Source: an uncultured virus (IMG/VR IMGVR_UViG_3300037132_000149) (lineage: Duplodnaviria; Heunggongvirae; Uroviricota; Caudoviricetes). From it: 64,000 nt of DNA. Positions 1-64,000 of the stretch are shown piece after piece. The stretch lies in IMG/VR virus record IMGVR_UViG_3300037132_000149, positions 1 to 64,000 of that record, one strand, 5' to 3'. How positions within the stretch are numbered: position 1 is the first letter of the stretch; every line of letters starts with the position of its first letter. The notes below the pieces were generated by a model that was not told where the DNA came from, ran no database searches, and was given only the letters and a program-made list of their open reading frames with translations. The translations under genes and the position numbers were made by a program.

Positions 1-131
1 AGGTTGCGATGATCCCGGCCGATGCGCACCAGCTCGACAATCGCCGAGTGGGTCTGGACCGGGTAGGCCATCAACTGATCGTTGAACTTCCTGGCAATTC
101 CGTACATTTCACTGGGTTGCAGATCTTGCAT
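1..131 (-). CDS. Hypothetical protein, runs off the window edge
   Basis: ATG at 131 preceded by AAGGAG; reads MQDLQPSEMYGIARKFNDQ... open to base 1. Confidence 0.55.
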   Translation of the reverse strand, partial: MQDLQPSEMYGIARKFNDQLMAYPVQTHSAIVELVRIGRDHRN

Positions 132-549
132 GCCCTGCTCCTTTTTGCTTCCGCGCCCGTTCGAGCTCCGTGCAATCCGGCCCGCACGGGATGCGGTGCC
201 CTTCGTATTGCCGGTCAAGATCGAACCGGCTCTCTGCCTCAGCGTCGAGCAGCGCCCGGCCGCAAAGGTTGCAGCGCCGGTACTTCGCCACGGTCAACTG
301 CGGCGTTCCGCCGGCTTCCTGGTCCATCCGGCACAGCAGGTTCGCCGCGATGCGGCCCAGCCAGACCTTGTCTCGGTTCGACTCGAGGCCCGGTATCGCC
401 TTGGCCAGCGCCCAACCGGGTACGTCGATCGCCTCCGGTTCTACCAGCGCAATTTCTTTGAGGCGCGGCGTCTTCCAGCCAAACTGCCGGCGGATCCGCT
501 CGTCACGCCAGCGGTCGTCGCGTGTTCTTTGCCAAACTGGGGTTGCCAT
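109..549 (-). CDS. Hypothetical protein with CxxC/CxxxC Zn-binding motifs
   Basis: ORF MATPVWQR...; CNLC and CGPDC motifs; overlaps the next gene. Confidence 0.6.
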   Translation of the reverse strand: MATPVWQRTRDDRWRDERIRRQFGWKTPRLKEIALVEPEAIDVPGWALAKAIPGLESNRDKVWLGRIAANLLCRMDQEAGGTPQLTVAKYRRCNLCGRALLDAEAESRFDLDRQYEGHRIPCGPDCTELERARKQKGAGHARSATQ

Positions 550-654
550 TCGAGGGGTCAATCTCATTCGAGGAAATCTGTGTGCCGTCCTCGCCGAAGC
601 CGATACCGCCGCTTAGCAGACGATCAAACCGTATCATCAGCTCAGTGTCGCGCT

Positions 655-1029
655 TCACGGCACCAACTGCATTGTCGCCGCCGGCCCCTTGCCGTCCGCG
701 TCCCGGCTCATCGTCTTTCGCCAGGTGCGCGCTCGCAGCAACTTGATCACCGGGATCCACACGGCCTCGGTTACTTCCTGGCCCTTGCGAATCACTACTC
801 TCTCGCCGTGAACCCATGCCGCCCTCTCCTGACTGACCAGCTTGTCGGCATGCGCCAGATCCAGGTGGCCGTGCCGGCGACTGCGGCACGCGCCACCCTC
901 TGGGGGAGAAACCCACTCTTCGCGACCAGCCAGCACGCAGATCGGTATGCTCGACTTGAGTCCCGCCGGCCGCCTCGCGCTCACTATTCTGTCCCGCCCA
1001 CAGTCTCGCCTCACCAATAGCTGCGCCAT
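655..1029 (-). CDS. Hypothetical protein (start uncertain)
   Basis: Its 3' part is duplicated at 2573-2769 with mostly synonymous changes in this frame, which supports coding. Confidence 0.5.
   Translation of the reverse strand: MAQLLVRRDCGRDRIVSARRPAGLKSSIPICVLAGREEWVSPPEGGACRSRRHGHLDLAHADKLVSQERAAWVHGERVVIRKGQEVTEAVWIPVIKLLRARTWRKTMSRDADGKGPAATMQLVP
686..882. repeat. 197-bp direct repeat, copy 1 (copy 2 at 2573-2769)
   Basis: Manual alignment: 11 mismatches, no indels. Confidence 0.95.
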
Positions 1030-1194
1030 GCCTGGATAGTTTGCGCGGGAACTTTGGCCCCCGGCGGCGCGCCCAGCAGGCGGGGCTATCCGGCCCGGCC
1101 TGCGCATTTCTGCCCAACTTATCAACTTATTTGACTGGGAGCAGCAAATTCAGATCGCACGGCTTCGGAAACCCCAAACCCCGCACTCGGTGCA

Positions 1195-1249
1195 ACCTTA
1201 ACTCCGCCGGGCCGCATCGTCAATAGCAAACTGTGGAAGTTGTGCAAAA
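1195..1249 (-). promoter_or_regulatory. Sigma70-like promoter with tandem DnaA-box-like sites upstream
   Basis: Minus strand reads TTTTGCACA-ACTTCCACA-GTTTGCTA-TTGACG-N17-TAAGGT. Confidence 0.55.
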
Positions 1250-1515
1250 ACGTCACTTACCCCGCTCGCGATGACCACGTCCGCCAGCATGGCTGGGCGC
1301 TCGGGCTTAAACAACCAACCCAGCCGATCACCACCCCACTCGACCGAGATCCGGCCGCGCAACTCAGCGCCAGACCCGAAAGGCAGGCACCTAAACGTCC
1401 TGTTCGGAGGAACCCACACCACATACCAGGCCCCGGGCTGGAGTAGCCGGCACCGGGCAATAAGCTCGCGCAGAGCTGCGTGCACCTCTCTTAGATCTCG
1501 ACCTAGTCTGTTCAC
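1198..1515 (-). CDS. Hypothetical protein
   Basis: GTG start overlaps the TGA of the ASCH remnant (GTGA coupling). Confidence 0.45.
   Translation of the reverse strand: MNRLGRDLREVHAALRELIARCRLLQPGAWYVVWVPPNRTFRCLPFGSGAELRGRISVEWGGDRLGWLFKPERPAMLADVVIASGVSDVFAQLPQFAIDDAARRS
1218..1261. repeat. 44-bp perfect direct repeat, copy 1 (copy 2 at 2801-2844)
   Basis: CGTCAATAGCAAACTGTGGAAGTTGTGCAAAAACGTCACTTACC occurs at both sites. Confidence 0.95.
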
Positions 1516-1604
1516 GCCGCATCTCCAATCAACCCCGGCGGCACGTTGAAGAAGCCTAGCTGACCTTTGAGCGGCACGGCTGCTGCCAGCGCCACTGGGT
1601 TCCG
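1512..1604 (-). pseudogene. 3' remnant of a second ASCH gene
   Basis: Encodes RNPVALAAAVPLKGQLGFFNVPPGLIGDAA*, 28/30 aa identical to the C-terminus of 2949-3395, with many synonymous differences. Confidence 0.85.
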
Positions 1605-1606
1605 CC

Positions 1607-1827
1607 GGGTGAGCGATTACCCTACCACCGCGCTCCCTGAGTCCCACAACGGCAGTCTTGCCCACAGAACCGCGTCCAGCATGGAGTTTCTTGGACTCGT
1701 GTTTGTTGGCTTCCTTACCACCTACAAAGCACTCATCCACTTCGATGATTCCAGCCAACTTGTCGCCTTTATCGCTTCCGCGATTCGAGCAAGCCTCGCG
1801 CAAACGTCCAAGCATGAACCATGCCGT
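1607..1827 (-). pseudogene. IS1595-family (ISXO2-like) transposase, central fragment
   Basis: TAWFMLGRLREAC...GIIEVDECFVGGKEANKH...GKTAVVGLRERGG, including the first catalytic Asp motif; truncated. Confidence 0.85.
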
Positions 1828-1916
1828 CAATGTAAAGCGGGTCGGGATATACCGCAGAACGAGCGGCGTCCCGGCAGAGGTGGCTACAGGCATTGCGAGG
1901 ATTGCGACAAGTAGCA

Positions 1917-2360
1917 CTATTTGCTTTCTTGTGCTCTTTTTTGTGCATCGCATCCTGCCGTTGTATCTCGGTCGGCCCATTGGAGAGAATCCTTTGGAGG
2001 CCAAAAGGTCATCTCCCACCAAGGCCCGTGGATCATGTTGTTTTCAAAACCCCACGTTAGCCGAAGCCTACGAACTGGGAGACCATTTTCTAACGCGACC
2101 GAGATTGCTCTCATCCCCTCTGACGCCGCCCCCTCAAAACGGACTGTCGGCTCAGGAAAACTGTGCCCACGTCCACCTTCGCATGATTCAAAAGTTTCCA
2201 CGCCATTAGATACCAATGCAATAACGATTTCTCGGATACCTTCGTCCAACGGCGGCTCGAAATAGTGGTCTCTGGCACGTTGCACACATTCAGGATCGGG
2301 TCTAAACGGCGTTCTGCTGGGGCAATGGTCACAGCGCGGTTTGGTTTGAGCGTCAATCAT
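1917..2360 (-). CDS. Hypothetical passenger gene inside the IS1595 remnant
   Basis: 147-aa ORF in more AT-rich DNA; LDEGI..IV..L...GVETFESCEG motif typical of phage/IS hypotheticals. Confidence 0.65.
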   Translation of the reverse strand: MIDAQTKPRCDHCPSRTPFRPDPECVQRARDHYFEPPLDEGIREIVIALVSNGVETFESCEGGRGHSFPEPTVRFEGAASEGMRAISVALENGLPVRRLRLTWGFENNMIHGPWWEMTFWPPKDSLQWADRDTTAGCDAQKRAQESK

Positions 2361-2394
2361 TTAGAGCCAGCCTTTGCGTAAAGTACATACTTCC

Positions 2395-2580
2395 GGTCTT
2401 TTGCGTGACGCCAATCTCCTTGGCAAGCTGCATGGAACTGATGCCCTTTCGCGCCGTGACCACGAGGTACATGGCGTAAATCCACTTATGCAGCGGTACA
2501 TGCGACCGTTCGAAGATAGTTGCGGTCCTCACAGTGAAATCAAGTTTGCACTGATTGCAGCGGTAGTAACCGCCCTTGCC
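2395..2580 (-). pseudogene. IS1595-family transposase, N-terminal Zn-ribbon/HTH fragment
   Basis: YRCNQCKLDFTVRTATIFERSHVPLHKW...KGISSMQLAKEIGVTQKT; fused in frame to the duplicated phage gene. Confidence 0.85.
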
Positions 2581-2847
2581 GTCCGCGTCCCGGCTCATTG
2601 TCTTGCGCCAGGTGCGCGCTAGCAGCAACTTGATCACCGGGATCCACACGGCCTCGGTTACTTCCTTGCCCTTGCGAATCACTACTCTCTCGCCGTGAAC
2701 CCATTCCGCACGCTCCTGACTCACTAACTTGTCGGCATGTGCCAGATCCAGGTGGCCGTGCCGGCGACTCTTGCAAGCCTCGCCGCTCGGCGGCTCGGCG
2801 CGTCAATAGCAAACTGTGGAAGTTGTGCAAAAACGTCACTTACCGTC

Positions 2848-2952
2848 TACTCGCACATGCCAACCCGTGACGGGCATACGGGCTTTTGTCGTCGTCGATC
2901 AGGTCGCCGTGGAGTCCTTTCCGCCAGACAGGCCGCAGTATTCGACGGTCAC
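2848..2952 (-). pseudogene. Collapsed PAPS-reductase-family gene relic
   Basis: GTG-coupled VTVEYCGLSGGKDSTAT* (PP-loop SGGKDS), followed in another frame by CPSRVGMCE*. Confidence 0.6.
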
Positions 2953-3395
2953 GCTGCATCTCCGATCAGCCCCGGCGGCACGTTAAAGAAACCGAGTTGG
3001 CCTTTGTATGGCACGGGAGCGGCCAGCGCCACGGGGTTACGCAAAACCAGGCCCACTTCGCCCTGAAACCACGGACTCGCGGATCCCGTCACTCGCCCCA
3101 CAATCTCGACGGACCCAACGATACACCCGCAGAACGGCTCGAGAGCGCGCCAATCCTTCAACAGGCCAACCTCGCTCCGCTGCTGGATTGACTTCGCCTG
3201 CATGTCCTCGGCCGCACAAAAGTCGTCGAAGATCTCCGCCGGCTTCCAAAACTTGCCTACGTGGATCCACACCGGCCCGATGTACTGCTCCACCGCCGCC
3301 GGCGAGCGCCGGTCGCGGTTCTCGATGTCCTTGCCGCCGTACAGAATGAACCACCACCACGGCGCCCGGATGCTCAGAGCCTTCATCGCTTTCAT
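2949..3395 (-). CDS. ASCH domain protein
   Basis: KALSIRAPW...GGKDIENR (GxKxxExR) and C-terminal KGQLGFF. Confidence 0.9.
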   Translation of the reverse strand: MKAMKALSIRAPWWWFILYGGKDIENRDRRSPAAVEQYIGPVWIHVGKFWKPAEIFDDFCAAEDMQAKSIQQRSEVGLLKDWRALEPFCGCIVGSVEIVGRVTGSASPWFQGEVGLVLRNPVALAAPVPYKGQLGFFNVPPGLIGDAA

Positions 3396-3637
3396 CTAAA
3401 CCTCCCCAGCAAAACTTCGAGTTCGGCGGCGATGATTTTGCGCGCGTGTGGGCTCTGTTTCGCGATGGCCTCGTCTGGGATATTCCGCATCGTGGTCAGA
3501 AAGTTATTGCAAGCCATTCTCACTAACTCCTCTGGGCTGCGGTCCTCGGCACCCTCGAGGATTGCGGTGGCAGCATCTAAGCCGCTGATCTCAACCGACA
3601 CCTCCTGGCTCGTCTCGACCCACACTTTAGCTTTCAT
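3392..3637 (-). CDS. Hypothetical protein
   Basis: 81-aa ORF overlapping both neighbours by 4 bp. Confidence 0.65.
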   Translation of the reverse strand: MKAKVWVETSQEVSVEISGLDAATAILEGAEDRSPEELVRMACNNFLTTMRNIPDEAIAKQSPHARKIIAAELEVLLGRFR

Positions 3638-3921
3638 CGCCTCAACCCCTGGTTGCGGTACGCTGCCGCGTCAATCATCAGCTCGGCGCAGGCGCGGCTC
3701 AAGGTGTTCCGGTGCATGTGGAGATCCGCGGCAGCCTTGCACTGGTTGCCGCGGTGTTCGCGCAGGACCTGCGAGATGAACGACCGGCGAAAAGCTGCAA
3801 CCGCAAGCTCTAAGTCGAGGCCGAGGTTGCGCGCTTCCTGGCACGCTGCATCGATCGCGGCGTGGACCTGGCCCAGCGGTGTGACGGCATCCTGTGCGCC
3901 GGTGTCAATTGATATTGTCAT
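3634..3921 (-). CDS. Fis-family HTH_8 DNA-binding protein
   Basis: FISQVLREHRGNQCKAAADLHMHRNTLSR matches the Fis HTH (GNQxxAA..LG.xRNTL). Confidence 0.8.
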   Translation of the reverse strand: MTISIDTGAQDAVTPLGQVHAAIDAACQEARNLGLDLELAVAAFRRSFISQVLREHRGNQCKAAADLHMHRNTLSRACAELMIDAAAYRNQGLRR

Positions 3922-3974
3922 GTCTCTCTGCTCCGCCGGGTTCTGCCTCGTGCCCGTGTTTGAGGCGTAGCCTA

Positions 3975-4649
3975 TCACCGGCCGGGCTCCGCCAGCGACC
4001 GCCGAAACAGTTCCTTGTCAATCTCGGCCGCAATCAGCGCGCCGGCCTTGACGAGGTTGCGAAGCGCGTCGGCCGTCGGTTTCCACATGCCTTTGGCCAA
4101 TGGCCACTCCATCGCGATATTCGGCAGCCCTTTTACCTCGCCGTTAAACTGCAGCACGGCAACGCGCAGATAGGCGAGTGCGGCAGCGGAGAGCTGGCCT
4201 GACCGCCGTGCCTCGTCCGCCCTCATCGTAAAGCCCTCAGCCGTGCACTGCCGAGCGCGCTCGATCGCGATCAAGGCCGACCCTTTGCTGCCGAGCACAG
4301 CCGCATCTCCGTCCTCAGTGAACCGCGTGAGTCGTATCTCGCGCGCGCCGCTGTACGGCACAGACCTCGCGGACCACGGGACATCGCGGGCTTCGCGGCG
4401 ATCTGCGATCGGGTTGTCGGGGCCTGGCGGCCCGGTAGCGTTGCGCTGTCCTACGTCCTCAACTCCTGCGACCGGCCGCCCGCTGGTCAGCAATTCCTTA
4501 AGGTGTTGTTCCGCCGCCTGTTCGCAGGCCCGGCGGCCGAGGCCGCTTTGGTCGAGCAGCGTGAAGGCGCGAACCCATGCGCCGCAAATGCAAAAAACCA
4601 CTGCCAACCCGGTCGCGCGGTCGTCGACAGCCCTGATCTCGTGTTTCAT
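3975..4649 (-). CDS. Conserved phage hypothetical protein
   Basis: C-terminal ERARQ..EG...WP....WKP....RNLVKAGALIAAEID module common in phages; ATGA-coupled to the integrase. Confidence 0.7.
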   Translation of the reverse strand: MKHEIRAVDDRATGLAVVFCICGAWVRAFTLLDQSGLGRRACEQAAEQHLKELLTSGRPVAGVEDVGQRNATGPPGPDNPIADRREARDVPWSARSVPYSGAREIRLTRFTEDGDAAVLGSKGSALIAIERARQCTAEGFTMRADEARRSGQLSAAALAYLRVAVLQFNGEVKGLPNIAMEWPLAKGMWKPTADALRNLVKAGALIAAEIDKELFRRSLAEPGR

Positions 4650-5818
4650 TTCAAACCCTCCAGGTAGTCCGCCCACGCGGCTAGCATTTGTTTGCGCTCG
4701 GCGCCGAACAGCGCCCGGTTGTAGGTGCCTCTCACGCCGAGCGGCGTGTGATTCATGGCCTTCTCGATCCAGTCGGCATTGTAGCCGCGCTCGTTCAAGT
4801 GCGTCGAGCCGGTGCGGCGCAGATCGTGGGGACAAAAATGCGGCATGCCCCAGTCGACGCGCGAGATGGCTTTATTGAGCGCTGCCGCAGGCAGCGGCTG
4901 CGTCGTCGAATTATACTGCGGCAGCACGAACGGCGACTCGCCGGCCAGCGTTTTAAGGTGCTGAAACAGGCCGGCGGCGCGCGAGCTTAGATAAAAAATG
5001 TGCTCGGTCCCCATCTTCGAGAGCTCGGCCGGCAGCTCCCAGGTGGCCTTATCAAAGTGGACGTGCTCCCAGCGCGCCAGGCGCAGTTCGCTCTTGCGGC
5101 AGAGGGTCAGGAGCATAATCTCGAGCGCCACCGCCAGGCGCGCGGGCCTCAGTGCCGGCAGTTTTTTGAAGAACAGTTTCAGCTCCTCTTCGCTGAGGTA
5201 GCGGATCCGCGAGCGGTGCTGCGTGACGTAGCGCAGCGGCGTCATGTCGACCGGGTTACGGGGTAGAACGCCGCAGGATTTCGCGTAGTCGAAAAGCCGC
5301 TTGAGCAGGTGGCGGAGGGCCGCGGCCGCCTCCGGCTTGCCGTCGTCGCGGCGCTTGAAAATCATCTTCTGGATGTCCCAGGGGTCGACCACGCACATCG
5401 GCTGGCGGCCGAGTTTTGGGTAAACGTCGCGTTCCAGATAGCGACTGACCGCGCGCGGATCCTTGCGCACCTTCTCGACGACCTCCTTCACAAACCGGCG
5501 GCCGAACTCGCGGACCGTCACGCGCTGGTTCCTCAGGAGCTTCTCCTTGCGGATCGTGTCCGACGGCCGCTCGCCGCGAATCACGATTTCCTCGAACGAA
5601 GAGCGGCGTTTCCGGGCAGCCTCGAGCTTCACCCAGGGCCATCTGGCAAAGGTCACGGCCTCGTCGCGGCCGTCGATCGAATAGCGGTAAACCCACATTC
5701 GCCGGCCTGTCGGATGGCACCGGAGCCAGAGGCCGCCGCCGTCGGCAAGCCAGTAAGGCCTGTCTTTATTGGCTAATTCGTGCAGCTTGGTCTCTGTCAA
5801 ATTGCCAGCCGGTGACAC
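4646..5818 (-). CDS. int: Tyrosine integrase with N-terminal arm-binding domain (P4-like)
   Basis: DGGGLWL N-terminus; catalytic R (CRKSE), HDLRR, NH and Y (TYNR). Confidence 0.95.
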   Translation of the reverse strand: MSPAGNLTETKLHELANKDRPYWLADGGGLWLRCHPTGRRMWVYRYSIDGRDEAVTFARWPWVKLEAARKRRSSFEEIVIRGERPSDTIRKEKLLRNQRVTVREFGRRFVKEVVEKVRKDPRAVSRYLERDVYPKLGRQPMCVVDPWDIQKMIFKRRDDGKPEAAAALRHLLKRLFDYAKSCGVLPRNPVDMTPLRYVTQHRSRIRYLSEEELKLFFKKLPALRPARLAVALEIMLLTLCRKSELRLARWEHVHFDKATWELPAELSKMGTEHIFYLSSRAAGLFQHLKTLAGESPFVLPQYNSTTQPLPAAALNKAISRVDWGMPHFCPHDLRRTGSTHLNERGYNADWIEKAMNHTPLGVRGTYNRALFGAERKQMLAAWADYLEGLK

Positions 5819-5908
5819 ATTCCGCTCCTGTTTGAGTCCATCGAAGCATAGACCAAGTGGTTTCAGAAGTCAAACAAGCCCAGGCATGGAAAATTCCGGC
5901 GTTTATTC

Positions 5909-5936
5909 TTGACAAACTCTAAGATTAGCGTATTGT
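5909..5936 (+). promoter_or_regulatory. Sigma70-like promoter
   Basis: TTGACA-N16-TATTGT upstream of RBS AAGGAGG and ATG 5959. Confidence 0.6.
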
Positions 5937-5958
5937 AAGAAACCAAGGAGGGAGCGCC

Positions 5959-6399
5959 ATGCCAACTCGAAGCGAGTATCAGCCAGTCCCGGTGACGGCA
6001 GCCCGTAACGTCGGCGAGATGTTCAGCAAGGACATCGTCATCATTACCGCGTGGGACGCAGAACACTTAATGCTCCACACAACGACATGGGGCCGCAGGC
6101 CTGACGACAAGGTTCGCGGCGCTGATGGGGGAGTTATTGTTTCAAAGGCGCTCGGCTCTGATCTTAGCGAAACGATCCACTTCGAGGACTTCCGGATAAC
6201 TGCGGCAAAAAGGCTGCTTTCTGTCCTCAAGGCCATGGCTTCAATGCACGGTGGTGTACACGACGCTGACTGCCCCGAAGACGACACATGCGCCTGCCGG
6301 TTTAAGCCCTTCAATGACCTCGTCAACAAGGCCATCACCGAAACCGAAGAATTGATCGGCGAGGTCGACGAGGCGGTGTGGGAGGGTCAAAAGCTATGA
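5959..6399 (+). CDS. Hypothetical protein
   Basis: Strong RBS, 146 aa, coupled to the next gene. Confidence 0.75.
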   Translation: MPTRSEYQPVPVTAARNVGEMFSKDIVIITAWDAEHLMLHTTTWGRRPDDKVRGADGGVIVSKALGSDLSETIHFEDFRITAAKRLLSVLKAMASMHGGVHDADCPEDDTCACRFKPFNDLVNKAITETEELIGEVDEAVWEGQKL

Positions 6400-6587
6400 G
6401 AAAAGGCGCTCGCTTTACCAGCCGCTGTCCCCGCTGCCAGGCCTCGGCCGGCGCGCCCTGCCGCGACAAGGATGGCAACCCGATGCCCGGCGTCCACTTC
6501 CAGCGCAAGACCGAACTGCGTCGTGCGATCGACGCGGCGTTCTATCTCTATGCGCCAGTTAAACGTGAAAGAGAGGCAACCGAATGA
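6396..6587 (+). CDS. Small phage Zn-finger protein
   Basis: CPRCQASAGAPC...HFQR. Confidence 0.7.
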   Translation: MRKGARFTSRCPRCQASAGAPCRDKDGNPMPGVHFQRKTELRRAIDAAFYLYAPVKREREATE

Positions 6588-6952
6588 CCCGAAAGAAGAA
6601 GCCCGATCCGGAGCGCGCCGTGGTGGCCAACGAACCCCTCGTTCTCACCCACGGTCCTGTCGTCCTCAACCGGCTCACTAGAGACGTGCGCGTCAATGAA
6701 CGGCCGCATCATCTTGCGCCCACCCAGTTCCGGCTGCTCGAGTTTCTGCTGCTTAACCAGGGCCTTTGCTGGAGCCGCAACGAGCTCGCCCAGCGCGTGT
6801 GGCAGTGTGAGCGGCGCGCCAACTCGATCGACGTGGCCATCTGCGAACTGCGCACGCAACTCGGCGGCGAGGGCGCCCGCATCATCGAGACGGTGCGCGG
6901 CAAGGGCTACCGGCTTCTCGACGAGTTTCCAAATTCAACCAAGAAGGGATGA
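6584..6952 (+). CDS. Stand-alone OmpR/PhoB-type winged-helix protein
   Basis: LAPTQFRLLEFL...SRNEL...VW...IDVAICELR..L....IETVRGKGY; no receiver domain. Confidence 0.9.
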   Translation: MTRKKKPDPERAVVANEPLVLTHGPVVLNRLTRDVRVNERPHHLAPTQFRLLEFLLLNQGLCWSRNELAQRVWQCERRANSIDVAICELRTQLGGEGARIIETVRGKGYRLLDEFPNSTKKG

Positions 6953-6955
6953 ATC

Positions 6956-7204
6956 ATGAAAACCTTGCTCCTGATCGGCGCGCTTGAGTGCGCCCTCTGG
7001 TTTACCGGCATCGCCCTGGGATTCGAGGCGGGGCAAAAGCATCCGGCGCACGTTTACTCGGTCTACGGCCGCGATGGGCTGTTGCTCGACACCTCCACGG
7101 GCCGGCTCTGCGTGCCCGCCGGATGGGTTGCCCCGGCCTATGGCGACGTGCCCGAAGGTTACACGGCCCTCGCGCCCGCCGGCGTGCTCCCATGCCCGCG
7201 GTAA
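6956..7204 (+). CDS. Small membrane/secreted hypothetical protein
   Basis: Hydrophobic N-terminus. Confidence 0.6.
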   Translation: MKTLLLIGALECALWFTGIALGFEAGQKHPAHVYSVYGRDGLLLDTSTGRLCVPAGWVAPAYGDVPEGYTALAPAGVLPCPR

Positions 7205-7452
7205 GCGGCAGGCTCGGCCGCCTGCTGGCCCGGCGCACGGCCCGGGTTCGCGTCTGCGCTGTCTGCGGCCGCAAAATCCCCGCCAATGAAACCATCGAAC
7301 TGCTCGATCCCCGGCCTTGCTCGAACTGCGGAAGCCGGCTGCGCCAGTGGGACCGCCAGCCGCCGGGCATCTTTGAGACGGCTCGCGCCTGCTGGGATCT
7401 GCTCTCCTGGTGGTGGTGGTGCCGGGTCGCGGCGCCCGGACCAAAGCCGTAG
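7192..7452 (+). CDS. Small Zn-ribbon protein
   Basis: CAVC and CSNC motifs. Confidence 0.55.
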   Translation: MPAVSGRLGRLLARRTARVRVCAVCGRKIPANETIELLDPRPCSNCGSRLRQWDRQPPGIFETARACWDLLSWWWWCRVAAPGPKP

Positions 7453-7470
7453 CTGGGCGAGTTTTTCATC

Positions 7471-7690
7471 TTTCCCACAGGCTTTTTGCACAGGAAAGTC
7501 ACAGCGGTGGAAAACTATAGGCGCGACCCCACACTCCGTGCCTGTTTTCCTTTTTCCCACATCGCAATCCACAGAATCATCCACAGGTTGGCAACCATGT
7601 ATGATGCTCGCGCGTCGCAACTTAGCCTTTCCGTCCACAGCTTCCACAGGCCCTACGGGTACTACGGGTTTGTTTTATCTCTTTACTCTC
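7471..7690 (+). promoter_or_regulatory. oriC-like element: DnaA-box cluster, GGCC, TAC trios, AT-rich tract
   Basis: About 8 DnaA-box-like 9-mers (perfect TTTTGCACA at 7484), ending CCGTCCACAGCTTCCACAGGCCCTACGGGTACTACGG then a T-rich run. Confidence 0.75.
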
Positions 7691-7764
7691 CCTAACAACC
7701 CCCGTCGCGGCTGCGGGGGCCGTGCCTCGCCAGGTTCCTGCATCTCGCAGGCCACACTTTGCGC

Positions 7765-7793
7765 TTGACATCCCAGCCGAACGCCGTTACTTT
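7765..7793 (+). promoter_or_regulatory. Sigma70-like promoter of the GroEL operon
   Basis: TTGACA-N17-TACTTT. Confidence 0.6.
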
Positions 7794-7957
7794 TCTCGTG
7801 ATCCACTTACAAGCTGCCGCGCGGCTCCTGCCGCCGAAAGCCCAATTGAAAGGCTGCTGCTCATGCACCTGCTGCTGCTCGTCCCACGTTCTGCGCGCTT
7901 TTGCCGCGGCCTCTCACTGTTCGACCCCCACCCCCAATCCAACGTAAGGAGCTCCCT

Positions 7958-8305
7958 ATGAGAAACGGAATTTTCACGTTCGCTGGCTGCCTCGTCCTCA
8001 CCGTCGCGCTCGTCGCCGCGCAGGCGCCACCAACGCCACCGCCAGCGGCGCCACCTGCGGCCCCGGCGGCAGCGCCGCAACCAGCCGAGCCTCCCGGCCC
8101 TGCCCCGCAGCTCACCAGCACAGAAGCCCTCGAGGTCGAGAACCTCACCCTCAAAATGCAACTGCTCAACGGCCAGTTTAACGAACTCCTCGCGCAGATT
8201 AACGGCGAGCATCCTGGCTGGCAGTTCCATCCTGAGCTCAACCGCTTCGTGTACGTCACCCCCCAGCCGGTTCCGGCGCCCGCGGCGAAGGAGCCCAGGA
8301 AGTAA
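7958..8305 (+). CDS. Secreted Pro/Ala-rich protein with a coiled coil
   Basis: RBS AAGGAG; signal peptide ending VAA-Q; TAATG overlap with groEL. Confidence 0.75.
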   Translation: MRNGIFTFAGCLVLTVALVAAQAPPTPPPAAPPAAPAAAPQPAEPPGPAPQLTSTEALEVENLTLKMQLLNGQFNELLAQINGEHPGWQFHPELNRFVYVTPQPVPAPAAKEPRK

Positions 8306-10059
8306 TGCCCAGACAAATCAAGCACGAAGACGACTGCCGGCAGACGATTCTGCGCGGCATGGACGCGGTCGCCGACCTGGTCGGCTCAACCCTCGGCCCG
8401 CGCGGCCACACGGTCATCATCGGCCAGCCCATCGGCCCGGCCAAGGTCACCAAGGACGGCGTCACCGTGGCCGAGGGCGTCTCGGTTCCCGATCCCTGGG
8501 AGAACGAGGGCGCCAAGCTGATCCAGCAGGCGGCAAGAAAAACCAACACCGAGGCCGGCGACGGCACCACCGCGGCGACCATCCTCACCCGCGCGCTCTA
8601 CCGCGAGGGTATCCGGCAGGTCACTGCCGGGGCCGACTCTCAAGCCCTGGAGCGGGGCATGCGCCTGGCCGTCACCCGCGTCGTCGAGGAGCTCGGGAAG
8701 ATCGCGACGCCCGTGGCCCAGGAAGACCTGGCAACGCTCGAGGCCGTCGCAACCGTCGCGGCCAACGGCGACAAGGAGATGGGCTCAGAGATCGCAAAGG
8801 CCGTGCACCACGCCGGTCTCGAGGGCAATTACACGCTCGATCCGTCGCTGACCTCGAAGACCACTTTCGAGATCGCCAAGGGCTTGCAATTCCAGCGCGG
8901 CCTCGACAAGTGGCCACAGTTCATGAACGACCAGCGGGGCATGGCCATCTTCGGCGCCTGCAACATCTTCATCACCGACATGCACCTGATCGAAGTCGAG
9001 CAGGCCGCGGCGCTGCTGCGCAAATACTCTTCGTTCGGCGGCATGGTGCCGCTCTTGATCATCTGCGAAGACGTGAGCCAGGGCGCGCTCCAGGTGCTGT
9101 CGGCAAACAACGGCCGCAGCGTCAACGTATGCCCGGTGCGCGCTCCCGGCTCCGGGCTTGAGAAGAAGGAAATCCTCCAGGACATCGCCATCCTGACCGG
9201 CTCGACGGCCGTCATGATTGCGCGCGGCGACAAGATCGAGAGCGTCGACAAAGACCACTTCGGCTCGGCCGACCGCGTTCTGGTCACGCCCGTCCGCACC
9301 ACCATCGTCGGCGGCCACGGTCAGGCCGAGCGCGTTGAACTGCGCAAGGACGAACTCAGGGCCAGGATCAAAGACGCCGAGACTCCCGAGTACGGCCGGG
9401 CGCAGCTCGAGCGGCGGCTGGCCATGATCTCGGCCAAGATCGCCATCATCAAACTCGGCGCCGGCGTCAACTCCAAACTGCTCGAAAAGCGTGACCGCGC
9501 CGAGGACTCGCTCAACGCGACCCTGGGCGCGCTCAAGGAGGGCATCGTCCCCGGCGGCGGCGTGGCGCTGATTCGTACGCTGCCAGGCCTGGGCGAACTG
9601 ATCCAGACCATGGCCGGCGACGAGAAGATCGGCGCGCAGGTAGTCGCCTCGGCCCTCACCGTGCCGCTGGCCACGCTCGCCAAAAACGCCGGCGCCAAAC
9701 CTGATGTCGTCGTCCAGCAGGTGATCGAAATGCCCCTGGCCAAGCGTCTCGAATTTGACGACGCACTGGCCCAGGCAAAGCCCGGCATGGCCGAACCGGA
9801 CGGCGACGTTTACCCGCAGGGTACCGGACGGCTTGACTTTTCCGGCTTGGGCTACAACGCGGCCAGGGACTGCTACGAGCACCTGCCGGCCGCCGGCATC
9901 ATCGATCCGGCCAAGGTGGTGCGGCTCGCGCTCGAGAACGCAGTCGAGCTTTCAGGCTTGCTCATCACCGCCTCGGGCGGCGTCGTCGAGGTGCCGGATC
10001 CAGCGCAGCTCGCGGCGATGGTTGCAGCCCGCCAGGCTGCCCAGGGAGGCCGTCCATGA
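8305..10059 (+). CDS. groEL: Phage-encoded chaperonin GroEL/Cpn60
   Basis: TLGPRG, TKDGVTVA, AGDGTT, GIVPGGG, GIIDPAKV motifs. Confidence 0.97.
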   Translation: MPRQIKHEDDCRQTILRGMDAVADLVGSTLGPRGHTVIIGQPIGPAKVTKDGVTVAEGVSVPDPWENEGAKLIQQAARKTNTEAGDGTTAATILTRALYREGIRQVTAGADSQALERGMRLAVTRVVEELGKIATPVAQEDLATLEAVATVAANGDKEMGSEIAKAVHHAGLEGNYTLDPSLTSKTTFEIAKGLQFQRGLDKWPQFMNDQRGMAIFGACNIFITDMHLIEVEQAAALLRKYSSFGGMVPLLIICEDVSQGALQVLSANNGRSVNVCPVRAPGSGLEKKEILQDIAILTGSTAVMIARGDKIESVDKDHFGSADRVLVTPVRTTIVGGHGQAERVELRKDELRARIKDAETPEYGRAQLERRLAMISAKIAIIKLGAGVNSKLLEKRDRAEDSLNATLGALKEGIVPGGGVALIRTLPGLGELIQTMAGDEKIGAQVVASALTVPLATLAKNAGAKPDVVVQQVIEMPLAKRLEFDDALAQAKPGMAEPDGDVYPQGTGRLDFSGLGYNAARDCYEHLPAAGIIDPAKVVRLALENAVELSGLLITASGGVVEVPDPAQLAAMVAARQAAQGGRP

Positions 10060-10415
10060 CCCAGGTCATCAGCAAACTCATCGAGACGGACCTGCGCGAC
10101 CTCGACGTGCAGTGCGCCAAGCCCGGGGACCGGCCCGTGGTTGAGCCCGGCCGGCATCGCGCAGCTCTTGCGGCCAAACGCCTGCGGCTGCTGGGTCCAC
10201 GGCTTGCCGGCGAGATCATTCGCATCAAGGAGGGCATGGGCTTCGGCTTCATCCGGCCCGACGGCGGGTTGCCTGAGCACTACGTGCACGTCAGCGCCCT
10301 CGTCGATCGCAGCCTCTGGAAGGAAGGCCAGCGCGTAACCTTTGTGCCTGGGCCACCGTCTGGCGGCCGCAAGGCTCCGCCGGCGCTGGCTGTCGAGGCG
10401 GAGGAGGCACCGTGA
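10056..10415 (+). CDS. Cold-shock domain protein with N-terminal extension
   Basis: GFGFI (RNP1), YVHVSAL (RNP2), EGQRVTF. Confidence 0.85.
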   Translation: MTQVISKLIETDLRDLDVQCAKPGDRPVVEPGRHRAALAAKRLRLLGPRLAGEIIRIKEGMGFGFIRPDGGLPEHYVHVSALVDRSLWKEGQRVTFVPGPPSGGRKAPPALAVEAEEAP

Positions 10416-10645
10416 AAATTACTATCGAGAGCACCTCACAGATCGTCACCATCGTCCAGGGCGTCGCTGAAATAACCGCTCGGGTTTGGGAGGGACAGAC
10501 CGAGAGCGGCATCAAGGTCGCCTGCCTGATTCCCAGGATTATGGCAAGTCGAGCCGACGACCTTACCCAGTTTGACGCCGAGCTCAAAGAGCAGCGGGCT
10601 CCGACAGCGGAACTCGATGCCTTTCCGCTGCGCATGATCATCTAG
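10412..10645 (+). CDS. Hypothetical phage protein
   Basis: 77 aa, GTGA-coupled. Confidence 0.7.
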   Translation: MKITIESTSQIVTIVQGVAEITARVWEGQTESGIKVACLIPRIMASRADDLTQFDAELKEQRAPTAELDAFPLRMII

Positions 10646-10709
10646 GGGGACAGTATGCCCATATTTTTCTAGGAGAATTATAGCCTTGACTACCCTGAAA
10701 GGAATCGAG

Positions 10710-11699
10710 ATGACCAAGGATGAATTAATCACAAAATTGCAGAAGATGTTAAAGCTGACCCGCGACCAGCTTTCATGGCTGACCCGCGACCAGCTTTCAT
10801 GGCTGACCCGCGACCAGCTTTCATGGCTGACCCGCGACCAGCTTTCAGGGCTGACCCGCGACCAGCTTTCAGGGCTGACCCGCGACCAGCTTTCATGGCT
10901 GACCAGCGACCAGCTTTCATGGCTGACCAGCGACCAGCTTTCAGGGCTGACCCGCTACCAGCTTTCAGGGCTGACCAGCGACCAGCTTTCAGGGCTGACC
11001 AGCGACCAGCTTTCAGGGCTGACCCGCTACCAGCTTTCAGGGCTGACCAGCGACCAGCTTTCAGGGCTGACCAGCGACCAGCTTTCATGGCTGACCCGCT
11101 ACCAGCTTTCATGGCTGACCCGCGACCAGCTTTCATGGCTGACCCGCGACCAGCTTTCATGGCTGACCCGCGACCAGCTTTCAGGGCTGACCCGCGACCA
11201 GCTTTCATGGCTGACCCGCGACCAGCTTTCATGGCTGACCAGCGACCAGCTTTCAGGGCTGACCAGCGACCAGCTTTCAGGGCTGACCCGCGACCAGCTT
11301 TCAGGGCTGACCCGCTACCAGCTTTCAGGGCTGACCAGCGACCAGCTTTCAGGGCTGACCCGCGACCAGCTTTCAGGGCTGACCAGCGACCAGCTTTCAT
11401 GGCTGACCCGCTACCAGCTTTCAGGGCTGACCCGCGACCAGCTTTCAGGGCTGACCAGCGACCAGCTTTCATGGCTGACCCGCTACCAGCTTTCAGGGCT
11501 GACCCGCTACCAGCTTTCAGGGCTGACCCGCGACCAGCTTTCAGGGCTGACCCGCTACCAGCTTTCATGGCTGACCAGCGACCAGCTTTCAGGGCTGACC
11601 CGCGACCAGCTTTCAGGGCTGACCAGCGACCAGCTTTCAGGGCTGACCGATGAAACTCTGGAAGCCATCATCGAGACCTTAGGAAATTCTAGGGGGTAA
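10710..11699 (+). CDS. Octapeptide-repeat protein LT(R/S)(D/Y)QLS(W/G) x37
   Basis: RBS AAAGGA; unique N- and C-terminal caps in frame with the repeats. Confidence 0.75.
   Translation: MTKDELITKLQKMLKLTRDQLSWLTRDQLSWLTRDQLSWLTRDQLSGLTRDQLSGLTRDQLSWLTSDQLSWLTSDQLSGLTRYQLSGLTSDQLSGLTSDQLSGLTRYQLSGLTSDQLSGLTSDQLSWLTRYQLSWLTRDQLSWLTRDQLSWLTRDQLSGLTRDQLSWLTRDQLSWLTSDQLSGLTSDQLSGLTRDQLSGLTRYQLSGLTSDQLSGLTRDQLSGLTSDQLSWLTRYQLSGLTRDQLSGLTSDQLSWLTRYQLSGLTRYQLSGLTRDQLSGLTRYQLSWLTSDQLSGLTRDQLSGLTSDQLSGLTDETLEAIIETLGNSRG
10755..11642 (+). repeat. 37 x 24-bp tandem repeat CTGACC(C/A)GC(G/T)ACCAGCTTTCA(T/G)GG
   Basis: Counted directly: 888 bp, only three variable positions. Confidence 0.98.
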
Positions 11700-11701
11700 G
11701 G

Positions 11702-11941
11702 ATGCCTATGTTGTTCAGACAACCCGGCGGAATCGTTGAACTCTCCGACCGCGGCGAGTGGCTCCGAATCACCCGCGAGGTGCCCATGGCCAATGCGATG
11801 GCGCCCTTTGCCGCCTCTGAGCGTGCGCGCCTGCTGCCACACTGGCAGCGCATCGGCCGGCGGATCCGCGTGGCAACGCTTGCCGCGGCCCTGCTGTTCT
11901 TTATTTTGGGCCTGGCCCTGATGATGTGGGTGACGCCATGA
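11702..11941 (+). CDS. Small membrane protein
   Basis: C-terminal hydrophobic helix. Confidence 0.65.
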   Translation: MPMLFRQPGGIVELSDRGEWLRITREVPMANAMAPFAASERARLLPHWQRIGRRIRVATLAAALLFFILGLALMMWVTP

Positions 11942-12486
11942 CGAACCAGATCGACGAGGCCGCGGCCATCAGAGACGCCGCGACCATGGGCATTACCGAC
12001 CTGATGGCCAAACACCGGATCGGCTACGGCCGGGCGCTCAAATTGCAGCGCGCCGCCGGCGAACAGTCTGACGCAGCCGAGGCGGCGGCGCTGCCCGACC
12101 TGCGCAGTGCGTTTGACCGCGACGAACCAACTGCGACAGAAACAGGCTCGAACGAGGAGCGGCCAGACGCCGGAGCACCGATCGAGCCAAGCGGCGACAT
12201 CCGTTTGGCGGCCGCCGCTGCGATCGTTAAGAACGGGCAACCGTTCACGATCTCCCTCAATGTTCCCGAAGAAAGGCTCGAGGACCTGGTTCACGGGTTG
12301 GCCCGGGAGGAGGCAATCGCAGCTCTGCTACGGCTCAATCCAGACGAGACCGGCCGACTGCTCAGTTTTATTCTCCAGGCGCGGCTCGACCGCATGCTGT
12401 TTGGCCCGCCAGAGGCCGAGATGGCCAGTCTGGGCGAGCGGCTCCTACGGATGCGCGCGCCAGGCCCTGGCCTGGCCGCTCAGTAA
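11938..12486 (+). CDS. Hypothetical protein
   Basis: ATGA-coupled ORF. Confidence 0.65.
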   Translation: MTNQIDEAAAIRDAATMGITDLMAKHRIGYGRALKLQRAAGEQSDAAEAAALPDLRSAFDRDEPTATETGSNEERPDAGAPIEPSGDIRLAAAAAIVKNGQPFTISLNVPEERLEDLVHGLAREEAIAALLRLNPDETGRLLSFILQARLDRMLFGPPEAEMASLGERLLRMRAPGPGLAAQ

Positions 12487-12513
12487 CCCGACGCGCTGGG
12501 AGGCGCGACTAAG

Positions 12514-12897
12514 ATGGCTGACACCAAACTCGAACCCGTCAATCTTGGGTCCATCGCGCGCGGCGCGCTGATGAAACTCTTCGAGGTGGAGATCCAGAAG
12601 ATCGCCGCCAACATCGCCGACCGCTCGACTCCGGCCACGGCCAAGCGCGAGATCACCCTCAAAATCGAGTTCAAGCCCGACACCGACCGGCGCTCGATCG
12701 ACGTCACCACCTCCGCCGGCTGCCGGCTCGCCTCGGTCGAAGCGCACGCCAGCCGCCTTTACACCGGCAAAGGCGTCGACGGCCAGATGTACCTTTTCGA
12801 CGAGGATCCGCGCCAGGAGATGCTGTTCGCGCCCCCGGCCGAAGACCCGAACATGCTCCAGTTCCCCACCGGCACCGCCGGCGGGAACGGCAGCTAA
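12514..12897 (+). CDS. Conserved phage protein (family often labelled 'replication terminator'; YfdP-like partner)
   Basis: GAL..F..E..KI..NIAD..T.ATAKREITLKIEFKP motif; adjacent to its usual partner. Confidence 0.6.
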   Translation: MADTKLEPVNLGSIARGALMKLFEVEIQKIAANIADRSTPATAKREITLKIEFKPDTDRRSIDVTTSAGCRLASVEAHASRLYTGKGVDGQMYLFDEDPRQEMLFAPPAEDPNMLQFPTGTAGGNGS

Positions 12898-12943
12898 ACC
12901 GCAACCGTCAACCCACTCAGGCGCTTCCGGAGGAGCGCATGCC

Positions 12944-13729
12944 ATGGATGCAGAAACTGTCGATAAAATTGCGGCGCTGGCGAAGCAGGCCACCGACCGC
13001 GTTGAGCTGACCACCGCGCTGGCGCTGCCCTACGACGGCGCAAGCGTGAACTATCTTTTCAAAACCAACGTCACCGAGTACGGCATCGAGCTGGGCGACC
13101 GGGTTGCGCCGTTGCGGCCGCAGGCCCTGCAGGTCGAAACCCTGACCGGCTTCATCGACGCGGTAAGGGGCGGCGTCGCCGGAGACATCACAAAGGGCCG
13201 CGTCGTGCACGTCGAGGATCCCTTTACCGTCAAGGTTCTTGACGCCGAGCCCGACACCTTTGGCGTGCGCAACCTGCGCCTGGTCGCGAAGTTCAAGCCC
13301 ACGGGTCAGTTCGAGTTCGAGACCTACACACCCGGCGAGAAGTTCATTATCGCTTTGCGCACCTGCTTCCTTTTCACCGAGGGCGACGACTCTCTCTGGA
13401 TGCTCAAACTCGCCTCAAACTTGAAGGCCGGCGAGACTGTGCACGCCCAGGACGACGGCGTCAACCAGACGGTCACCATGAAACTCAACCAGGTCGAGTC
13501 GGTCGACGTTCCGGTAAAGCCCGAGATCGTGCTCTGCCCAATCCGCACCTTCGCCGAGGTCGCGCCGGCGATCGAGCGCTTTCTGCTGCGGCTCAAGCCG
13601 GCGGCGAGCCAGCTCCCACTGATTGCCTTGTTCCCGCTCGGGGGCACCAAGTGGAAGGGCGACACGATGCTCGCGATCAAGCACTACCTCGCCAAGCACC
13701 TGCCAGAGAACTCGACCATTCTGGCTTGA
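12944..13729 (+). CDS. Conserved phage protein (DUF2303/YfdQ-like)
   Basis: TLTGFID, DDGVNQTVT, L.PIRTFAEV motifs. Confidence 0.6.
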   Translation: MDAETVDKIAALAKQATDRVELTTALALPYDGASVNYLFKTNVTEYGIELGDRVAPLRPQALQVETLTGFIDAVRGGVAGDITKGRVVHVEDPFTVKVLDAEPDTFGVRNLRLVAKFKPTGQFEFETYTPGEKFIIALRTCFLFTEGDDSLWMLKLASNLKAGETVHAQDDGVNQTVTMKLNQVESVDVPVKPEIVLCPIRTFAEVAPAIERFLLRLKPAASQLPLIALFPLGGTKWKGDTMLAIKHYLAKHLPENSTILA

Positions 13730-13792
13730 AACCGGAGGGGCCCCCGACGAAAAACGGTCGCCCCTCCAACACCTCGCACACCGGAGGCACCC

Positions 13793-14257
13793 ATGCCAAT
13801 TTTCCGCACCAGACAGATGCGCGTCCTGGCCGAGCGTAACCAGCCCGGCGCCTGGCCCAGGATTCACGAGATGCTGCACGTCACAGGCAGCAAAATGGGC
13901 TCCTACGCCCACTCGGCCGACGGCGTCGTCACCATCACCACGGTTGACGGCGTGGTGCGCGCCCATCCCGGCGACTGGATTGTGAAAGACCAGACCGGCA
14001 CCATCTACGTGCACACCCCCGACAACTTCGCGGCGACGTTTGAGGCGCCGCCAGACGAGGGCAGCCGGATGGCCACGCTCGACCGCGATCAAAAGGTCGG
14101 TCTTGCCGGCCAGCGGCCGGGCGAGCTCTTCACCGTTGAATCGTCGGAGATGCTCGAGGGTCGACGCTTCTATCGGCTCCGCGAGATCCCGGGCGGCCTC
14201 TTCCTGCGCGAGTCGCTCGAGTCAACGCCCTCATCGGCGCCGCCAGCAAACCAGTAA
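13793..14257 (+). CDS. PGDYG-like phage protein
   Basis: TVDG...AHPGDWIVK...Y...PDNFAATFE. Confidence 0.6.
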   Translation: MPIFRTRQMRVLAERNQPGAWPRIHEMLHVTGSKMGSYAHSADGVVTITTVDGVVRAHPGDWIVKDQTGTIYVHTPDNFAATFEAPPDEGSRMATLDRDQKVGLAGQRPGELFTVESSEMLEGRRFYRLREIPGGLFLRESLESTPSSAPPANQ

Positions 14258-14269
14258 GAGGATGCCGCC

Positions 14270-14680
14270 ATGGCCAGATACAGAGAACTGCCGGTCGTCG
14301 TCGATGCCACGCAGTGGTTTAAGAACGGCGACCACCCAGACGATTACACCCGGTCGCGGCGCGGCCTCACGGCCACGGGCACCGCGCTCTTCTCTGCCGA
14401 GCACGCTAGGCGGCAGGGCTGGGAGGGCGACGTGGTGCGCTACTACCGCGACCCGTTGGTCCCTGGGTCTTTGCTCTGCATGGACTGCGGCAAGACCATG
14501 CACGTCCACGGGTGGCTCGATACCGGGGGGAGCGGCCAGGCGGTCTGCCCTGGCGACTTTGTCGTCACCGGCGTCGACGGCAAGCCCTTCGCTGTAAAGC
14601 CGGATGCCTTCAAGCAACGCTACCAGCGGGTCATCCAGCCACCGGCCAGTGTGACCGAGAATTTACCGGAGCCGCTGTGA
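14270..14680 (+). CDS. PGDYG-like phage protein with Zn-binding insert
   Basis: YRELPVVVDATQW...CMDC....H.HGW...VCPGDFVV...KPDAF. Confidence 0.7.
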   Translation: MARYRELPVVVDATQWFKNGDHPDDYTRSRRGLTATGTALFSAEHARRQGWEGDVVRYYRDPLVPGSLLCMDCGKTMHVHGWLDTGGSGQAVCPGDFVVTGVDGKPFAVKPDAFKQRYQRVIQPPASVTENLPEPL

Positions 14681-14916
14681 AAGAGTGCGCGCTCTGCCAC
14701 CGGCCATTCGGCGCGACGAAGCGGCTTTGCTTCGCCTGCGGCCGGCCCATTCTTAAAAATCACAAGTGGCACGTCGTCGGTTGCTACATCGTGCACGATG
14801 ACTGCCAGAACCCAACCCAGCGGCCCCTGGTGCGCACGCCGGCGCCGTCCGGGGCTATACCCTTCCAGACGGCCGACGCGCCCGAGGAGGCAGCAGAGGA
14901 GCGTAATGCGGCCTAA
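14677..14916 (+). CDS. Small Cys/His-rich Zn-finger protein
   Basis: GTGA-coupled; CALC, CFAC, HDDC. Confidence 0.55.
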   Translation: MKECALCHRPFGATKRLCFACGRPILKNHKWHVVGCYIVHDDCQNPTQRPLVRTPAPSGAIPFQTADAPEEAAEERNAA

Positions 14917-15346
14917 AAAAATTATTCTGATCGCCGACCCCAACGAGCAGCGGCTCTCGGTCATGCTCTACACCCTCGCCACAAACGGCTACCGCGTGCT
15001 GCGTGCGTCGTCCAGCCAGGAGGCGGTCGCGTCCTACGCGACAGCCGAGATCGTCGACCTCGTGATCGTCTCCGAGACCAAGGACAACCCGCAGTTCCCG
15101 GCCCGGCAATTGGTCGAGCAGTTGCGCAAGTTGCGCCGGCACATTCCGGTGCTGCTGCTCACCGACGGCGAGCCCCAGGCCGGCGATCTCTGGGCCGACG
15201 CGGTCGTCGCGAGAATTGCGTGCCCGTCGCTCGAGCTGCTGGAGCGCGCGAGGGTCATGAGCGCGCGCAAGCGCGGACCCAGAAAAGTGGAATTCAGCAA
15301 GGCTCCGGCGGCCGAGCCCGTCGTCATTGAGGCGGTCGCGCGATGA
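14906..15346 (+). CDS. Single-domain response-regulator receiver, degenerate (pseudo-receiver)
   Basis: ILIADPNE, GYRV, VDLVIVSE, IPVLLLT, basic tail RKRGPRK. Confidence 0.8.
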   Translation: MRPKKIILIADPNEQRLSVMLYTLATNGYRVLRASSSQEAVASYATAEIVDLVIVSETKDNPQFPARQLVEQLRKLRRHIPVLLLTDGEPQAGDLWADAVVARIACPSLELLERARVMSARKRGPRKVEFSKAPAAEPVVIEAVAR

Positions 15347-15567
15347 AAACGTCCCGACCGGGGTCCGAGGTTCGCGAAGTGATGGATATTCGCCAGGCCG
15401 CGGCGTACCTGCAGCTCTCCTCAGACACCATTTATAAATACGCCCTGCAGGGCAAGATCCCGGCTTTCAAACTCGGCAACCGCTGGCGTTTTACCCGTGG
15501 TCAGCTCAACAGGTGGATGGATCAACTGTCAGATGGAGGCAAAGATGGGCACCAGGACCGGCATTGA
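15343..15567 (+). CDS. HTH_17 excisionase-like DNA-binding protein
   Basis: MDIRQAAAYL..S.DTIY.....GKIPAFKLGNRWRF. Confidence 0.85.
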   Translation: MKTSRPGSEVREVMDIRQAAAYLQLSSDTIYKYALQGKIPAFKLGNRWRFTRGQLNRWMDQLSDGGKDGHQDRH

Positions 15568-16822
15568 ATGGACCGACTCCACATGGTCGCCGATGCGCGC
15601 GCGAGTGAAGCCCGACGCGGTAGCGATTGCCGTAGAAAAGGGCTACACGTCGCTGGTTGCGATTGCCGACAAGATGGCAGGCCGCACCGGGCAGCACTGC
15701 GAGCATGTCTCGCCGGGTTGCGAGCGCTGCTACGCCGAAACCAACAATCACCGCTGCCTGCCGGCCAACGGCACCGGGTTGCCCTACGATCGACGATCGC
15801 GCGATCTGGTCGAGGCCTTCGTCGACGAGAACGCGCTGATGCAGCCGTTCCATTGGCGGCCTGTTCTCCAGAACGACGGGACATACCTGAGAGGCAGCGA
15901 ACAGGCGCGGCGCATGGCCCAGTTGCCGGCGCATCGTCCGCGGCGCATCTTTGTCGAGAACCAGTCGGACCTCTTCGGCGAGTGGGTGACGGACCAGATG
16001 CTCGACCGCGTCTTCGCGGTGATGGCGCTGTGCCAGTGGCATATCTTTCAGGTGCTGACCAAGCGGCCGGCGCGGCTGCAGAGCTATTGTTCCGACGACG
16101 CGGCCCTAGGCCGCATCCTGCGCGCGGCAGACGGGTTAGCCAAAATCTTGAAAGGCCGGGCAGTGATGAAGGCCTGGGAAGTGGACGACGGTATGGGGGG
16201 CCGCCACCTTCCCAACGTCTGGCTGGGCGTGAGCGTTGAGAATCAGGCCGCGGCCGACGAGCGGATCCCGCTGCTACTTAGGACGCCAGCGGCCGTGCGG
16301 TTCATCTCAGCGGAGCCGCTGCTGGGGCCGATTGCGTTACCGCATCTCGTCTCCTTAGCCTGCATGGTCACGAGCGAGCTTCCAATTCCGCCAGCATTAA
16401 GCGTTCCCGCTGGCCAGCACATTGCGTTCTCAAATCCGCACGGAGCTCTTGCCGTCGCCGCCCAGGGTGGCGGTCTGCTCGGCATAAAGCCCGGCGAGTT
16501 TGTCGATCAGGGCACTGGCCTCGATTGGGTGATCTGCGGCGGCGAGAGCGGGCCTGGCGCGCGGGTGATGCACCCGGCTTGGGCGCGTAGCCTGCGCGAC
16601 CAATGCGTGGACCCGGGCGTGCCGTTTTTCTTTAAGCAGTGGGGCGCTTGGCGCCCGGCTAAGGATGGCAGGCTGATCGTCGCAGAGGATGGCCACATCC
16701 GGCCGAAGCACGAGACCCTCACCGACAAAGATTGCCGCATGCGTCGCGAGGCCAAGAAGGCCGCCGGCGCCGAGCTCGACGGCCGCGAGTGGCGGGAGTT
16801 CCCCGAGAGCGTGAGGCTGTGA
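15545..16822 (+). CDS. DUF5131 / Gp37Gp68 family protein
   Basis: TGIEWTD.TW, CEHVSPGCERCYA, SDLF, QVLTKRP, SAEPLLG, DWVICGGESG, PFFFKQWG. Confidence 0.92.
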   Translation: MGTRTGIEWTDSTWSPMRARVKPDAVAIAVEKGYTSLVAIADKMAGRTGQHCEHVSPGCERCYAETNNHRCLPANGTGLPYDRRSRDLVEAFVDENALMQPFHWRPVLQNDGTYLRGSEQARRMAQLPAHRPRRIFVENQSDLFGEWVTDQMLDRVFAVMALCQWHIFQVLTKRPARLQSYCSDDAALGRILRAADGLAKILKGRAVMKAWEVDDGMGGRHLPNVWLGVSVENQAAADERIPLLLRTPAAVRFISAEPLLGPIALPHLVSLACMVTSELPIPPALSVPAGQHIAFSNPHGALAVAAQGGGLLGIKPGEFVDQGTGLDWVICGGESGPGARVMHPAWARSLRDQCVDPGVPFFFKQWGAWRPAKDGRLIVAEDGHIRPKHETLTDKDCRMRREAKKAAGAELDGREWREFPESVRL

Positions 16823-17274
16823 AGCTAAGCCCGGCGCAGCGCAAAGAACTGCGCGGAATGTTCGGCGGCCGCTGCGCCTACTGCGGCGAGAACCTAGCCG
16901 ACAAGTGGCATGCGGATCACGTCGAGCCGATTGAGCGAGAGACAGAGTTTGTTCTCAGCGTCACAGGCTACGGTTACGAAACCACGAGCGCCGGGTATAC
17001 AAAGAGCCGAGCCACGGGCCGTCTCCGCAAACCCCAAAACGAGCGCATAGACAACCTTTTCCCGGCGTGCGTTCGGTGCAACATTCTCAAGTCCAACGCA
17101 GACGTGGAGGGGTTCAGGACTATGCTCACCTACTTTGCCGAGAGCATCCCGCGAATCGCCGGCTACTCCCATGTGCATCATTTGATGCGATTTGGGAAGA
17201 TCACCATCGACCCAACGCCGGTCATTTTCTGGTTTGAGAAATACAGAGCGCAACGGACGGAGGCTCCAGATTGA
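16819..17274 (+). CDS. HNH endonuclease
   Basis: GRCAYCG...DHVEP...NLFPACVRCN..K. Confidence 0.88.
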   Translation: MKLSPAQRKELRGMFGGRCAYCGENLADKWHADHVEPIERETEFVLSVTGYGYETTSAGYTKSRATGRLRKPQNERIDNLFPACVRCNILKSNADVEGFRTMLTYFAESIPRIAGYSHVHHLMRFGKITIDPTPVIFWFEKYRAQRTEAPD

Positions 17275-19556
17275 AAGCGACAATCCTGGTCGGTGACGTG
17301 ATGGCGCGGCTCGGCGAACTGGCCGACGAGTCCGTGCAGTGTGTCGTCACCAGCCCGCCGTATTGGGGCCTGCGCGACTACAAGATCTCGCCGAGCGTGT
17401 GGCACGCTGTGCCGGGTTGCCGGCACGAATGGGCGGGTGTAGTTAGGCACCGAAGCGCTCGCGGCCCACAGGTGCCGCAGACCATTCACGCGCCGGCCGG
17501 CGATGTTCTTGTCGATGCCCAGCGCGACAGCGTGAGCAACTTCTGCCGGCTCTGCGGGGCCTGGCTTGGCAGCCTCGGCCTCGAGCCAACGCCGGAGCTT
17601 TACGTCGAGCACATCGTCCAGGTCTTCCGCGAGATCCGGCGGGTGCTCCGCAAAGACGGCACGCTCTGGATCAACCTAGGGGATAGCTACGCGACGGGCG
17701 CGGGCAGTGTCGGCAACTGCCCCGGCGGCGGCGGTGAGCAGGGAGCGCGCTGGGCCGGCGATGTCGACAGAATCCGCGACGAGAAGAGAGGCTACAGGGG
17801 CGATCGGCTGGCCAACGGCCATGGGACGAGCCCAGAAATACTCCGACGCAAAACTCGGGTTGGATCAAACCGGGCCCAGCGCGGCGACGGGAAAGGCGAG
17901 GGGGTGCCTTACGGTCCCATGACTCAGCCCAACCGCATGCCGATTGTGGGATGTAAGCCCAAGGACATGGTCGGCATCCCGTGGCTGGTCGCCTTCGCGC
18001 TGCGCGCCGACAGCTGGTATCTGCGCCAGGACATCATCTGGTCGAAACCGAACCCGATGCCGGAATCGGTTCAAGGCTCGCATTATTCCCGGCATCGAGT
18101 TACAATCGAAGAGTATGAGAGATTGTCGGGTTTGCGGTACATTGATGAGCGTGCCGGGGATGACTGGGCCGGCAACATGCCCCTCCTGTCGGAGAGAGAA
18201 GTACCTTGCCGTAAAGCGCCGCTATCAGCAAAGTCCAAAGGGGATTGCGACCTCTCAAGCCAGGGAGGAACGAGAAGACGTAAGAGAGAAGCGCCGGCAA
18301 TTCAGTCGGTCGCAGTACGGGAAGATCAACAAAGCGAAATACGAGGCGACTCCCAAAGGCCAGAAGACGCGCAAGAAGGCGCAGACCAAGTACAAAGATA
18401 CGCCGAAGGCGAAGTTAACGAGCGCCGCGCATCATCAGAAAACAAAAGACGATCCAGCGCGGAGATTGCAACGGAGCGCCGCGAACAGCCGTTATGCCCG
18501 GACAGAGAATGGGAAGGCCCGATCCCGTCGTCAACATGCCCAGCGCAAAGGGGCGATCTTATCCACGGACAACCCGGTGACGGCGCAGGATTGGGAGGAG
18601 ATTCTAAAAGCTCACAAATACCGCTGCTACTACTGCAAAAAGAAGGAGAAATTGACGATGGATCATGTGATCCCGCTCAGCAAGAAGGGCCAGCATACGA
18701 AGGAGAACCTGGTTCCAGCTTGCCAGTCATGCAACTCGAAGAAGAGCAACAAATTGATTCTTCTCTGTTAGTCGGGTGCCCAGGTTGCCCAAAGTGCCTT
18801 GAATACCACGGATACCTCTTCCACATGAGCGCGGGACGCTGCACCAAGAGCCATGAATACCTGTTCCTGCTGACCAAGAGCGCCCGGTACTACTACGATG
18901 CCGAGGCGATCAAAGAGCCGGCGGCAACGGACGATATGCGGCGACCGTACACTTCCGAGGGTGCATGGCAGTTAGACGGCCGACCTGTCGAGCAGCGGCA
19001 TGGCGGGGAGATGCGACCCGGATTTGAGCGTCTCGGCCGAGAGGGCGCAAACTCCAGGATGCACCAGGACAGAGACCCATCACACCCCGAAGAGTGCAAG
19101 GTGCGGACCGCCGGCAACAAGACGCATAAGACCGTCGCCGAATACGAGCGCAGCGACTCCGAGGAACACCGCACGGCTGCCGGGCTGCTCAAGATCGCCG
19201 ACACACCCTACCCACTCCGCAACAAGCGTGATGTGTGGACCATCGCGACCCAGCCTTATCCCGAGGCGCACTTCGCCACCTATCCCGAGGGGTTGGTTAC
19301 GCCCTGTGTTTTAGCCGGCAGCCGCGCCGGCGACCTCGTTCTGGACCCATTCTGCGGCTCGGGGACGACCGGCGCGGTGGCCCTCAAACTCGGCCGGGCC
19401 TTTTGCGGCATCGAACTCAGCGAGGGCTACGCCAAGCTGGCCGAGCGGCGCATCGGCGATGTCGCGCCCATGTTTAACCAGATCGAGACGGTAACCCCTG
19501 TAGATTCGCCGCCCCAATCCGTGCTACGCTCTACGGCAGGAGGCGCATCGACATGA
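17271..19556 (+). CDS. Beta-class N4-C/N6-A DNA methyltransferase with a large internal insertion
   Basis: VTSPPY, IIWSKPNPMPESV...RCTKSHEY, HFATYP, DPFCGSGTTG. Confidence 0.9.
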   Translation: MKATILVGDVMARLGELADESVQCVVTSPPYWGLRDYKISPSVWHAVPGCRHEWAGVVRHRSARGPQVPQTIHAPAGDVLVDAQRDSVSNFCRLCGAWLGSLGLEPTPELYVEHIVQVFREIRRVLRKDGTLWINLGDSYATGAGSVGNCPGGGGEQGARWAGDVDRIRDEKRGYRGDRLANGHGTSPEILRRKTRVGSNRAQRGDGKGEGVPYGPMTQPNRMPIVGCKPKDMVGIPWLVAFALRADSWYLRQDIIWSKPNPMPESVQGSHYSRHRVTIEEYERLSGLRYIDERAGDDWAGNMPLLSEREVPCRKAPLSAKSKGDCDLSSQGGTRRRKREAPAIQSVAVREDQQSEIRGDSQRPEDAQEGADQVQRYAEGEVNERRASSENKRRSSAEIATERREQPLCPDREWEGPIPSSTCPAQRGDLIHGQPGDGAGLGGDSKSSQIPLLLLQKEGEIDDGSCDPAQQEGPAYEGEPGSSLPVMQLEEEQQIDSSLLVGCPGCPKCLEYHGYLFHMSAGRCTKSHEYLFLLTKSARYYYDAEAIKEPAATDDMRRPYTSEGAWQLDGRPVEQRHGGEMRPGFERLGREGANSRMHQDRDPSHPEECKVRTAGNKTHKTVAEYERSDSEEHRTAAGLLKIADTPYPLRNKRDVWTIATQPYPEAHFATYPEGLVTPCVLAGSRAGDLVLDPFCGSGTTGAVALKLGRAFCGIELSEGYAKLAERRIGDVAPMFNQIETVTPVDSPPQSVLRSTAGGAST
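18115..18771 (+). CDS. HNH (homing-type) endonuclease nested in the +1 frame of the methyltransferase
   Basis: CRVC/CPSC N-terminus, Lys/Arg-rich helical repeats, then WEEIL..HKYRCYYC....TMDHVIPLSKKG.H...NLVPACQSCNSKK. Confidence 0.85.
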   Translation: MRDCRVCGTLMSVPGMTGPATCPSCRREKYLAVKRRYQQSPKGIATSQAREEREDVREKRRQFSRSQYGKINKAKYEATPKGQKTRKKAQTKYKDTPKAKLTSAAHHQKTKDDPARRLQRSAANSRYARTENGKARSRRQHAQRKGAILSTDNPVTAQDWEEILKAHKYRCYYCKKKEKLTMDHVIPLSKKGQHTKENLVPACQSCNSKKSNKLILLC

Positions 19557-19753
19557 CCACCGCCAACATCGACGTCGACCTGCCTCGGGCTCAGGGCCGG
19601 ATCTTGAGCGTCTGCATCGGCTGTGGATCCCAGGTGGACTTCGAGCAGGCCTACTGCACCGCCTGCCAGCGTCAGATCAACGCCGCAGACCGGCTTGACC
19701 CCGACGCTATGGCCGAGCGTGAGTGGCGTGCGCGCGAACTTCGCGCCGCCTAA
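19553..19753 (+). CDS. Small Zn-ribbon protein
   Basis: CIGC and CTAC; last gene before the convergent late operon. Confidence 0.6.
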   Translation: MTTANIDVDLPRAQGRILSVCIGCGSQVDFEQAYCTACQRQINAADRLDPDAMAEREWRARELRAA

Positions 19754-19766
19754 GCCATTGGCACCC

Positions 19767-21470
19767 TTAGGCCCTTGGAATCTTGAGGCCGCCAATCCGG
19801 GGGCCCGTCAGGGGCAACCCCGCAGCAACCGCCTTTTCCTTCTGCGCAATCCGGTGGGCTTCCTGCAGCGCCCAGCGCGCGATCGAGGTCTCATCGACGC
19901 CCGAGGCGCGCATCTCCTTCACCCTCTCCAGCATCTTGAGCCGCTCGGGCTTCACTGCCTCCACCAGCCAGGTGTTATAGGCATAGGCCACCATGTCGTA
20001 GAGGTCGTCGTCGGCGTCGCCGTGGATCTTCTTCACCGCCTTGCGCTCGTCGATCACCCGGGTCGCGACCGAGTTAAAGGTGCGCGGCATGGCCGTGGTC
20101 AGGACGATCTCCCTGCCGGCCAGGCCGGTGTAGAGTTTCTGGGCGTTGTCGGCAGGGTTCTTGTGGCTCTTGATCAGCGAAACCCCGTGCTTCGCAAACA
20201 CGCCGGCGATGATGTCGAAGTTGGTCTCGCCGGTGCCGTCCTCGTTGTCATTGGCGGGGTCGATCGTGGCAAACAGGATTTTGCGCCGCTCGTCGCCCAT
20301 GCGCGGCTTGATCCAGAACTCGCAGATTTTTTCCGCGAACTCTTTGGAGATCATCTTCTGCTCGCTCAGTTCACCGATCCCGAAGACGCGGCCGTTGTCG
20401 TCGACCGCAAACAACCCCGCCGCGGCGTGCGAGTTCCCGTAGCCGTAGTCGATCGAGATGAAGTGATTCCACCACCACTCGACGCCCACCTGCTGGAAGG
20501 GCATCGACCACTCCGGCCGCAGGAACCCGAAGTAGAGGCTCTCGGCGTTGCACCAGCAGCCATGGAGCAACTGCATCTGGATCTCCGGGGTCTGCGAGAG
20601 CAGGGAGTCGATCTTGTCCTGGCCATAGAGGGGGTTGTCGGTCACCGAGGCCGGAAAGAACGCGACGGTCTTGTGCGTCAACTCAGACGGCGATGGCGGC
20701 CAACTCCAGCTTGTGCCGGAGTAGACGCGGCCTGGCCACACCGAGGAGTGCAGCGGGTCCGCGTCGAGCCTGGTGCCGGGGTAGTGGAGCGGGCAGCGGT
20801 TGCGCAGGAAGACGCTCATCTGCCAGCCGTGCCCGACGCCGCCGGGGTTGGTCGCAAAGCGCGCCCGCACGCGCAACCGGCGGTCGACCGCGGCGAGCCA
20901 GGCGATCATCTGCCTAACCCGAGCCTTGGGGTGCAGACCGCTCTCGTCGATGCCCAGCCAGGAGTATGGGTTACCGCGGTACTTCTTGAGGTCGGCGTCA
21001 CTTGAGAGGTAGCCGAACCGGATACGGGCGCCGCTGCTGCCCAGAATCTTCACCCAGCGGCCGCGCTTGAATTCATACTCGGGAAAGATCCACTGGCCGC
21101 CGCCGGTTCTCAGCCGGTACTTGGCGCCCAGCGGTTCATAGGCCGCCTTCATCCGGTCGCCGATCTGGTCAAACTCGCCCAGTGACTCGCGCAAAAGCAG
21201 ACCCCTGAAACTCGGGATCATGTACTCCTGCATCGCGTCGCCAACCAGAAAATCGCTCTTGCCCCCGCCCGACTGGCCGCCGTAGAGAAGCATCTCCGCC
21301 GGCGAGCAGAGCGCGGCCTGCTGGGCGCCGTTGATCGGCCACCAGACCGGGTCGAGTTCGGCCGTCGGCGGTATCCAGGCAGGGAAATCGTTGGGGATTG
21401 AGAGCTCGCCGGGCGCGAGCGGCGGAGGCAGTTGGAACAGGGCCGGCGGTGTAAAGGATTGCGTGCTCAT
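19767..21470 (-). CDS. terL: Terminase large subunit
   Basis: Q motif, Walker A YGGQSGGGKS, Walker B LGIDE, ATNPGG, nuclease SIDYG and DDLYD. Confidence 0.92.
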   Translation of the reverse strand: MSTQSFTPPALFQLPPPLAPGELSIPNDFPAWIPPTAELDPVWWPINGAQQAALCSPAEMLLYGGQSGGGKSDFLVGDAMQEYMIPSFRGLLLRESLGEFDQIGDRMKAAYEPLGAKYRLRTGGGQWIFPEYEFKRGRWVKILGSSGARIRFGYLSSDADLKKYRGNPYSWLGIDESGLHPKARVRQMIAWLAAVDRRLRVRARFATNPGGVGHGWQMSVFLRNRCPLHYPGTRLDADPLHSSVWPGRVYSGTSWSWPPSPSELTHKTVAFFPASVTDNPLYGQDKIDSLLSQTPEIQMQLLHGCWCNAESLYFGFLRPEWSMPFQQVGVEWWWNHFISIDYGYGNSHAAAGLFAVDDNGRVFGIGELSEQKMISKEFAEKICEFWIKPRMGDERRKILFATIDPANDNEDGTGETNFDIIAGVFAKHGVSLIKSHKNPADNAQKLYTGLAGREIVLTTAMPRTFNSVATRVIDERKAVKKIHGDADDDLYDMVAYAYNTWLVEAVKPERLKMLERVKEMRASGVDETSIARWALQEAHRIAQKEKAVAAGLPLTGPRIGGLKIPRA

Positions 21471-22054
21471 CCGACCTTAATTGAACCCAGCCGGCTCTTG
21501 ATCTTCGGCGCCGCTCCGGCCGGCGTGGTCGGCGTTGGCGGCTCAGGTACGCTCGGCGGCTGCGCCGCTGTCACGGGAAGAATGGGGGTCGGGGCTTCGG
21601 AGACCTGGACGAGGGCCTGGTAGAAGTGCGCCGGCCTGGGCGTCGCGTCCGAGTTTGGGTCGTCGCCGCCGCCGTGCGGCAGCAGCTCCAGCGATCGCAT
21701 GGCGCCGTGCTGGATCCGGCCGTTGACGACCAGGGCAGTCCGGATCGCGTCCATCTTGAGCGAGCCGTGCTCTTTGGGGTCGAGGACCATGACCTCGACC
21801 AGCGACGAGTCGATCAACTCGTTGGTTAGTTTCTCGGCCTTGACCTGCTGGCGCGCGCGCTCCAGGCGCACCGCCTCGTCCTGGCGCTCGAGTTCGGCCT
21901 GGAACTCGGGCAGGTTGAAGGTCTTGATCGCCTGATTTTTAGGGATCCTCGCGTGTTCGGCGCCCTTGTAGATGTCGCGGTACTTGCGGAATTCCGTGAC
22001 CATGCGCAACTGCGGCCTGGTCAGGGGTGGGGGGTCTTTCTCTTTTTTTGCCAT
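21467..22054 (-). CDS. Putative terminase small subunit
   Basis: Coupled directly upstream of terL; LT.PQ helical N-terminus. Confidence 0.55.
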   Translation of the reverse strand: MAKKEKDPPPLTRPQLRMVTEFRKYRDIYKGAEHARIPKNQAIKTFNLPEFQAELERQDEAVRLERARQQVKAEKLTNELIDSSLVEVMVLDPKEHGSLKMDAIRTALVVNGRIQHGAMRSLELLPHGGGDDPNSDATPRPAHFYQALVQVSEAPTPILPVTAAQPPSVPEPPTPTTPAGAAPKIKSRLGSIKVG

Positions 22055-22105
22055 GCCCGTTGCCCTTCTCGTTGCCCTGCTCTTGCAAATTCATGAATCT
22101 GTGAA

Positions 22106-25100
22106 TTAGTAGTCGATCGGCACGCCGTGCTGGCGCAGCGTGTTCTCAAGCTCAGTAGCCGCCGGCACGTTCAAGCTGGCCAGCGTCTGGATCTTCCGGT
22201 CGGCCTTGGCTTCCATGATGTCAGAGAGTTCCGCGCGCTCGCTCGCGTCGGCTGCGTTCCACACCTTGACCGCGTCGTCGAAGTTGCTCATGTGCTTCAC
22301 GTCGTACTGCAGGTCACTCATCGAGCCGCGCTCCTGGACCCTGGCAGCGTCCTGCGGCGAGATCTTGCCCGTCGACACCAGGTTCCAGAGGTCAGTCTGC
22401 GAGATCTGGCCGTCCCTGAATTTCTGGCTGAGTTGCACATTGCGCCGGCTTTCGGCCTGCCGCTCCTCGCTCTCCGGCTCGTCGGGTATCCCCCTAACGT
22501 AGAGGTCATGCGCCTTCTTCTCGAGGGGCGTGTGGTAGTTCGCCATGTTCGCGCCGAGCGAGGTGAAGAAGCTCTCGATCAGGCTCTGGTCGTTTGTGGT
22601 GAAGAGTTTCTGGACGGGGATCGGCGTGGTCTGGGTCGCGTAGCTCTTAGCAAAATGCGTCTTTGTTTCCTGCCGGCCAAAGTTGTCGCGGCCGGTGATG
22701 AACTCGATCGTCGGCCGTATCGTGACCGGGTTGAGCCGGTTATAGGTCCACTCAGCCGGGCTCGCCACCAGGTGGGCGATGTCCGAGTAAACGGTGCGGA
22801 CCGAGATCGCCTTGTTGCCCCAGGCCGGGCCCCAGCTCTTTGGCGTGACGACGGTAAAGGCATCCTGCGGATCCCAATGCGCTCCGCGGCGCCAGCCCTG
22901 CTCGTGATTAAGGGCAGCGTTGATGATGCGGCATGCGGCATACATCAGCGCCGCGCCGCGCAACAGGGCCAGCCGCTGCTCCGAGCCAAACTTCGAGAAA
23001 CCCTGCGCCACAAACTGCGCCCGGGCCTTGGTGAAGTCGGGCGAGAACAAGAGCAGGTGTTCGGCAGCCTTGAAGGTCCGGTTATTCATCACCTCAAGGT
23101 GCCGGAAGAACGCCGGATCCTGGCCGGAAAACGCAGCGTTGGTCTGGGCCGCGCTCATCAGGCCGATCTCGTCGCGGGTGAGCTTGGCCTGGGCGCCGGG
23201 CCTTCCGCCGCCGTAGCGCTCAAGGTTGCGCTCGTAGATGATCTTGTACGACTTGGCTTTGAGCCGCGGGATCCAGTCGCGGAAGAGGTACCTGTGATAG
23301 GCGCCCATCCCCGGCAGGCCGCTCAACACGCCCTCGGGGTCGATCTCGACCATCTTGAGGCCGTGGCCGACGCCGTCCTGGACGGTCTTATCCTTGGTCA
23401 GGTCCTCGAGCGAGTCCAGCCGGAACGGGTTGATGAAGTGATCGAGCGCGTGCATGCCGAGCTGCACCTGGTGGAACCCTGAGCCGTAGAGGATCACGCC
23501 CTTCACGGTCGACCCGGCCTTGCCGACCGCCCGCGCCGTGCCCTTGATGATCTTCACGGGCAGGTGGTCTGAGGGTGACTCGAACCAACTGCGGGTGACG
23601 AGATCCGAGACCCGGCCGGCATACTTCGGGTGGATGACGATGTCGCCCTTCATGGCCAATTGCTTGCCCTCGGGCACCGGGAACCTGGGATCTTCGGGGG
23701 TAAACAGTTTCGCCTGCTCCGCCGGGTCCATCTTGGCATAGCCGGGTGCGAGCACCTCGCGGTCCTGGTCGTCGAGTTCCCAGGTAAAGTTGCGCAACTG
23801 GCTGGCCGGGATGCGCACGTAGTCGTCAACGTTCTCGGGCCGCTTTGGCTGCTTCATGATCCGGGTCTCGCCGGCCGTGTTCTTGTCGACGATGGCCCAG
23901 CCTGAGCGGCTCTCAAGCGCAGCCAGAGGCCGGCCATCCTCGGGGTCCACCCCATACAAAAGCGATCGCACAAAGCCGCGGGTCATAAAGGTTTTGGTGA
24001 ACGCATCGTGATACGACGATAAGATCCGGCCGGCGTCCATGGTCTTCGGGTCTTCGCCGCCCATGATCGCGTCGAAGAAACTCGGCCAAACCCGGCGCTT
24101 GAGAAAACTGGGGTTCGACATTAACTCAGAGAAGTCCGTCACCGCGCGCAACTTGGCCAGCGTCTCAGGATCAGTGGCAAAGGTGTGCATGGCGTAGTGT
24201 GACGCGCCCGCCGGCAGCAGGCCAGCGTCGGTCAGGATCTTCAACTGCTGCTGGTAGTAGCGGGTGTGCGCGTCGGCCACCTGCTGCTGTTCCGGGGTTA
24301 GATTGAGCGCATCTTTGAAGGCCTGGGCGTTGCGCTTGCCGCCGGGTTTTGACTCGAAGGCTACCGAGCCCGCGCCGGCTGCCCAGCGCTTGAGTGTTTG
24401 CGGGTCGCCACCGGCTTCGCCGTAGGCGGTCATCGCGTTGCGCTCGCGCTCGCTCGGCGCCACGCGCTTCAATTCCTTCTGGTAGCGATCGACGTCCATC
24501 GCGGCGCGCAGCTCGGCCTTGCGCAGGTCGCCCAGATTCTGGAAGTAGTCGGTCCACGGCGCCGGCTGTCCCCAACTGTCCCAGGCACCTGCTGCCGCGC
24601 CCTTGACGCCACCCCAGGCCTTTTCGATCGCGGTGCCGGTCTTGGCCACGGCGGCGACGCCGGCGTCGCTCGCGGCCTCTACACGCTCGCCCATGCCCAT
24701 CTTGCGGGCCGGCATCCCCTTGAGGTCAGCGATCGCGTCCTCAAGGCTCTTGCCGGTATCATGGCCGCCGGTCGTAACCGTGGTGGGGGTCGCCCGTGGC
24801 GCCTTGAGCCCGGCAAGTCGGTCGTGAAACTCCTCCTCGCTCTCGTCGCCGCGTTTGGCGGTGAGGTCTTCCGACACTGGCGTGCGCTTGAAGAGCGGCT
24901 GGCCCTCGGTCATCACGCTCTCGCGCATGGCGTCGGTGACCGGCAGGTAGGGCACGGTCACAGCGCCCAGTTCGCGGTTCAGCCGGTCGGCTTCGGCCTG
25001 GGCGGCGTCGCGGTCGTAATAGTGCATGTCCTTGGCGGGCGTCAAACCCTCCGACGAGATCACGCTGAAATCCGGCTGGCCGTCGCGCGGCGGTCCTTGC

Positions 25101-28100
25101 GTCACGCGCCATTTGTTATCGGGCAGGCTCGTCTCGACGACCTTGGCGCCGAACGGCTTGCCGATTTTGTTGGCGGTCTGGGGCACGATCTTGTCGTAGA
25201 AATTCTTCATCCCCTCGCCGCCGACCTTGAGGTCGAGGCCAGAGAAGGTTTGGCGGCCTACGGTCCCGGCCGCGGGCGCTCCCGCCACGATCTTTGCCGC
25301 CAGGTCCTTGCCCACGTGGTCTGCCAGTTTCTCCTCGGACACATCCAGTTCGACCTCGCGCCAGCGCCCGTCGGGCATGCGCGCTGTCAGATCGTACTTG
25401 CCATTGCCAAAGCCGATCGCGTCCAAACTCTCGATTTGTCTGCTCAGGTCGTATCGTGCCGCCTGCTGCTCACCCGGCGTCCAACTGATGCCGTCGTAGC
25501 CGTTCTCGGCGGCGTAGCGGATCATCCGCTTCATCAGCAGCTCCGGCCAGGTCTTCTTGAAAGGCGCGTTCGGCACGCCGCGATTCCCGTTTTCATTCAG
25601 CCTACGCTGCGCCTCGTCGTACTCGCGGGTGATCGCCGCGAGCCTTGGGTCATCTCTCTCCGCGCCGCGGAAATCAGAGCGAACGATGTTTGTCTGCTCG
25701 ATTGCGTCTTTTGCGCTAGAGGCAGCAACCGTGTACACGATCCGGCCGTTGACCGAAACCTCCCAATCTCCCGGCGCTCCTGCCGCCGGCTCCGCGCTGA
25801 ATTTAGCGAATCCGCGCAATTGCTTCCAGAGGTCGTTGCGCCGTAGCTCAAGCGCCCTTACTTCCTCGGCCGGAAGAGAGCGCAGATACCCTTCCGTGCG
25901 CCCTCTCTGGTGCCAGTCGCTCTGCAACTCCTCTAGGTGCAGCAGCTTTTCGCCGTTCGGGCCGGTGCGGTCGTTGAAGCGCACATGGCCGATGACGTTC
26001 GGCTCTTCCCAGTGCGGCGTGCGGAAATCGACGGCGTGGGTGTCGCTCCGGCTCTTCGTGTCGGCGACGTACTGCATCGCCCGGCCAGCACTGCTCATGC
26101 CGTAATTCTGCTTGGAGATCATGAACTGTTGGCCCGGCGCGTCGATCGCCCAATGTGTCGGCGTCGTGTCCTTCTCGTTGAGCTTCAGCTCAGAGAGATC
26201 GTAGCGCGAACTGCCTTGCGACGGCAGTGTGAGCAGTAGTTCGCGGTAGTTCTCGCCCCCGGGCAGCGTGTAGCCCTCAAATTTTACGGGGCCGGCGAGG
26301 CGCGGTTCCAGCGCCTTAACCTCGCGCTGGTGCGGTGTTCCGCCTTTCTCGACCTCCTGTATTCCTATATCGTTCGCGGCCAGCGTCTCGCGCAGTTCCT
26401 GCGGCTTGACCGGCGCGGTCCCCTTGGCGCGCAGCAGGTCGCCCAGGCCAGTCCACTCGAGCTCTTCCGGCTTCACGCCGTTGTTTTCCAGCATGCGCAG
26501 GGCGGCGTTGGCCGGCATCGGGCCCTGCATCTTCTGGCCGATCAGCCGCTCGCTCTTGAGGTAGAACGTCGGCGCTTTTTCCAGTCCCTGTTCCCTGTTC
26601 CCTGTTCCCTGTCTTTTGAAGAGCGACCCCTGCGGGCTGGCGTCCGACCCTCTAAACAGCGGCGCGTTGCGCTCCATCTCGCCGGCCTTCTTGTCGATGT
26701 CGGCGAGCGGCGTCCGCAGTTGCTCCTCCATCGCCTGCTTCTCGGCCGCGGTCCTGGCCTCCTCAGCCTCCTTGACCGCGTCCTCCATGCCCGGGAAGGC
26801 GATCGGCTCGCCCTGGAGCGGAACAAAGCCCGGTGGCCGGCGGCGCTGGAAGAGGCCGCCCTGGCCGGCAGCCTCTAGTTCTGCTCGCGTCGGCGCTGTT
26901 CCCTCAGCGCCTGGTTGAAGGCCTGCACCACCGGGCTCTCGGCTCCCCGCCGTATCAGGCGCGAGCCCTTGCCGAGGGGTTGCTTCGCGTACTGCTTCCC
27001 GGTTCGGTTGAGCCACTCCTCGGCCTTCTGCCCCTGCTCCTGCTCGAGCTGTTTGCTGTCCATACTCCCTCGCTCTCTTGATTACTTCGGCCAGTTTCGG
27101 GTCGGCGGCCGGCATCCCGTCGAGGACCGCCGGGCCCTTCTCGTCGATCGCGGCTTCGAGCGCCGCCTGCGCCAGGTCCTGCTGCTCGGTTCCCTTCCAG
27201 TCAATATCGGGGTCGCCCGCGAGCGCCTTCCCGACGATTTCCGCGGCGACCTGTGGGCCGTCGGCTTCCTTGTAGAGTTCCCTCAGTTTTGCCAGAACTC
27301 GCTCAAAGACCGGCATCGCGGCAAGCTCTTCCATGGTATCCGACCCGTAAAGCCCCGACCGGATATACCAGCGATGCCAGAGCTCCTCGCGCAACGTCGC
27401 TGGGTCGTAGTCGCCGCGAATCAGCAGCAGCGAACCGTCGGCGTCGCGGCCCTGGTCGAGTGCGAGCGCCAGCGCCTTGAGCGACTCTGCGGCCTGCCGC
27501 ATGCCGGGCCGTACCCGCACGTTCGACTCAAACGATCGCACCCTGGCCACCATGCGCGAGGCCTCGGCGGCCACGAGATAAACCCCCTCGAAACGGTCCT
27601 CCGGAAAAGCGATCTTCCGGATGGCTTCGTAAGCCGGCGCGTTCATCACATGCACCGGCGCCCCGTCGACTTCCATGCGGTCGACTTTAGCCCTGGCGGC
27701 ATTGTCCCAGGTCAGCCGGTTCTCGGCCGCAGAGAGCTCGCGCTGGTACCGTCCCCTGGCTATAAGTCGATTCTGCGTCTCTTCCGCGGTTTCGCCGGGG
27801 AGGCGACCGGCAGGTCGAGCGCCAGCGGGTACATCTCCAGAAGCTCCTCCGGCGTTGCGTCCCTGGTCGGGAACCAGATCTCCGGCTTCTGTCCGGGCCG
27901 GTACCGCACCTCGGGCGGCAGTATCACCTGCGGCTTGCCGAGTGGCTTCACTCGCTCGAGCGGCTGGCGTAGCAGCCGGCGGCGCCTCCTGAATCCGTGC
28001 CCCAGTTTCGGCATCTTCTCCCCCTACAATCTGGCCCGTGTTTGGCTCGACCTGCGTCGCGCGGTCGTCGTACAGTTTCACCATCTTCGGGTCTTTGATG

Positions 28101-31100
28101 TTCGTGATCGGCAGCACCTGGCCCAGGTGTTGCTGGCTCCAGGCCTCGATCGACGCCCGGGCGACTCCGGTTGGGTCGTCGGCCACGCGCGCCGTAAAGA
28201 ACCTGACATCTTTGACCTGTTTGGCGTCAATCCGCTCGCCATTGGCGAGGATGTTCCTGATCCGGTCGACCATCTCCGGAATCGGTTTCCCGATGAACTC
28301 TTTGCCTTTGAACTCGGTGTAGTGGGCGAGCGTCTTGTCGAGATCGACCCCGATCCACTCGGCCGCCGGATCCACTTTTGGCGGCTGCACCCGCTCAAGG
28401 TCGGTCGGCTTCACAGCCTCGCGGAGCTTGCCGTCAGAGAGCCGGACCCTGGCACGCACCAGCCCGGTTGAGGCCGGCGTCACGTATTGCACCACGCCGG
28501 CGGTGCCGTCCCTCAATCGGACGACGTCGCCCTTGGCTATCTCTCCGGGGCCTCGCTCTGCGGCGGCACTACCGGCTCCTGCTGCGCCGGCGCCTCGCCC
28601 TCCTTGGGTTGCATCAGCCCGAACCGGCTGGCGGCCTGCCGGTACAGCTCGAGGCCCCTCAGCACCCGCTGCTTCGCCGCGCTTGTAAGCCTGGGCCAGT
28701 GCGGTCCTTGCGGCGCTATAGGCTCTGCGTTTGATCTCACTCGCGTTCCCCTTTCCCTCGGCCAGTTCCTTGGCGGCCGCGTTAAGGATGTCGTCGACCG
28801 GCCCGGTGCGCGTACTCAGCCGGTCATAAATTTCCTGGTCCTGCGCCGCGGTCTCAGCGGTCTTCGCGTTGTCGGCCGCGTTGATCTTGTTCTGGCCCTT
28901 TTCAAGCGTTGCCGCGCGGCCCTTGTCGGCGACCGTGGCAAAGAGCCTGCGCTCCCTGCCAATCTCGTCGCGGATATAGGCCGAGATCTCCGCCTTCTCG
29001 AGCGCCAGGTTGCGCCGCATCTCGACCGCTCCGAAGAGCGTCTGCTGCGTCTCGGCGTGTTCGCCGGCACCCGACGCCATCCTGGCTAACTCGGCTACCG
29101 TATCGTCACTTACGCGACGGCCCCGCATCTCCTGGCGCTCGATCAGCTTGAGAATTGCTTCCTGCTGCTCTGGGACCGCCGTGGCGTTGCCGATCTCGAC
29201 GGCGCGGCCGATGCGCAACTGCCCGCTGACGACCTTGTCGAAGAGTGAACTGTGGAGCCGCGACAGCGCCAGGCCGTTCGCGGCCGTGGCTTCACCCAAG
29301 GATATGCCCTTTTCTTTCAGATCCGCAAGCCCAATTCCGGTATCGCGGAAGAACTTCGCTGCGTCAACCGCGGTTCCGCGGCCCTCGGCGATGTTCTGGA
29401 GCGCGGCCGTGGCCCGGGCTTCCTCGGCCGTTGCGGCCGGCAGGTGCAGCGCGTTCAGCCTGGGCACCTTGTTGTCCTTGGCGAGCTGCGCCCGGTGGTG
29501 GCCGTTGACGACGTAGAGTTTACCGTTTGCCGGATCTCGCCAGACGGAGATCACGCCGGCCAGGTCCGGGTTCCATTTCTGGCCTTTGAGCAGGTTGGTC
29601 GTCCCCGAGGCGTCGGTATTGAGTTTGTACTGGAAGCGCTTCGGATCGAAGGCTATCTCGGAAGTCTTGATTGACCCTACTTCGCCCGGGCCGGGTTCGC
29701 GTCCTCGGGCGCCACCTTGATCGACCGCACCTCGCTGGGGTCCAGTTTCAGCAATTCCTCGAAACTCGCCGCGTTCCCGCTCGCCGGCGGCGGTGCGGCT
29801 GGCTTTGTGTTCCTTGAGGGCACGCTCGGCGATGCCGGTGTCTGTTCCTGTGCCATAGCTGAAATCCACTCCTTTGTAGAGTTTGCTGGCCCCGTCCTTG
29901 GTTGTCACCTCGATGGCCCGGCCGCCCAGAATCTGGCGCGCCTTCTCGAGCGCGGCCTTGAGTTGGGCTTCGCTCTGGCCGCGGTAGAGAAACTCGTCGC
30001 CCTTGTCGTGATAGGCCTCGAGACCGGCTGCTCTCAGCGCGTCGGCTTTCGCGCGCAGCAGCTCGTCGCCGGCGGCGTAGCCAAAACGGTCATTGAAGGC
30101 CTTGAGGCCGTCCGCATCCGACATCGCGACCGAGGCGGCCGGCTGCTCGCGCTGCTTCTCTTCAAAGGCCCGGCGGTTGGGCAGGCCAGTCTTCTCGCTG
30201 GTCAGCAGTTCGCGCCGCATCTCCTCGGGCGCCATCTCGGCCACACGCTGCCGGCGGCCAGCGTCGACGCGCCGGTCTGGCGCGCCCTTGAGCGGGATCT
30301 CGGTTTCATTCCCCTTACTGTCGGTAACCGTGATCGAGTTGACCTTGAACGGCTTGCCTGCTGTGACCTGGTTGCCCACATACTTCTGAGCAGCCTCGGG
30401 CTTCACGTAGGCGATGGTCGCGTGGGGTTTGTAGTCGGCGAAGTTTGACCGCGCAAAGTCGCCATGCTGCTCGATCTCGCGGTTGAGGCGGGCGAGCTCG
30501 GTGCTCTCGACCGGCGCATGCAGGGGCACGGCGCCATCAGAGTGAACTGAAGGCGGGAAGGCTGCGACGGGCCCCAGCGTCGCATCGAATGGGCTCTGCG
30601 ACTCGATGTAGGAGCGCAGCTCCGGGGTCAGGTCATGTTGCAGGCCGTAACGCACCGTAACATGGTTGCCGCCCACATCCTTGCCCTGGCCGGCAAGGTC
30701 GGCGTCGGGAATCGCGGCGCGGGCCTGCTCGATCGCCTGGGCGGCTTCGGATCCAGCCGGGATGTTCGAGTGCGTGGTGCCGAACTCGTGCTCGGTCGCC
30801 GTCTCCTGCTGGCGCGCCTGAAAGTCCTGCCAGTGTTGGTCGTTCCGCTGGCGCAGCTCGGCTGCGGCATCCTTGTCGCCGTCGCGCGCCTTCTCGTAGA
30901 GGCTGTGGTCTTTATTGGCGGCGTCGGCCACTTCGCGCGGCAGAATCTGCACCTCGTGCGACACATCGGACCCGGGCGCGCGCACGTTGAGCGTGTAGGA
31001 GTGGAACCCATGATCCTCGTCGCCCTGGGCGAAGTTGTCCTGCTCGGCGTGCACCTCGAAGCGCTGGCGAAGCGCCGCGATCGTAGCCGGAACGTCAGCC

Positions 31101-33157
31101 GGGGAGTCGACGGCGATGCGGAACCCGGAATAGTCGCGTGCCGTGGCCGGCGACTGGCCTTCGTCCTCGATCTTTTCCTCGAGCCGGTCGGCATCCTTCT
31201 CGGGTCTGGCTCCTGCTAACTTAGCCCCCGGTACATCACTTAGCACCGTTTTGATGGTCGCCTTTACTTCGGGATGCTCCTCGGTTGCGCGCGCCTGAAT
31301 CGCTTCGGGATTGTTGCCCTCCTGGAGCACGGGCCGCTCGGTCTCTGGCTCGACCGCGCCAATTGGTTTGACTGGTTCGCCGGCAGTGCCCGCAGGCGCT
31401 GCCGGGTTATTCGGCACCGATGTTCCCCGTGGAACATTCTCGCCGCCGCCGGCGGTGAGCTCTGCCGGCGCTGTCGGGGTCGGTGCGACCGCAGGGCCAC
31501 CTGGACGGCCGTAGGTGGCCTCAGCGGCGCCAACCCTGACCTTGGCCGTAGGCGTGCCCGGGACGACGACGCTGCCCTCCTCGGGGCTGTAGCTGCCCGT
31601 GGGGCCCGGCTCCCGGTAGGCTGGCCTGTAGCCGACCTGGCCCTCTATGGGTCCGGCACCAGCGCGCAGGCCGTGCTCCCCGTAGGCTCCTTCATACGTG
31701 CGCACGCCAGCCAGGTGCGCGCCCGTCAGTAAGGCAAACAGAGCATCAGCAGGGGCCGCCGTCCAGGCCTGGGTGGCTGTGATCACATCGCCCTTTTTAT
31801 AGGCGTCGTAACCCAGGTTGAACTGCTGCACTGCTTCCTTGGCCATGCCGGCGGCAAAACCCATACCGCCAAGGATCCTCACTGCCCGCGGCACCGACGA
31901 TGATCCAAGCGCATACATCAGGGCAAGATTTTCCGGGGTTGTCAGCCCGTCCGCAACCTGTCTCGCGCCACCGCCCATGCCGCGCAGGACGTTCGCCACC
32001 GAGAGGCCGCGGTCTTGAATCTTTGCAATCTGATCAGGGTCGCCGGACTTGTAAGTGTCGATCGCTTCGCGCAGCGGATCAGTTGCGTTTTCCATGTTCT
32101 TCTGGCGCTCTGCCTGGTCCGGAGGCATCCCCGCAGAGATCAGAAGCCGCTTGTACTCTTCTGGCGTTGTCCGCCCAAACATGGGTGATTTTTTGTCGAG
32201 CGCGTCGAGCATGTCCACGGCCCGCGTGAGCAGGGGTTTTCCGGTTATGGGATTAGCGGCTAGAGCGGCCGGAATCCCCGCGACGTTCGTCCCGATATTG
32301 CGCACCGTCGCTGTAGCCTGTTTGGCGTTGTCCTCCGCCCTGTCCATCTCCCTACCGAGCGTGCCGTCACCGCTTGGGTAGGGTAGTTCGCGGATCGCAT
32401 CCCAGGCGCGGCCAAAAAGTCCTTTCGTTGGCGCGGCCTCGAGCGCTCCCGGGTGGGCCACTGCGCGGGCCGGTTTGAGCGGCGTTGCGGTTGTCGCTTC
32501 GAATGGCTCTCTAGGAAGCGCCGCCTCCTGCTGAATCTGCTCCTGCATGTTGCGCGGCGGTGCGCTGGCTGGTGCCCGGGAAAAGCCCTCTGCCGCCGGC
32601 CCGGCAAGTTCCATCTTTTCAGGTATAAGGGGTTTCAGCGGCACGAGTTCAGTCGGCAGCGTCGCGCGGTTGATGTCGATCTGTTGTGCCTGCCGTTCGG
32701 CGGTGAAAGCCGGCAACCCAGCGGCTGGCGAGTTCGCCCCTTTCAATGGCGGCAACACCTTGTAGCCCTTGGGCACGTCCTCGTAGTCGGCGGCCTCCTG
32801 CGGGGTCTCCATCTCCGCGCCTGGCTGGCGTGTCAGGCGCAACCCTGGAGGCATGGCCGCCGGTGTCGGCGGCTTGTACTGGCCGCCAGGGAGAAACTGC
32901 GGCTCTAAGATGCTGGTCTGCCGCGGCGCCGGCGTGATCGAGTCGACTGTGGGCCTCTGGCCTTGGGGCTGTACGGGTTGCGCTGGCGCCTGAGGAGCTG
33001 CGGCAGGCGGAGCCTGGGCCGGCGCCGCCGGTGGCAGCACCTTGTAGCCGTCGGGCACGTCGGAATACTGCTGCGGCTGGGTGTCCGATCCAGCCGGCGG
33101 CAGCACCTTGTAGCCGTCGGGCACGTCCGAATACTGCTGTTGGTCCTGGTCGTCCAT
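22106..33157 (-). CDS. Giant (3683 aa) polyvalent internal-virion/ejection protein with RelA/SpoT-like, 2H, GGDEF, ParB-like, HAD and zincin-like domains
   Basis: TAATG coupling at 33157; domain motifs listed in findings; last of three ejection-type genes. Confidence 0.85.
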   Translation of the reverse strand: MDDQDQQQYSDVPDGYKVLPPAGSDTQPQQYSDVPDGYKVLPPAAPAQAPPAAAPQAPAQPVQPQGQRPTVDSITPAPRQTSILEPQFLPGGQYKPPTPAAMPPGLRLTRQPGAEMETPQEAADYEDVPKGYKVLPPLKGANSPAAGLPAFTAERQAQQIDINRATLPTELVPLKPLIPEKMELAGPAAEGFSRAPASAPPRNMQEQIQQEAALPREPFEATTATPLKPARAVAHPGALEAAPTKGLFGRAWDAIRELPYPSGDGTLGREMDRAEDNAKQATATVRNIGTNVAGIPAALAANPITGKPLLTRAVDMLDALDKKSPMFGRTTPEEYKRLLISAGMPPDQAERQKNMENATDPLREAIDTYKSGDPDQIAKIQDRGLSVANVLRGMGGGARQVADGLTTPENLALMYALGSSSVPRAVRILGGMGFAAGMAKEAVQQFNLGYDAYKKGDVITATQAWTAAPADALFALLTGAHLAGVRTYEGAYGEHGLRAGAGPIEGQVGYRPAYREPGPTGSYSPEEGSVVVPGTPTAKVRVGAAEATYGRPGGPAVAPTPTAPAELTAGGGENVPRGTSVPNNPAAPAGTAGEPVKPIGAVEPETERPVLQEGNNPEAIQARATEEHPEVKATIKTVLSDVPGAKLAGARPEKDADRLEEKIEDEGQSPATARDYSGFRIAVDSPADVPATIAALRQRFEVHAEQDNFAQGDEDHGFHSYTLNVRAPGSDVSHEVQILPREVADAANKDHSLYEKARDGDKDAAAELRQRNDQHWQDFQARQQETATEHEFGTTHSNIPAGSEAAQAIEQARAAIPDADLAGQGKDVGGNHVTVRYGLQHDLTPELRSYIESQSPFDATLGPVAAFPPSVHSDGAVPLHAPVESTELARLNREIEQHGDFARSNFADYKPHATIAYVKPEAAQKYVGNQVTAGKPFKVNSITVTDSKGNETEIPLKGAPDRRVDAGRRQRVAEMAPEEMRRELLTSEKTGLPNRRAFEEKQREQPAASVAMSDADGLKAFNDRFGYAAGDELLRAKADALRAAGLEAYHDKGDEFLYRGQSEAQLKAALEKARQILGGRAIEVTTKDGASKLYKGVDFSYGTGTDTGIAERALKEHKASRTAAGERERGEFRGIAETGPQRGAVDQGGARGREPGPGEVGSIKTSEIAFDPKRFQYKLNTDASGTTNLLKGQKWNPDLAGVISVWRDPANGKLYVVNGHHRAQLAKDNKVPRLNALHLPAATAEEARATAALQNIAEGRGTAVDAAKFFRDTGIGLADLKEKGISLGEATAANGLALSRLHSSLFDKVVSGQLRIGRAVEIGNATAVPEQQEAILKLIERQEMRGRRVSDDTVAELARMASGAGEHAETQQTLFGAVEMRRNLALEKAEISAYIRDEIGRERRLFATVADKGRAATLEKGQNKINAADNAKTAETAAQDQEIYDRLSTRTGPVDDILNAAAKELAEGKGNASEIKRRAYSAARTALAQAYKRGEAAGAEGPRAVPAGRQPVRADATQGGRGAGAAGAGSAAAERGPGEIAKGDVVRLRDGTAGVVQYVTPASTGLVRARVRLSDGKLREAVKPTDLERVQPPKVDPAAEWIGVDLDKTLAHYTEFKGKEFIGKPIPEMVDRIRNILANGERIDAKQVKDVRFFTARVADDPTGVARASIEAWSQQHLGQVLPITNIKDPKMVKLYDDRATQVEPNTGQIVGGEDAETGARIQEAPPAATPAARASEATRQAAGDTAARGAVPARTEAGDLVPDQGRNAGGASGDVPAGARPAGRLPGETAEETQNRLIARGRYQRELSAAENRLTWDNAARAKVDRMEVDGAPVHVMNAPAYEAIRKIAFPEDRFEGVYLVAAEASRMVARVRSFESNVRVRPGMRQAAESLKALALALDQGRDADGSLLLIRGDYDPATLREELWHRWYIRSGLYGSDTMEELAAMPVFERVLAKLRELYKEADGPQVAAEIVGKALAGDPDIDWKGTEQQDLAQAALEAAIDEKGPAVLDGMPAADPKLAEVIKRAREYGQQTARAGAGAEGRGVAQPNREAVREATPRQGLAPDTAGSREPGGAGLQPGAEGTAPTRAELEAAGQGGLFQRRRPPGFVPLQGEPIAFPGMEDAVKEAEEARTAAEKQAMEEQLRTPLADIDKKAGEMERNAPLFRGSDASPQGSLFKRQGTGNREQGLEKAPTFYLKSERLIGQKMQGPMPANAALRMLENNGVKPEELEWTGLGDLLRAKGTAPVKPQELRETLAANDIGIQEVEKGGTPHQREVKALEPRLAGPVKFEGYTLPGGENYRELLLTLPSQGSSRYDLSELKLNEKDTTPTHWAIDAPGQQFMISKQNYGMSSAGRAMQYVADTKSRSDTHAVDFRTPHWEEPNVIGHVRFNDRTGPNGEKLLHLEELQSDWHQRGRTEGYLRSLPAEEVRALELRRNDLWKQLRGFAKFSAEPAAGAPGDWEVSVNGRIVYTVAASSAKDAIEQTNIVRSDFRGAERDDPRLAAITREYDEAQRRLNENGNRGVPNAPFKKTWPELLMKRMIRYAAENGYDGISWTPGEQQAARYDLSRQIESLDAIGFGNGKYDLTARMPDGRWREVELDVSEEKLADHVGKDLAAKIVAGAPAAGTVGRQTFSGLDLKVGGEGMKNFYDKIVPQTANKIGKPFGAKVVETSLPDNKWRVTQGPPRDGQPDFSVISSEGLTPAKDMHYYDRDAAQAEADRLNRELGAVTVPYLPVTDAMRESVMTEGQPLFKRTPVSEDLTAKRGDESEEEFHDRLAGLKAPRATPTTVTTGGHDTGKSLEDAIADLKGMPARKMGMGERVEAASDAGVAAVAKTGTAIEKAWGGVKGAAAGAWDSWGQPAPWTDYFQNLGDLRKAELRAAMDVDRYQKELKRVAPSERERNAMTAYGEAGGDPQTLKRWAAGAGSVAFESKPGGKRNAQAFKDALNLTPEQQQVADAHTRYYQQQLKILTDAGLLPAGASHYAMHTFATDPETLAKLRAVTDFSELMSNPSFLKRRVWPSFFDAIMGGEDPKTMDAGRILSSYHDAFTKTFMTRGFVRSLLYGVDPEDGRPLAALESRSGWAIVDKNTAGETRIMKQPKRPENVDDYVRIPASQLRNFTWELDDQDREVLAPGYAKMDPAEQAKLFTPEDPRFPVPEGKQLAMKGDIVIHPKYAGRVSDLVTRSWFESPSDHLPVKIIKGTARAVGKAGSTVKGVILYGSGFHQVQLGMHALDHFINPFRLDSLEDLTKDKTVQDGVGHGLKMVEIDPEGVLSGLPGMGAYHRYLFRDWIPRLKAKSYKIIYERNLERYGGGRPGAQAKLTRDEIGLMSAAQTNAAFSGQDPAFFRHLEVMNNRTFKAAEHLLLFSPDFTKARAQFVAQGFSKFGSEQRLALLRGAALMYAACRIINAALNHEQGWRRGAHWDPQDAFTVVTPKSWGPAWGNKAISVRTVYSDIAHLVASPAEWTYNRLNPVTIRPTIEFITGRDNFGRQETKTHFAKSYATQTTPIPVQKLFTTNDQSLIESFFTSLGANMANYHTPLEKKAHDLYVRGIPDEPESEERQAESRRNVQLSQKFRDGQISQTDLWNLVSTGKISPQDAARVQERGSMSDLQYDVKHMSNFDDAVKVWNAADASERAELSDIMEAKADRKIQTLASLNVPAATELENTLRQHGVPIDY
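26585..26612. repeat. 4 x 7-bp tandem repeat (TCCCTGT)
   Basis: Read directly; encodes the linker QGTGNREQG. Confidence 0.9.
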
Positions 33158-34782
33158 TATTGCCCGGGTCGCGACTCGGCGACCCATTTACCGCCTCGCT
33201 TTACTTCAATGTGACCGTCGGGTGCCTGCCGGCGCAGCCCCTCGGGGGCGGGCTGCCGCGGTGCCTTGCGGCTCGTCGCGGCGGCCGCGGCCGGCGACTG
33301 CACCAGTTGGCCCTGCGGGTCGATCATCCAGCCGTCCTTCGCTAGCTTCGCGTTCGCGTCCTGGCGCAACTTTGTGACCTTGGCGTCGTACTCGGTGCCG
33401 GTGATTGAATCGAACTTTCCCGGCACCGTGGTGCGATAGTTGCCGTTTGGCTGTCGCTTCCAGGTGCTGGTGAACTCCGTGATCTTGCTCATGCCGTCGT
33501 CGGCCGCAGCCTTGACAGTATCCGGCGGCGTTGCGCTTGGCGGCTCCTTCTCCCGGCCGCCGGCCACCTGGTTGATCTGGTTGAGGTCGTCGAGCGTCGG
33601 TTGCTTGCCGCGGTTGGCCGGGTCGCGCTCCCATGCCCGCAGGGCCTGCGCCCGGGCCGTCTCCTCGGCGGTGGCCTGCCGTGGGTCGAAAAGCCGGCCG
33701 TTGGCGCGGTAGAAAGCGGCGTACTGGCCCTTGAGGCCGAGCCTGGTCGCTTCAGCATCCCACTGTTTGTACTTGGCTGCCCACTCGGCATTGGTCTCGG
33801 CCGTCTTGACGGCTGCCTTTGCCTCGGGGGTGTTCTGGTCGGCCGTGGCTTGGGTCTTCACCAGGTCCGCCGCCGTGGTGCCGACGTGTGCATAGTCGGG
33901 CGCAACGGTCTGGAGATCCTTGCCCTTGTCCCGAATTGCCGAGGTCGCCGCGTTGAAGCGCGCGATGATGTCGGCCTTGCGCTGCTGGTCCTGGGCGAGT
34001 GTTCCCTGCCGCAGTTGCTCGTCCTCGGTGTAGTCCTTGTTTGGCGAGCCGTAGGGCGTCGCCTGATCGGGGTGGCCGCCAAAGCCCTCGGCGAAGTTCT
34101 TGAACACGCGGCCGACTGTGCCCCCGAAACTATCCTTGTAAAGCGGTTTGCCAGTCACCGGATCTGTCGCCCTGGGATTGGTGGGGATTGAATCGGTCTC
34201 GATTTTCGTGTCGATCGCCGTGGTGTCGGGCGCTGCGGGTTCGGCCTGGAAGGCTTGCCGATTCTGGTCGGCGATCGAGAGCTCGCCCTCGAGACCCTTT
34301 TGGGCGTAGCCTGCCCAAGGTGCCGCGCCAGCCGGTGCGGGCGCCGCGGGGTTCGATGGGTTCGGATTGGGTGCGGCCGGGTCGGGCGCCGTGGCTGCTG
34401 GTCCCAGCGTCTCTGGCGGCGGGGCGGCCGGCTGGCCGGGCTGGGGCCTCGTGTGGAGTACGGGCCTGGCCGGCGAGCCTGGAGGATCCTGAAAGCGTGG
34501 ATCCGGATCGGCAGCCGCTGGCTGCGGAGCAGCAGCCGGAGCGGCCGGTTCGGGGGTCGGCGGAGGGGTTGCCTGCGCAATCTGCACGGCCTGCGCGCTG
34601 GCGTTCCTTTCATCGCTGGCGGCCTTATACGGGCCCGAGAGTTGGCTCAATGCGGCGGAGGCCTTGCCCGGGTTTGCGCGTAGTTCGTCTGGGTCGTATC
34701 CGGCCGCCGCGAGCGGCGCAGAACTCCGGCTCATTGAGGCCAGGTCGCTGCCGTCTGCCCAGTCTGTCCAGTCGTCAGCCAT
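33157..34782 (-). CDS. Putative internal virion/DNA-ejection protein
   Basis: Pro/Ala/Gln-rich, TGATG-coupled, lies between tail genes and the giant protein. Confidence 0.6.
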   Translation of the reverse strand: MADDWTDWADGSDLASMSRSSAPLAAAGYDPDELRANPGKASAALSQLSGPYKAASDERNASAQAVQIAQATPPPTPEPAAPAAAPQPAAADPDPRFQDPPGSPARPVLHTRPQPGQPAAPPPETLGPAATAPDPAAPNPNPSNPAAPAPAGAAPWAGYAQKGLEGELSIADQNRQAFQAEPAAPDTTAIDTKIETDSIPTNPRATDPVTGKPLYKDSFGGTVGRVFKNFAEGFGGHPDQATPYGSPNKDYTEDEQLRQGTLAQDQQRKADIIARFNAATSAIRDKGKDLQTVAPDYAHVGTTAADLVKTQATADQNTPEAKAAVKTAETNAEWAAKYKQWDAEATRLGLKGQYAAFYRANGRLFDPRQATAEETARAQALRAWERDPANRGKQPTLDDLNQINQVAGGREKEPPSATPPDTVKAAADDGMSKITEFTSTWKRQPNGNYRTTVPGKFDSITGTEYDAKVTKLRQDANAKLAKDGWMIDPQGQLVQSPAAAAATSRKAPRQPAPEGLRRQAPDGHIEVKRGGKWVAESRPGQ

Positions 34783-35834
34783 CAGCGTGCCCCTTTCGAG
34801 TCGGCGAGAACTCTTGCGATGAACCGGCCGCCGGCTGTTTTTATGACCGCCTTTTGTCCTGCGTGCCACTCGAGGAGGCACTTTAAAACGTGGTTAGAAA
34901 TGTCGCGCTCGGTGAAGCCTTCGGCAAACGGCTTACCCCGCACCACCTTCTCGAGGTTCCAGTACGATCGCCAGAGGTTTGAGCCCTCGGCGCCGATCAG
35001 CCACAGCGAAGCGCTGCCCAGGCCGGCCTCAAAGACATGCCGCAGCACCCACGAAACTGCCCTCGACCGCGGCATCCACTGGTCCGCAATCCGCTCCCCC
35101 CAGCGCGCGTAGGCGGCCGCGACGACCCGGCCGTGCCAGGTCCTGCTGAATTTGAAGGCCAGCCAGAGCCGGAAGAGCACCGTGCGCCGGCTGCCCCACC
35201 CATCCCAGAGCCGCGCCGCAATCCAGCATCCACCGACTGCGGTCGCGATGCCTCCTGCGGCTGATTTTCCGAGGCCTTGGGCGAGAGCTCCGAAGCCCGA
35301 AACGGCCGCGTTGCCGAGTTCATCCAGGAAGCTAGGTTCCTCTGCCGCCTTTTGGCCGGTTTCGAGCGAGGTGTTGCCGGCGCCGGCCTGCTGGCCGCTT
35401 AATGTCGTCTCCAGGCTTGCCGGCACCTCGCTCGCCTGGAGCGTGCCTTTGTTGTAGGCGGCTTCGTTTGAGATCCGCTCGGCGTTCTGCTGCGCCTGTT
35501 GGCCCGAGAGCGTGCGCTCGTTGGACTGCTCATCGGCCTGGGTCGCAGCGATCGCCGGCGCTGCGTTCTGTCCCGTGCGCACGGCTGCCCCCTGCATGGC
35601 CTGGCCGGCCGCCGCGGCAGCCGCGTCCGAAGTATTGGCGAGCACCTTGTTCTGCGAGGTCTCGAACTCTCCGCCGGCTTTGTAGGGGTTGGCCGAGGCA
35701 TATTGGGAGAGCTGGTTTTCGTAGTCCTGCACACCCGTCTGAGCGCCGGTGTAGCTCTGCTGGGCGTTCTGGTTGAACGTCTGGTTCTGCTGCTCGGCGG
35801 TCGACAAAACCTGCGCTTCCTGGCCTCTACTCAT
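34782..35834 (-). CDS. Putative DNA-transfer (pilot) protein with C-terminal GGCWIA module
   Basis: Gln/Ala/Gly-rich N-terminal region typical of podophage ejection proteins. Confidence 0.6.
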   Translation of the reverse strand: MSRGQEAQVLSTAEQQNQTFNQNAQQSYTGAQTGVQDYENQLSQYASANPYKAGGEFETSQNKVLANTSDAAAAAAGQAMQGAAVRTGQNAAPAIAATQADEQSNERTLSGQQAQQNAERISNEAAYNKGTLQASEVPASLETTLSGQQAGAGNTSLETGQKAAEEPSFLDELGNAAVSGFGALAQGLGKSAAGGIATAVGGCWIAARLWDGWGSRRTVLFRLWLAFKFSRTWHGRVVAAAYARWGERIADQWMPRSRAVSWVLRHVFEAGLGSASLWLIGAEGSNLWRSYWNLEKVVRGKPFAEGFTERDISNHVLKCLLEWHAGQKAVIKTAGGRFIARVLADSKGAR

Positions 35835-35846
35835 AGTCGGTTCCTT

Positions 35847-36308
35847 TCAAAGCCCGCGAAAAAAATGGGCCAAGCGATGGTCAATCTGTTTCATGCCCTG
35901 CTCGCCGAGCACTTCAATCAACTCCGGCGTCGCGCGCTGGCGCGGCACAAAAGCGTGCGCGTCGTCGTAACCCCGTTCTTTGAGAAGCTGGAGCGCCATG
36001 GGGATGTGACCCATCGAAAACTCCATCTCCTCGCGACCGCCGCCGAAGCTCATCACCTCGATGGTGCGCAGGAAAACATGGCCGCAGCGCACTCGCCAGG
36101 GCCGGTCTCCCGTCCTTGCTTCGGTCACCAGCGCCAGCGCCACGTTCGGAAGCCTGCGGCCCAGGTCTGGGTGGCCGTCCCTCATTTCAAACACCGGCGG
36201 AAAAGGGTAACTCGTTCCGTCCCTCCGGTTCTGCGCCGCCGCCGCTCGCCATAGCGCCGGCAGATCTTTGGGCTCCATCATCCGGACTCGATACTCACAT
36301 ACGGGCAT
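35847..36308 (-). CDS. Hypothetical protein, possibly GNAT-like morphogenesis protein
   Basis: VRMMEPKDLPAL N-terminus; position before ejection genes. Confidence 0.5.
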   Translation of the reverse strand: MPVCEYRVRMMEPKDLPALWRAAAAQNRRDGTSYPFPPVFEMRDGHPDLGRRLPNVALALVTEARTGDRPWRVRCGHVFLRTIEVMSFGGGREEMEFSMGHIPMALQLLKERGYDDAHAFVPRQRATPELIEVLGEQGMKQIDHRLAHFFRGL

Positions 36309-36657
36309 GAGGCAAAGCCTTGAACTCCGGCACGTTGTGTTTTCTGGCGTAGGCCCGAAGCGCCGCGTGGTGATGGTTGAGGCGCTCGAGAAGGTGCCGC
36401 TCGAACTCCCGCGGGTCGAAGACGTTGCCGGCTGAGTCCCTGAGCGTTCCGTCCGGCTCGATCGAGAAATCTCCGCCCAGCTTGATCCTGACCGTGTTCG
36501 GCCCGACGTGGTACTCGAAGGCTCCGGTGCCCATCCAAAAGTGCAGCTCGAGGCGCGCCGGCTGGCCCGACTCCGTGTGCACGCCACGCTCGATCAGACC
36601 CACTTTGTGCATGCCGGCGTCGAGGTTCATGTGGTGATATTCGCGTTCCCAGCTCAT
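36295..36657 (-). CDS. Hypothetical protein
   Basis: ATGA-coupled 120-aa ORF. Confidence 0.6.
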   Translation of the reverse strand: MSWEREYHHMNLDAGMHKVGLIERGVHTESGQPARLELHFWMGTGAFEYHVGPNTVRIKLGGDFSIEPDGTLRDSAGNVFDPREFERHLLERLNHHHAALRAYARKHNVPEFKALPHARM

Positions 36658-37727
36658 ACGTTTGTCAACCTCCCGCCGTTGCCGGCCGCTGCCGTGCCGC
36701 CGCCCTGCGCGCCCGGGAACACGCCGCCCGAGACGACGACCGTCGTACCGCCCGGATAGAGCGTTCCAGGGTTGCCTGGTGCGACCGAGATCAGCACGCC
36801 GCCCACGATGGTCTGCGCCCCGAAGGTCGCGCCCGTTCCTGGGCCGAAGGTCGCGAGAGCCAGAACGTAATCGGCACTCGCGCCAGACCCGCCAAACGTC
36901 ACGTTGTAGCCGATGATCTGGCCGCCCGAGATGATCGGCACAATCACCGGCGGCACCGGCGTGCCGGTACCGACCACGCTCACCTTGCCGATCGGCGTGA
37001 TGCCGTCCTCGAGCAGCGAGCCCAGTGTCGGTCGCAAGACGTAGCCCTGGCGGCTGCGACCGACAAACTGCGTCGATCCTGGCGGCACACCGACGATTAC
37101 CGCCGCCGGCAGCACGCCCTGTGCCCCGCCCTTCAAGGTTGGCATCGAGGTCAGCGGCCCTGCGGCTCCCTGAATCTCGACGGCTACCGTCGCGCCGACC
37201 GCCACGCTGGTTACGACGCCCAGATTGGTCTGGTTGAAGGCCCCGCCGTCGGAGGTGGCCGCGCTCGACACCAGACCGGCCTCGATCGCCGACTGCGAAG
37301 CCAGTATGGCCTGGTTCCAGACCTGTTTATTGAAACTCGACTCGAGCCGGAAGAACAACGTGCGGCCGGGCAGGTTCAAGACAATGCTCGTCGCCGTCGT
37401 CGGCTCGAGCACCGTGACGCCGCTCGTAAATCCCTTCACCGTCGAATAGCTCACCCGATTCCAGAGCGTTGCCGGCTGCGTGAGTTTGGGCGGCGTGATG
37501 GTCACGGTAAACGTGCCGTTTGACCCCTCGACCGCGATCGATCCTTGCGGCGGCGGCGCCGCGTTCTGCTGGTCCGACCCCTGGGTCACGCCAACCGTGC
37601 CCGAGACCTTGGCGATCTGCGCGCTCCATCCCTGGAAGAGATTGCGCGCGTCCTCCTGGGTCGCCCGCGGCAGCTTGCCGACCAGCGATTCAATCAGCGC
37701 GAAGTCATTGGGGGGTATCGTGCTCAT
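36654..37727 (-). CDS. Putative tail/structural protein
   Basis: Gly/Val/Thr-rich beta protein following the nozzle-like gene. Confidence 0.6.
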   Translation of the reverse strand: MSTIPPNDFALIESLVGKLPRATQEDARNLFQGWSAQIAKVSGTVGVTQGSDQQNAAPPPQGSIAVEGSNGTFTVTITPPKLTQPATLWNRVSYSTVKGFTSGVTVLEPTTATSIVLNLPGRTLFFRLESSFNKQVWNQAILASQSAIEAGLVSSAATSDGGAFNQTNLGVVTSVAVGATVAVEIQGAAGPLTSMPTLKGGAQGVLPAAVIVGVPPGSTQFVGRSRQGYVLRPTLGSLLEDGITPIGKVSVVGTGTPVPPVIVPIISGGQIIGYNVTFGGSGASADYVLALATFGPGTGATFGAQTIVGGVLISVAPGNPGTLYPGGTTVVVSGGVFPGAQGGGTAAAGNGGRLTNV

Positions 37728-37729
37728 GG

Positions 37730-40700
37730 TTATCCATTCCCCGCGTCGAACGATCCGCGCGCGACCTTGACCGGGATGATGTAGGCGGTAAGTCCCTTGA
37801 CGCTGGCCCAGGAGCCTGGCGTCTTGCCGTTGTCGTAGAGCACGCTCCAGTATTCATCGGTGACGCCGCGGCCCGGCTTCCTGGTCAAATCGACCTGGCC
37901 CTGCGGCGTGAGAGACATCGGCCGGCAGCGCAGCATCTTCTTCGGCCCGTTGATGTCGGTCACCTTGTTGCGGCCCGAGAGAAAACTCACGTTGATGTCG
38001 CCAAAGCCCACGCAGGTGGTGACGACGCCCTCGGGCTTCGACGGTTTCTGCATTTGCTTGGCCGAGACCGTCTGGTACTTCCAGTCGATGCCGGCGCCGT
38101 TGTCGTCGAAGCGGCCCGGTGTGCGCGCGTTCACGATGCCGCTGGGGTCGGTCTGGGTGTAGACCAGTTGCGACTGGTAGAAGTCGCTCGAAGTCTGGTC
38201 GGTGCCGTCCGGGCCGAGAGGCAGCGGCGGAGGGTTCGCCACCACGCGCTGGATCCGTCGGCAGATGAAGGCTGAAACATCGTTGAAGGCCCAGCGCCGC
38301 GAGGCCTCCTGCGAGACCTCCTTTTGCGCGTAGGTCGAGAAGTGGATCGGGTTGAGCCAGCCCTCAAGAAAACTCAGGGTGAACTCCTGGTTCGGCGTCG
38401 GCGAGTTGCCGGTCGGCACCTGGATGCGCACCGTGTGGGTATCGTTGTCGATCATCAGCGCGATGGTCTCTGCGGCCGCCCAGTTGATCGTCGCCCACTC
38501 GCGCGGCACTTCCTTGGTCATCAGGTCGGGGTCGCCCGTGCCGTCGTATTTGTAGAGGCCGGAGCGGTGCACGAAGGCGATGAACTGATGGTTGCAGGCG
38601 AAGGCGCGCGGGCCGCACGGCCCCACGCCCTCAGCATCCTGCGACGGACCCCAGCGCGTTTTTGCGTCCCAGGTGACGGGGTCGCCGGTGCCAGGCGTGA
38701 TCACGATGGCCGACTGCGAACGCATGGCATAGATGGCGTTGCGAAATTCGATCAACCCCCAGCACACCTCGCCGCATTGGGTGAGCAGAGGCAGCGGGCT
38801 GGTGTCGGCGTAGATGCTCTCGTACTCCCCAAAAAGGCCGATCACCGGCCCGGTTGTAAAGCCCGGCGCGCCGCACACTGAGATCCGGTTGCAGGTGGTG
38901 AGGAAGTCGACGCGCACGCCCGCCGGCGGCGCCTGAACCCGAAGCCGGTCGGTCGAGTTGTTCGCGGACTCGAGGTAGGTGTCGGAGAAGTTAAACGTGC
39001 CCGTCGTCGTCACGTTGTCGAGGATTACGGTCGGGATGATGGTGACCCCGTCCGAGAGGAAGCTCTTCGGGTAAACCTGGTTCTGGGTCGGCACCTGCAG
39101 GTTGACCGTGCCAACCCACCAGAACGGCCCTGACTGGGTCGAGTCGGCGACGCTCCAGTTGATGGCCCGGCCGATGATATTTACGGGGCCGAGGGGCACG
39201 TTGAAGACTGCGATCTCCCAGCCTGCCTCGTCGACGATGTACTTCGACACTGCGGCCTCGGTAAAGCCCGAGAACGTCTGGTTGCGATTGATCCAGGACG
39301 GCACTGCGTACCTGTAGCCCTGGGTCTTGTTGATCCCGCCGTCGGCGGTGTCGGCCACGATGTCGCCGCCCGGCCCGGTGCCGTTCACGGTCACAGACAT
39401 CGGACCCGCGGCAGTGTTGTCGACGGGAACAGTCTGGCCGACCTGGGACGTGGCCGAAAGTGCGTAGGCCGAGATCGGCGGCTCGGCTGTGCCGGTCGCG
39501 ACGTCGGCCTCGTAGACGTTCACGGTGACCAGTTGCGGATACTGCTGGGCGTCGGCGAGCTCGGCGAGCGACACCTGGACCTCATCGTTAAGCAGGGTAT
39601 TCACGATCGACGACGACGGGCCGAGTGGCGTCTCCCCGCTTGAGTTTGAATAGCTCAGGCGGATCCACACGTCGCGGCCGGCAACAAACGCCCCGGCGCC
39701 CGGGTTGCGGGTGAGCGGGGCGGCCTGCGATGGCGTCGGCAGTTGGCCCCTGGTGATGCGGGCGCTGTTGATGGTTGGCGCCGCCGCGCCGACCGCGGTC
39801 GCAGTCACGATGGGCGTTGCGCCGAGGGCCGAGGACAGGGCGAGTTCGTAGGCGGCCTGTGGCGGAGCCGGCGTTGCGAAGGCCACATCGGCTTCGTAGA
39901 CATTGACGCCGGTGATCGCGTAAGGCGGTTTGAGCTGCCCGAGCCAGCCAGGAAGATCGGCAAGCGCAGGAATCGTGACCTGGACGCCCTGGTTGATGGC
40001 CGTGGTGGTGATCGAGGCCACGGCGCCGGCGACGGTCTCGCCCATGCCGTTGGTGAAGGTGAGGAAGATATAGACGGTGCGGTTGGCGGCGAAGGTGCCA
40101 CCGGCATTGATCAGCGCGAGGACCGGGGCCGGAGGCTCCGGCAGCCGGTTCGCGATGACCATGGTCAATTCTTTCCAGGTCACCGGCACAAGGCCTGCCG
40201 CAACCTGGGCCGGCGAGAGCACCTCGATGACCTCCGCGCCTTCGGAGGCTGGCCCGGTCGGCCAGACCGGCTCGAGGGGTCCGGTCGCGCCGTTGTTCTG
40301 GGCCTGGTAGGTATGGCCGTTGCCCTGCCGGCCAGAGTTCGAGTTTGAAGGGCAGGCGACCTCGCCCTTGTATATGGCCGGCGTGATCGGCAGCCACTGC
40401 CACCCGTAGGGCTTCATGCCTAGGGGGTCAAGAGTGAGGGTCTTGGGGTTGTAGCAGGAGAGTCCGGCCGTCGGCGTCTTGAGGTCCGAGTAGGCGCTCC
40501 AGACCCGATTACCGGCCTGGGTGTCGATCTTGTGGCTGGCCGTCGGCAGCTCAAACACGCCGGCGGGCACCGGGATCAACCGGCCAGAGCCTATGGGAGA
40601 CTCGCGTTCCAGAATTCCAGAAGATGTAAAGCGCAGCATCTGCTGGAAAAAGGGATCGGTCGCCGAGAGCGACTGATACTGGAAGTCCCAGAACCCGGTG

Positions 40701-40900
40701 CCGGGCGCCGCGGCGCCCTGCATGATCAGGCAGTTTCCGGCCCGCGTCGCCGCCGACAGAGCTCCGCCCGTCGAATCACGGGTAAAGTCTGTGTTGCGGC
40801 AGACCGCCGCGCATCCGGCGGGCAGGTTGGTCGGATCGTCCTGATCCACCTGCCCGAGCATGCGCGAAATGGCAACCGGAACTCCTGAGAATACTGGCAC
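37730..40900 (-). CDS. Putative tail nozzle/stabilisation protein
   Basis: 1056 aa, beta-rich, internal repeats (VNVYEADVA twice), GVGPCGP..F motif, podophage position. Confidence 0.6.
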   Translation of the reverse strand: MPVFSGVPVAISRMLGQVDQDDPTNLPAGCAAVCRNTDFTRDSTGGALSAATRAGNCLIMQGAAAPGTGFWDFQYQSLSATDPFFQQMLRFTSSGILERESPIGSGRLIPVPAGVFELPTASHKIDTQAGNRVWSAYSDLKTPTAGLSCYNPKTLTLDPLGMKPYGWQWLPITPAIYKGEVACPSNSNSGRQGNGHTYQAQNNGATGPLEPVWPTGPASEGAEVIEVLSPAQVAAGLVPVTWKELTMVIANRLPEPPAPVLALINAGGTFAANRTVYIFLTFTNGMGETVAGAVASITTTAINQGVQVTIPALADLPGWLGQLKPPYAITGVNVYEADVAFATPAPPQAAYELALSSALGATPIVTATAVGAAAPTINSARITRGQLPTPSQAAPLTRNPGAGAFVAGRDVWIRLSYSNSSGETPLGPSSSIVNTLLNDEVQVSLAELADAQQYPQLVTVNVYEADVATGTAEPPISAYALSATSQVGQTVPVDNTAAGPMSVTVNGTGPGGDIVADTADGGINKTQGYRYAVPSWINRNQTFSGFTEAAVSKYIVDEAGWEIAVFNVPLGPVNIIGRAINWSVADSTQSGPFWWVGTVNLQVPTQNQVYPKSFLSDGVTIIPTVILDNVTTTGTFNFSDTYLESANNSTDRLRVQAPPAGVRVDFLTTCNRISVCGAPGFTTGPVIGLFGEYESIYADTSPLPLLTQCGEVCWGLIEFRNAIYAMRSQSAIVITPGTGDPVTWDAKTRWGPSQDAEGVGPCGPRAFACNHQFIAFVHRSGLYKYDGTGDPDLMTKEVPREWATINWAAAETIALMIDNDTHTVRIQVPTGNSPTPNQEFTLSFLEGWLNPIHFSTYAQKEVSQEASRRWAFNDVSAFICRRIQRVVANPPPLPLGPDGTDQTSSDFYQSQLVYTQTDPSGIVNARTPGRFDDNGAGIDWKYQTVSAKQMQKPSKPEGVVTTCVGFGDINVSFLSGRNKVTDINGPKKMLRCRPMSLTPQGQVDLTRKPGRGVTDEYWSVLYDNGKTPGSWASVKGLTAYIIPVKVARGSFDAGNG

Positions 40901-40927
40901 GGGCCGCTCCTCGCTTCCGTGAGCGAC

Positions 40928-41308
40928 CTACGAGTTCTGCTGCGTGTTGACCAGGATCTCAAGGAAGTGCTCGCCGTTCAAAATCGCGTCGGGATAGTTC
41001 GCCGAAGCCAGCTCGGCGCCCTCTGAGGCATACCAGCGCAGGCCGAAGGACGTAACGCCGCCGGCAACGGTGCGCTGCACCTGGGCATAGTAGCCACCGG
41101 CAAAGCCAAACCAGCGCGGCGAGACCGGGGGCGGGTTCTGGCCCGGGTTCGGTTGCGGAACCTGGCCAATGGCCTTGGGGTCCTTGATCGCGTTCAAAGG
41201 CAGGTTGTCGGCGGTTCCCTGGATATAGGCGCCGGTGACGGCGATCGAGACGATGTTGCGGTCCGGGTTCGATGCCGGGCTCGCTTGCGCCATGGACAAT
41301 GCGTTCAT
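40928..41308 (-). CDS. Hypothetical structural protein
   Basis: RBS AAGGAAG, 126 aa. Confidence 0.55.
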   Translation of the reverse strand: MNALSMAQASPASNPDRNIVSIAVTGAYIQGTADNLPLNAIKDPKAIGQVPQPNPGQNPPPVSPRWFGFAGGYYAQVQRTVAGGVTSFGLRWYASEGAELASANYPDAILNGEHFLEILVNTQQNS

Positions 41309-41311
41309 TTT

Positions 41312-41521
41312 TCACTTCCTTCGTTGAAGTCGCCCTGCTGGGTGCTGCTCTTCTTCCGGCTCCTCTTGCTCGAGCCGCCGCTTGCCACATTTTTCACAAC
41401 AAACCTCGCGCCGCCGGCCTCTGCCGACGGGCATCATCAGCGCGTCCTGCCGAATCTCACTGCCGCAGTCCGAGCATTTCTCGGCCTGGTCGGCGGGCAC
41501 AAAGTGCCCCCGATGACTCAC
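41312..41521 (-). CDS. Small Zn-ribbon protein
   Basis: CSDC and CEKC; GTGA-coupled. Confidence 0.5.
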   Translation of the reverse strand: MSHRGHFVPADQAEKCSDCGSEIRQDALMMPVGRGRRREVCCEKCGKRRLEQEEPEEEQHPAGRLQRRK

Positions 41522-42234
41522 CACCACCACCACCCCGCACCGCGCTGCCGCCGGGCGTTTGAGCCGGCGCGCGCCGTGTAACCCTGCTTTTGCCGTATCA
41601 GCTTGGCAACGATGTCGTCCGCGGCTGCCTCGACCGTGTCGACCGCGGCCTGTGTGTAGCCGGAGTTGCCTGCCTCAATGCCCACCAGGCCCAGCGTCGC
41701 CATCGTGAGCGGCACTTCCATGTCCGGGTCGACGACCAGCACCTGCTCGTCCTTGGTCAGGGCCGGCGGATTAAACCGGCCGTCGACGAGGATGTCGATC
41801 GGCATGTTGACCGGGGTGACGAAAAGCGTCGCCGCCCTCCAGGTGAAGTACATGGCTGTCGCCATCGAACTCACCGGGTAGGGGAACGGCAGCGTCTTCT
41901 TCTCAAAGGCCTCGCGGTACTGATACTCAGGCGCGCCGGCCGGCTTCCACCACAGATAGAGCGGTTCATAGAGACCCTCCAGGGGCCCGCCCGGCTGCTC
42001 GAAGCCTGCGAGCGAGGTGAGCCCCTGGTTGGTCGGGTTGGTGTTGGGATCGTTGGCGTTCGGGATCTCGACCAGTTGCTCGAGGTTCGACCCCGTCGCC
42101 CGCTTGATGTAAAGAGTCTGGGTGCGATAGGCGAACTGGATTTTAGGCACCAGATAGCCGTCCGGCGTCCAGTCTGCCTGATCGTCGCCCACCAGCGACC
42201 GCACCGTCTTCTTCACATCAAAGAGAGTATTCAA
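41518..42234 (-). CDS. Putative head-tail adaptor
   Basis: T..DV...VR.LVGD N-terminus; size and position. Confidence 0.55.
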   Translation of the reverse strand: MNTLFDVKKTVRSLVGDDQADWTPDGYLVPKIQFAYRTQTLYIKRATGSNLEQLVEIPNANDPNTNPTNQGLTSLAGFEQPGGPLEGLYEPLYLWWKPAGAPEYQYREAFEKKTLPFPYPVSSMATAMYFTWRAATLFVTPVNMPIDILVDGRFNPPALTKDEQVLVVDPDMEVPLTMATLGLVGIEAGNSGYTQAAVDTVEAAADDIVAKLIRQKQGYTARAGSNARRQRGAGWWWW

Positions 42235-42249
42235 CTTACTCCTCCCCCT

Positions 42250-43473
42250 TTACTCTTCGCCGACCATGGCTGTGGTCGCTGCCGCCGGGATATGGTCGGC
42301 CGCTGCCGCTCTTGCCGCCTTGGCCTCGGCCGCCTTTTTTGCGGCGCCCGTGAGTGGCCGCCCGCCCGAAACGACGGCGGCGATTGGCGGTGCCGGCGAA
42401 CCCCCGAAACCCTGTTTCCGAATCTCAAGTTCGGCGAGCACAATGTCGCGCTCCTCGCCCTTGAGCGCCATTAGCCAGGCCTCGGCGACCGGGAAGCCGG
42501 CCATGAAGGTATCGAAGGTATTGATCGGCGCCCCGCACTTCGGGCAGAACGGTGTCTCAGGTTCCGGTTCCGCAGTCCGGCAAGACTGGCACTTGCGCAG
42601 GCCGCTCGGAACGCTGGCCGTCTCGGCTGTCGTCAGGGTCAGCAGTTCGTTTAGCCAGGTGCGCTCGCCCGGCTTCGGCGGCGGCGCGTAGCCCAGCCTG
42701 ATCGCCCAACGGTACCAGACGCGATCCGACACCGAGATGTCCTTGCGGTCCTCCTCGGTGCCATTGAAGCGTTGCTGCGCCCTCGAGATCACGGCGTCCG
42801 CGTAGCGAAGCTGGCCGTCGAACATCTTGGCCAGGTAGTCGTCGAGGTTCCACTTGACGGTGCGGTAGCGGCGCGTCACCAGCTTGCCCGATGTCGCGAG
42901 AATCGCCAACGGCACCTCGATCACGCGCTTGGTCACATCCTTTTCTTCGGAGAGCCGGGCGAGCAGGTGAATGTCGCCCTTGAAGGCCAGCACCCCGAAC
43001 ATCTTGCGCGCGTCCTTGGGCGGCGGTGCTGCCTTGCCGTCGGCGCCGGTCGCGAAGATCGGCGAGAAATGCTCGAGAAAACTGTAGGCGATCGCGCAGG
43101 GGGTAAAGTAGAGCGGCTCGCGCTGCGGGATGGCGTCGCCCGGGCCTCCGCCCTGGTACCAGGTCGCGCCGACGTTTTTGCCGTAGATGTGCGGCTCGCG
43201 CACGGTCAGAACGTGGCCGATGCGGTCGCGGCCGTCGTAGGGTAGCGTGACCCGCATGCCGTGCTCTCCGGGCGGCAGCCGGTCGTCTTCCGGGCTCCAG
43301 ACGCAGTAGCGCATCAGTTCGCCCTGCAGCCTGAGCGGCGGCGGGTTAAAGTTGACGACTGTGAACGGGTCGCACTGCCCGCTCTCGATAAGCTCTTCTC
43401 TCTTCGCTCTGGCGGCGTCCGCAAACGCTGACTGCGCGGCTCCGACAGCTTCCTGCCCTGGCGTGATGGCCAT
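42250..43473 (-). CDS. Hypothetical protein with C-terminal Zn ribbon
   Basis: RBS AAGGAG; CQSC...CPKC. Confidence 0.7.
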   Translation of the reverse strand: MAITPGQEAVGAAQSAFADAARAKREELIESGQCDPFTVVNFNPPPLRLQGELMRYCVWSPEDDRLPPGEHGMRVTLPYDGRDRIGHVLTVREPHIYGKNVGATWYQGGGPGDAIPQREPLYFTPCAIAYSFLEHFSPIFATGADGKAAPPPKDARKMFGVLAFKGDIHLLARLSEEKDVTKRVIEVPLAILATSGKLVTRRYRTVKWNLDDYLAKMFDGQLRYADAVISRAQQRFNGTEEDRKDISVSDRVWYRWAIRLGYAPPPKPGERTWLNELLTLTTAETASVPSGLRKCQSCRTAEPEPETPFCPKCGAPINTFDTFMAGFPVAEAWLMALKGEERDIVLAELEIRKQGFGGSPAPPIAAVVSGGRPLTGAAKKAAEAKAARAAAADHIPAAATTAMVGEE

Positions 43474-43540
43474 AACCTTGTTTCTCCTTGCCCTGCTCGT
43501 GTTGGCCGCCGCGGCGGCCGTTGATGTTTCCCTCGGCCGC

Positions 43541-44221
43541 TCAACCGGCGGCGAGGTGCCCTTCCATGCCCAGCGAATCCATCAGCTCGTCGCGCACCCG
43601 CTGCGCCGTGGTGCCCACGGTCGCGAGCATCGGCTCAACCTCGTGCCGGTGGATATGATTGACTTCCTCGATAAAGGCCTCGCGCCGCATTGCCTCCGCC
43701 GACCTCTCAATGTGCAGGCAGTTCGCCAGATAGGTCGCGGGGTCGACCGGGGCGTTCGCCATCCGGCGCAGCTCGAGCTGAATCTTGTCCTTCCAAAAGC
43801 CCGCCGACGGCATCTCGGCGTAGAACTCGTCGCCCACCATGAAGTAGTCACCATGCCTCGGCCACTCCCCTTTGAGCCGCGTCACGCCGTCCTCTGCGAC
43901 CTCAGACTCCCAGGTAATCTGGGAACCCCAGGCTGAGGCCGGAAACCAGCGCTCAAGGATCGCGCCGCGGTTCTGATAGCGCGGAATCCACAACTCGCCA
44001 GATTCAAAGAACTGCGGCTCGAGCGCTTCCACCTCGGCGAGGTCGATGTCGTCGCCCACGCGCGGCATGTGCCGCATCGAGCCGAACGTCTGCTCGAGCA
44101 CATTCTCAGCCCACACCACGCGCCAGGAGGGCCGGGCGAAGGGATTGAGGCCGCCGTAGCGGGTGATCTCCCGGCGTATCTCGCCTGGCACGTTCCGGTT
44201 GGCGTGTGCGTGCGGATCCAC
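43541..44221 (-). CDS. Hypothetical protein
   Basis: TAGTG coupling; Trp-rich. Confidence 0.65.
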   Translation of the reverse strand: MDPHAHANRNVPGEIRREITRYGGLNPFARPSWRVVWAENVLEQTFGSMRHMPRVGDDIDLAEVEALEPQFFESGELWIPRYQNRGAILERWFPASAWGSQITWESEVAEDGVTRLKGEWPRHGDYFMVGDEFYAEMPSAGFWKDKIQLELRRMANAPVDPATYLANCLHIERSAEAMRREAFIEEVNHIHRHEVEPMLATVGTTAQRVRDELMDSLGMEGHLAAG

Positions 44222-44466
44222 TAGGCGGGCACCGTTGCCGAACGATAGACGTCGGAGCGCTTGCCGGCGCAGGTTTCGCAAAACACCTGGCCGTATGCGG
44301 GTGTGCTGGCGTCACCAAAGAAGCGCGGCTGGTTCTCAAAGATCGGCAGCTCGCAGGAGCGACAGGTATCTGCCGAAAGCAACGGGCAGCGCACCGATCC
44401 AAAGTGAAGGCCGCCGCAGAGTCCACAGACTGGATAGGGCGCGTAAGGCCGCTTTGATTTGCTCAT
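44221..44466 (-). CDS. Small Cys-rich protein
   Basis: Three CxxC motifs; RBS GAGG. Confidence 0.55.
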   Translation of the reverse strand: MSKSKRPYAPYPVCGLCGGLHFGSVRCPLLSADTCRSCELPIFENQPRFFGDASTPAYGQVFCETCAGKRSDVYRSATVPA

Positions 44467-44517
44467 CCTGGTCCTCGATTCAGTGCGAGGCGGCCGAAGC
44501 CGCCCCGCCTAGTTTGT

Positions 44518-44546
44518 AAAAGCGGACACAATTTATTCCGCTTTTT
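44518..44546 (-). terminator. Putative intrinsic terminator after the capsid gene
   Basis: AAAAGCGGA...TCCGCTTTT inverted repeat just after the stop codon. Confidence 0.5.
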
Positions 44547-44553
44547 ATTTCAG

Positions 44554-45867
44554 CTAGACCGCGTCCTGGAACGCGGGGTTGATGGCCAGCGTGTGGATCA
44601 CACCGTTCCACCAGGGAATCTTTCCGTAGTAGTTCGCGGAGTCCTGGTAGATGATGTCGTACTCGCTCAGCCAGTTGCCATTCTGGTCCATGCGCGGCCA
44701 CCAGAGCGAACCCGAGCCCGCGAACGGGATGAACCGCTGCGAACCGGGATAGCGGACCGAGCGCAGGCCCGACTTGCGGAGCGAGTAGAGCTTGTCGATC
44801 GCCGCCGTCGACTCGGTGATGACGTCGCGGCCGGAGATCTTCCACTTGCCCATGGTGTTGGGGCCGATGTCGTAGTTCGCCGGCTTGCCGTCCGCCAGGA
44901 AATACGTGCTTTTCGCGAACCCGAGGATCTCGGCCGAGCTCGCCTGCGACAGGTGGGTGTACCAGAAGGCGTCGTTTCCGGCGTCGTCCCAGTTTTCCGT
45001 GCCAATCGCCTGCTGCTGGCGGGCCTTGAAGATCGAGACCGTGCCCAGGGTCAGGGTGCCGTTGGTCGCGTTGAGCGCCGGCGCCTGGACCCAGGAGATC
45101 GAGCGGTCCACGCCGTCGTAGTCTCCGGCGTTCGAGGGGTCGACGATGTACTGCAACCCCTGCACCCAGAGCGGCGCGCCTGTGGTCAGGCCGGTCGGGA
45201 TGAAGTTGTATCCCGCGGCCAGGCCAGCCGGCACGTTGTCCAGGGTGACGGTGTCGCCGGCGCCGATCGAGTTCGATTGCTTGTCGGTGACGACCACGGT
45301 GCCGACCACGTTGAGCGCGGGGTCGGTGACCTGGTACTTCTCATAGATGTCGATCAGGCGCGCACCGAAACTGATGTTTGCCATCGGCACCACGTTGAGC
45401 AGGCCGGCATAGCTCGCGTCCACGGTTCCCACCACACCGTTGTTATAGGTCTGGAGGTAGGTGTCGCGGTCATGGCCCTGCTTCACTTTGGCGTCGGCGA
45501 CCATGCGCGCGACGGGGTCGATCGCGGTCACCTGCGCGCCGCCCTTGGCGATGCGCTGCATCAACTCGGTCGCCGCAAACGCCGAGGTCATGGGCACGGG
45601 AGCGATGATGAACTCCGCGTAGCCGGGGCCGAAGCCCTTGGGGTAGATGCCGCCGTCCGGCTGGTAGCCTCCGGTGTGCCCGCCGATGTTGAACTGGATC
45701 GGGTGACGGAAGTCCTGCTCGCCGATTTCGCCGGCTTCTTTCGTAGCTGTCGAGAACATTTTCTCGAGAATCGAGTCCATGTTCTGGGTCAGCTCAATGT
45801 CGCGTTGCACAACCTGCAGGTCCAGGGGCGCCTGGGCGACTGCGGTTGCAAAATCCTGAATTGCCAT
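44554..45867 (-). CDS. Major capsid protein (putative)
   Basis: 437 aa after a scaffold-like gene, strongly biased codons, QGLQY..D....Y.GVDRS...W motif, followed by a terminator. Confidence 0.75.
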   Translation of the reverse strand: MAIQDFATAVAQAPLDLQVVQRDIELTQNMDSILEKMFSTATKEAGEIGEQDFRHPIQFNIGGHTGGYQPDGGIYPKGFGPGYAEFIIAPVPMTSAFAATELMQRIAKGGAQVTAIDPVARMVADAKVKQGHDRDTYLQTYNNGVVGTVDASYAGLLNVVPMANISFGARLIDIYEKYQVTDPALNVVGTVVVTDKQSNSIGAGDTVTLDNVPAGLAAGYNFIPTGLTTGAPLWVQGLQYIVDPSNAGDYDGVDRSISWVQAPALNATNGTLTLGTVSIFKARQQQAIGTENWDDAGNDAFWYTHLSQASSAEILGFAKSTYFLADGKPANYDIGPNTMGKWKISGRDVITESTAAIDKLYSLRKSGLRSVRYPGSQRFIPFAGSGSLWWPRMDQNGNWLSEYDIIYQDSANYYGKIPWWNGVIHTLAINPAFQDAV

Positions 45868-46076
45868 GGTCTGGCATCCTTGCTGCCGTCAAAACCGGGC
45901 AGGCTCGGGCTCACTCGCGTTGGTTGTGCACACGGCCGCATCATTGCGGCCGGTGGTTCGGTTCTGGCGTTGCCCTGCGAATTGCCCTGCGAAGTGGAAC
46001 AGAGTCGAGCCCATGGTGGTCTGACGCCCCCGGTAGGCGGTTACACGGTGACCGAACTCTTGTCTGCTCCCGATGC

Positions 46077-47813
46077 TTACTTCCGGCCCGAACGCAGCCG
46101 GTGATACTGGGTGATGATCCGGGCCTGCTTGTCGCCCGGGCTTGCCCCTGGGAAACCAGGGTCGGCCTTGGCCAGTTCTTCGGCCTTGGTCATCAGTTGC
46201 GCTTCGGTCGCGCCCTGCGGCAGCGCCGAGCTCGCGCTCGTCGGCTCCGGCTGGACTGCGGCGGTCCGCGCGCCCAATCTTTGCGCCTGTTTGTCAGCGT
46301 CGAGTTTCACCAGATTCTGGATCCGCTCGATCTCTTTGGTCACCAGGCCGGGGATCAGGTCCGCGGCCTTGCGCTGGTACCAGTCGGCGCGCATCTTGCG
46401 GGTTTGATCGTTCTGCGGCAGCAGTTCGTGCTGCGCAATCTCGAGCAGCGTCCTTGAGCCAGGCTGCATCAGCGCGTTCTCGAAGGCCGTGAAGATTCTG
46501 ACCACGATGTCTGCGGTCTTGGTTTCCTGGCCGTCGGCGCCCACGTATTTCTGCTGCAGGTAGAACTCGGGGATGTAGGTGCCCCCGTCGATCGCCTCTT
46601 TCAGGCGCTCGCCGATCACCTTGCCGGCCGAGCTTCCCATGTCGCTGCGCACGGCAGACTGGAACGTCGCGTTCTCGGCCGCCCTGGTTTCCTTGGTTGC
46701 TCCGGCCTTCCTGCCGGCCAACTCCTCGCGTTCCCTCGTCAACCGCGCCGCTTCCTCGGTGGCCCACTGTTTGAACTCGGGCGTCGCGTCGGCCGGAATC
46801 TCCGGCGCTTCGTCGGCGAAGTATTCGCCGCTCATGATCAGGGGCGCGATCTCGGCCCACATCTGGGCGTATTCGAGCCGGTCGAGCCGGCGCTGATCCA
46901 TCGAGCGCGCTTGCTCGTTCGGATAGACGCCGGTGTCCACCTTGGCCTTGAGTGCCGCGATCTTTGCCGTCATGTCGGCGTGGATGCTCGTCACTTCGCG
47001 GCCCACCACGGCGTCGATGAACGGCTTGCGGTCCGCCGCATAGGTTGGTTTGCCATCGGCTCCCATCACCGGCCTGCCGTCGGCCCCTACCACGGCGAAC
47101 TGCGAGTCGAGCATCTCGAGCACCTGCGGCGCCGTCTCCGGAGCAACCGACAGGCGCATCGAGGCGGCCTTCAATCCCACCATGGCCGCCGAGTTTTCCT
47201 GCATGAACTCGGCGTCGGCTTTGGTTGGTACCAGGGCCAGCACCTCTTCGGCGCCGGCGAGTTTGCGGGCCATCGAGAAGACCTGACCCTTGAACTCCGG
47301 GTCGGCGTCGAGGAAGGCCTGCCGCTCGGGCTTCGCTGTGAGTAGGTCCGCCAGTTGCTTCGGGGTTGGCGGCGCTGCTTCCGGCGCTGCCGGTGCGGCT
47401 GCCTCGCCCGGTTTGGCTGGCTCGCCGGGCTTGGCGCCATCGGCCGGCTGCGCGCCGAGCTGGTCGGCTACGGCCTGGGCTGGCGGCTTCGCTGGTTCGG
47501 CTGCCGGTGCCGCGCCTGGCGCGGGCTGCGCGGCTTCCCACTCTCTGAGTTTGCGCAAGAACTCGACCTGCCCATCGCGGTTGCCTGGGAAGTCGGTGTT
47601 TTTCGGCTTCTCGCCGGCTGCCGCTGCCGCGGGTGCTGCCGGTGCGGCTGCTGGAGCAGCGGGCGCCGCGCCTGGGGCTGCGGGGGCTGCTGGGGGCGCT
47701 GCTGGTGCTGCGGGGGCCTGACTAGACGGCGCAGAGGATGGAGCGGCCGCGGGGGCCGCTGGAGCTGCTGCCGGTGCTGCTGCTGGCGCTGCTGGTACGA
47801 CTGGACTTGCCAT
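46077..47813 (-). CDS. Capsid scaffolding protein (putative)
   Basis: Pro/Ala-rich N-terminus and helical body, directly upstream of the capsid gene. Confidence 0.65.
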   Translation of the reverse strand: MASPVVPAAPAAAPAAAPAAPAAAPSSAPSSQAPAAPAAPPAAPAAPGAAPAAPAAAPAAPAAAAAGEKPKNTDFPGNRDGQVEFLRKLREWEAAQPAPGAAPAAEPAKPPAQAVADQLGAQPADGAKPGEPAKPGEAAAPAAPEAAPPTPKQLADLLTAKPERQAFLDADPEFKGQVFSMARKLAGAEEVLALVPTKADAEFMQENSAAMVGLKAASMRLSVAPETAPQVLEMLDSQFAVVGADGRPVMGADGKPTYAADRKPFIDAVVGREVTSIHADMTAKIAALKAKVDTGVYPNEQARSMDQRRLDRLEYAQMWAEIAPLIMSGEYFADEAPEIPADATPEFKQWATEEAARLTREREELAGRKAGATKETRAAENATFQSAVRSDMGSSAGKVIGERLKEAIDGGTYIPEFYLQQKYVGADGQETKTADIVVRIFTAFENALMQPGSRTLLEIAQHELLPQNDQTRKMRADWYQRKAADLIPGLVTKEIERIQNLVKLDADKQAQRLGARTAAVQPEPTSASSALPQGATEAQLMTKAEELAKADPGFPGASPGDKQARIITQYHRLRSGRK

Positions 47814-47864
47814 CTTTTCCTCGTTTCGAGTTGGCCGCCGCGGCGGCCGTTGGTCCTGCTGGTT

Positions 47865-47896
47865 GCCCCGGCCCCGCTTTTGAAGGCGGGGCCGGG
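47865..47896. other. GC-rich hairpin between late genes
   Basis: CCGGCCCCGC...GCGGGGCCGG inverted repeat; no clear U-tract. Confidence 0.55.
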
Positions 47897-47907
47897 TGCC
47901 TGTCCGT

Positions 47908-48732
47908 TTATTGCTGCTCTTCTACCGGCTTGCCGCCTGCCTCTGGATCCCCGGCGTCGTCGACGGCGTCGAGGAAACTCTCGGCAACCGCTTCGGGCTC
48001 GGGTTCGGGCTCATTTTCCGGCTGCGCTTCCATGGTCTCGGCGACCGCCTCCGGCTCGAGGTGGGTCTGGCCCTCGTCGACGAAGGTCTGAGGTTCGGCG
48101 ACGACGACGCCTGACTCGGGCTGCGCCTGGGGCTCCTCACCCGGTTGCGCACCGCCGGCCGTTGCATCGGCGGCGGCCTTGTCGGCCGCGTCGGCGTCGA
48201 GATCTTCGGCCGATGGGAGTTGCTGCTTCACGATGCCGGAGCTGAGGGCTTCGGCGAGGGCGCCCGGTGTGCGCAGCGCGCGTGCCATCGCGCTCGCCTG
48301 AATGGCTTCGACGATTCTGTTCGAGGCCACCTTGTGCATCTCGACATCGGGATCGGCGATCAGCGCGAGCAAGGCCTCAACCTTGTCGAAGGGCTGCCAG
48401 CCGCTGGCCCTGGGGTTCGCGTTCATCTGCGCCTCGAGGTCCTTGGCGGCCTCGTCGCGTTCCGGGCCCGGCCGGAACTGGGCTGCGGCGGTCTGGCGCG
48501 CGTACTCGCCGGCAACGCCCAGGCGAATCGCGGCTGCGATCAGCATCGGGGCTCCGGTCACGGTTGACGGCACGCCGGCCTCGTCCAGGTAGATCAAGCT
48601 GAGGTGATGGCTGACCATCCTATACCCGGCGTGCATCCCGATTGCGGGACTGCCGAGCGCAACGGCGCGATACCCAACGCCACCGACCACGTACAACACG
48701 GGGTCGCCCTTCTTGATTGCTGCAAAGTCCAT
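47908..48732 (-). CDS. Hypothetical protein with acidic C-terminus
   Basis: RBS GGAGG; lies between portal and scaffold. Confidence 0.7.
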   Translation of the reverse strand: MDFAAIKKGDPVLYVVGGVGYRAVALGSPAIGMHAGYRMVSHHLSLIYLDEAGVPSTVTGAPMLIAAAIRLGVAGEYARQTAAAQFRPGPERDEAAKDLEAQMNANPRASGWQPFDKVEALLALIADPDVEMHKVASNRIVEAIQASAMARALRTPGALAEALSSGIVKQQLPSAEDLDADAADKAAADATAGGAQPGEEPQAQPESGVVVAEPQTFVDEGQTHLEPEAVAETMEAQPENEPEPEPEAVAESFLDAVDDAGDPEAGGKPVEEQQ

Positions 48733-48746
48733 GACATTCCTCCGTT

Positions 48747-51308
48747 TTATTTTGCTCCGCCGGCGACCTTGAGAGTGTCGAGGGCGGTCTTGACGACATT
48801 GTTTGAAGCAGTGACCTGCGGGCCGATGGCCCCGTTCTTGCCCTGGGGCGGCAGCTCGGCGAGCTCGACCTCGCGGTCAACCATGGCCAGAGCCTTGCCC
48901 AGCAGTTCCTTGAGGGCCGCCTGGGCGCCCTGCTGTGTTGGATCGGGCGGAGGTGGCGGCGGCTGGCCGGCAGCGCGCACCTTGAGTTCGAGGTTGGCTT
49001 TGCGCACGCCCTGCGTGGTCTGCATGTCCTGGCACATGCCGAAGTAGCGCTCGACCTGCGACCATCCGATGGGATTTTTGACGCGCAGGTCGGCGTTTTC
49101 GATCATGAACTCCTGAATGGTCGGAATCACGATCGAGTAATCCCAGAGCACGGAGGGTTCGACGGGCAGCTTCACGCCGATCGAGCCGTCCGGCATCTCT
49201 ATCGGCATGCCCGGCTGCTCGAGCAGCACGTTCACATCCTGGAGGGTTTGGGCGCGCTGCGCCTTGACCGGCGAGACCACGTTCGGGTAGAGACGGCTGG
49301 CGATGGTGTCCTGGTTCGCCGGCACGTCGAGGATGCGCTGCGCTGCCGGGTTGCCCTTGGTCAGCCCATCCATCAGGTGCTCGAAACTCTCGCGCTCCTG
49401 CTCGGCGGTCAGCGGCATATCCTGGTCCTCGTCGGGGTAGACTTTAACGCGGCCGCGCATCTTCTCGAGGTTGACGTAATTGTTGCGGAACTGCGAGCCC
49501 TGGTCTTCGACGACTTCCCATATCTCCTTCGCGGCGCCGCACTTGAGCAGCTTTTGCAGGCACTCGATTGCGTTCTCGGCGGCCTGTGCGTGCTCCTCCT
49601 TCACATTCTCCCAGTACGGGGCCATGCCCAGGTTCGCCTGGCCGAGCTGCATATTCTGGCCGCCATAGGTCTCAACGTCGGGGTTGGTGCCGGCGCCTGC
49701 CAGTTGCGGCGGCATGCCGTTCAGCAGTTGCGCAAACATCCAGAGCATCTGCGGGTAGAGCGCGAGGCCCGGGTTCACGGGGATGTCGAAGTGCATGAAG
49801 GCTTCTGACATCGGCCGTTTGTCGCCCGCGCCAAACTTCATCGGCACCGGCAGCACCGTCGCCGGGGCCAGCGTGTTGCCCTTCCACTTGTCGGTGTCGA
49901 TCCTCGAGCCGTCCACCAGGTTGAGCCCGCAGGCCGCCCGCATCATGTAGTCGTCGTAGAGCTGCATCGCGGAGTTGAACCGCTCGTTGAAACTGACCAC
50001 GTTTTCGGCGATCGAGATCGAGTACACGCCAAACTTCTCGTGCAGCCGGCAGAGCGTCCACTCCTTGACCAGCGTGGCCTTCTTCACCGCGACGACTTTG
50101 GACCCGATCATCGAAATCTTGATCCCGTCAGGCGCTGCCGCCGTCATGCGGTCGGCGTAGTCCTTGTCGCCTTTGCGCCGGTAGGCCATGGGCTGCACCC
50201 AGACCTGCGAGAACGTCGGCCGCTGCTGGTCGGTGTCCGAGGTGTAGGCCGTGCCCATCGAGTAGCTCTCGTTGCGGCGCAGCCGGTCGTAGTCGGCGAT
50301 CGACGAGGTGGAGGCGACCGCGCCCTCCTTGATGTCTTCCCACGCCGCCGGGAACATCATGCGCGCCTCGCCCACGTCGATCTCCATATCGAACGCGAGC
50401 AGCGGCACGCCGGCCAAATCCTTGGCCTGGGGGTCGGTGTCGATCTCAAGGCCTGAGTGGATTGACTGCTTTACCATGGCCCGCGGAATTTTCTGGACTC
50501 CGGTCACGGTGAGCACGTTTCTGGGCGGCCCGGCTTCCATATAGTCCTGGGGTCCCATCCTGGCCGAGCACCCGGGGCAGCTAAAGTTCGTGTCGTCGCC
50601 GGCGCCGAGCTGATCGAGCGGCGTTTCCTTGCCGCATTTTGGGCAGTGCATGCGCTCGGGCACGTCGATCGTCATCTCGCCCAGCACCGGCTGCGTGTCG
50701 TAGCCAGACCAGGCGCCGTCGAGCACGCCGCGGGTGTACTTGAAGTAGGAGCCGTACAGGTAGAGGAACTCGAACTCGCCGCGGGTCATCTGCCGGATTC
50801 CGTTGCGCCGTTCGATGATGCCGATGGCGTCCTGCGCGGCCTCGGCGGTGGTCAGGTCGGCGAGCACGCGCGCGTCCTGCGGCCGCACGATGGTCATCGG
50901 CACCTCGCGACTCATGTTGCCGATAAAGGTCTGGCCGAGCATCAGGGTGACCGGGTGAATAAACCGCTCGAGGCCGGTCGACTCGCCCTGGCGCACCTTG
51001 TCCGAGCCCTGGTACCAGGCTAGCGAATCGACCCAGTTGCCGGCCTGCTCGTTCCAGTCCAGCACCTGCACGCCGCGATACATCAGCACGTTCTTCATCC
51101 ATATCCGCATGCGCTGCAGCCGGTCCATCGACCACTGGTTGCGGTACATGGTGATGATCGAGACGGTCTGGTTGATGTCCTCTTCGCTGAGGTCGAGCTC
51201 GATCCACTGGTTCTCGGCCGGGCGCTGCTCGGGGTTCTCTCCTGAGATTGCGGCAACCTTGGATCCAGTTGAGCCTGGAAGCGTAACCGGGATGATGCTT
51301 GCACCCAT
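48747..51308 (-). CDS. Portal protein (putative, P22-like)
   Basis: 853 aa, helical, P.D.....TA..A motif, Zn-ribbon insert, Gln/Pro-rich tail, upstream of scaffold and capsid. Confidence 0.75.
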   Translation of the reverse strand: MGASIIPVTLPGSTGSKVAAISGENPEQRPAENQWIELDLSEEDINQTVSIITMYRNQWSMDRLQRMRIWMKNVLMYRGVQVLDWNEQAGNWVDSLAWYQGSDKVRQGESTGLERFIHPVTLMLGQTFIGNMSREVPMTIVRPQDARVLADLTTAEAAQDAIGIIERRNGIRQMTRGEFEFLYLYGSYFKYTRGVLDGAWSGYDTQPVLGEMTIDVPERMHCPKCGKETPLDQLGAGDDTNFSCPGCSARMGPQDYMEAGPPRNVLTVTGVQKIPRAMVKQSIHSGLEIDTDPQAKDLAGVPLLAFDMEIDVGEARMMFPAAWEDIKEGAVASTSSIADYDRLRRNESYSMGTAYTSDTDQQRPTFSQVWVQPMAYRRKGDKDYADRMTAAAPDGIKISMIGSKVVAVKKATLVKEWTLCRLHEKFGVYSISIAENVVSFNERFNSAMQLYDDYMMRAACGLNLVDGSRIDTDKWKGNTLAPATVLPVPMKFGAGDKRPMSEAFMHFDIPVNPGLALYPQMLWMFAQLLNGMPPQLAGAGTNPDVETYGGQNMQLGQANLGMAPYWENVKEEHAQAAENAIECLQKLLKCGAAKEIWEVVEDQGSQFRNNYVNLEKMRGRVKVYPDEDQDMPLTAEQERESFEHLMDGLTKGNPAAQRILDVPANQDTIASRLYPNVVSPVKAQRAQTLQDVNVLLEQPGMPIEMPDGSIGVKLPVEPSVLWDYSIVIPTIQEFMIENADLRVKNPIGWSQVERYFGMCQDMQTTQGVRKANLELKVRAAGQPPPPPPDPTQQGAQAALKELLGKALAMVDREVELAELPPQGKNGAIGPQVTASNNVVKTALDTLKVAGGAK

Positions 51309-51676
51309 CAGTTCGGTCTCCTGCCGTTCAAAGCAAAGGTGCCGTTGGCCAGCGCCGTGCGCGCGGCCTCATGAACGTCGTCAAAGCTGATCTGCCGCTT
51401 CGGGGCCGGCGCCGAAGATTCCGGCGGCGCGGCCGCAGTCGCGACCGCCCGTTCATAGATCGGCGGCTGTCCGCTCAGTTGCGCGATGCGGTCGGTCAAG
51501 ATCCGGCGTTCCTGCTCGGCCGTATCGGCCCGCGCGTTTGCTGCCGCAATCAGCGCTGCGTCGCGAGCCTCGGCCAGCTCGCGGGCGGCTTCGGCCTTGG
51601 CGGTTGCGCTCTCGGCAATCCTTACCCAGGCCTCTGCGGCGTCCAGCCTCGCTCTCGAAACCAACGGCCATCTCAT
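51308..51676 (-). CDS. Coiled-coil hypothetical protein
   Basis: Coupled to the portal gene. Confidence 0.6.
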   Translation of the reverse strand: MRWPLVSRARLDAAEAWVRIAESATAKAEAARELAEARDAALIAAANARADTAEQERRILTDRIAQLSGQPPIYERAVATAAAPPESSAPAPKRQISFDDVHEAARTALANGTFALNGRRPN

Positions 51677-51846
51677 GCGAATATCCCCATCAGCCAGGCA
51701 CCCAGCCTGGTCTCCGACGTTCCGGCATCCTGCCACTTGTCACCGACCCATATCAAGGTCAGGAAGAAGTCGGCGGTAATGCCGCGGCGCTCGCGAAACT
51801 CCGAGTACCAGCCGGCCCGAACGCGAACGTGCCAGGGCGCGGTCAT
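51673..51846 (-). CDS. Small hypothetical protein (57 aa; not in the ORF track)
   Basis: MTAPWHVRVRAGWYSEF...GIFA*; ATGA overlaps at both ends. Confidence 0.5.
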   Translation of the reverse strand: MTAPWHVRVRAGWYSEFRERRGITADFFLTLIWVGDKWQDAGTSETRLGAWLMGIFA

Positions 51847-52073
51847 ATCTTGCCTGCTCCGGAAGTGTTGCCTGTGCCGAGCACCGGCCGGCTCTTAATC
51901 ACAAGCTCTCTGATCAACGCGACCATGTTCATGTCCCATCCTGGCGGCGCAAACTTAGTCAGACCAAGGCTGCGCGCGTGTCGGAGGTGCTGCGCGCTTC
52001 TGCGCATCGCCTGGTCGTAGTTCAACTGGCACGCCTCGCAGGCCGTCTCCGGGTTGTGCTGGCAGCCGACCAT
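51843..52073 (-). CDS. Hypothetical protein
   Basis: TAATG coupling. Confidence 0.5.
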   Translation of the reverse strand: MVGCQHNPETACEACQLNYDQAMRRSAQHLRHARSLGLTKFAPPGWDMNMVALIRELVIKSRPVLGTGNTSGAGKI

Positions 52074-52294
52074 TATTTCTTGCGCTTCGCCTTCTCCCGC
52101 GCGCTCACCATGTCAAACTTCCGCTTGACCTTGCCGCGCACGCGGGCCTTCTCTTCCGGCGTGCCGTTCTCGCTCACCCTCGACAATGCGTTCGCCCCGT
52201 GGCTCCGGTCGGGAATCGGATAGGCGCGCTTCTCGGGAATGGCAAAAGCCGAGTCGGGCAGCGCGTCGCGGGTTGCCGTGGTCAGTTTCGCCAT
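52073..52294 (-). CDS. Small basic conserved phage protein
   Basis: MAKLT...R.ALP.S.FA.P..RAYPIPD.SH..NAL.R motif common near head genes. Confidence 0.75.
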   Translation of the reverse strand: MAKLTTATRDALPDSAFAIPEKRAYPIPDRSHGANALSRVSENGTPEEKARVRGKVKRKFDMVSAREKAKRKK

Positions 52295-52296
52295 CG

Positions 52297-52683
52297 TCAA
52301 TTCTCCGTCGCATCGATCAGGATCGCGGACGCGGTCTTGGACGTCACCACGCAGATCACGGTGCCGTGGGTGACCGGGCCGCCAGGGCAGACCGGGAACG
52401 GCGAGCTGCCGCCGTTGCCGATGGGCACCGTGTTGGGTGGGTGGTCGCCGGGGTACCCGGCAATCAGCACCGGCTCCTGCGTCGGACCCACTGCAATCGG
52501 CGGGCCGAGCACGTACAGGCCGTTGCCCTGCATGGTCGCGAGGCGGTAGATGAAGCCCTGGAGCACGCCGGCGTTGAGCGAGGCGTCCTCCTGCAGCGAG
52601 ATCCGGCTCGAGACCTGCGTGGTGCGAACGATGACTGCGGCGCCGCCAGCAACGGGCGCGGCGTACTGGGTTGTCTTTTGCAT
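52297..52683 (-). CDS. Hypothetical protein
   Basis: RBS GAGGAG, 128 aa. Confidence 0.6.
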   Translation of the reverse strand: MQKTTQYAAPVAGGAAVIVRTTQVSSRISLQEDASLNAGVLQGFIYRLATMQGNGLYVLGPPIAVGPTQEPVLIAGYPGDHPPNTVPIGNGGSSPFPVCPGGPVTHGTVICVVTSKTASAILIDATEN

Positions 52684-52720
52684 TACCCTCTCCTCGTTGC
52701 CCTGCTCTGGCCCGTCTGTT

Positions 52721-53170
52721 TCATATCACCTGTGCCGGGGTATACGACCCCTGCCCGTTGGTTTCACCCACCAGCGCCTCGCGGCGTTGCGCGGCCTTGC
52801 CTGAGTCGTAACTGAGGTGCACGCAGGCCGGCGCACCCTTTGAGAACTCGAGGATGACCTGGTCGAATGGCAGTTTGCTGTCCAAGCGGATCCAGTCAAA
52901 CACCGTCTGCAGGCCGCCCGTGACTGGCACGATCACGCGAATGTCTGCCGCCGCGTTGCCGGCCTCGTACAGGTGCTGCGAATCGCAAGCGCCACCGACG
53001 CGCGCGTTGTGCCCCGGGTCGCGGTAGCCGTCGTCGACCGCGATCGACCCAAACTTCGCGCGCACCGGCTCGAGCAGTTTCTCGCAGAGCACGGTGGCGT
53101 TCGCGATCAGCCGCTGTTCGCAGCCGGCGACCCCAAGCTCGGTGTCCGCAAAATGTGGCGAGAGTTGCAT
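52721..53170 (-). CDS. Peptidase M15A endolysin
   Basis: LSPHF...E, GYR...HN..VGG...SQH.....AAD, VHLS. Confidence 0.88.
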   Translation of the reverse strand: MQLSPHFADTELGVAGCEQRLIANATVLCEKLLEPVRAKFGSIAVDDGYRDPGHNARVGGACDSQHLYEAGNAAADIRVIVPVTGGLQTVFDWIRLDSKLPFDQVILEFSKGAPACVHLSYDSGKAAQRREALVGETNGQGSYTPAQVI

Positions 53171-53264
53171 GAACTCTTCTCCCCGTCAAAATGCTCCGCG
53201 GGCCAGCCTACGACCGGCGGAGGATAGATCCGGCCGCGGCGATGCGGCTGGTCCGCGGAACCTC

Positions 53265-53855
53265 TTACCTGCAGCTCTTGAGAGCCGCGCGCCGCAAAAA
53301 CATCCTCTTTACCGCCATCGACTGCGAGGCCTGCGGATTGAAGAAATAGGTCAATCCGCTCGAGACTTCCCACGAGTTCTGCGTGCCCACTCGCAGCCAG
53401 TGAACGTCAAGCGTCGACAGTTGCAAAGCGGTATTCAGCCGGTAGGAGACGCCGCCGCCGGCCAGATAGGTGAACTGGCTGCCCGAGGCAAACGGCGAGA
53501 CGCCGAGCGCGCCCTGGGCGAATACCTGGAACGAATCGGCCGGCAGATTGGTCTTCTTGATCAGGGCGGAAATGTCAGGGGTTACCCGCACGCCGCCGAG
53601 GTAGGAGTTAAAGCCGAACGCGGGGCCAGCCACAATCTGGTGGCCCTCGATCGAGAGCGCATTGCCTTTGGACGCTCCCCAGTCGATCAGGTCGAGCGAC
53701 TCGGTGGTGTGCGTTGCCACGCCCCAGGTGTTGTTATAGTGGAGTGCTGTCGCCTCGGCCGATGTCGAGAAGACGAGGCCCGACTGGGCCTGGATAGGCA
53801 GCGCGAAAACAAGAAGGCCGAGCAAGGCCCCCAGGGTTGAGATTAAACTCTTCAC
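53265..53855 (-). CDS. Secreted outer-membrane beta-barrel-like protein
   Basis: GTG with RBS GGAGG; signal peptide IQA-Q; amphipathic strands GGGVSYRL, SGLTYFF. Confidence 0.6.
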   Translation of the reverse strand: MKSLISTLGALLGLLVFALPIQAQSGLVFSTSAEATALHYNNTWGVATHTTESLDLIDWGASKGNALSIEGHQIVAGPAFGFNSYLGGVRVTPDISALIKKTNLPADSFQVFAQGALGVSPFASGSQFTYLAGGGVSYRLNTALQLSTLDVHWLRVGTQNSWEVSSGLTYFFNPQASQSMAVKRMFLRRAALKSCR

Positions 53856-53869
53856 GGTGTTCCTCCCTT

Positions 53870-54667
53870 TCAATTGGTTTTCGGGACCCACGGCCGGCCC
53901 ATGTGGCCGGTCCACGAGTCGCAGGTTTCGTTTCCCCCCGCGGCGTCGTAATAGCCGTAGGGGATCATCAGGTCGCCCTCGAGACCCCAACCGGAGCCCC
54001 AGGAGTTGCGTGCAAGTTCCACGCCCTTTGTGTCGTCGTAGCCGTAGACCAGCAGCTCGTGGCCGCCGACCGGCGTCTCGAACCTCGCGGGCAGCGGCAG
54101 CAATCCAGTCTCGGCCACCTCGTCGCTCTCGATCGCCTTGTACACCGGGATGCCGATCGTCCGGCAGTAGCCGGAGGCCAGCACCGACTTCGCGGTTGCA
54201 AGGCCCTCGTCGAACAGCACGCGGTGGTAGGCGCCGATCCTGAAAGCGTATGCGGCCGCATCCATCGGCGCGGTCGGCGCCTGGCCGATCGCGGTGTCAA
54301 TAAATGGATCCGCCGGGTCCGGGCAGACGCCAAGCTGGTTGAGGACCTGAAACAGGGTGCGGCTGTCCGAGCCGTCGTCGGCAGGGAATGTGCCGTTCTT
54401 CATGCGCTCCTGGGCGTAGAGGAAGAGCGCCGAGAACATGGCCGGGCTAACGAGTTTGGTTGGGAAGGCGGAGGTGAACGCGCCGTAAAGCCAGTCGAGC
54501 CATCCTGCTCCTGACTGGCCTGTGCAGCTTCCGCTCGCGCCCTGGTCGCGCACCGGCCCGAGGCCTGGCTTCATGCTCACCGTGGCCGGACCCAAGGCCA
54601 GCGACCGCATCGCGAGGTGATCGCGAACGTCAAACAGATCCTTGCGAACTTTGAAGATGCGACTCAT
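53870..54667 (-). CDS. Papain-like C1 cysteine peptidase
   Basis: DQGASGSC (Gln, Cys), GGHE (His), RNSWG (Asn). Confidence 0.9.
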   Translation of the reverse strand: MSRIFKVRKDLFDVRDHLAMRSLALGPATVSMKPGLGPVRDQGASGSCTGQSGAGWLDWLYGAFTSAFPTKLVSPAMFSALFLYAQERMKNGTFPADDGSDSRTLFQVLNQLGVCPDPADPFIDTAIGQAPTAPMDAAAYAFRIGAYHRVLFDEGLATAKSVLASGYCRTIGIPVYKAIESDEVAETGLLPLPARFETPVGGHELLVYGYDDTKGVELARNSWGSGWGLEGDLMIPYGYYDAAGGNETCDSWTGHMGRPWVPKTN

Positions 54668-54909
54668 GAATGGTTTCCCTCCTTTTGGACCAGCGAGTTC
54701 ACCCCTGGGTCAGGGGCGTCGTTTGTCATGTGGGCGACCGCGATTCTCAGGCCGCCGGCGACGGCTGCGAGAACCAGGAACGTGATCGGCACCCATTTGG
54801 GGCATCCTTGAATGGCCACCGTGCCAGCGGCTGCGGATCCGAAGGCTGTCGTAAAGAACCCGGCGTACCCGGCAAGCGTTGTAAGACTCACTCCGAAAAG
54901 TTTCTGCAT
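54664..54909 (-). CDS. Putative holin (2 TM)
   Basis: 81 aa, two hydrophobic helices, upstream of the lytic enzymes. Confidence 0.5.
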   Translation of the reverse strand: MQKLFGVSLTTLAGYAGFFTTAFGSAAAGTVAIQGCPKWVPITFLVLAAVAGGLRIAVAHMTNDAPDPGVNSLVQKEGNHS

Positions 54910-54961
54910 GGCGTCTTGCGCCCCTTTCGTGGCGATTTTGGCCCTTCGATTACCGGCGCGC

Positions 54962-55501
54962 CTAGCGGTGCCAGGTGACGGTCACCGTCGGCGCTGCCAG
55001 GGTTGCTACGTTGTACTTCCCGGTCTCGAACACGTTCGGCGGCGTGCTCGGCAGCAGTGGCGGCGCCAGTGACGCGATCGTCGTCACGGCCGGCGCGCCC
55101 AGCGCGGGCGGGTAGAGCGCGATCAATTGCGCGGTCGAGGCCGGCGAAGGCGGGCCGGTCCAGGCCGGCGTGAGGTTCGTGTAAACCACCTGCACGGTAA
55201 ACGCCACGTAAACGCCGGTCGCCGGGGCCGGCCCGCTGTAGCTTGCCGTCGTGAGTGCCGTCGCTGGCGTCTGGAGCGCCGTGTACGGGCCGGGCCCCGG
55301 GTTGCCGGGCGTCGGGCAGGTGGTCGCGTTGGTGCACGTCGCCCAACTGTAGATGTACCCGCAGGTGTAGCCGGCTGGGCAGGCCGGCGCATTGTTTGAG
55401 GCGGTGACGGTGGGCGGCGGTGTCACCGGCGCCTGGCCGTGGCTGCAGCCGACGATGGCGGCGGCGAGCACGAGGGCTAGAAGTTCGTTGCGTAGTTTCA
55501 T
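54962..55501 (-). CDS. Lipoprotein with Cys-rich FN3-like domain
   Basis: Lipobox IVG-C; paralog of the adjacent gene's C-terminal domain. Confidence 0.7.
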   Translation of the reverse strand: MKLRNELLALVLAAAIVGCSHGQAPVTPPPTVTASNNAPACPAGYTCGYIYSWATCTNATTCPTPGNPGPGPYTALQTPATALTTASYSGPAPATGVYVAFTVQVVYTNLTPAWTGPPSPASTAQLIALYPPALGAPAVTTIASLAPPLLPSTPPNVFETGKYNVATLAAPTVTVTWHR

Positions 55502-55523
55502 GGAATCCTCCTTGGGTTGATGG

Positions 55524-56240
55524 TTACTGTTGGCTCCGGCCAAGCGACGTCGGGTGAGTTGGCTCGACCGCGGGCACCAGTTGCGCCGTTGATGCCTCCG
55601 AAGGCGGCCCGGTCCAGGCCGGGGTGAGGTTCGTGTAAACCACCTGCACGGTGCATGCGAGATAGACCCCGGTCGCCGGCGCCGAACCCGTGTGATTGGG
55701 CGACGACAGCGCCGTCGCTGGCGTCTGGATTGCCGTGTAGGGTCCGGGCCCCGGGTTGCCGGGGGTCGGGCATACGGTTGAGTTTGTGCAGGTCGCACAA
55801 CTGAAAATGTAGCCGCAGGTGTTGCCATCCGGGCACGTCGGCGCCGATGCTGAGGCCGTAATCGTGGCCGGCGGGTTGACCTTGACGGTCGGTTTCGAGA
55901 GGGCCGCCGGCAAGGCCGGAACTGGCACGGTCGCGGTGTTTGAATTTGAACTCGTCACGCCCTCGGCGTCCACGCTTTCGACCACGTAGTCGTAGCTCGT
56001 GGCTGGCTGCGGGGTCAGGTCTGAGTAGTTTGTCGGCACAACCAGGCCGGTCGAGATCTGCTGAAAGCTGGTCGACCCTGTCGGCGCACGATAGGCGTTG
56101 TATCCAGCCACCGGGTCGGGCGAGCTCACGGGGGCATCCCAGGTCAGGTTTACCTTAAAACTCGTCACTTTGGCCTGGCCGGCGGCGGATCTCGCCCACG
56201 CACATACGAGAACCAGCGCCAGCATGAAGACTCTCAGCAT
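55524..56240 (-). CDS. Secreted fibronectin type III domain protein
   Basis: Signal peptide; VNLTWDAP...GYNAYR...YSD......YDYVVESVD..G.S..SN. Confidence 0.8.
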   Translation of the reverse strand: MLRVFMLALVLVCAWARSAAGQAKVTSFKVNLTWDAPVSSPDPVAGYNAYRAPTGSTSFQQISTGLVVPTNYSDLTPQPATSYDYVVESVDAEGVTSSNSNTATVPVPALPAALSKPTVKVNPPATITASASAPTCPDGNTCGYIFSCATCTNSTVCPTPGNPGPGPYTAIQTPATALSSPNHTGSAPATGVYLACTVQVVYTNLTPAWTGPPSEASTAQLVPAVEPTHPTSLGRSQQ

Positions 56241-56250
56241 CAATCGCTCC

Positions 56251-56505
56251 TTACCGAAGGTGAATAAAACCCAGCGCACTCAGCGCCACCAGGGTCGCCG
56301 GCACGCCCGCCAGAAAAACGATGAACCAGAGCACGCCCTTGGCGAAGCTCCCAAAGTTGCGACGTGTGGTGCTGAAATCCCGCCATTCGCCCACCATGCC
56401 CTCGTCTCCATCCTTGCCGAAAAGGATCGTGTCCACGGGCTTCGCCCACAGTTGCAGTTTCAAGAGCTCGCGCTGCGGGCTTTCGTGTCCCGGTTCATAC
56501 GGCAT
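56251..56505 (-). CDS. Small single-TM protein (holin/antiholin-like)
   Basis: C-terminal TM helix in the lysis region. Confidence 0.5.
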   Translation of the reverse strand: MPYEPGHESPQRELLKLQLWAKPVDTILFGKDGDEGMVGEWRDFSTTRRNFGSFAKGVLWFIVFLAGVPATLVALSALGFIHLR

Positions 56506-56571
56506 CTCTTCCCCTCAGTTGATCCCGTGAATGGTGAGTGTATCGCCAGCAGAGAAGTGAGTCTCGTTAGC

Positions 56572-59493
56572 TCATCGTCCGGTTACCGTGACGGTGGTTC
56601 CAACTACGAAATTGACACCCTGACCGTTCTGAATCTTGATTGCGTTAATCGCCGCAGTTGAGTCCCATTCTCCGCCAAAGTGCATTGCCATCAAATTTGA
56701 GGCATTGTTTTGACTTCCCCAACCCTCGCCCGTCACTGCTTTTGGCAATGTTGTTCCAGCATAATTCAATACAATTGCTGAAGCGCCACCTATAGTTGCA
56801 CATCCACTACTGCAACCACTAGCAGGGAAATTGTCAATCAGATCGATGAAAGCCACACCAAAACTTTGCAGATTAAATTGTGCCCCCGCAAGGGATTTTC
56901 CGCCTTGGTAACTGTAGTTATTGCCGGTGTCTCCATTGAATTGCAACTGGACATTGGTGCCAGAGCCGCTTGCTAGCACCCCACTGAAAGAGATTTGCAA
57001 ATCAGTGCAAGTAGCAGGGATTGATGAGATTGTGATACTGGTCGCCGGTGAGCCAAGAGTAGTGGAAATCGGCGTCATGCAGGCTGCACCACCCCCGCCT
57101 GAAGGCAGGTATCCGGTGCCCGATGCGTTCCAGTTCGTTCCGTCGTAGCAGATGTGCATCGGCTTGTTGGCGGGGATGCTGCTTGAGGCGACCAGCGTCG
57201 TCGTCCAGCCGCTCGAACCCGCCACGGCCACGCTTTTCGCACCCAGCGAGTTTACGTTGACCGTCAGCCCCGTGCCAGAGTTCGCCGTTGTCGTCGAATA
57301 GACCACGCAGTTGCCGGTCTGCGGCACAAACGTGTTGGCTACGGTGCAGCTTTGCGCGGTCCCGCTGCCGCTCGAATCGGCGCATAGCTGAGGCATGAAT
57401 CCGGTAACCGGCAGGTTGGTCTCCGCCGCTCCCGAGTTCTGCGACACGCTGGTGCCCCCGAGTCCGGTGCCGCAGGTTGGGCAATCGATGACATGGCCGG
57501 TGATTCGTATCGGTGAGGTCGCCGTGTAGTCCTGAACCTCGAGGATCACGTTCGAGCCTGTCACCTTGAATGTCCCTGGGGTGTAGCCGGAATCGGGCGA
57601 CGGCGCGGCCGCGTTAAAGTTCGGACTCGATACCCCTGCCCCATTGACGTTGACACTCGTCCCCGCCACGCAACCGCTAGTGGTCAGTGCGGCCCCGGTC
57701 CCGTTCGGGCAGATAGGCGCAGTCGAGGAAGTGATGCCCTGGATCACCACATTCCCGGCGCCGTCCACGGTGATGCCATTCTCCCCGTAGATGCCCATGA
57801 AGGCGTAGTTTGAAGCCGAAGAAGAACCCACAAAGTGGAAGCCGAAGAGTGCCGCGTTATTCGTGGACTCGGCGACGCCGGTCTCAATGTTGAGGTTCGC
57901 AGTGGCAGACGCATTTGCCGCCAGCACTCTCAATTGCGGAGCAAAGATTGAGCCGCTCGCTGAATTATTGAAGCTGCCGATCGCGTGGATGTCAGAACTA
58001 TAAACTTTGAAGGGGTTCAAATCGCCGCCGCCGTCGATCTGCACGCCCTTGTATCCGCTCGTGGTGCGAATCGTGAAGACCTGCGTATCCATCGCCGCAT
58101 TGAACCAGCTCTCGTAGTAGATGGCATCAGCAGCCGGAACGTGCACGAAGCCGTCGCCGGCGTTCGATACGCCCGGCCCCGCGCCGAAGTATTGCGGTCG
58201 CTTGTCGTAGGGCAGCGACGAGCCGGAGAGAATCGAACTCGACATGGTGTTCGAGGCCAGGTTCACGCCGCCGGCGCCAAAGCCGCCGTTTCCGGCCACC
58301 ATGCTCGAGTTCGTGGCGTCGTTCACCACGCGCCCGATGTCGGCAAAGATGTCCCAATACTGGCCGTTGGCCGCGGTCGCTACGCTCTTGCCCTGCAAGG
58401 GTAGCCACTGCTCGAGGGCGACGTAGGTCTGGTAGCCGGAGGTACAGATCCCGATGCCGGCCTGGTTGATGATGAAGGCGTTCGTGCTCCACTCGATCAC
58501 AGAACTGCCGTCAGTGTGGATCTTTGCCCAGAGCGACTGTAGCGCGGCCTCGATCGTCGCCGCCGAGTTGCAGCCGGCGCTGCTTGCTGCCACGTCGTTC
58601 TCTTCCTGGCCCAGAATAAAGTAGGTTGGCAGCCCCGTTACCGCCTCGCTGAGGGGATGGAGAAGGCTGGTGTAGTCGGTGTTCAGCTCCTGGAGCGTCA
58701 CCGGGCTCGGAATGACGACCTTGGTCGTCCCGATCCCGTGCAGCCGGCCCTGGTTGGTCGTGTTAAAGGGGAAGTTATAGCTTGCGATGGCCGCATTGCC
58801 GCAGGTCGATGAGCAGGACCCAGTGCCCGAAAAACTGAACTTGAACTGCGTGGTGGTCAGGCCGGACGACAGAACCTGAAAGAGCGTGTACCCCGTTGCC
58901 AGCGTCGTATGGGCCGGAGCCGAGAAGGCCGTCGTCCACGCGCTCGAGAAGCGCATATTCACCCAGTCACCCGCGACCATCCCGTTGGAGCCCGTGTTGG
59001 TCACGGTGCAGGTTCCCGCGGAGCAACTAAAGGTTGCCAGCGCAAAGGTCGGCTCGATCGCGTTTCCATCGTCGTCGTTCGCGCTGTCGCCGGCGAACAC
59101 AAATACCGAGTTGTTTGGGATGGGCAGGGTGTTAGCCGCGATGGTCACGTTGCCGATACAGCCGCCGGCCACGAACGGCGTGCAGCTCGTGTTCGTTCCT
59201 GGCAGGATCTCCGTGACCGCGCCGAAGGAGGAGCCGAGGCACGCCGACAGCGTCACGCATGGCGTCCACTGGCCCAGCGACGTATTGAACCCGTAAAAGG
59301 CAAAGGCCTGCGGCGTGCTTTGCGCAGGCTCCGAGGTCGATGGGTTGGTGATCTGAACCCACTGGCCGGAGGTCGGGTTCCACTGATAGAGCGCGATGGG
59401 CGTCGGCTGGAGCCCGATGACCTGGCCTCGCACACCGAGCGCAGCGCACGCGGCAAGCGCAACCAACCCGACAATCCTCGCGAGGTTTCGCAC
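56572..59493 (-). CDS. Tail fibre/spike-like protein with signal peptide and SGNH-like domain
   Basis: GTG start VRNLARIVGLVALAACAALGVRG-Q; FAGDS and ENDV motifs; Gly/Ser/Thr-rich fibre segments. Confidence 0.65.
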   Translation of the reverse strand: MRNLARIVGLVALAACAALGVRGQVIGLQPTPIALYQWNPTSGQWVQITNPSTSEPAQSTPQAFAFYGFNTSLGQWTPCVTLSACLGSSFGAVTEILPGTNTSCTPFVAGGCIGNVTIAANTLPIPNNSVFVFAGDSANDDDGNAIEPTFALATFSCSAGTCTVTNTGSNGMVAGDWVNMRFSSAWTTAFSAPAHTTLATGYTLFQVLSSGLTTTQFKFSFSGTGSCSSTCGNAAIASYNFPFNTTNQGRLHGIGTTKVVIPSPVTLQELNTDYTSLLHPLSEAVTGLPTYFILGQEENDVAASSAGCNSAATIEAALQSLWAKIHTDGSSVIEWSTNAFIINQAGIGICTSGYQTYVALEQWLPLQGKSVATAANGQYWDIFADIGRVVNDATNSSMVAGNGGFGAGGVNLASNTMSSSILSGSSLPYDKRPQYFGAGPGVSNAGDGFVHVPAADAIYYESWFNAAMDTQVFTIRTTSGYKGVQIDGGGDLNPFKVYSSDIHAIGSFNNSASGSIFAPQLRVLAANASATANLNIETGVAESTNNAALFGFHFVGSSSASNYAFMGIYGENGITVDGAGNVVIQGITSSTAPICPNGTGAALTTSGCVAGTSVNVNGAGVSSPNFNAAAPSPDSGYTPGTFKVTGSNVILEVQDYTATSPIRITGHVIDCPTCGTGLGGTSVSQNSGAAETNLPVTGFMPQLCADSSGSGTAQSCTVANTFVPQTGNCVVYSTTTANSGTGLTVNVNSLGAKSVAVAGSSGWTTTLVASSSIPANKPMHICYDGTNWNASGTGYLPSGGGGAACMTPISTTLGSPATSITISSIPATCTDLQISFSGVLASGSGTNVQLQFNGDTGNNYSYQGGKSLAGAQFNLQSFGVAFIDLIDNFPASGCSSGCATIGGASAIVLNYAGTTLPKAVTGEGWGSQNNASNLMAMHFGGEWDSTAAINAIKIQNGQGVNFVVGTTVTVTGR

Positions 59494-59509
59494 GTTCCGC
59501 CCTTTCAAA

Positions 59510-59803
59510 CTACTTCGGCCTGGCCGGCGCCGGTTTGGCCGCTTTGGCCGCCGCGGCGTCTTCCGCCGCGATCCTGTCCAGCCAATGCTGGCACTCCTGA
59601 ATTGCGCCGGCGATTGCCTGGACGTTAGCGATGGCCTGCTGTTGCTGCTGTTGTAACTCGAGCAGCCGCCGCTCAATATCTTCGCGCTTGACGACCGAGG
59701 CCGCCGTGGGCGCTGCCGGCGCTGGAGCAGCCGGCTTTGAATCCTGGGCGACGGCCATCAGGCAGGCACCCAGGAGCAGTACAAATATGGCCTTGCTGTG
59801 CAT
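59510..59803 (-). CDS. Secreted coiled-coil protein
   Basis: Signal peptide AVA-Q, Pro/Ala linker, Gln-rich coil. Confidence 0.7.
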   Translation of the reverse strand: MHSKAIFVLLLGACLMAVAQDSKPAAPAPAAPTAASVVKREDIERRLLELQQQQQQAIANVQAIAGAIQECQHWLDRIAAEDAAAAKAAKPAPARPK

Positions 59804-59814
59804 TTCTGCCGATC

Positions 59815-60999
59815 CTAGCTGGCGCCGGCGTAGACCCGCACGTAGGCGTCGGACCCGTTGATCTTCACCTTGATGTAGCCGGTAACTGCCGAGGACGCAC
59901 CCGAGCCGGAGATCAGGTAGCCGCCGCCGTTGTCGGTCAGATCCGCAAAGTACGCAGCCTTTGAGTAGCCATAGATCAAGTCATGGAAGATCGTCGCCGT
60001 GGTGTTGGTGACGACGATCCCGTCGCAGAACGCGCAACTCACCGAAGGGCCAGTCGCCCCGGCGTCGCTCCACAAGCCGCCAACGTGGGACGCAGAGGTC
60101 AGCGTCGCGGCTGAAAGATCGAGTTGCCCGAGCACGCCGAAATCCCAGGTTGAGCCGCTTACGGTCCCGGCCAGCACAAACTTGCCCTGCGTGCCGTAGA
60201 GGTAGCCGCTCGAGGCCGTGGTGCCTACCGGGATGGTTGCCAGCCCGCGCACGCCGGTCAGGTTGTTCCCGCCGTTCGCATAGCTCGCGTTCGATGTGGT
60301 CACGGATCCAACAATCGAGCGCACGTTGCCGGGCGCGGCTGCGGTCACCGTTGCGGCGGCCTGTGGGCCGGTTACGCCCAGCACCCCGCCCGAGCAGGCC
60401 TAGAACGTCCACGGGTTGGTGGTTACGTCGACCACGCCTGTCTTCGCGCTGCAGGTGGCCGCGGCGAGGATCGTCGCCGCTGTCACCGCCGAGTCCTGCG
60501 AGTGTATGTTTGCGACCAGCTTGTACCACTCGGGGCTCAGAACGACGGTCATCAGCGCAGGTTCATGCGTGCCGCCGACCGCGTTCAAAGCCTCCTGGAG
60601 GCCGCCCGTGCCAGACTGCAATGTGAATGTGGTGTGAGGGTTCACCGGCGCGATGTTGACGCCGCAGCGCAGCTCGCTCGGCACCAGGTAGCTCGACGGG
60701 GTCAGCACCTCGCTCGTGGCCTGGTTCTGGTCCTGAATCAGGATCGGAGCCAGGGCCAGCGTGTCGGCGAAGGCATAGAACGTCGGGCTGTCGGCAAAGT
60801 CCAGTTGCGTGACCTGGCACCCGTTTACATTCGAGAAGGTGTACGTGTTGGGCTTCTGGCCTTGAATAGCCCAGCGCCCGTAGTTATCCGCATACACCCA
60901 GGGCGGCGCCCCGGCCGGATTGAACCCCTGAGCGAATACACACGCCGTCGCCGTCAGCGCCAGCACCAAAACCGCGAGAAGCCCGGTAAAGGTCTTCAT
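59815..60999 (-). pseudogene. Secreted structural-like gene interrupted by one in-frame TAG at 60400-60402 (pseudogene, error or readthrough)
   Basis: Frame continues TTNPWTF*ACSGGVLG; the paralog has Tyr at about this position. Confidence 0.65.
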
Positions 61000-61044
61000 G
61001 GTTGCCTCGTTCCTTGTGGAGATTGGCCGTGCGCCCCTCTGCCA

Positions 61045-62052
61045 TCAATGGCAGAGGTAGGTCCAGGAGTACCCGGCGGTCGAGCTCGTGAGCCCGGCGG
61101 CGGGCGATGTCAGGGTTGCGACCGCAGGCGGCCCGATCACGGACGAGGCCACGGTAACGCCGGGGGCCACGCCGGTTGACGTGTAAACGCAGGTCGGGGC
61201 GTACTGGTACCCGCTCGTCGGCGAGCCGGCGGTGCCGGGCGAGGGCCAGGTCAGCGTAAAGATGGGATCGGCGGCCGTTGGAACCGCAGAGCCGGTCCTG
61301 AGAGTCACAGTCCCGGTCACGCTGTTGCCAGCGATCGCGATCGTCGGCGAGGTGCCGGCGCCCGTGCCGGCCGCGACCGTGGGAGGCGTTGCGCTCAACA
61401 GGTAGTATTGCGTGCCCGAGGCGTAGCCGCCCGAGCCCTTCCACACGTACTGCGTTGGCGGCGCCGTGGTGATGTCGACCACGATGGCGAAGACGCTGCC
61501 CTTGGCTGCCGCAATGATCGTCGCCGGCGTGGTCGAGGCCAGGGTCGAGTTCTGGGTTGAGATCCCGGTCACCAGCTTGTACCACTCGGGAGATAGGATC
61601 ACTTCCATCGCGTTCGCGGCCGTGAAGCCGCCCACCGAGTTGATCGCCTCCTGGAGACCGCCTGTGCCTGATTGCAGCGTGAAGGTCGTATGGTTGAGCG
61701 ACGGCGCGATGTCCACGCCGCAAGAGAGCTGCGTCGGCGTCAAGTAGGTCGACGGCGTCGCGAGCTCGCTGTTGGCTGAGTTCTGGTCGGCGATCAGCAC
61801 CGGAGCCAGCGCCACAGCGTTCGAGAACGCATAGAACGTCGGCCGGTTTTGAAAGTTGAGCTGCGTAATCTGGCAGCCGTTGACGTTCGAGAACGTGTAG
61901 GTGTTTGGCGACTGGCCTTGAATCGCCCAGCGGCCGTAGTTATCGGCGTATACGACGGGGGGCGAGCCGGCCGGGTTGAATCCCTGAGCGAGGACGAGAG
62001 CCGGCGTCAGCGACGCCAGCAGGATGACTGCGAGTGCGAGGAACTTCCGCAT
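61045..62052 (-). CDS. Secreted structural-like protein, paralog of 59815-60999
   Basis: RBS AGGAG; signal peptide VLA-Q; shared AQGFNPAG.PP.VYADNYGRWAIQGQ and SGTGGLQEA. Confidence 0.8.
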   Translation of the reverse strand: MRKFLALAVILLASLTPALVLAQGFNPAGSPPVVYADNYGRWAIQGQSPNTYTFSNVNGCQITQLNFQNRPTFYAFSNAVALAPVLIADQNSANSELATPSTYLTPTQLSCGVDIAPSLNHTTFTLQSGTGGLQEAINSVGGFTAANAMEVILSPEWYKLVTGISTQNSTLASTTPATIIAAAKGSVFAIVVDITTAPPTQYVWKGSGGYASGTQYYLLSATPPTVAAGTGAGTSPTIAIAGNSVTGTVTLRTGSAVPTAADPIFTLTWPSPGTAGSPTSGYQYAPTCVYTSTGVAPGVTVASSVIGPPAVATLTSPAAGLTSSTAGYSWTYLCH

Positions 62053-62133
62053 GTCGATTCTCCTGGTGACTGGTCGCCGCGGCGACCTGAGTCCTATTGT
62101 GGAATTGGCCTTACGAAGGGCCCTGCTCAAAAC

Positions 62134-64000
62134 CTACTCTACAATCTCCGACCAGCTCGAGATCGCCGGCGTGCCGCCCGAACCGCTCAAAGTTGCCGCG
62201 GTTGCGGAGAAGGTCTCGCCGGGGAGAACTTTGAAACTGATCTGCGATACGCCGGCGCAGATGTTATACACGCCGTTGCCCGCCTGGCCGGCGCCGTCGA
62301 TCGTGTACTCGAGCGCTGCCGCGTAGCCCGTGCACGAGCCGGTCACGGTCATGCCGACGAACTCCTCGACAGGCACCGCGCCGCTGTTGGTGTACGTGGT
62401 GCCCGACACATAGGTCGAGCCGCCGACGCAGGCAACCGACAGGCAGTCCTTGCGCACGCCGGTCACGGCATTAGTGCCATCGTTACAGACCGAATTGACC
62501 GGAGTTCCCACGGTCGAGAGGTTGTTCTGCTGGCAGGCGATCCCGGTCGAGAACAGATAAACCCCGTAAGGCGTCCCGCCGGCAAAGCCGGTCGAGAGGA
62601 TGGTGTTGTGCCGGACGACGCTCTGGACGCCTGCGGCCGCGAGGCCGGTCGCGTAGATAGCTGCCTGGTAGACGGTCGACGAAAACGCCAGGTGATTGTC
62701 GATGATCGAGACGGGGTTGAGGACGCCCCAGGTCGATCCCTCCTCGAGCTGAATCGCCGCGACCGGCGTGCCACTCATGGCCGTCATCGTCTCGGCGTTG
62801 TCATGGACAGAGACGGCCGTGCCAGGCTGCACGTAAATGCCGGCGCCAAAGTTGCCGGTGATGGTGTTCGGGCCCACATTGGCTGAGTCCACGCAGGTCG
62901 AGGTCTTGCCGTTGCACGAGATGCTGATTCCTACGCGGCCCTCGGCGACTGTCGTATCGCGCGTGAGTGTGTTGCCCGAGATCGTCGCCGAGATATTGGT
63001 GTTGGCGCTGGGTCCGCCCAGCGCCTCGATTCCGCTCATCGCGAAATTTGAGATGGTGTTGCCCGTGTAGCTCGAGCGAAGTCCGTCGGTCTCCATGCCC
63101 TGGCCCACGCCCACCATCACGTTGTCCGAGTAGGTCGCGTCGCTCGTCCAGCCCGTGCCGATGCCACTGAAGGCGTCCTGGGTGAGCAGGTTCGAGCTCA
63201 CCTCGAGGCCGATCACGCCCCACGGCTCGATCGCATCCGAATAGAAATTGGACAGGTTCATGTGCTTCACCTGGACGTTGTTCGCGCACCAGATGGCCAC
63301 GCCCACATTGTTGAGCGGGATGTTGGTGGTCGGCTCCCCGTTGTTGTTCCAGATTAGGGAGTTGTAGCTGCCCACCGAACTCATCGAAAAATCGTGCAGG
63401 TTCACGTTCGAGATCAGCGTCGTCACCGCCCGGCCGGTCGTCACGTCCTGGGGGTTTGAGACGGGCGACAGCGTGCAGCCGGGCGAGTAGATCTGCAGGC
63501 CCGCCGCGTAGATGCCGCTGATCGCCGTGCCGAACGTGGGATGGCCCGAGACCAGGACCGGGTCGAAGAAGAGTCGACCGCCGCCGGTCATCTCGAAGTT
63601 CGAGACCGCGACCGAAAGGTAGTCGGTGTTGATCGTCGAGTCGGTCGACGCGATGCGGCAGATGTGGCCGGCGGGGATGACGACCTGCCCGCCCAGCGCC
63701 GGATCCAGTGTATTAAGCAGCGCCTGGATGGCAGCGCGATCGTTGTGGCCGTTGCCGGTCGTCCCGTTCGAATCGCAGAACGCGCCGAAGTCGAGCACGT
63801 TCAGACCGGATCCGCAGGAGCCGATCAGGTCGAAATAGTTTCCGTCCGAGATCGGGCAACTGCCGGCCGCGCCGGCCTGCCCGTTGATCAGGTAGCCTTG
63901 CCGCGCGTTGACCGCGCCCGGCGTGCCCGAGCCTTCGACGTCGACGCCCCATGCGGGCAGCTTGGTGCCCACGCCCAGCGCGCCCAGGTTCACGATGTTA
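62134..64000 (-). CDS. Tailspike-like right-handed beta-helix (pectate-lyase-like) protein, 5'-partial
   Basis: NVLDFGA..D.......DRAAIQ motif and parallel beta-helix Asn ladders. Confidence 0.8.
   Translation of the reverse strand, partial: NIVNLGALGVGTKLPAWGVDVEGSGTPGAVNARQGYLINGQAGAAGSCPISDGNYFDLIGSCGSGLNVLDFGAFCDSNGTTGNGHNDRAAIQALLNTLDPALGGQVVIPAGHICRIASTDSTINTDYLSVAVSNFEMTGGGRLFFDPVLVSGHPTFGTAISGIYAAGLQIYSPGCTLSPVSNPQDVTTGRAVTTLISNVNLHDFSMSSVGSYNSLIWNNNGEPTTNIPLNNVGVAIWCANNVQVKHMNLSNFYSDAIEPWGVIGLEVSSNLLTQDAFSGIGTGWTSDATYSDNVMVGVGQGMETDGLRSSYTGNTISNFAMSGIEALGGPSANTNISATISGNTLTRDTTVAEGRVGISISCNGKTSTCVDSANVGPNTITGNFGAGIYVQPGTAVSVHDNAETMTAMSGTPVAAIQLEEGSTWGVLNPVSIIDNHLAFSSTVYQAAIYATGLAAAGVQSVVRHNTILSTGFAGGTPYGVYLFSTGIACQQNNLSTVGTPVNSVCNDGTNAVTGVRKDCLSVACVGGSTYVSGTTYTNSGAVPVEEFVGMTVTGSCTGYAAALEYTIDGAGQAGNGVYNICAGVSQISFKVLPGETFSATAATLSGSGGTPAISSWSEIVE

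Follow-up and report, generated by a model that had tools for sequence, protein, structure and literature searches.

An HNH endonuclease gene nested out of frame within an uninterrupted DNA methyltransferase gene of uncultured peat phages

Results

The methyltransferase gene and its insert

The window analysed is a stretch of 64,000 nucleotides from an uncultured virus (IMG/VR record IMGVR_UViG_3300037132_000149), to which all coordinates refer. On its + strand an uninterrupted ORF of 761 codons, extending from 17271 to 19556, encodes a beta-class N4/N6 DNA methyltransferase; the TTG start overlaps the stop codon of the upstream ORF. The product matches the PF01555 N6_N4_Mtase profile with an E value of 7e-39 (134.5 bits, against a cut-off of 26.7) in two separate stretches, the second of which places residues 517-725 on profile positions 87-220. 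As in other beta-class amino-methyltransferases, motif IV, (S/D)PPY, precedes motif I, FxGxG: SPPY is found near the N terminus, at residues 28-31, and FCGSGT near the C terminus, at residues 694-699 within DPFCGSGTT. Relatives of the protein include CcrM, N4C methyltransferases, M.MboIIA and M.RsrI, solved structures among them.

A preliminary description of this DNA had reported that the conserved motif PNPMPESV-x-x-RCTKSHEY is split by about 250 extra codons. This was borne out by comparison with 80 methyltransferase loci, fetched by using an insert-less relative: exactly 2 residues lie between MPESV and R[PC]T..HE in 76 of them, which represent empty alleles (one further locus lacks the motif and three a usable ORF), while 255 codons are found at this conserved site in the window. 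The insert begins at 18072, one position before the 18073 originally proposed.

The insert, delimited by allele comparison and by a dip in G+C content (0.48-0.56, versus 0.62-0.69 in the flanks), is 765 nt long (18072..18836, + strand), directly follows PNPMPESV and replaces 2 codons, [T/K/R]-D, of the empty alleles. It opens with a leader (18072..18114; QGSHYSRHRVTIEE) read in the methyltransferase frame alone, which is 43 nt long in 10/10 elements and has a pN/pS of 0.54 (pS 0.50); within it GGCAT and RTTACAAT show conservation at synonymous sites, and the ATG of the nested gene described below is immediately preceded by a purine tract. The insert closes with a tail past the HNH stop codon (18772..18836; GCPGCPKCLEYHGYLFHMSAG), again read in the methyltransferase frame alone, 65 nt long in the window and 59-65 nt in related elements. 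In the host frame, both ends of the insert are conserved, as GSHYSRHxVTIEEYExLSG... and ...LVGCPGCxKCxxxHGYxFHxSAG; the HYSRHR and CPGCPKC brackets already noticed at the two ends are contained in the window's copies of these segments. The middle (18156..18749, residues 296-493 of the product) is hydrophilic and poorly conserved, with pairwise identities of 0.11-0.29.

The nested HNH endonuclease

Within the insert, an ORF of 218 codons (18115..18771, + strand) lies in the +1 frame relative to the host gene, since (18115-17271) mod 3 = 1; it is the ATG-started part of a longer overlapping ORF on the same strand. Its product matches the HNH profile PF01844 with an E value of 3e-14. An N-terminal CxxC...CxxC ribbon is followed by eight helices and by a C-terminal HNH beta-beta-alpha domain, for which the AF2 model (pLDDT 93.6) gives strands at residues 180-184 and 199-203 and a helix at 204-210. 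The model is most similar to 4H9D, a HNH nicking endonuclease, and also resembles McrA and the HNH domain of Cas9. A total of 186 homologues were found, and D183, H184, N198, N207, C171, C174, C203 and C206 are invariant across the family alignment. The features of His-Me finger nucleases are all present: a beta-beta-alpha-metal core, His and Asn as catalytic residues, and CxxC occurring twice. The nested ORF is a conserved, confidently folded HNH protein, and a complete HNH gene does lie out of frame inside an uninterrupted PF01555 methyltransferase, as first proposed.

The family stems from metagenomes, namely from peat. Among 50,697 isolate-phage records, neither a full-length relative of the nested HNH nor an insert-bearing version of the window's methyltransferase was detected. 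Two loci initially collected, L173 and L179, proved on closer look to contain no true relatives and were dropped.

Stop avoidance and selection in the host frame

The HNH ORF of the window was subjected to synonymous-codon shuffling, and 0/20000 shuffled sequences left the methyltransferase frame free of stops; the shuffles contain about 8 stops on average (8.4 expected), and none is observed. None of the 34 HNH codons ending in T precedes any of the 70 codons starting with AA, AG or GA. The third frame of the same ORF contains 12 stops.

The analysis was extended, with 5000 shuffles per element, to a set of 11 nested elements (the window's and those of L002, L164, L004, L005, L162, L165, L166, L167, L168 and L006). 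Stops in the host frame of homologues, which according to the preliminary description would mark the open frame as fortuitous, were looked for in this set: in 11/11 elements the -1 (host) frame is free of stops, where 3.8-9.1 would be expected (P <= 0.008 for each element), while the +1 frame contains stops in the expected number. Free-standing HNH relatives behave as expected as well, with 5-17 stops in the -1 frame in 11/11 cases. These controls include the HNHs of L013, L014, L018 and L040, loci whose initial 'PESV' tags were false positives of a regular expression, the actual sequence being PEKV. The open host frame across the HNH gene is not due to chance, and the avoidance of stops along all 657 nt of the overlap implies continuous translation.

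In the middle of the insert stop avoidance is the sole constraint evident. For the 65-nt tail, a pN/pS of 0.19 (pS 0.78, 15 pairs) was measured in the host frame, and the tail peptide is under purifying selection as a host-frame protein, beyond mere freedom from stops.

AF2 modelling of the 761-aa product gave a pLDDT above 90 for the methyltransferase core, 32-42 for residues 296-493 of the insert, and 76-82 and 60-84 for its two ends, the latter being the 3' tail. The core is accordingly predicted to be intact, with the insert looped out; within the insert, disorder is predicted for the middle and structure for both conserved ends. It is plausible that the two ends form a Zn clasp, as suggested earlier; a complex prediction of residues 264-300 and 490-526 with Zn scored 0.19, the mark being 0.32, and weighs neither for nor against such a clasp.

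These data bear on the possibility that the insertion merely inactivates a methyltransferase which the phage can do without, and that the frame is open for some other purpose, such as preventing polar effects on downstream transcription. Phage orphan methylases are often dispensable, as argued in section 4.1 of PMC11855218, and at locus L003 the element is present and the methyltransferase frame is broken outside the insert, which indicates that invaded genes can decay. On the other hand, the complete invaded genes of the window, L001, L002/L163, L164, L005, L162 and L165 have intact reading frames, and the catalytic motifs can be recognised in their translations; the purifying selection on the tail peptide and the undisturbed core of the model also make loss of function a very unlikely explanation.

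Distribution and mobility

Pairwise DNA comparison revealed that a tract of 809 nt, including the insert (18048..18856, + strand), is 100% identical to locus L001, which lies in a different phage contig. Outside this tract, identity is 72-84% just upstream; downstream it is 92%, then 66% and about 30%. The tract fits the footprint expected from homing or co-conversion. Similarly, P0002, P0003 and P0004 share an insert with 100% amino-acid identity, although their flanks differ; identical inserts within flanks that are 60-77% identical reveal discordant histories of insert and host gene. The occurrence of identical or nearly identical inserts in divergent methyltransferases supports mobility and corresponds to a homing-like spread.

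A set of 71 methyltransferases, made up of the window's and 70 of the 120 listed matches, was aligned. An open-frame insert is present in 39 of them, and the end motifs G[ST]xxxRH and C[PA]GC occur together in 39/39 of these, against 1/32 of the insert-less proteins. Further invaded genes in metagenomes form at least 38 clusters at 90% identity beyond the window's. Within the methyltransferase family, sense +1-frame nesting of HNH genes occurs at two sites; antisense-nested HNH genes were found in the related loci L162 and L168, each with stop avoidance in the host frame, and a single methyltransferase ORF may contain up to three nested HNH genes. A search of the six-frame ORFs of the 80 insert-less loci with a HMM of the HNH family gave one weak match, at the edge of a locus (L228). 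Scans based on the alignment of the whole HNH returned mostly generic HNH domains and were set aside.

The presence of a nuclease and a methyltransferase at one locus recalls restriction-modification systems, and McrA-type enzymes are among the closest folds; the HNH might then be a domesticated partner of the methyltransferase, acting in a restriction-like or addiction-like manner, or a packaging or defence nuclease, rather than a homing enzyme. Such a role is extremely improbable in view of the discordant histories of insert and flanks, of the abundance of empty alleles among the fetched loci, and of the more distant HNH relatives, which are free-standing and sited between unrelated phage genes.

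Expression of the element

A scan of 16600-19800 for sigma-70 promoters with two hexamers gave 0 sites, and no well-spaced Shine-Dalgarno sequence was found for the HNH. The TACAAT conserved at synonymous sites in the leader is located 8 nt upstream of the HNH start codon and might, speculatively, serve as an internal promoter. Frameshifting from the methyltransferase into the HNH frame was considered and rejected, because in L002, L003 and L004 a stop in the HNH frame occurs 2-5 codons 5' of the ATG.

Metatranscriptome contigs from four runs span 18228-18873; they are assembled sequences, which may hold DNA and carry no information on transcription, strand or level. A junction between insert and exon is bridged by at least 31 letters in contig X20 alone, by 37 nt.

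Tests for introns and inteins

Group I introns have a conserved P1-P9 fold and a G as their last base. A search for Rfam families, which is sensitive to described intron families only, gave none at E <= 10 in 17000-20000 and none at E <= 0.1 in 5 related loci; the group I intron fold, which together with spliced mRNA was named at the outset as a finding that would overturn dual coding, was hence not encountered in these regions, nor was any match to Intron_gpI. In 10/10 elements the insert ends in A, C or T, never in G. The insert might nonetheless be an unrecognised self-splicing, group I-like intron with a homing endonuclease ORF, its open frame being incidental or serving the unspliced precursor: introns are the classical carriers of homing endonuclease genes within phage genes, a T precedes the insert, and undescribed introns are invisible to Rfam. 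Besides the absence of a Rfam match and of a terminal G, stop avoidance in all the nested elements speaks against an intron, and the low pN/pS of the tail would be unexplained if the insert left the mRNA. In addition, among the assembled contigs of the four runs none covers the flanking methyltransferase or joins across the insert, a point of little weight. Taken with these observations, an intron has only a very small probability.

Inteins begin with C or S, end with HN and are followed by C, S or T. The insert has Q, K, S, H or R as its first residue and AG or SG at its end, and the residue at +1 is R, in line with the absence of intein termini stated in the preliminary description; no Hint domain or intein match from Pfam was found in the 761-aa ORF. 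Given these features, the insert is expected to stay in the protein. Translation in the host frame could still be followed by removal or cutting at the protein level, through non-canonical protein splicing or proteolysis of the loop; the conserved end segments could represent a recognition or self-processing module, and a long disordered loop would be accessible to proteases. The same termini and the lack of a Hint domain make this very improbable, and so does the relative P0062, in which a canonical intein (PF14890), located 9 residues upstream of the insertion site, has a quite different appearance.

Discussion

The likely interpretation is that a 765-nt HNH element resides in the methyltransferase gene by dual coding, without splicing, that a 761-aa product with a tolerated loop results, and that the element spreads by homing. 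Dual coding in a tolerated loop had been preferred from the beginning to intron or intein splicing; stop avoidance, selection on the tail, the lack of intron and intein features and the intact core of the AF2 model all sustain that choice. According to the proposed mechanism, a mobile HNH homing endonuclease element would insert into a phage N4/N6 methyltransferase gene at the conserved loop PNPMPESV-xD-R(C/P)TK(S/A)HEY, where splicing would be unnecessary. Synthesis of the HNH protein would start independently, at an ATG of its own in the +1 frame, and ribosomes translating the methyltransferase would pass through the element in frame 0. In the resulting enzyme about 200 hydrophilic, disordered residues would loop out between the two short conserved end segments. 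Read-through of the methyltransferase stays possible owing to codon choice in the element, since no stop in the host frame arises from the codons of the HNH. The 761-aa protein would be made and would still methylate, and the HNH, judging from the footprint, would cut empty alleles and spread by repair-mediated homing.

A similar arrangement is known from the DNA methylases of mycobacteriophages: the ShiLan domain, a hidden HNH in another frame, was first reported in 2025 (Arsenault, Gosselin & Gogarten, Genes; PMC11855218); related work concerns earlier ShiLan studies (PMC9957025) and gp54/gp55 of phage Applejack (PMC12613952). ShiLan shares with the window a same-strand HNH ORF in another frame of a PF01555 methylase with a stop-free host frame, the lack of intron and intein features, a disjunct, homing-like distribution and an in-frame product predicted as a loop. 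In the comparison, the published elements were represented by Applejack (PP978873.1). The PF01555 match is interrupted at nearly the same place, the second stretch starting from profile position 87 in the window and 93 in Applejack, and the Applejack HNH, as annotated in GenBank, starts at offset 355, i.e. in the +1 frame as in the window. Synonymous shuffling of the Applejack element gave 0 stops against 5.6 expected (P 0.001).

The two HNH proteins align only over a 28-aa catalytic motif (pairwise E 1e-4), and the HNH domain occupies residues 118-161 of 208 in Applejack versus 171-213 of 218 in the window; the alignment of the host methylases is confined to end motifs (E 3e-6). The layout also differs: according to PMC11855218, the HNH of ShiLan starts with a GTG located 18 bp inside the insert and has its stop within the last 4 bases, whereas in the window the ATG lies 43 nt in, and a translated tail of 59-65 nt follows the HNH stop in the family. 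Beyond the HNH motif the element shows no sequence homology to ShiLan/Applejack, the design being the same and the lineage different. From these comparisons, an unrelated HNH family of peat phages uses the ShiLan-type design, already published, at an equivalent methyltransferase position.

Inteins with out-of-frame or antisense endonucleases have been reported (bioRxiv 10.1101/2025.01.02.630785 and 10.64898/2026.09.14.751524) and share with the present element a selfish sequence translated within a host protein at a conserved site, with the endonuclease possibly in another frame or strand. The insert differs from them in having neither a Hint domain nor C/S...HN|C/S/T termini, with R at +1.

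HNH homing endonucleases encoded by group I introns, such as I-HmuI, occupy conserved sites of phage genes and co-convert the flanks. The element shares the HNH type of putative homing enzyme, the conserved phage-gene site and flanks that fit co-conversion; unlike in I-HmuI-type introns, no intron fold or terminal G was found, and the host frame is open and selected. In phage T4, a ribosomal bypass cassette in gene 60 accompanies mobA; free-standing homing endonucleases that split genes are known as well (mobE, Aeh1 nrdA). Ribosome hopping or two-piece proteins spare the function of the host gene in these cases. An endonuclease gene likewise lies here within a gene, presumably without destroying its function, but stop avoidance implies continuous translation.

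It is conceivable, and close to an even matter, that frame-preserving overprinting represents a general third lifestyle of homing endonucleases, beside introns and inteins, common in environmental phages. The element would bring along a host-frame adaptor, in which the conserved peptides at its two ends, forming what may be a C3H zinc clasp, close off the disordered loop, and would control its own codon usage in a way that lets the host protein survive. The hidden-HNH design is no oddity of a few mycobacteriophages, since an unrelated HNH lineage uses it in an equivalent loop and is widespread. To the available part of the published work, the present analysis adds a statistical demonstration, controlled by the other frame and by free-standing relatives, that selection keeps the host frame open; it also provides evidence of selection on part of the insert as a host-frame protein. 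The stop-avoidance statistic could serve in general scans for overprinted mobile genes. Gene callers hide the nested HNH, and annotators may misread methyltransferases of this kind as fusion proteins containing low-complexity linkers.

Structure of the nested locus

The complete virus record measures 65,401 bp and carries direct terminal repeats, the window covering its first 64,000 bases; DNA of the window is present in peat metagenome runs. An uninterrupted ORF of 761 aa (17271-19556, plus strand) matches the methyltransferase profile PF01555 (N6_N4_Mtase) with E 7e-39. The match is in two parts, and residues 517-725, aligned to profile positions 87-220, make up the second. Its solved beta-class relatives are CcrM, N4-cytosine methyltransferases, M.MboIIA and M.RsrI. 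Within it, on the same strand and in the +1 frame, an ORF of 218 aa with an ATG start (18115-18771) matches the HNH profile PF01844 (E 3e-14). When aligned with homologues, the extra sequence, 255 codons long (18072-18836) and open throughout in the methyltransferase (host) frame, falls exactly between MPESV and R(C/P)TK, a position referred to as the PESV site. The site is empty, with just two residues ([T/K/R]-D), in 76 of the 80 loci fetched with an insert-less relative; one of the other four lacks the motif and three lack a usable ORF. The G+C content of the insert (0.48-0.56) is lower than that of its flanks (0.62-0.69). The preliminary description, in which the methyltransferase motif was split by about 250 in-frame codons enclosing an out-of-frame HNH gene, is confirmed.

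Conservation of the open host frame

Stop avoidance was evaluated by permuting synonymous codons, while the HNH protein and its codon usage were held constant. In 20000 shuffles of the window HNH gene a stop-free methyltransferase frame never arose, and the mean number of stops was about 8; in the actual gene, none of the 34 T-ending codons precedes any of the 70 codons starting with AA, AG or GA. The third frame contains 12 stops over the same stretch. The test was extended, with 5000 shuffles each, to 11 nested elements, namely ten distinct PESV-site elements and one inserted elsewhere in a methyltransferase (locus L006). Host-frame stops were 0 in all 11, against 3.8-9.1 expected (P <= 0.008 each), and the other frame contained as many stops as expected or more. 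As a control, more distant free-standing HNH relatives were used, and 11 of 11 showed 5-17 stops in the corresponding frame, as expected. The open host frame across the insert is not a product of chance, being specifically preserved in nested elements and not in free-standing relatives.

Every complete HNH gene of the same clade in the collected related DNA is nested in a methyltransferase ORF and occupies the same frame relative to it. Each of the ten PESV-site elements starts its HNH gene at an ATG 43 nt from the beginning of the insert and runs on for a further 59-65 nt, the tail, after the HNH stop codon. The methyltransferase alignment comprised 71 rows (the window and 70 of 120 listed hits); the insert is present as a single open protein in 39 of them, and the end motifs G[ST]xxxRH and C[PA]GC occur together in 39/39 insert-bearing versus 1/32 insert-less proteins.

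Predicted translation of the insert in the host frame

Beyond the HNH stop, the methyltransferase frame is the only ORF that covers the 65-nt tail. In the six elements with a tail of this length (15 pairs), pS is 0.78, near saturation, and pN is 0.15 (pN/pS 0.19). Since non-synonymous differences are few while synonymous ones approach saturation, the tail peptide GCPGCxKC...HGYxFHxSAG is under selection as host-frame protein. The 14-codon leader has a pN/pS of 0.54 and a lower pS than the tail (0.50). Conservation of GGCAT and RTTACAAT there extends to synonymous sites, suggesting a further function at the nucleotide level, for instance in HNH expression.

Among elements, host-frame identity is 0.47-0.59 over the first 45 residues of the insert, 0.11-0.29 in the middle and 0.54-0.59 over the last 30; conservation in the HNH frame is concentrated at the N-terminal ribbon and the C-terminal HNH domain. 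AlphaFold2, run on the 71-row alignment, predicted a confident methyltransferase core (blocks at 90-98) and disorder over insert residues 296-493 (pLDDT 32-42). Residues 270-295 are modelled as two strands and a helix (pLDDT 82 and 76), and residues 494-520 as two strands (pLDDT 60-84). As initially suggested, these two end segments may form a zinc clasp. These results support the dual coding initially proposed, with the host frame kept through the insert and a predicted 761-aa product.

Intron, intein and frameshift readings

An intron was rejected: the Rfam scan of 17000-20000 gave nothing better than E 3.9, that of five related loci gave no match at E <= 0.1, a group I intron appearing in neither scan, and in 10/10 elements the insert ends on A, C or T, never on G. 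An intein was likewise rejected. As initially noted, intein termini are missing: the insert starts with Q, K, S, H or R and ends with [AS]G, the next residue is R, and no Hint domain was found in the 761-aa ORF by Pfam. Frameshifting is an unlikely route into the HNH frame, since in three related loci (L002, L003, L004) a stop in that frame precedes the ATG by 2-5 codons.

A canonical intein (PF14890, about 318 aa) interrupts a related 684-aa methyltransferase, P0062, between DIIW and SKPNPMPESV; its insertion point is nine residues upstream of that of the HNH element. The stretch around the PESV site is a hot spot for selfish elements.

The HNH protein

The window HNH has 186 homologues, with C22, C25, C171, C174, D183, H184, N198, C203, C206 and N207 invariant. 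Its AF2 model (pLDDT 93.6) consists of an N-terminal ribbon, eight helices and a beta-beta-alpha core. The best fold matches, the Geobacter HNH nicking enzyme 4H9D, McrA and the Cas9 HNH domain, are weak (E >= 1.4e-3) and limited to the catalytic domain.

At 18098-18117, TTACAAT lies 8 nt ahead of the HNH ATG, with a purine tract behind it. Most of the 10 elements retain TTACAAT at synonymous sites in spite of the G+C-rich background. It may be the -10 box of a leaderless HNH transcript; a two-hexamer sigma-70 scan of 16600-19800 found no -35 element for it.

Mobility

Positions 18048-18856 are 100% identical to a 19-kb viral contig, L001. The 100 nt upstream of this tract are 72-84% identical, and downstream identity falls to 92%, then 66%, then about 30%; elsewhere in the region the two sequences resemble each other only at 19104-19478 (73%), within the C-terminal portion of the gene. 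Three related proteins (P0002, P0003, P0004) have inserts identical in amino acid sequence, within methyltransferases differing in sequence and even architecture. One metatranscriptome contig (X20) contains 146 nt of the insert and 37 nt of the window exon, followed by a different host allele. Judged from sequence comparison, an identical insert with diverging flanks is the footprint that homing with co-conversion would be expected to leave.

In four peat metatranscriptome runs, contigs cover 18228-18873 only; they represent the insert and leave the flanking methyltransferase uncovered, a pattern that would fit an element common to many phages of the community; the contigs cannot rank expression.

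Relation to published elements

The same design is described in mycobacteriophage methylases (PMC11855218), with an HNH in another frame, a host frame without stop, no intron or intein, a disjunct distribution and an in-frame part predicted as a loop. The main text of that paper does not contain the word 'selection', nor was a statistical test of the open frame found in it; its supplements and GitHub files may hold further examples. Hidden-HNH methylase elements are also treated in PMC9957025 and PMC12613952, and out-of-frame and antisense endonucleases inside inteins in two bioRxiv papers (10.1101/2025.01.02.630785, 10.64898/2026.09.14.751524).

Applejack gp54/gp55 (PP978873.1) resembles the window in its PF01555 methylase and in an HNH annotated in the +1 frame. 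The insertion points are equivalent, since the second profile stretch starts at position 93 versus 87 in the window. Applejack passes the same stop-avoidance test (0 host-frame stops versus 5.6 expected, P 0.001). The two HNH proteins, however, have only 28 aa around the catalytic motif in common and differ in domain order, and the translated 3' tail of the window element is absent in ShiLan as described in PMC11855218. Among 50,697 isolate-phage records, neither a full-length relative of the window HNH nor an insert-bearing version of its methyltransferase was found. The window element is an independent lineage of a design first published in 2025.

Other nested or adjoining HNH genes

In L006, an HNH ORF 34% identical to that of the window (2989-3651, plus strand) lies in the +1 frame of a methyltransferase ORF (2376-4178) at a different site, after RFCKSHEYLFLLTKS...YAV, the PESV site being empty; host-frame stops are 0 versus 8.2 expected.

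The methyltransferase ORF of locus L162 (1935-4814, plus strand) contains, besides the sense +1 HNH, two antisense HNH ORFs (2200-2808 and 4036-4587, minus strand), one of which is composed of NUMOD3 and HNH. Host-frame stops are 0 in both, versus 4.1 and 4.4 expected (P 0.003 and 0.0008). Locus L168 carries a 42% identical antisense HNH in the same place (833-1399, minus strand; 0 stops versus 3.4 expected, P 0.01). In the accessible text of the related literature, no earlier description was found of an HNH gene lying antisense within a non-intein insert.

A third HNH ORF of L168 (123-683, plus strand), with a matching stretch in L170, separates the SPPY motif of the methyltransferase from its GLEPTP. 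Unlike in the frame-preserving elements, the host frame is here broken by stops, and Rfam found no intron at the site; the arrangement is either a split gene or an unrecognised intron. L003 (3640-5229) carries the element of L164, open in both frames, within a methyltransferase frame broken on both sides of it, owing either to decay of the host gene or to errors in the assembly.

In the window, an ORF of 180 aa (16732-17274, plus strand) that weakly matches the first half of the HNH motif (PF01844, E 4.5e-5) ends in a TGA overlapping the TTG start of the methyltransferase directly downstream, recalling the free-standing HNH upstream of the Tiff81 and Sashimi methylases described in PMC11855218. 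A DUF5131 protein (PF07505; 441 aa, 15497-16822, plus strand) has roughly 140 extra residues, since its residues 67-436 match a profile of 243 positions.

Follow-up and report, generated by a model that had tools for sequence, protein, structure and literature searches.

The window, a 64,000-nucleotide stretch of a complete 65.4-kb phage genome with terminal repeats, contains a minus-strand open reading frame (ORF) of 3693 amino acids (P0001; 22106..33187, stop included). Its coding signal (third-position GC of 0.78), its giant relatives (124 with E<=1e-3) and a near-identical copy (97% identity) on a second viral contig establish that the ORF is real. At least five distinct domains lie within this one ORF of a complete phage, and a scan for promoter and terminator signals inside the gene found none above chance. 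Every motif quoted in the preliminary description was found where it had been placed, on the minus strand and in this single ORF: RDYSGFRI at residue 684 (window ~31138), EVQI at 745, HVTVRYG at 842, HATIAY at 922, KGDEF at 1062, VVNGHHR at 1226, VDLDKTL at 1614, and REELWH at 1933 (window ~27391). Since these motifs are confined to residues ~643-1940, the gene proposed in that description spans about one third of the ORF; its motif positions stand, but its gene extent must be enlarged to the full 3693 residues. Likewise, five of the six domains it named (RelA/SpoT, 2H, GGDEF, ParB-like, and HAD) were recovered, but the sixth, a zincin, was not. PADLOC returned no families, and a full-length family profile (17 sequences) retrieved a single irrelevant match from the PDB (E 0.51).

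Enzyme-like domains

The RelA/SpoT-like nucleotidyltransferase (30818..31240, minus strand; residues ~650-790) scores 24.1 bits against the Pfam model RelA_SpoT (PF04607), below the gathering cut-off of 27. The orthologous domain exceeds that cut-off in relatives P0020 (38.0), P0055 (28.8), and P0021 (27.6) and falls below it in P0013, P0011, P0004, P0026, and P0101. Enzymes of this type share basic ATP-binding residues, catalytic Asp and Glu strands, and an H..Y.K motif. The 3693-aa protein contains this full set as generally defined, and R661, K664, R668, D685, E745, H761, and Y764 are kept at >=90% across 37 relatives. We therefore retain the RelA/SpoT assignment despite the sub-threshold score, as the domain passes in three relatives.

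The neighboring 2H phosphoesterase (30293..30685, minus strand; residues ~835-965) clearly passes the Pfam cut-off for PF13563 (40.2 versus 27 bits), which confirms this call, and both of its HxT motifs, H842-x-T844 (H842-V-T) and H922-x-T924 (H922-A-T), are retained in 61 relatives. Its best Pfam family is the 2'-5' RNA ligase/LigT type rather than Acb1. Although the domain shares the 2H superfamily and two HxT motifs with the anti-CBASS enzyme Acb1, the Acb1 model (PF23474) fails for the 3693-aa protein (11.8 bits versus a cut-off of 27). The generic LigT-type model outscores Acb1 here and in all 14 relatives scanned, among which the Acb1 model reaches 27.0 bits in one (P0013) and is sub-threshold in four more.

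The GGDEF domain (29792..30220, minus strand; residues ~990-1132) holds up well: it scores 33.9 bits against PF00990 (cut-off 23.8) and matches 24 diguanylate cyclase sequences in the PDB at E<=1e-3, of which WspR is the best (E 5e-8). The first Gly of the GG[DE]EF signature is replaced by Lys, while GDEF is retained along with the DxD metal site, both being kept in 39 relatives. KGDEF, which the earlier description flagged as possibly altered in catalysis, is not a decayed motif: 34 of the 40 sequences in the family carry it, so it is a conserved variant. Compared with the 97% identical phage, a patch of ~300 nt has been replaced in the GGDEF region.

HAD phosphatases are recognized by four motifs (DxDxT, T/S, K, and DD). 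In the small HAD-type phosphatase domain (28028..28375, minus strand; residues ~1605-1720), these correspond to DLDKT (1614-1618), TAR (1665-1667), K1702, and DD (1707-1708), all of which are kept in 21 relatives and seven phage homologues. The HAD region of the 3693-aa protein itself matches no Pfam family, HAD_PNKP included. Among eight aligned homologues, however, three match HAD_PNKP (best E 1.2e-4) and two each match Hydrolase_3, Hydrolase_6, and Hydrolase, and the family profile retrieves PDB entry 1xpj (E 3e-4), deposited as a "hypothetical protein". Stand-alone homologues occur in 18 phage records. The four conserved motifs together with the homologue matches sustain the HAD assignment. 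A small beta-rich segment precedes the domain (28388..28540, minus strand; residues ~1550-1600) and is conserved in eight of 120 relatives; its sequence could be guessed to adopt an SH3-like fold. In a single-protein scan of viral contigs, this segment plus the HAD domain matched the near-identical contig only.

The ParB-like module, other modules, and the family mosaic

The ParB-like module (28688..29695, minus strand; residues ~1165-1500) comprises, in a structure model with a pLDDT of 79.8, a ParB/Srx N-domain (~1170-1259), a ParB-type helix-turn-helix (HTH; ~1252-1375), a beta-hairpin, and long helices. Foldseek gave 19 matches at E<=1e-3, including Noc (E 2e-5), and the matches listed were all ParB, Noc, or KorB. 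VIA gave concordant results for Caulobacter ParB (Z 9.4, 182 residues aligned, rmsd 4.8), Noc (Z 9.2), and KorB (Z 8.2), as well as for sulfiredoxin (Z 8.4 over 82 residues). The predicted fold thus bears out the ParB-like call, and the modeled module is a ParB/Srx N-domain fold joined to a ParB-type HTH. Sequence-level searches were negative: the Pfam models ParB_N and ddrB-ParB gave no match at E<=1, the module's profile found nothing meaningful in the PDB (CagS, E 0.042; MJ1533, E 0.77), and family members found nothing meaningful in Pfam (HTH_ParB in 4 of 24, best E 0.011; Ribosomal_L9_C in 9 of 24).

Chromosomal ParB clamps carry a CTP-binding box of the GERR type. The equivalent box reads NGH[HN]R across this family, with the Arg alone invariant. 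The likeness to the CTP-dependent ParB, Noc, and KorB clamps therefore lies in the predicted fold of residues ~1170-1375, that is, the N-domain and the DNA-binding HTH, whereas the module differs from them in having GH[HN]R instead of GERR, in lacking a sequence-level match and a ParA partner, and in being embedded in a 3693-aa protein. A complex prediction with two copies scored 0.29, against a mark of 0.42, a result that weighs neither for nor against pairing. The module is present in 94 of 120 relatives and in all 80 viral loci.

The domain containing REELWH, here termed REExxHxW (27053..27760, minus strand; residues ~1810-2045), is conserved in relatives, but the zincin reading proposed for it fails. 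The first position of REExxH is R, L, or Q and never His in 32 relatives, and neither HExxH nor HExxxH occurs anywhere in the 3693 residues. In the Atlas, the domain falls only in unnamed clusters, one of which includes LPD23 in 18% of its members; an LPD23 identity was rejected, as PF18838 does not match the ORF.

Several further modules complete the protein, all on the minus strand. The N-terminal Pro/Gln-rich region (32747..33133) has three copies of Y[SE]DVP[DK]GYKVLPP (residues 19, 41, and 135), and the triple motif recurs in 5 of 136 stored proteins. A linker with the motifs QGGLF..PGME..AGEMERNAPLF..QGSLF (26603..26890; residues ~2100-2195) is conserved in 51 relatives, and 54 of 120 match it at >=50% coverage. 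The pattern LF[KQRG][RG], chosen after the data had been seen, occurs five times, always in linkers. Separately, the linker motifs G-x-L-F-[KQ]-R and Q-x-x-L-F resemble sliding-clamp-binding peptides. The conserved middle module (24818..26590; residues ~2200-2790), with motifs EE.QSDWHQ and VP.APF, has homologues in 11,322 representative clusters at E<=1e-3, yet no Pfam family covers it in any of 20 sampled homologues, and its best ESM Atlas score (0.80) is to unnamed clusters. The C-terminal module (22109..24610; residues 2860-3693) is mostly helical and is a separate gene in some relatives. Fifteen shorter proteins are homologous to it; two of these, P0122 (957 aa) and P0123 (925 aa), come from contigs of ~63 kb. 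Its structure model (pLDDT 53, pTM 0.33) is of too low a quality for interpretation, and its weak BFVD matches (TM <=0.27), one of them to a protein annotated "large polyvalent protein associated domain", serve as a lead at most.

The 3693-aa ORF is a phage-type polyvalent protein. The initial reading, one giant polyvalent protein whose nucleotide-handling domains stand in tandem, is borne out by the conserved catalytic motifs and by hallmark Pfam domains in its relatives. These carry ART-PolyVal, PBECR1/5, LPD22, InPase, and Zeta_toxin as well as SNF2/methylase domains, and P-loop kinases of the Zeta_toxin type are present in P0011, P0015, P0055, and P0101. Modules have been extensively shuffled: the 120 listed relatives (of 124 with E<=1e-3) display more than 40 architectures, with ParB in 94, 2H in 60, GGDEF in 39, RelA/SpoT in 36, and HAD in 20, and seven combine RelA/SpoT, 2H, and GGDEF. 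This class was described by Iyer, Burroughs, Anand, de Souza, and Aravind (J Bacteriol 2017; PMC5512222), whose text lists RelA/SpoT, GGDEF, 2H, and ParB-superfamily domains among the building blocks of such phage proteins and assigns them the roles proposed here; 2H domains acting against host nucleotide signaling, and RelA/SpoT and GGDEF domains making phage signals, were already proposed there. The present family resembles the class as described in that text in joining many unrelated effector domains in one giant polypeptide, in its extreme shuffling, and in the Pfam families from that work found in relatives. It differs in that the zincin metallopeptidase, the commonest hub in their account, is absent from the 3693-aa protein, and in that the ParB-like module has a ParB/Noc-type HTH without a ddrB-ParB or ParB_N match. 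A whole-word search of the main text of PMC5512222 found no HAD phosphatase, gp16, "internal virion", "ejection", or "cysteine".

Gene position, cysteine content, and probable virion delivery

The giant gene lies among structural and packaging genes. The terminase large subunit (TerL; 19767..21470, minus strand; phrog_979 and phrog_2) is the second gene downstream, and upstream lies a block of five genes (g1056-g357-g246-g350-g574; 33157..40900, minus strand) that matches no known family. The order g1056-g357-g246-g350-g574-giant-TerL is conserved across related viral contigs, with TerL and g1056 each found in seven loci. The ParB-like module also occurs (E 2e-40) in a 2571-aa protein of Prochlorococcus phage P-SCSP1a (Autographiviridae), encoded after gp11 and gp12 and between an SLT-bearing 953-aa protein and a T7-type tail fibre. 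This module apart, no protein of the source phage resembles those of the T7-like phage, so the analogy to gp16 is one of position alone.

T7 gp16 begins with an SLT lytic transglycosylase domain. According to a precomputed Pfam column, SLT is present in 4 of the 120 listed relatives, and it sits at the extreme N-terminus in P0067 (residues 35-134) and P0099 (40-131), the latter also carrying VanY. Like gp16-type internal proteins, the giant protein is, by analogy of gene order, a large and presumably late product whose gene would follow those for the tail tubular and small internal proteins and precede that for the terminase. SLT stands at the start of some relatives, and the ParB-like module is found in the internal-protein cluster of an Autographiviridae phage. 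Unlike gp16-type proteins, the giant protein has no SLT domain, is ~3 times longer, is loaded with nucleotide enzymes, and is a putative virion component.

Cysteine is nearly absent from the family. The 3693-aa protein has a single Cys, compared with 1.23% in the 29 other ORFs of the phage, and in the 120 relatives Cys accounts for 37 of 339,410 residues, 116 of these proteins containing at most two. Profile searches recovered no packaging or head-morphogenesis domain (MuF, DarA, or portal) in the 3693-aa protein. A portal identity was considered and rejected, as the sole PHROG "portal" match involves the tail end of the profile and lies over the ParB-like module.

Coliphage N4 offers a second comparison, as its virion RNA polymerase (vRNAP) is likewise a giant protein (~3500 residues) from a 65-70-kb phage with terminal repeats. 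Ejection of this polymerase is documented in published abstracts, and Iyer et al. treat it as a polyvalent protein in the text of PMC5512222. Homology to N4 vRNAP was rejected: a tblastn search of 50,697 phage records with residues 1028-3693 yielded 39 matching records, none of them N4-like, and no characterized ejection protein in that collection resembled this region. Pfam and NCBIfam models likewise identified no RNA polymerase family in the 3693-aa protein.

Taken together, the position upstream of terminase, the module shared with a T7-like cyanophage, the SLT domains of relatives, and the family-wide near absence of cysteine are new here and constitute circumstantial evidence for packaging into virions and entry together with the DNA, which we consider probable.

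Proposed mechanism and competing explanations

We favor, with some confidence, a model in which the polyvalent protein, a ParB-like core with swappable small enzymes, is packaged, ejected, and active early in infection. The nearly universal ParB-like module, with its putative NTP pocket and HTH, would be ringed by these enzymes on one polypeptide. Most likely, the protein would be synthesized late and then enclosed in the capsid as one of the internal (ejection) proteins, with a place in gene order like that of gp16-type proteins in T7-like phages. It may then be threaded unfolded through the tail alongside the DNA, a route that would account for how little cysteine it contains, and act within the first minutes of infection, when the ParB/HTH module could keep it on DNA inside the cell. 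Processing may also occur at the LF-[KQ]-R linkers. In the cell, the RelA/SpoT-like domain might use ATP as the pyrophosphate donor to modify a nucleotide or tRNA end, stalling the host, and the KGDEF domain might condense GTP into a cyclic dinucleotide. For their part, the 2H and HAD domains could hydrolyze cyclic-phosphate or phosphodiester and phosphomonoester ends, with immune cyclic oligonucleotides or RNA cut by host nucleases as potential targets. If the protein is indeed delivered with DNA, host nucleotide signals would be rewritten ahead of any phage gene expression, with alarmone-like or cyclic nucleotides made and cyclic phosphates cut during the period in which anticodon nucleases, CBASS, Thoeris, and type III CRISPR are at work.

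The targets of the 2H and HAD domains could, however, relate to RNA-end repair rather than destruction of immune messengers. Under this alternative, which is possible though on the unlikely side, once host anticodon or abortive-infection nucleases had cleaved tRNA or mRNA, 2H would open the 2',3'-cyclic phosphates and a PNKP-like HAD would strip off the phosphate that results, with kinase-type modules of relatives supplying the 5' healing step. Consistent with this are the LigT-type affinity of the 2H domain, the HAD_PNKP matches among HAD homologues, and the Zeta_toxin-type kinases of four relatives; RNA end processing is also listed among 2H roles in the text of PMC5512222. Against it, Pfam and NCBIfam models detect no ligase or kinase domain in the 3693-aa protein, HAD_PNKP does not match the protein itself, and the Acb1 model, which reaches its cut-off in one relative and scores below it in four more of the 14 scanned, leaves a cyclic-oligonucleotide role plausible. 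For the 2H and HAD pair, we regard RNA-end repair as an equal rival to the breakdown of CBASS or type III CRISPR messengers, which, like the making or sequestering of alarmone and c-di-GMP, is a putative function put forward in the preliminary description. Alternatively, the product may be a late cytoplasmic polyprotein that is never packaged and acts on the host, or on rival elements, inside the cell that makes it or in a lysogen, its adjacency to terminase being incidental. The failure to recognize a packaging domain fits this explanation, but the conserved position among structural and packaging genes, the module shared with a gene in the internal-protein cluster of a T7-like phage, and the peptidoglycan hydrolase domains of relatives make it improbable, and cysteine avoidance so extreme and family-wide would be puzzling in cytoplasmic enzymes. 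It is more improbable still that the enzyme-like domains are inactive sponges that sequester nucleotides, neither making nor cutting them. This possibility, already raised in the preliminary description, is in keeping with the KGDEF signature and the sub-threshold RelA_SpoT score. Nevertheless, relatives only 26-75% identical keep the catalytic positions (the HxT pair in 61, the RelA/SpoT D/E/H/Y residues in 37, DxD plus GDEF in 39, and the HAD motifs in 21), and such conservation is typical of active sites, though binding sites could show it too.

The packaged-and-ejected model can be extended to a podovirus ejection family, almost free of cysteine, in which a nucleotide-gated core of the ParB/Noc type would enter on the genome end and anchor a rapidly recombining set of messenger enzymes (pyrophosphokinase, KGDEF cyclase, 2H, and HAD) where and when immunity first senses DNA. 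The polypeptide would be cut or docked at its conserved G-x-L-F-[KQ]-R or Q-x-x-L-F linker motifs. We think this extended version rather unlikely. Whichever enzymes a member carries, the large family constitutes a natural domain-swap series in which cassettes could be matched to the defenses they counter, and its near-total lack of cysteine (over ~340,000 residues) could be tried as a candidate flag for translocated phage proteins.

The giant gene and its phage

The whole finding lies in a single ORF of 3693 aa, 22106..33187 (-), whose GC3 is biased in the way seen for real genes of this 65% GC genome. The preliminary description had assigned RelA/SpoT, 2H phosphoesterase, GGDEF, ParB, HAD and zincin-like domains to one putative injected protein at 27370..31260. 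All of its quoted motifs were found where it had placed them, and within one ORF, but that interval spans only residues ~643-1940, about one-third of the protein. Polyvalent proteins were defined by Iyer et al. 2017 (PMC5512222), whose main text includes RelA/SpoT, GGDEF, 2H and ParB-superfamily domains in the phage type and already proposes the functional ideas of the preliminary description; the ORF therefore joins a known kind of protein. A whole-word search of the same main text returned no mention of a HAD module, an internal-virion-protein position or cysteine avoidance.

The source viral record (65,401 bases, direct terminal repeats, completeness rated 100%), of which the window covers bases 1-64000, is that of a temperate phage, with a tyrosine integrase at 4646-5818. 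A plus-strand block encodes a GroEL-like chaperonin, a DUF5131 protein and a DNA methylase; this phage-encoded chaperonin (8305-10059 (+)) matches phrog_5725 at E 6e-108 and Cpn60_TCP1. On the minus strand, an extended block reaches from ~64000 to the gene for the large terminase subunit (TerL; 19767-21470), and the giant gene is third from the end of this block, followed by a 195-aa ORF and then TerL. Among the tested ORFs of the window, 22 of 30 lacked a PHROG match and 24 of 30 a Pfam match, so the lineage is poorly known; the match-less ORFs include proteins of 1056, 1034, 853 and 619 aa (33157-51308 and 53265-63993 (-); most of the 30 tested ORFs belong to the long minus-strand block), and neither PHROG nor Pfam recognized portal, capsid or tail genes among the 30.

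A ParB-like module among shuffled neighbors

Relatives were selected with residues 640-1840 as query among proteins of 2031-6463 aa; 124 were found, mostly on metagenomic contigs of 60-70 kb with a few labeled as Acidobacteriota MAG proteins, and the best 120 were analyzed. By local BLAST at ≥50% coverage, the ParB-like module was present in 94/120 relatives, 2H in 60, linker motifs in 54, GGDEF in 39, RelA/SpoT in 36, the REExxH domain in 31, the middle module in 26, the C-terminal module in 24 and HAD in 20, counts that favor modules inside 640-1840 because the set was selected with that stretch. These best 120 of 124 relatives show more than 40 module orders: RelA/SpoT, 2H and GGDEF occur together in seven, with HAD as well in four, and the full architecture recurs only in P0002, which is 93% identical. 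Other relatives instead carry ART-PolyVal, Zeta_toxin, His_Phos_1, SNF2/methylase, PBECR, LPD, SLT or VanY.

The ParB-like module was recognized by none of the sequence methods tried (Pfam, PDB profile), and support for this assignment comes from its predicted fold. A structure model built from 24 sequences (pLDDT 79.8) resembles Noc, ParB, KorB and Spo0J (Foldseek best E 2.1e-5; 19 matches at E≤1e-3), and VIA aligned it with Caulobacter ParB (Z 9.4, 182 aligned residues, rmsd 4.8), Noc (Z 9.2) and sulfiredoxin (Z 8.4 over 82 residues). The model spans a ParB/Srx N-domain and an HTH DNA-binding domain, followed by a beta-hairpin and long helices, and its nucleotide-pocket box is NGH[HN]R, in which only the Arg never varies. 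Nine of the 24 members of the module's alignment (28688-29740 (-)) also gave weak Ribosomal_L9_C Pfam matches, best E 9e-4.

Between the modules lie short linear motifs. Those at residues ~2100-2195 (26603-26890 (-)), QGGLF..PGME..AGEMERNAPLF..QGSLF, are conserved in 51 relatives; QGGLF and QGSLF match the Q-x-x-L-F form of peptides that bind the bacterial sliding clamp. A pattern scan placed G-x-L-F-[KQRG]-[RG] linker motifs at aa 257, 2112, 2177, 2189 and 2765 (-). All five LF[KQRG][RG] occurrences fall in inter-module linkers, and 0/2000 shuffles reached five, an enrichment to be read as a lead only because the pattern was picked after the data were seen.

The middle module (residues 2200-2790; 24818-26590 (-)), with its strongly conserved EE.QSDWHQ, VP.APF and GYD..W motifs, is a very common, unnamed polyvalent-protein building block: at E≤1e-3 its homologues make up 11,322 representative clusters (4,905 at E≤1e-30), with protein lengths reaching 7058 aa. 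In 20/20 sampled homologues it was covered by no Pfam family; elsewhere these homologues carry ART-PolyVal, InPase, PBECR1, PBECR5, LPD22, Zeta_toxin or GGDEF. The C-terminal module (residues 2860-3693) is a separate protein of 925-957 aa in some relatives, on ~63-kb contigs, and as a separate gene starts just before a G-x-L-F-[KQRG]-[RG]-type motif. Its structure model is poor (pLDDT 53), and in BFVD that model best matched a protein annotated 'large polyvalent protein associated domain' (E 8.5e-5, TM 0.26-0.27), at most a hint of a polyvalent association.

Enzyme-like domains and their possible roles

Pfam recognized the proposed GGDEF domain at residues 999-1055 (E 3.3e-8, 33.9 bits versus a cut-off of 23.8). 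A PDB search with the whole protein found 33 sequences, every one aligned to this region, and the domain alone matched 24 at E≤1e-3, WspR being best (5e-8) with a core alignment that takes in TGLPNRRAF and SDADGLKAFNDRFGYAAGD. Both GDEF and the DxD site are kept in 39 relatives, and a tally of 40 sequences gave KGDEF in 34, SGDEF in two, and HGDEF, TGDEF, GGDEF and GGDEL in one each; KGDEF is thus a maintained variant rather than decay. A near-identical viral contig, 97.1% identical over the giant gene, drops to ~60% identity at gene nt 3151-3450 (aa 1051-1150; window 29738-30037 (-)), and this ~300-nt patch, which corresponds to the C-terminal half of the GGDEF domain, was evidently replaced by recombination within an otherwise near-identical gene.

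The RelA/SpoT assignment stood in its conserved residues and in three orthologues but not in the ORF's own score: RelA_SpoT matched residues 664-764 with E 4.6e-5 and 24.1 bits, under the 27-bit cut-off, while R661, K664, R668, D685, E745, H761 and Y764 each show conservation of 90% or more. Relatives with a scanned orthologous domain share 59-70% identity with this region; of them, P0020 (38.0 bits), P0055 (28.8) and P0021 (27.6) pass the cut-off and P0013, P0011, P0004, P0026 and P0101 fall below it. Relatives P0007 (at 510-648 and 796-926), P0015 and P0020 each have two RelA/SpoT-like domains, one orthologous to that of the giant ORF and the other more canonical; the second copies were found with the giant ORF's domain at 25-27% identity, and that of P0007 matches RelA in PDB (E 0.0033).

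The zincin-like reading of REELWH was ruled out: HExxH and HExxxH are absent from the whole protein, and the REExxHxW motif, conserved in 32 relatives, has His at the first position in none. The HAD region has no Pfam match of its own, and this assignment is supported by homologues: 21 relatives keep DLDKT, TAR, K and DD, as do stand-alone homologues of ~100 aa from 18 phage records (among them phiRSL1, Rhizobium phages and BcepSauron, where the annotation reads 'HAD hydrolase?'), and a profile of eight sequences matches PDB 1xpj (E 3e-4) in an alignment passing through all four motifs. Three of the eight sequences matched HAD_PNKP (best E 1.2e-4), and three generic HAD families were each matched by two. 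Another user of the HAD cassette is the Acidobacteria jumbo phage Tunturi_5 (Tunturiibacter; L089, record 225802-230271), where a small HAD module opens a 1489-aa multi-domain protein annotated 'MutT/NUDIX hydrolase'.

The 2H phosphoesterase was confirmed by Pfam 2_5_RNA_ligase2 at residues 842-956 (E 4.6e-10, 40.2 bits versus a cut-off of 27), and 61 relatives keep both H-x-T motifs. This domain may cleave messengers as Acb1 does; the Acb1 Pfam model gives the giant ORF 11.8 bits, below its 27-bit cut-off, and a LigT-type model scores higher everywhere scanned (giant ORF and 14 relatives). Alternatively, 2H and a PNKP-like HAD could act together in RNA-end repair, a role favored by the occurrence of Zeta-type kinases in relatives; the two possibilities fit about equally well. 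That the domains are inactive 'sponges' is unlikely because catalytic positions are conserved.

Proposed delivery with DNA

We lean, with moderate confidence, toward a polyvalent protein that would be packaged in the virion and ejected, its ParB/HTH core binding DNA and its enzyme cassettes acting upon entry. Four indirect lines (gene order, a T7-like parallel, cell-wall hydrolases and cysteine avoidance) point toward such co-delivery with DNA, and a full-text search of a limited collection found no literature linking polyvalent proteins with internal virion proteins. The gene order g1056-g357-g246-g350-g574-giant-TerL, in which the first five are neighboring upstream ORFs, is conserved in related contigs. 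In Prochlorococcus phage P-SCSP1a (Autographiviridae), the ParB-like module occurs within a 2571-aa protein (E 2e-40) whose gene sits in the internal-virion-protein cluster: it is preceded by the genes for capsid, gp11 and gp12, by two small ORFs and by the gene of a 953-aa protein that carries an SLT-like domain at its C-terminus, and a T7-type tail fiber follows. Several results count against delivery: P-SCSP1a showed no likeness to the phage's proteins beyond the ParB-like module, no packaging domain was recognized in the giant ORF, and the only PHROG 'portal' match was rejected, since it aligns just the end of that profile with the ParB-like module.

Precomputed Pfam annotation placed SLT in four of the best 120 of 124 relatives; it lies at the extreme N-terminus in P0067 and P0099, the latter also with VanY, and such cell-wall hydrolase domains would suit wall-crossing proteins. 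The giant ORF itself opens with 640 Pro/Gln/Ala-rich residues, including three Y[SE]DVP[DK]GYKVLPP copies (aa 19-147; window 32747-33133 (-)); this triple arrangement recurs in 5/136 collected proteins that are otherwise divergent, and may act as a signal for docking or packaging.

Cysteine occurs once in the 3693 residues of the giant ORF, versus 151 times in 12,286 residues (1.23%) for 29 other phage ORFs, and the best 120 of 124 relatives have 37 in 339,410 residues (median 0; ≤2 in 116/120). Among the matches listed from the ejection-protein literature of a limited collection, no mention of cysteine was found. This avoidance may reflect selection for unfolded passage through a channel or an oxidizing compartment. 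The neighboring ORFs g574, g357, g437, g578 and g274 also have zero cysteine.
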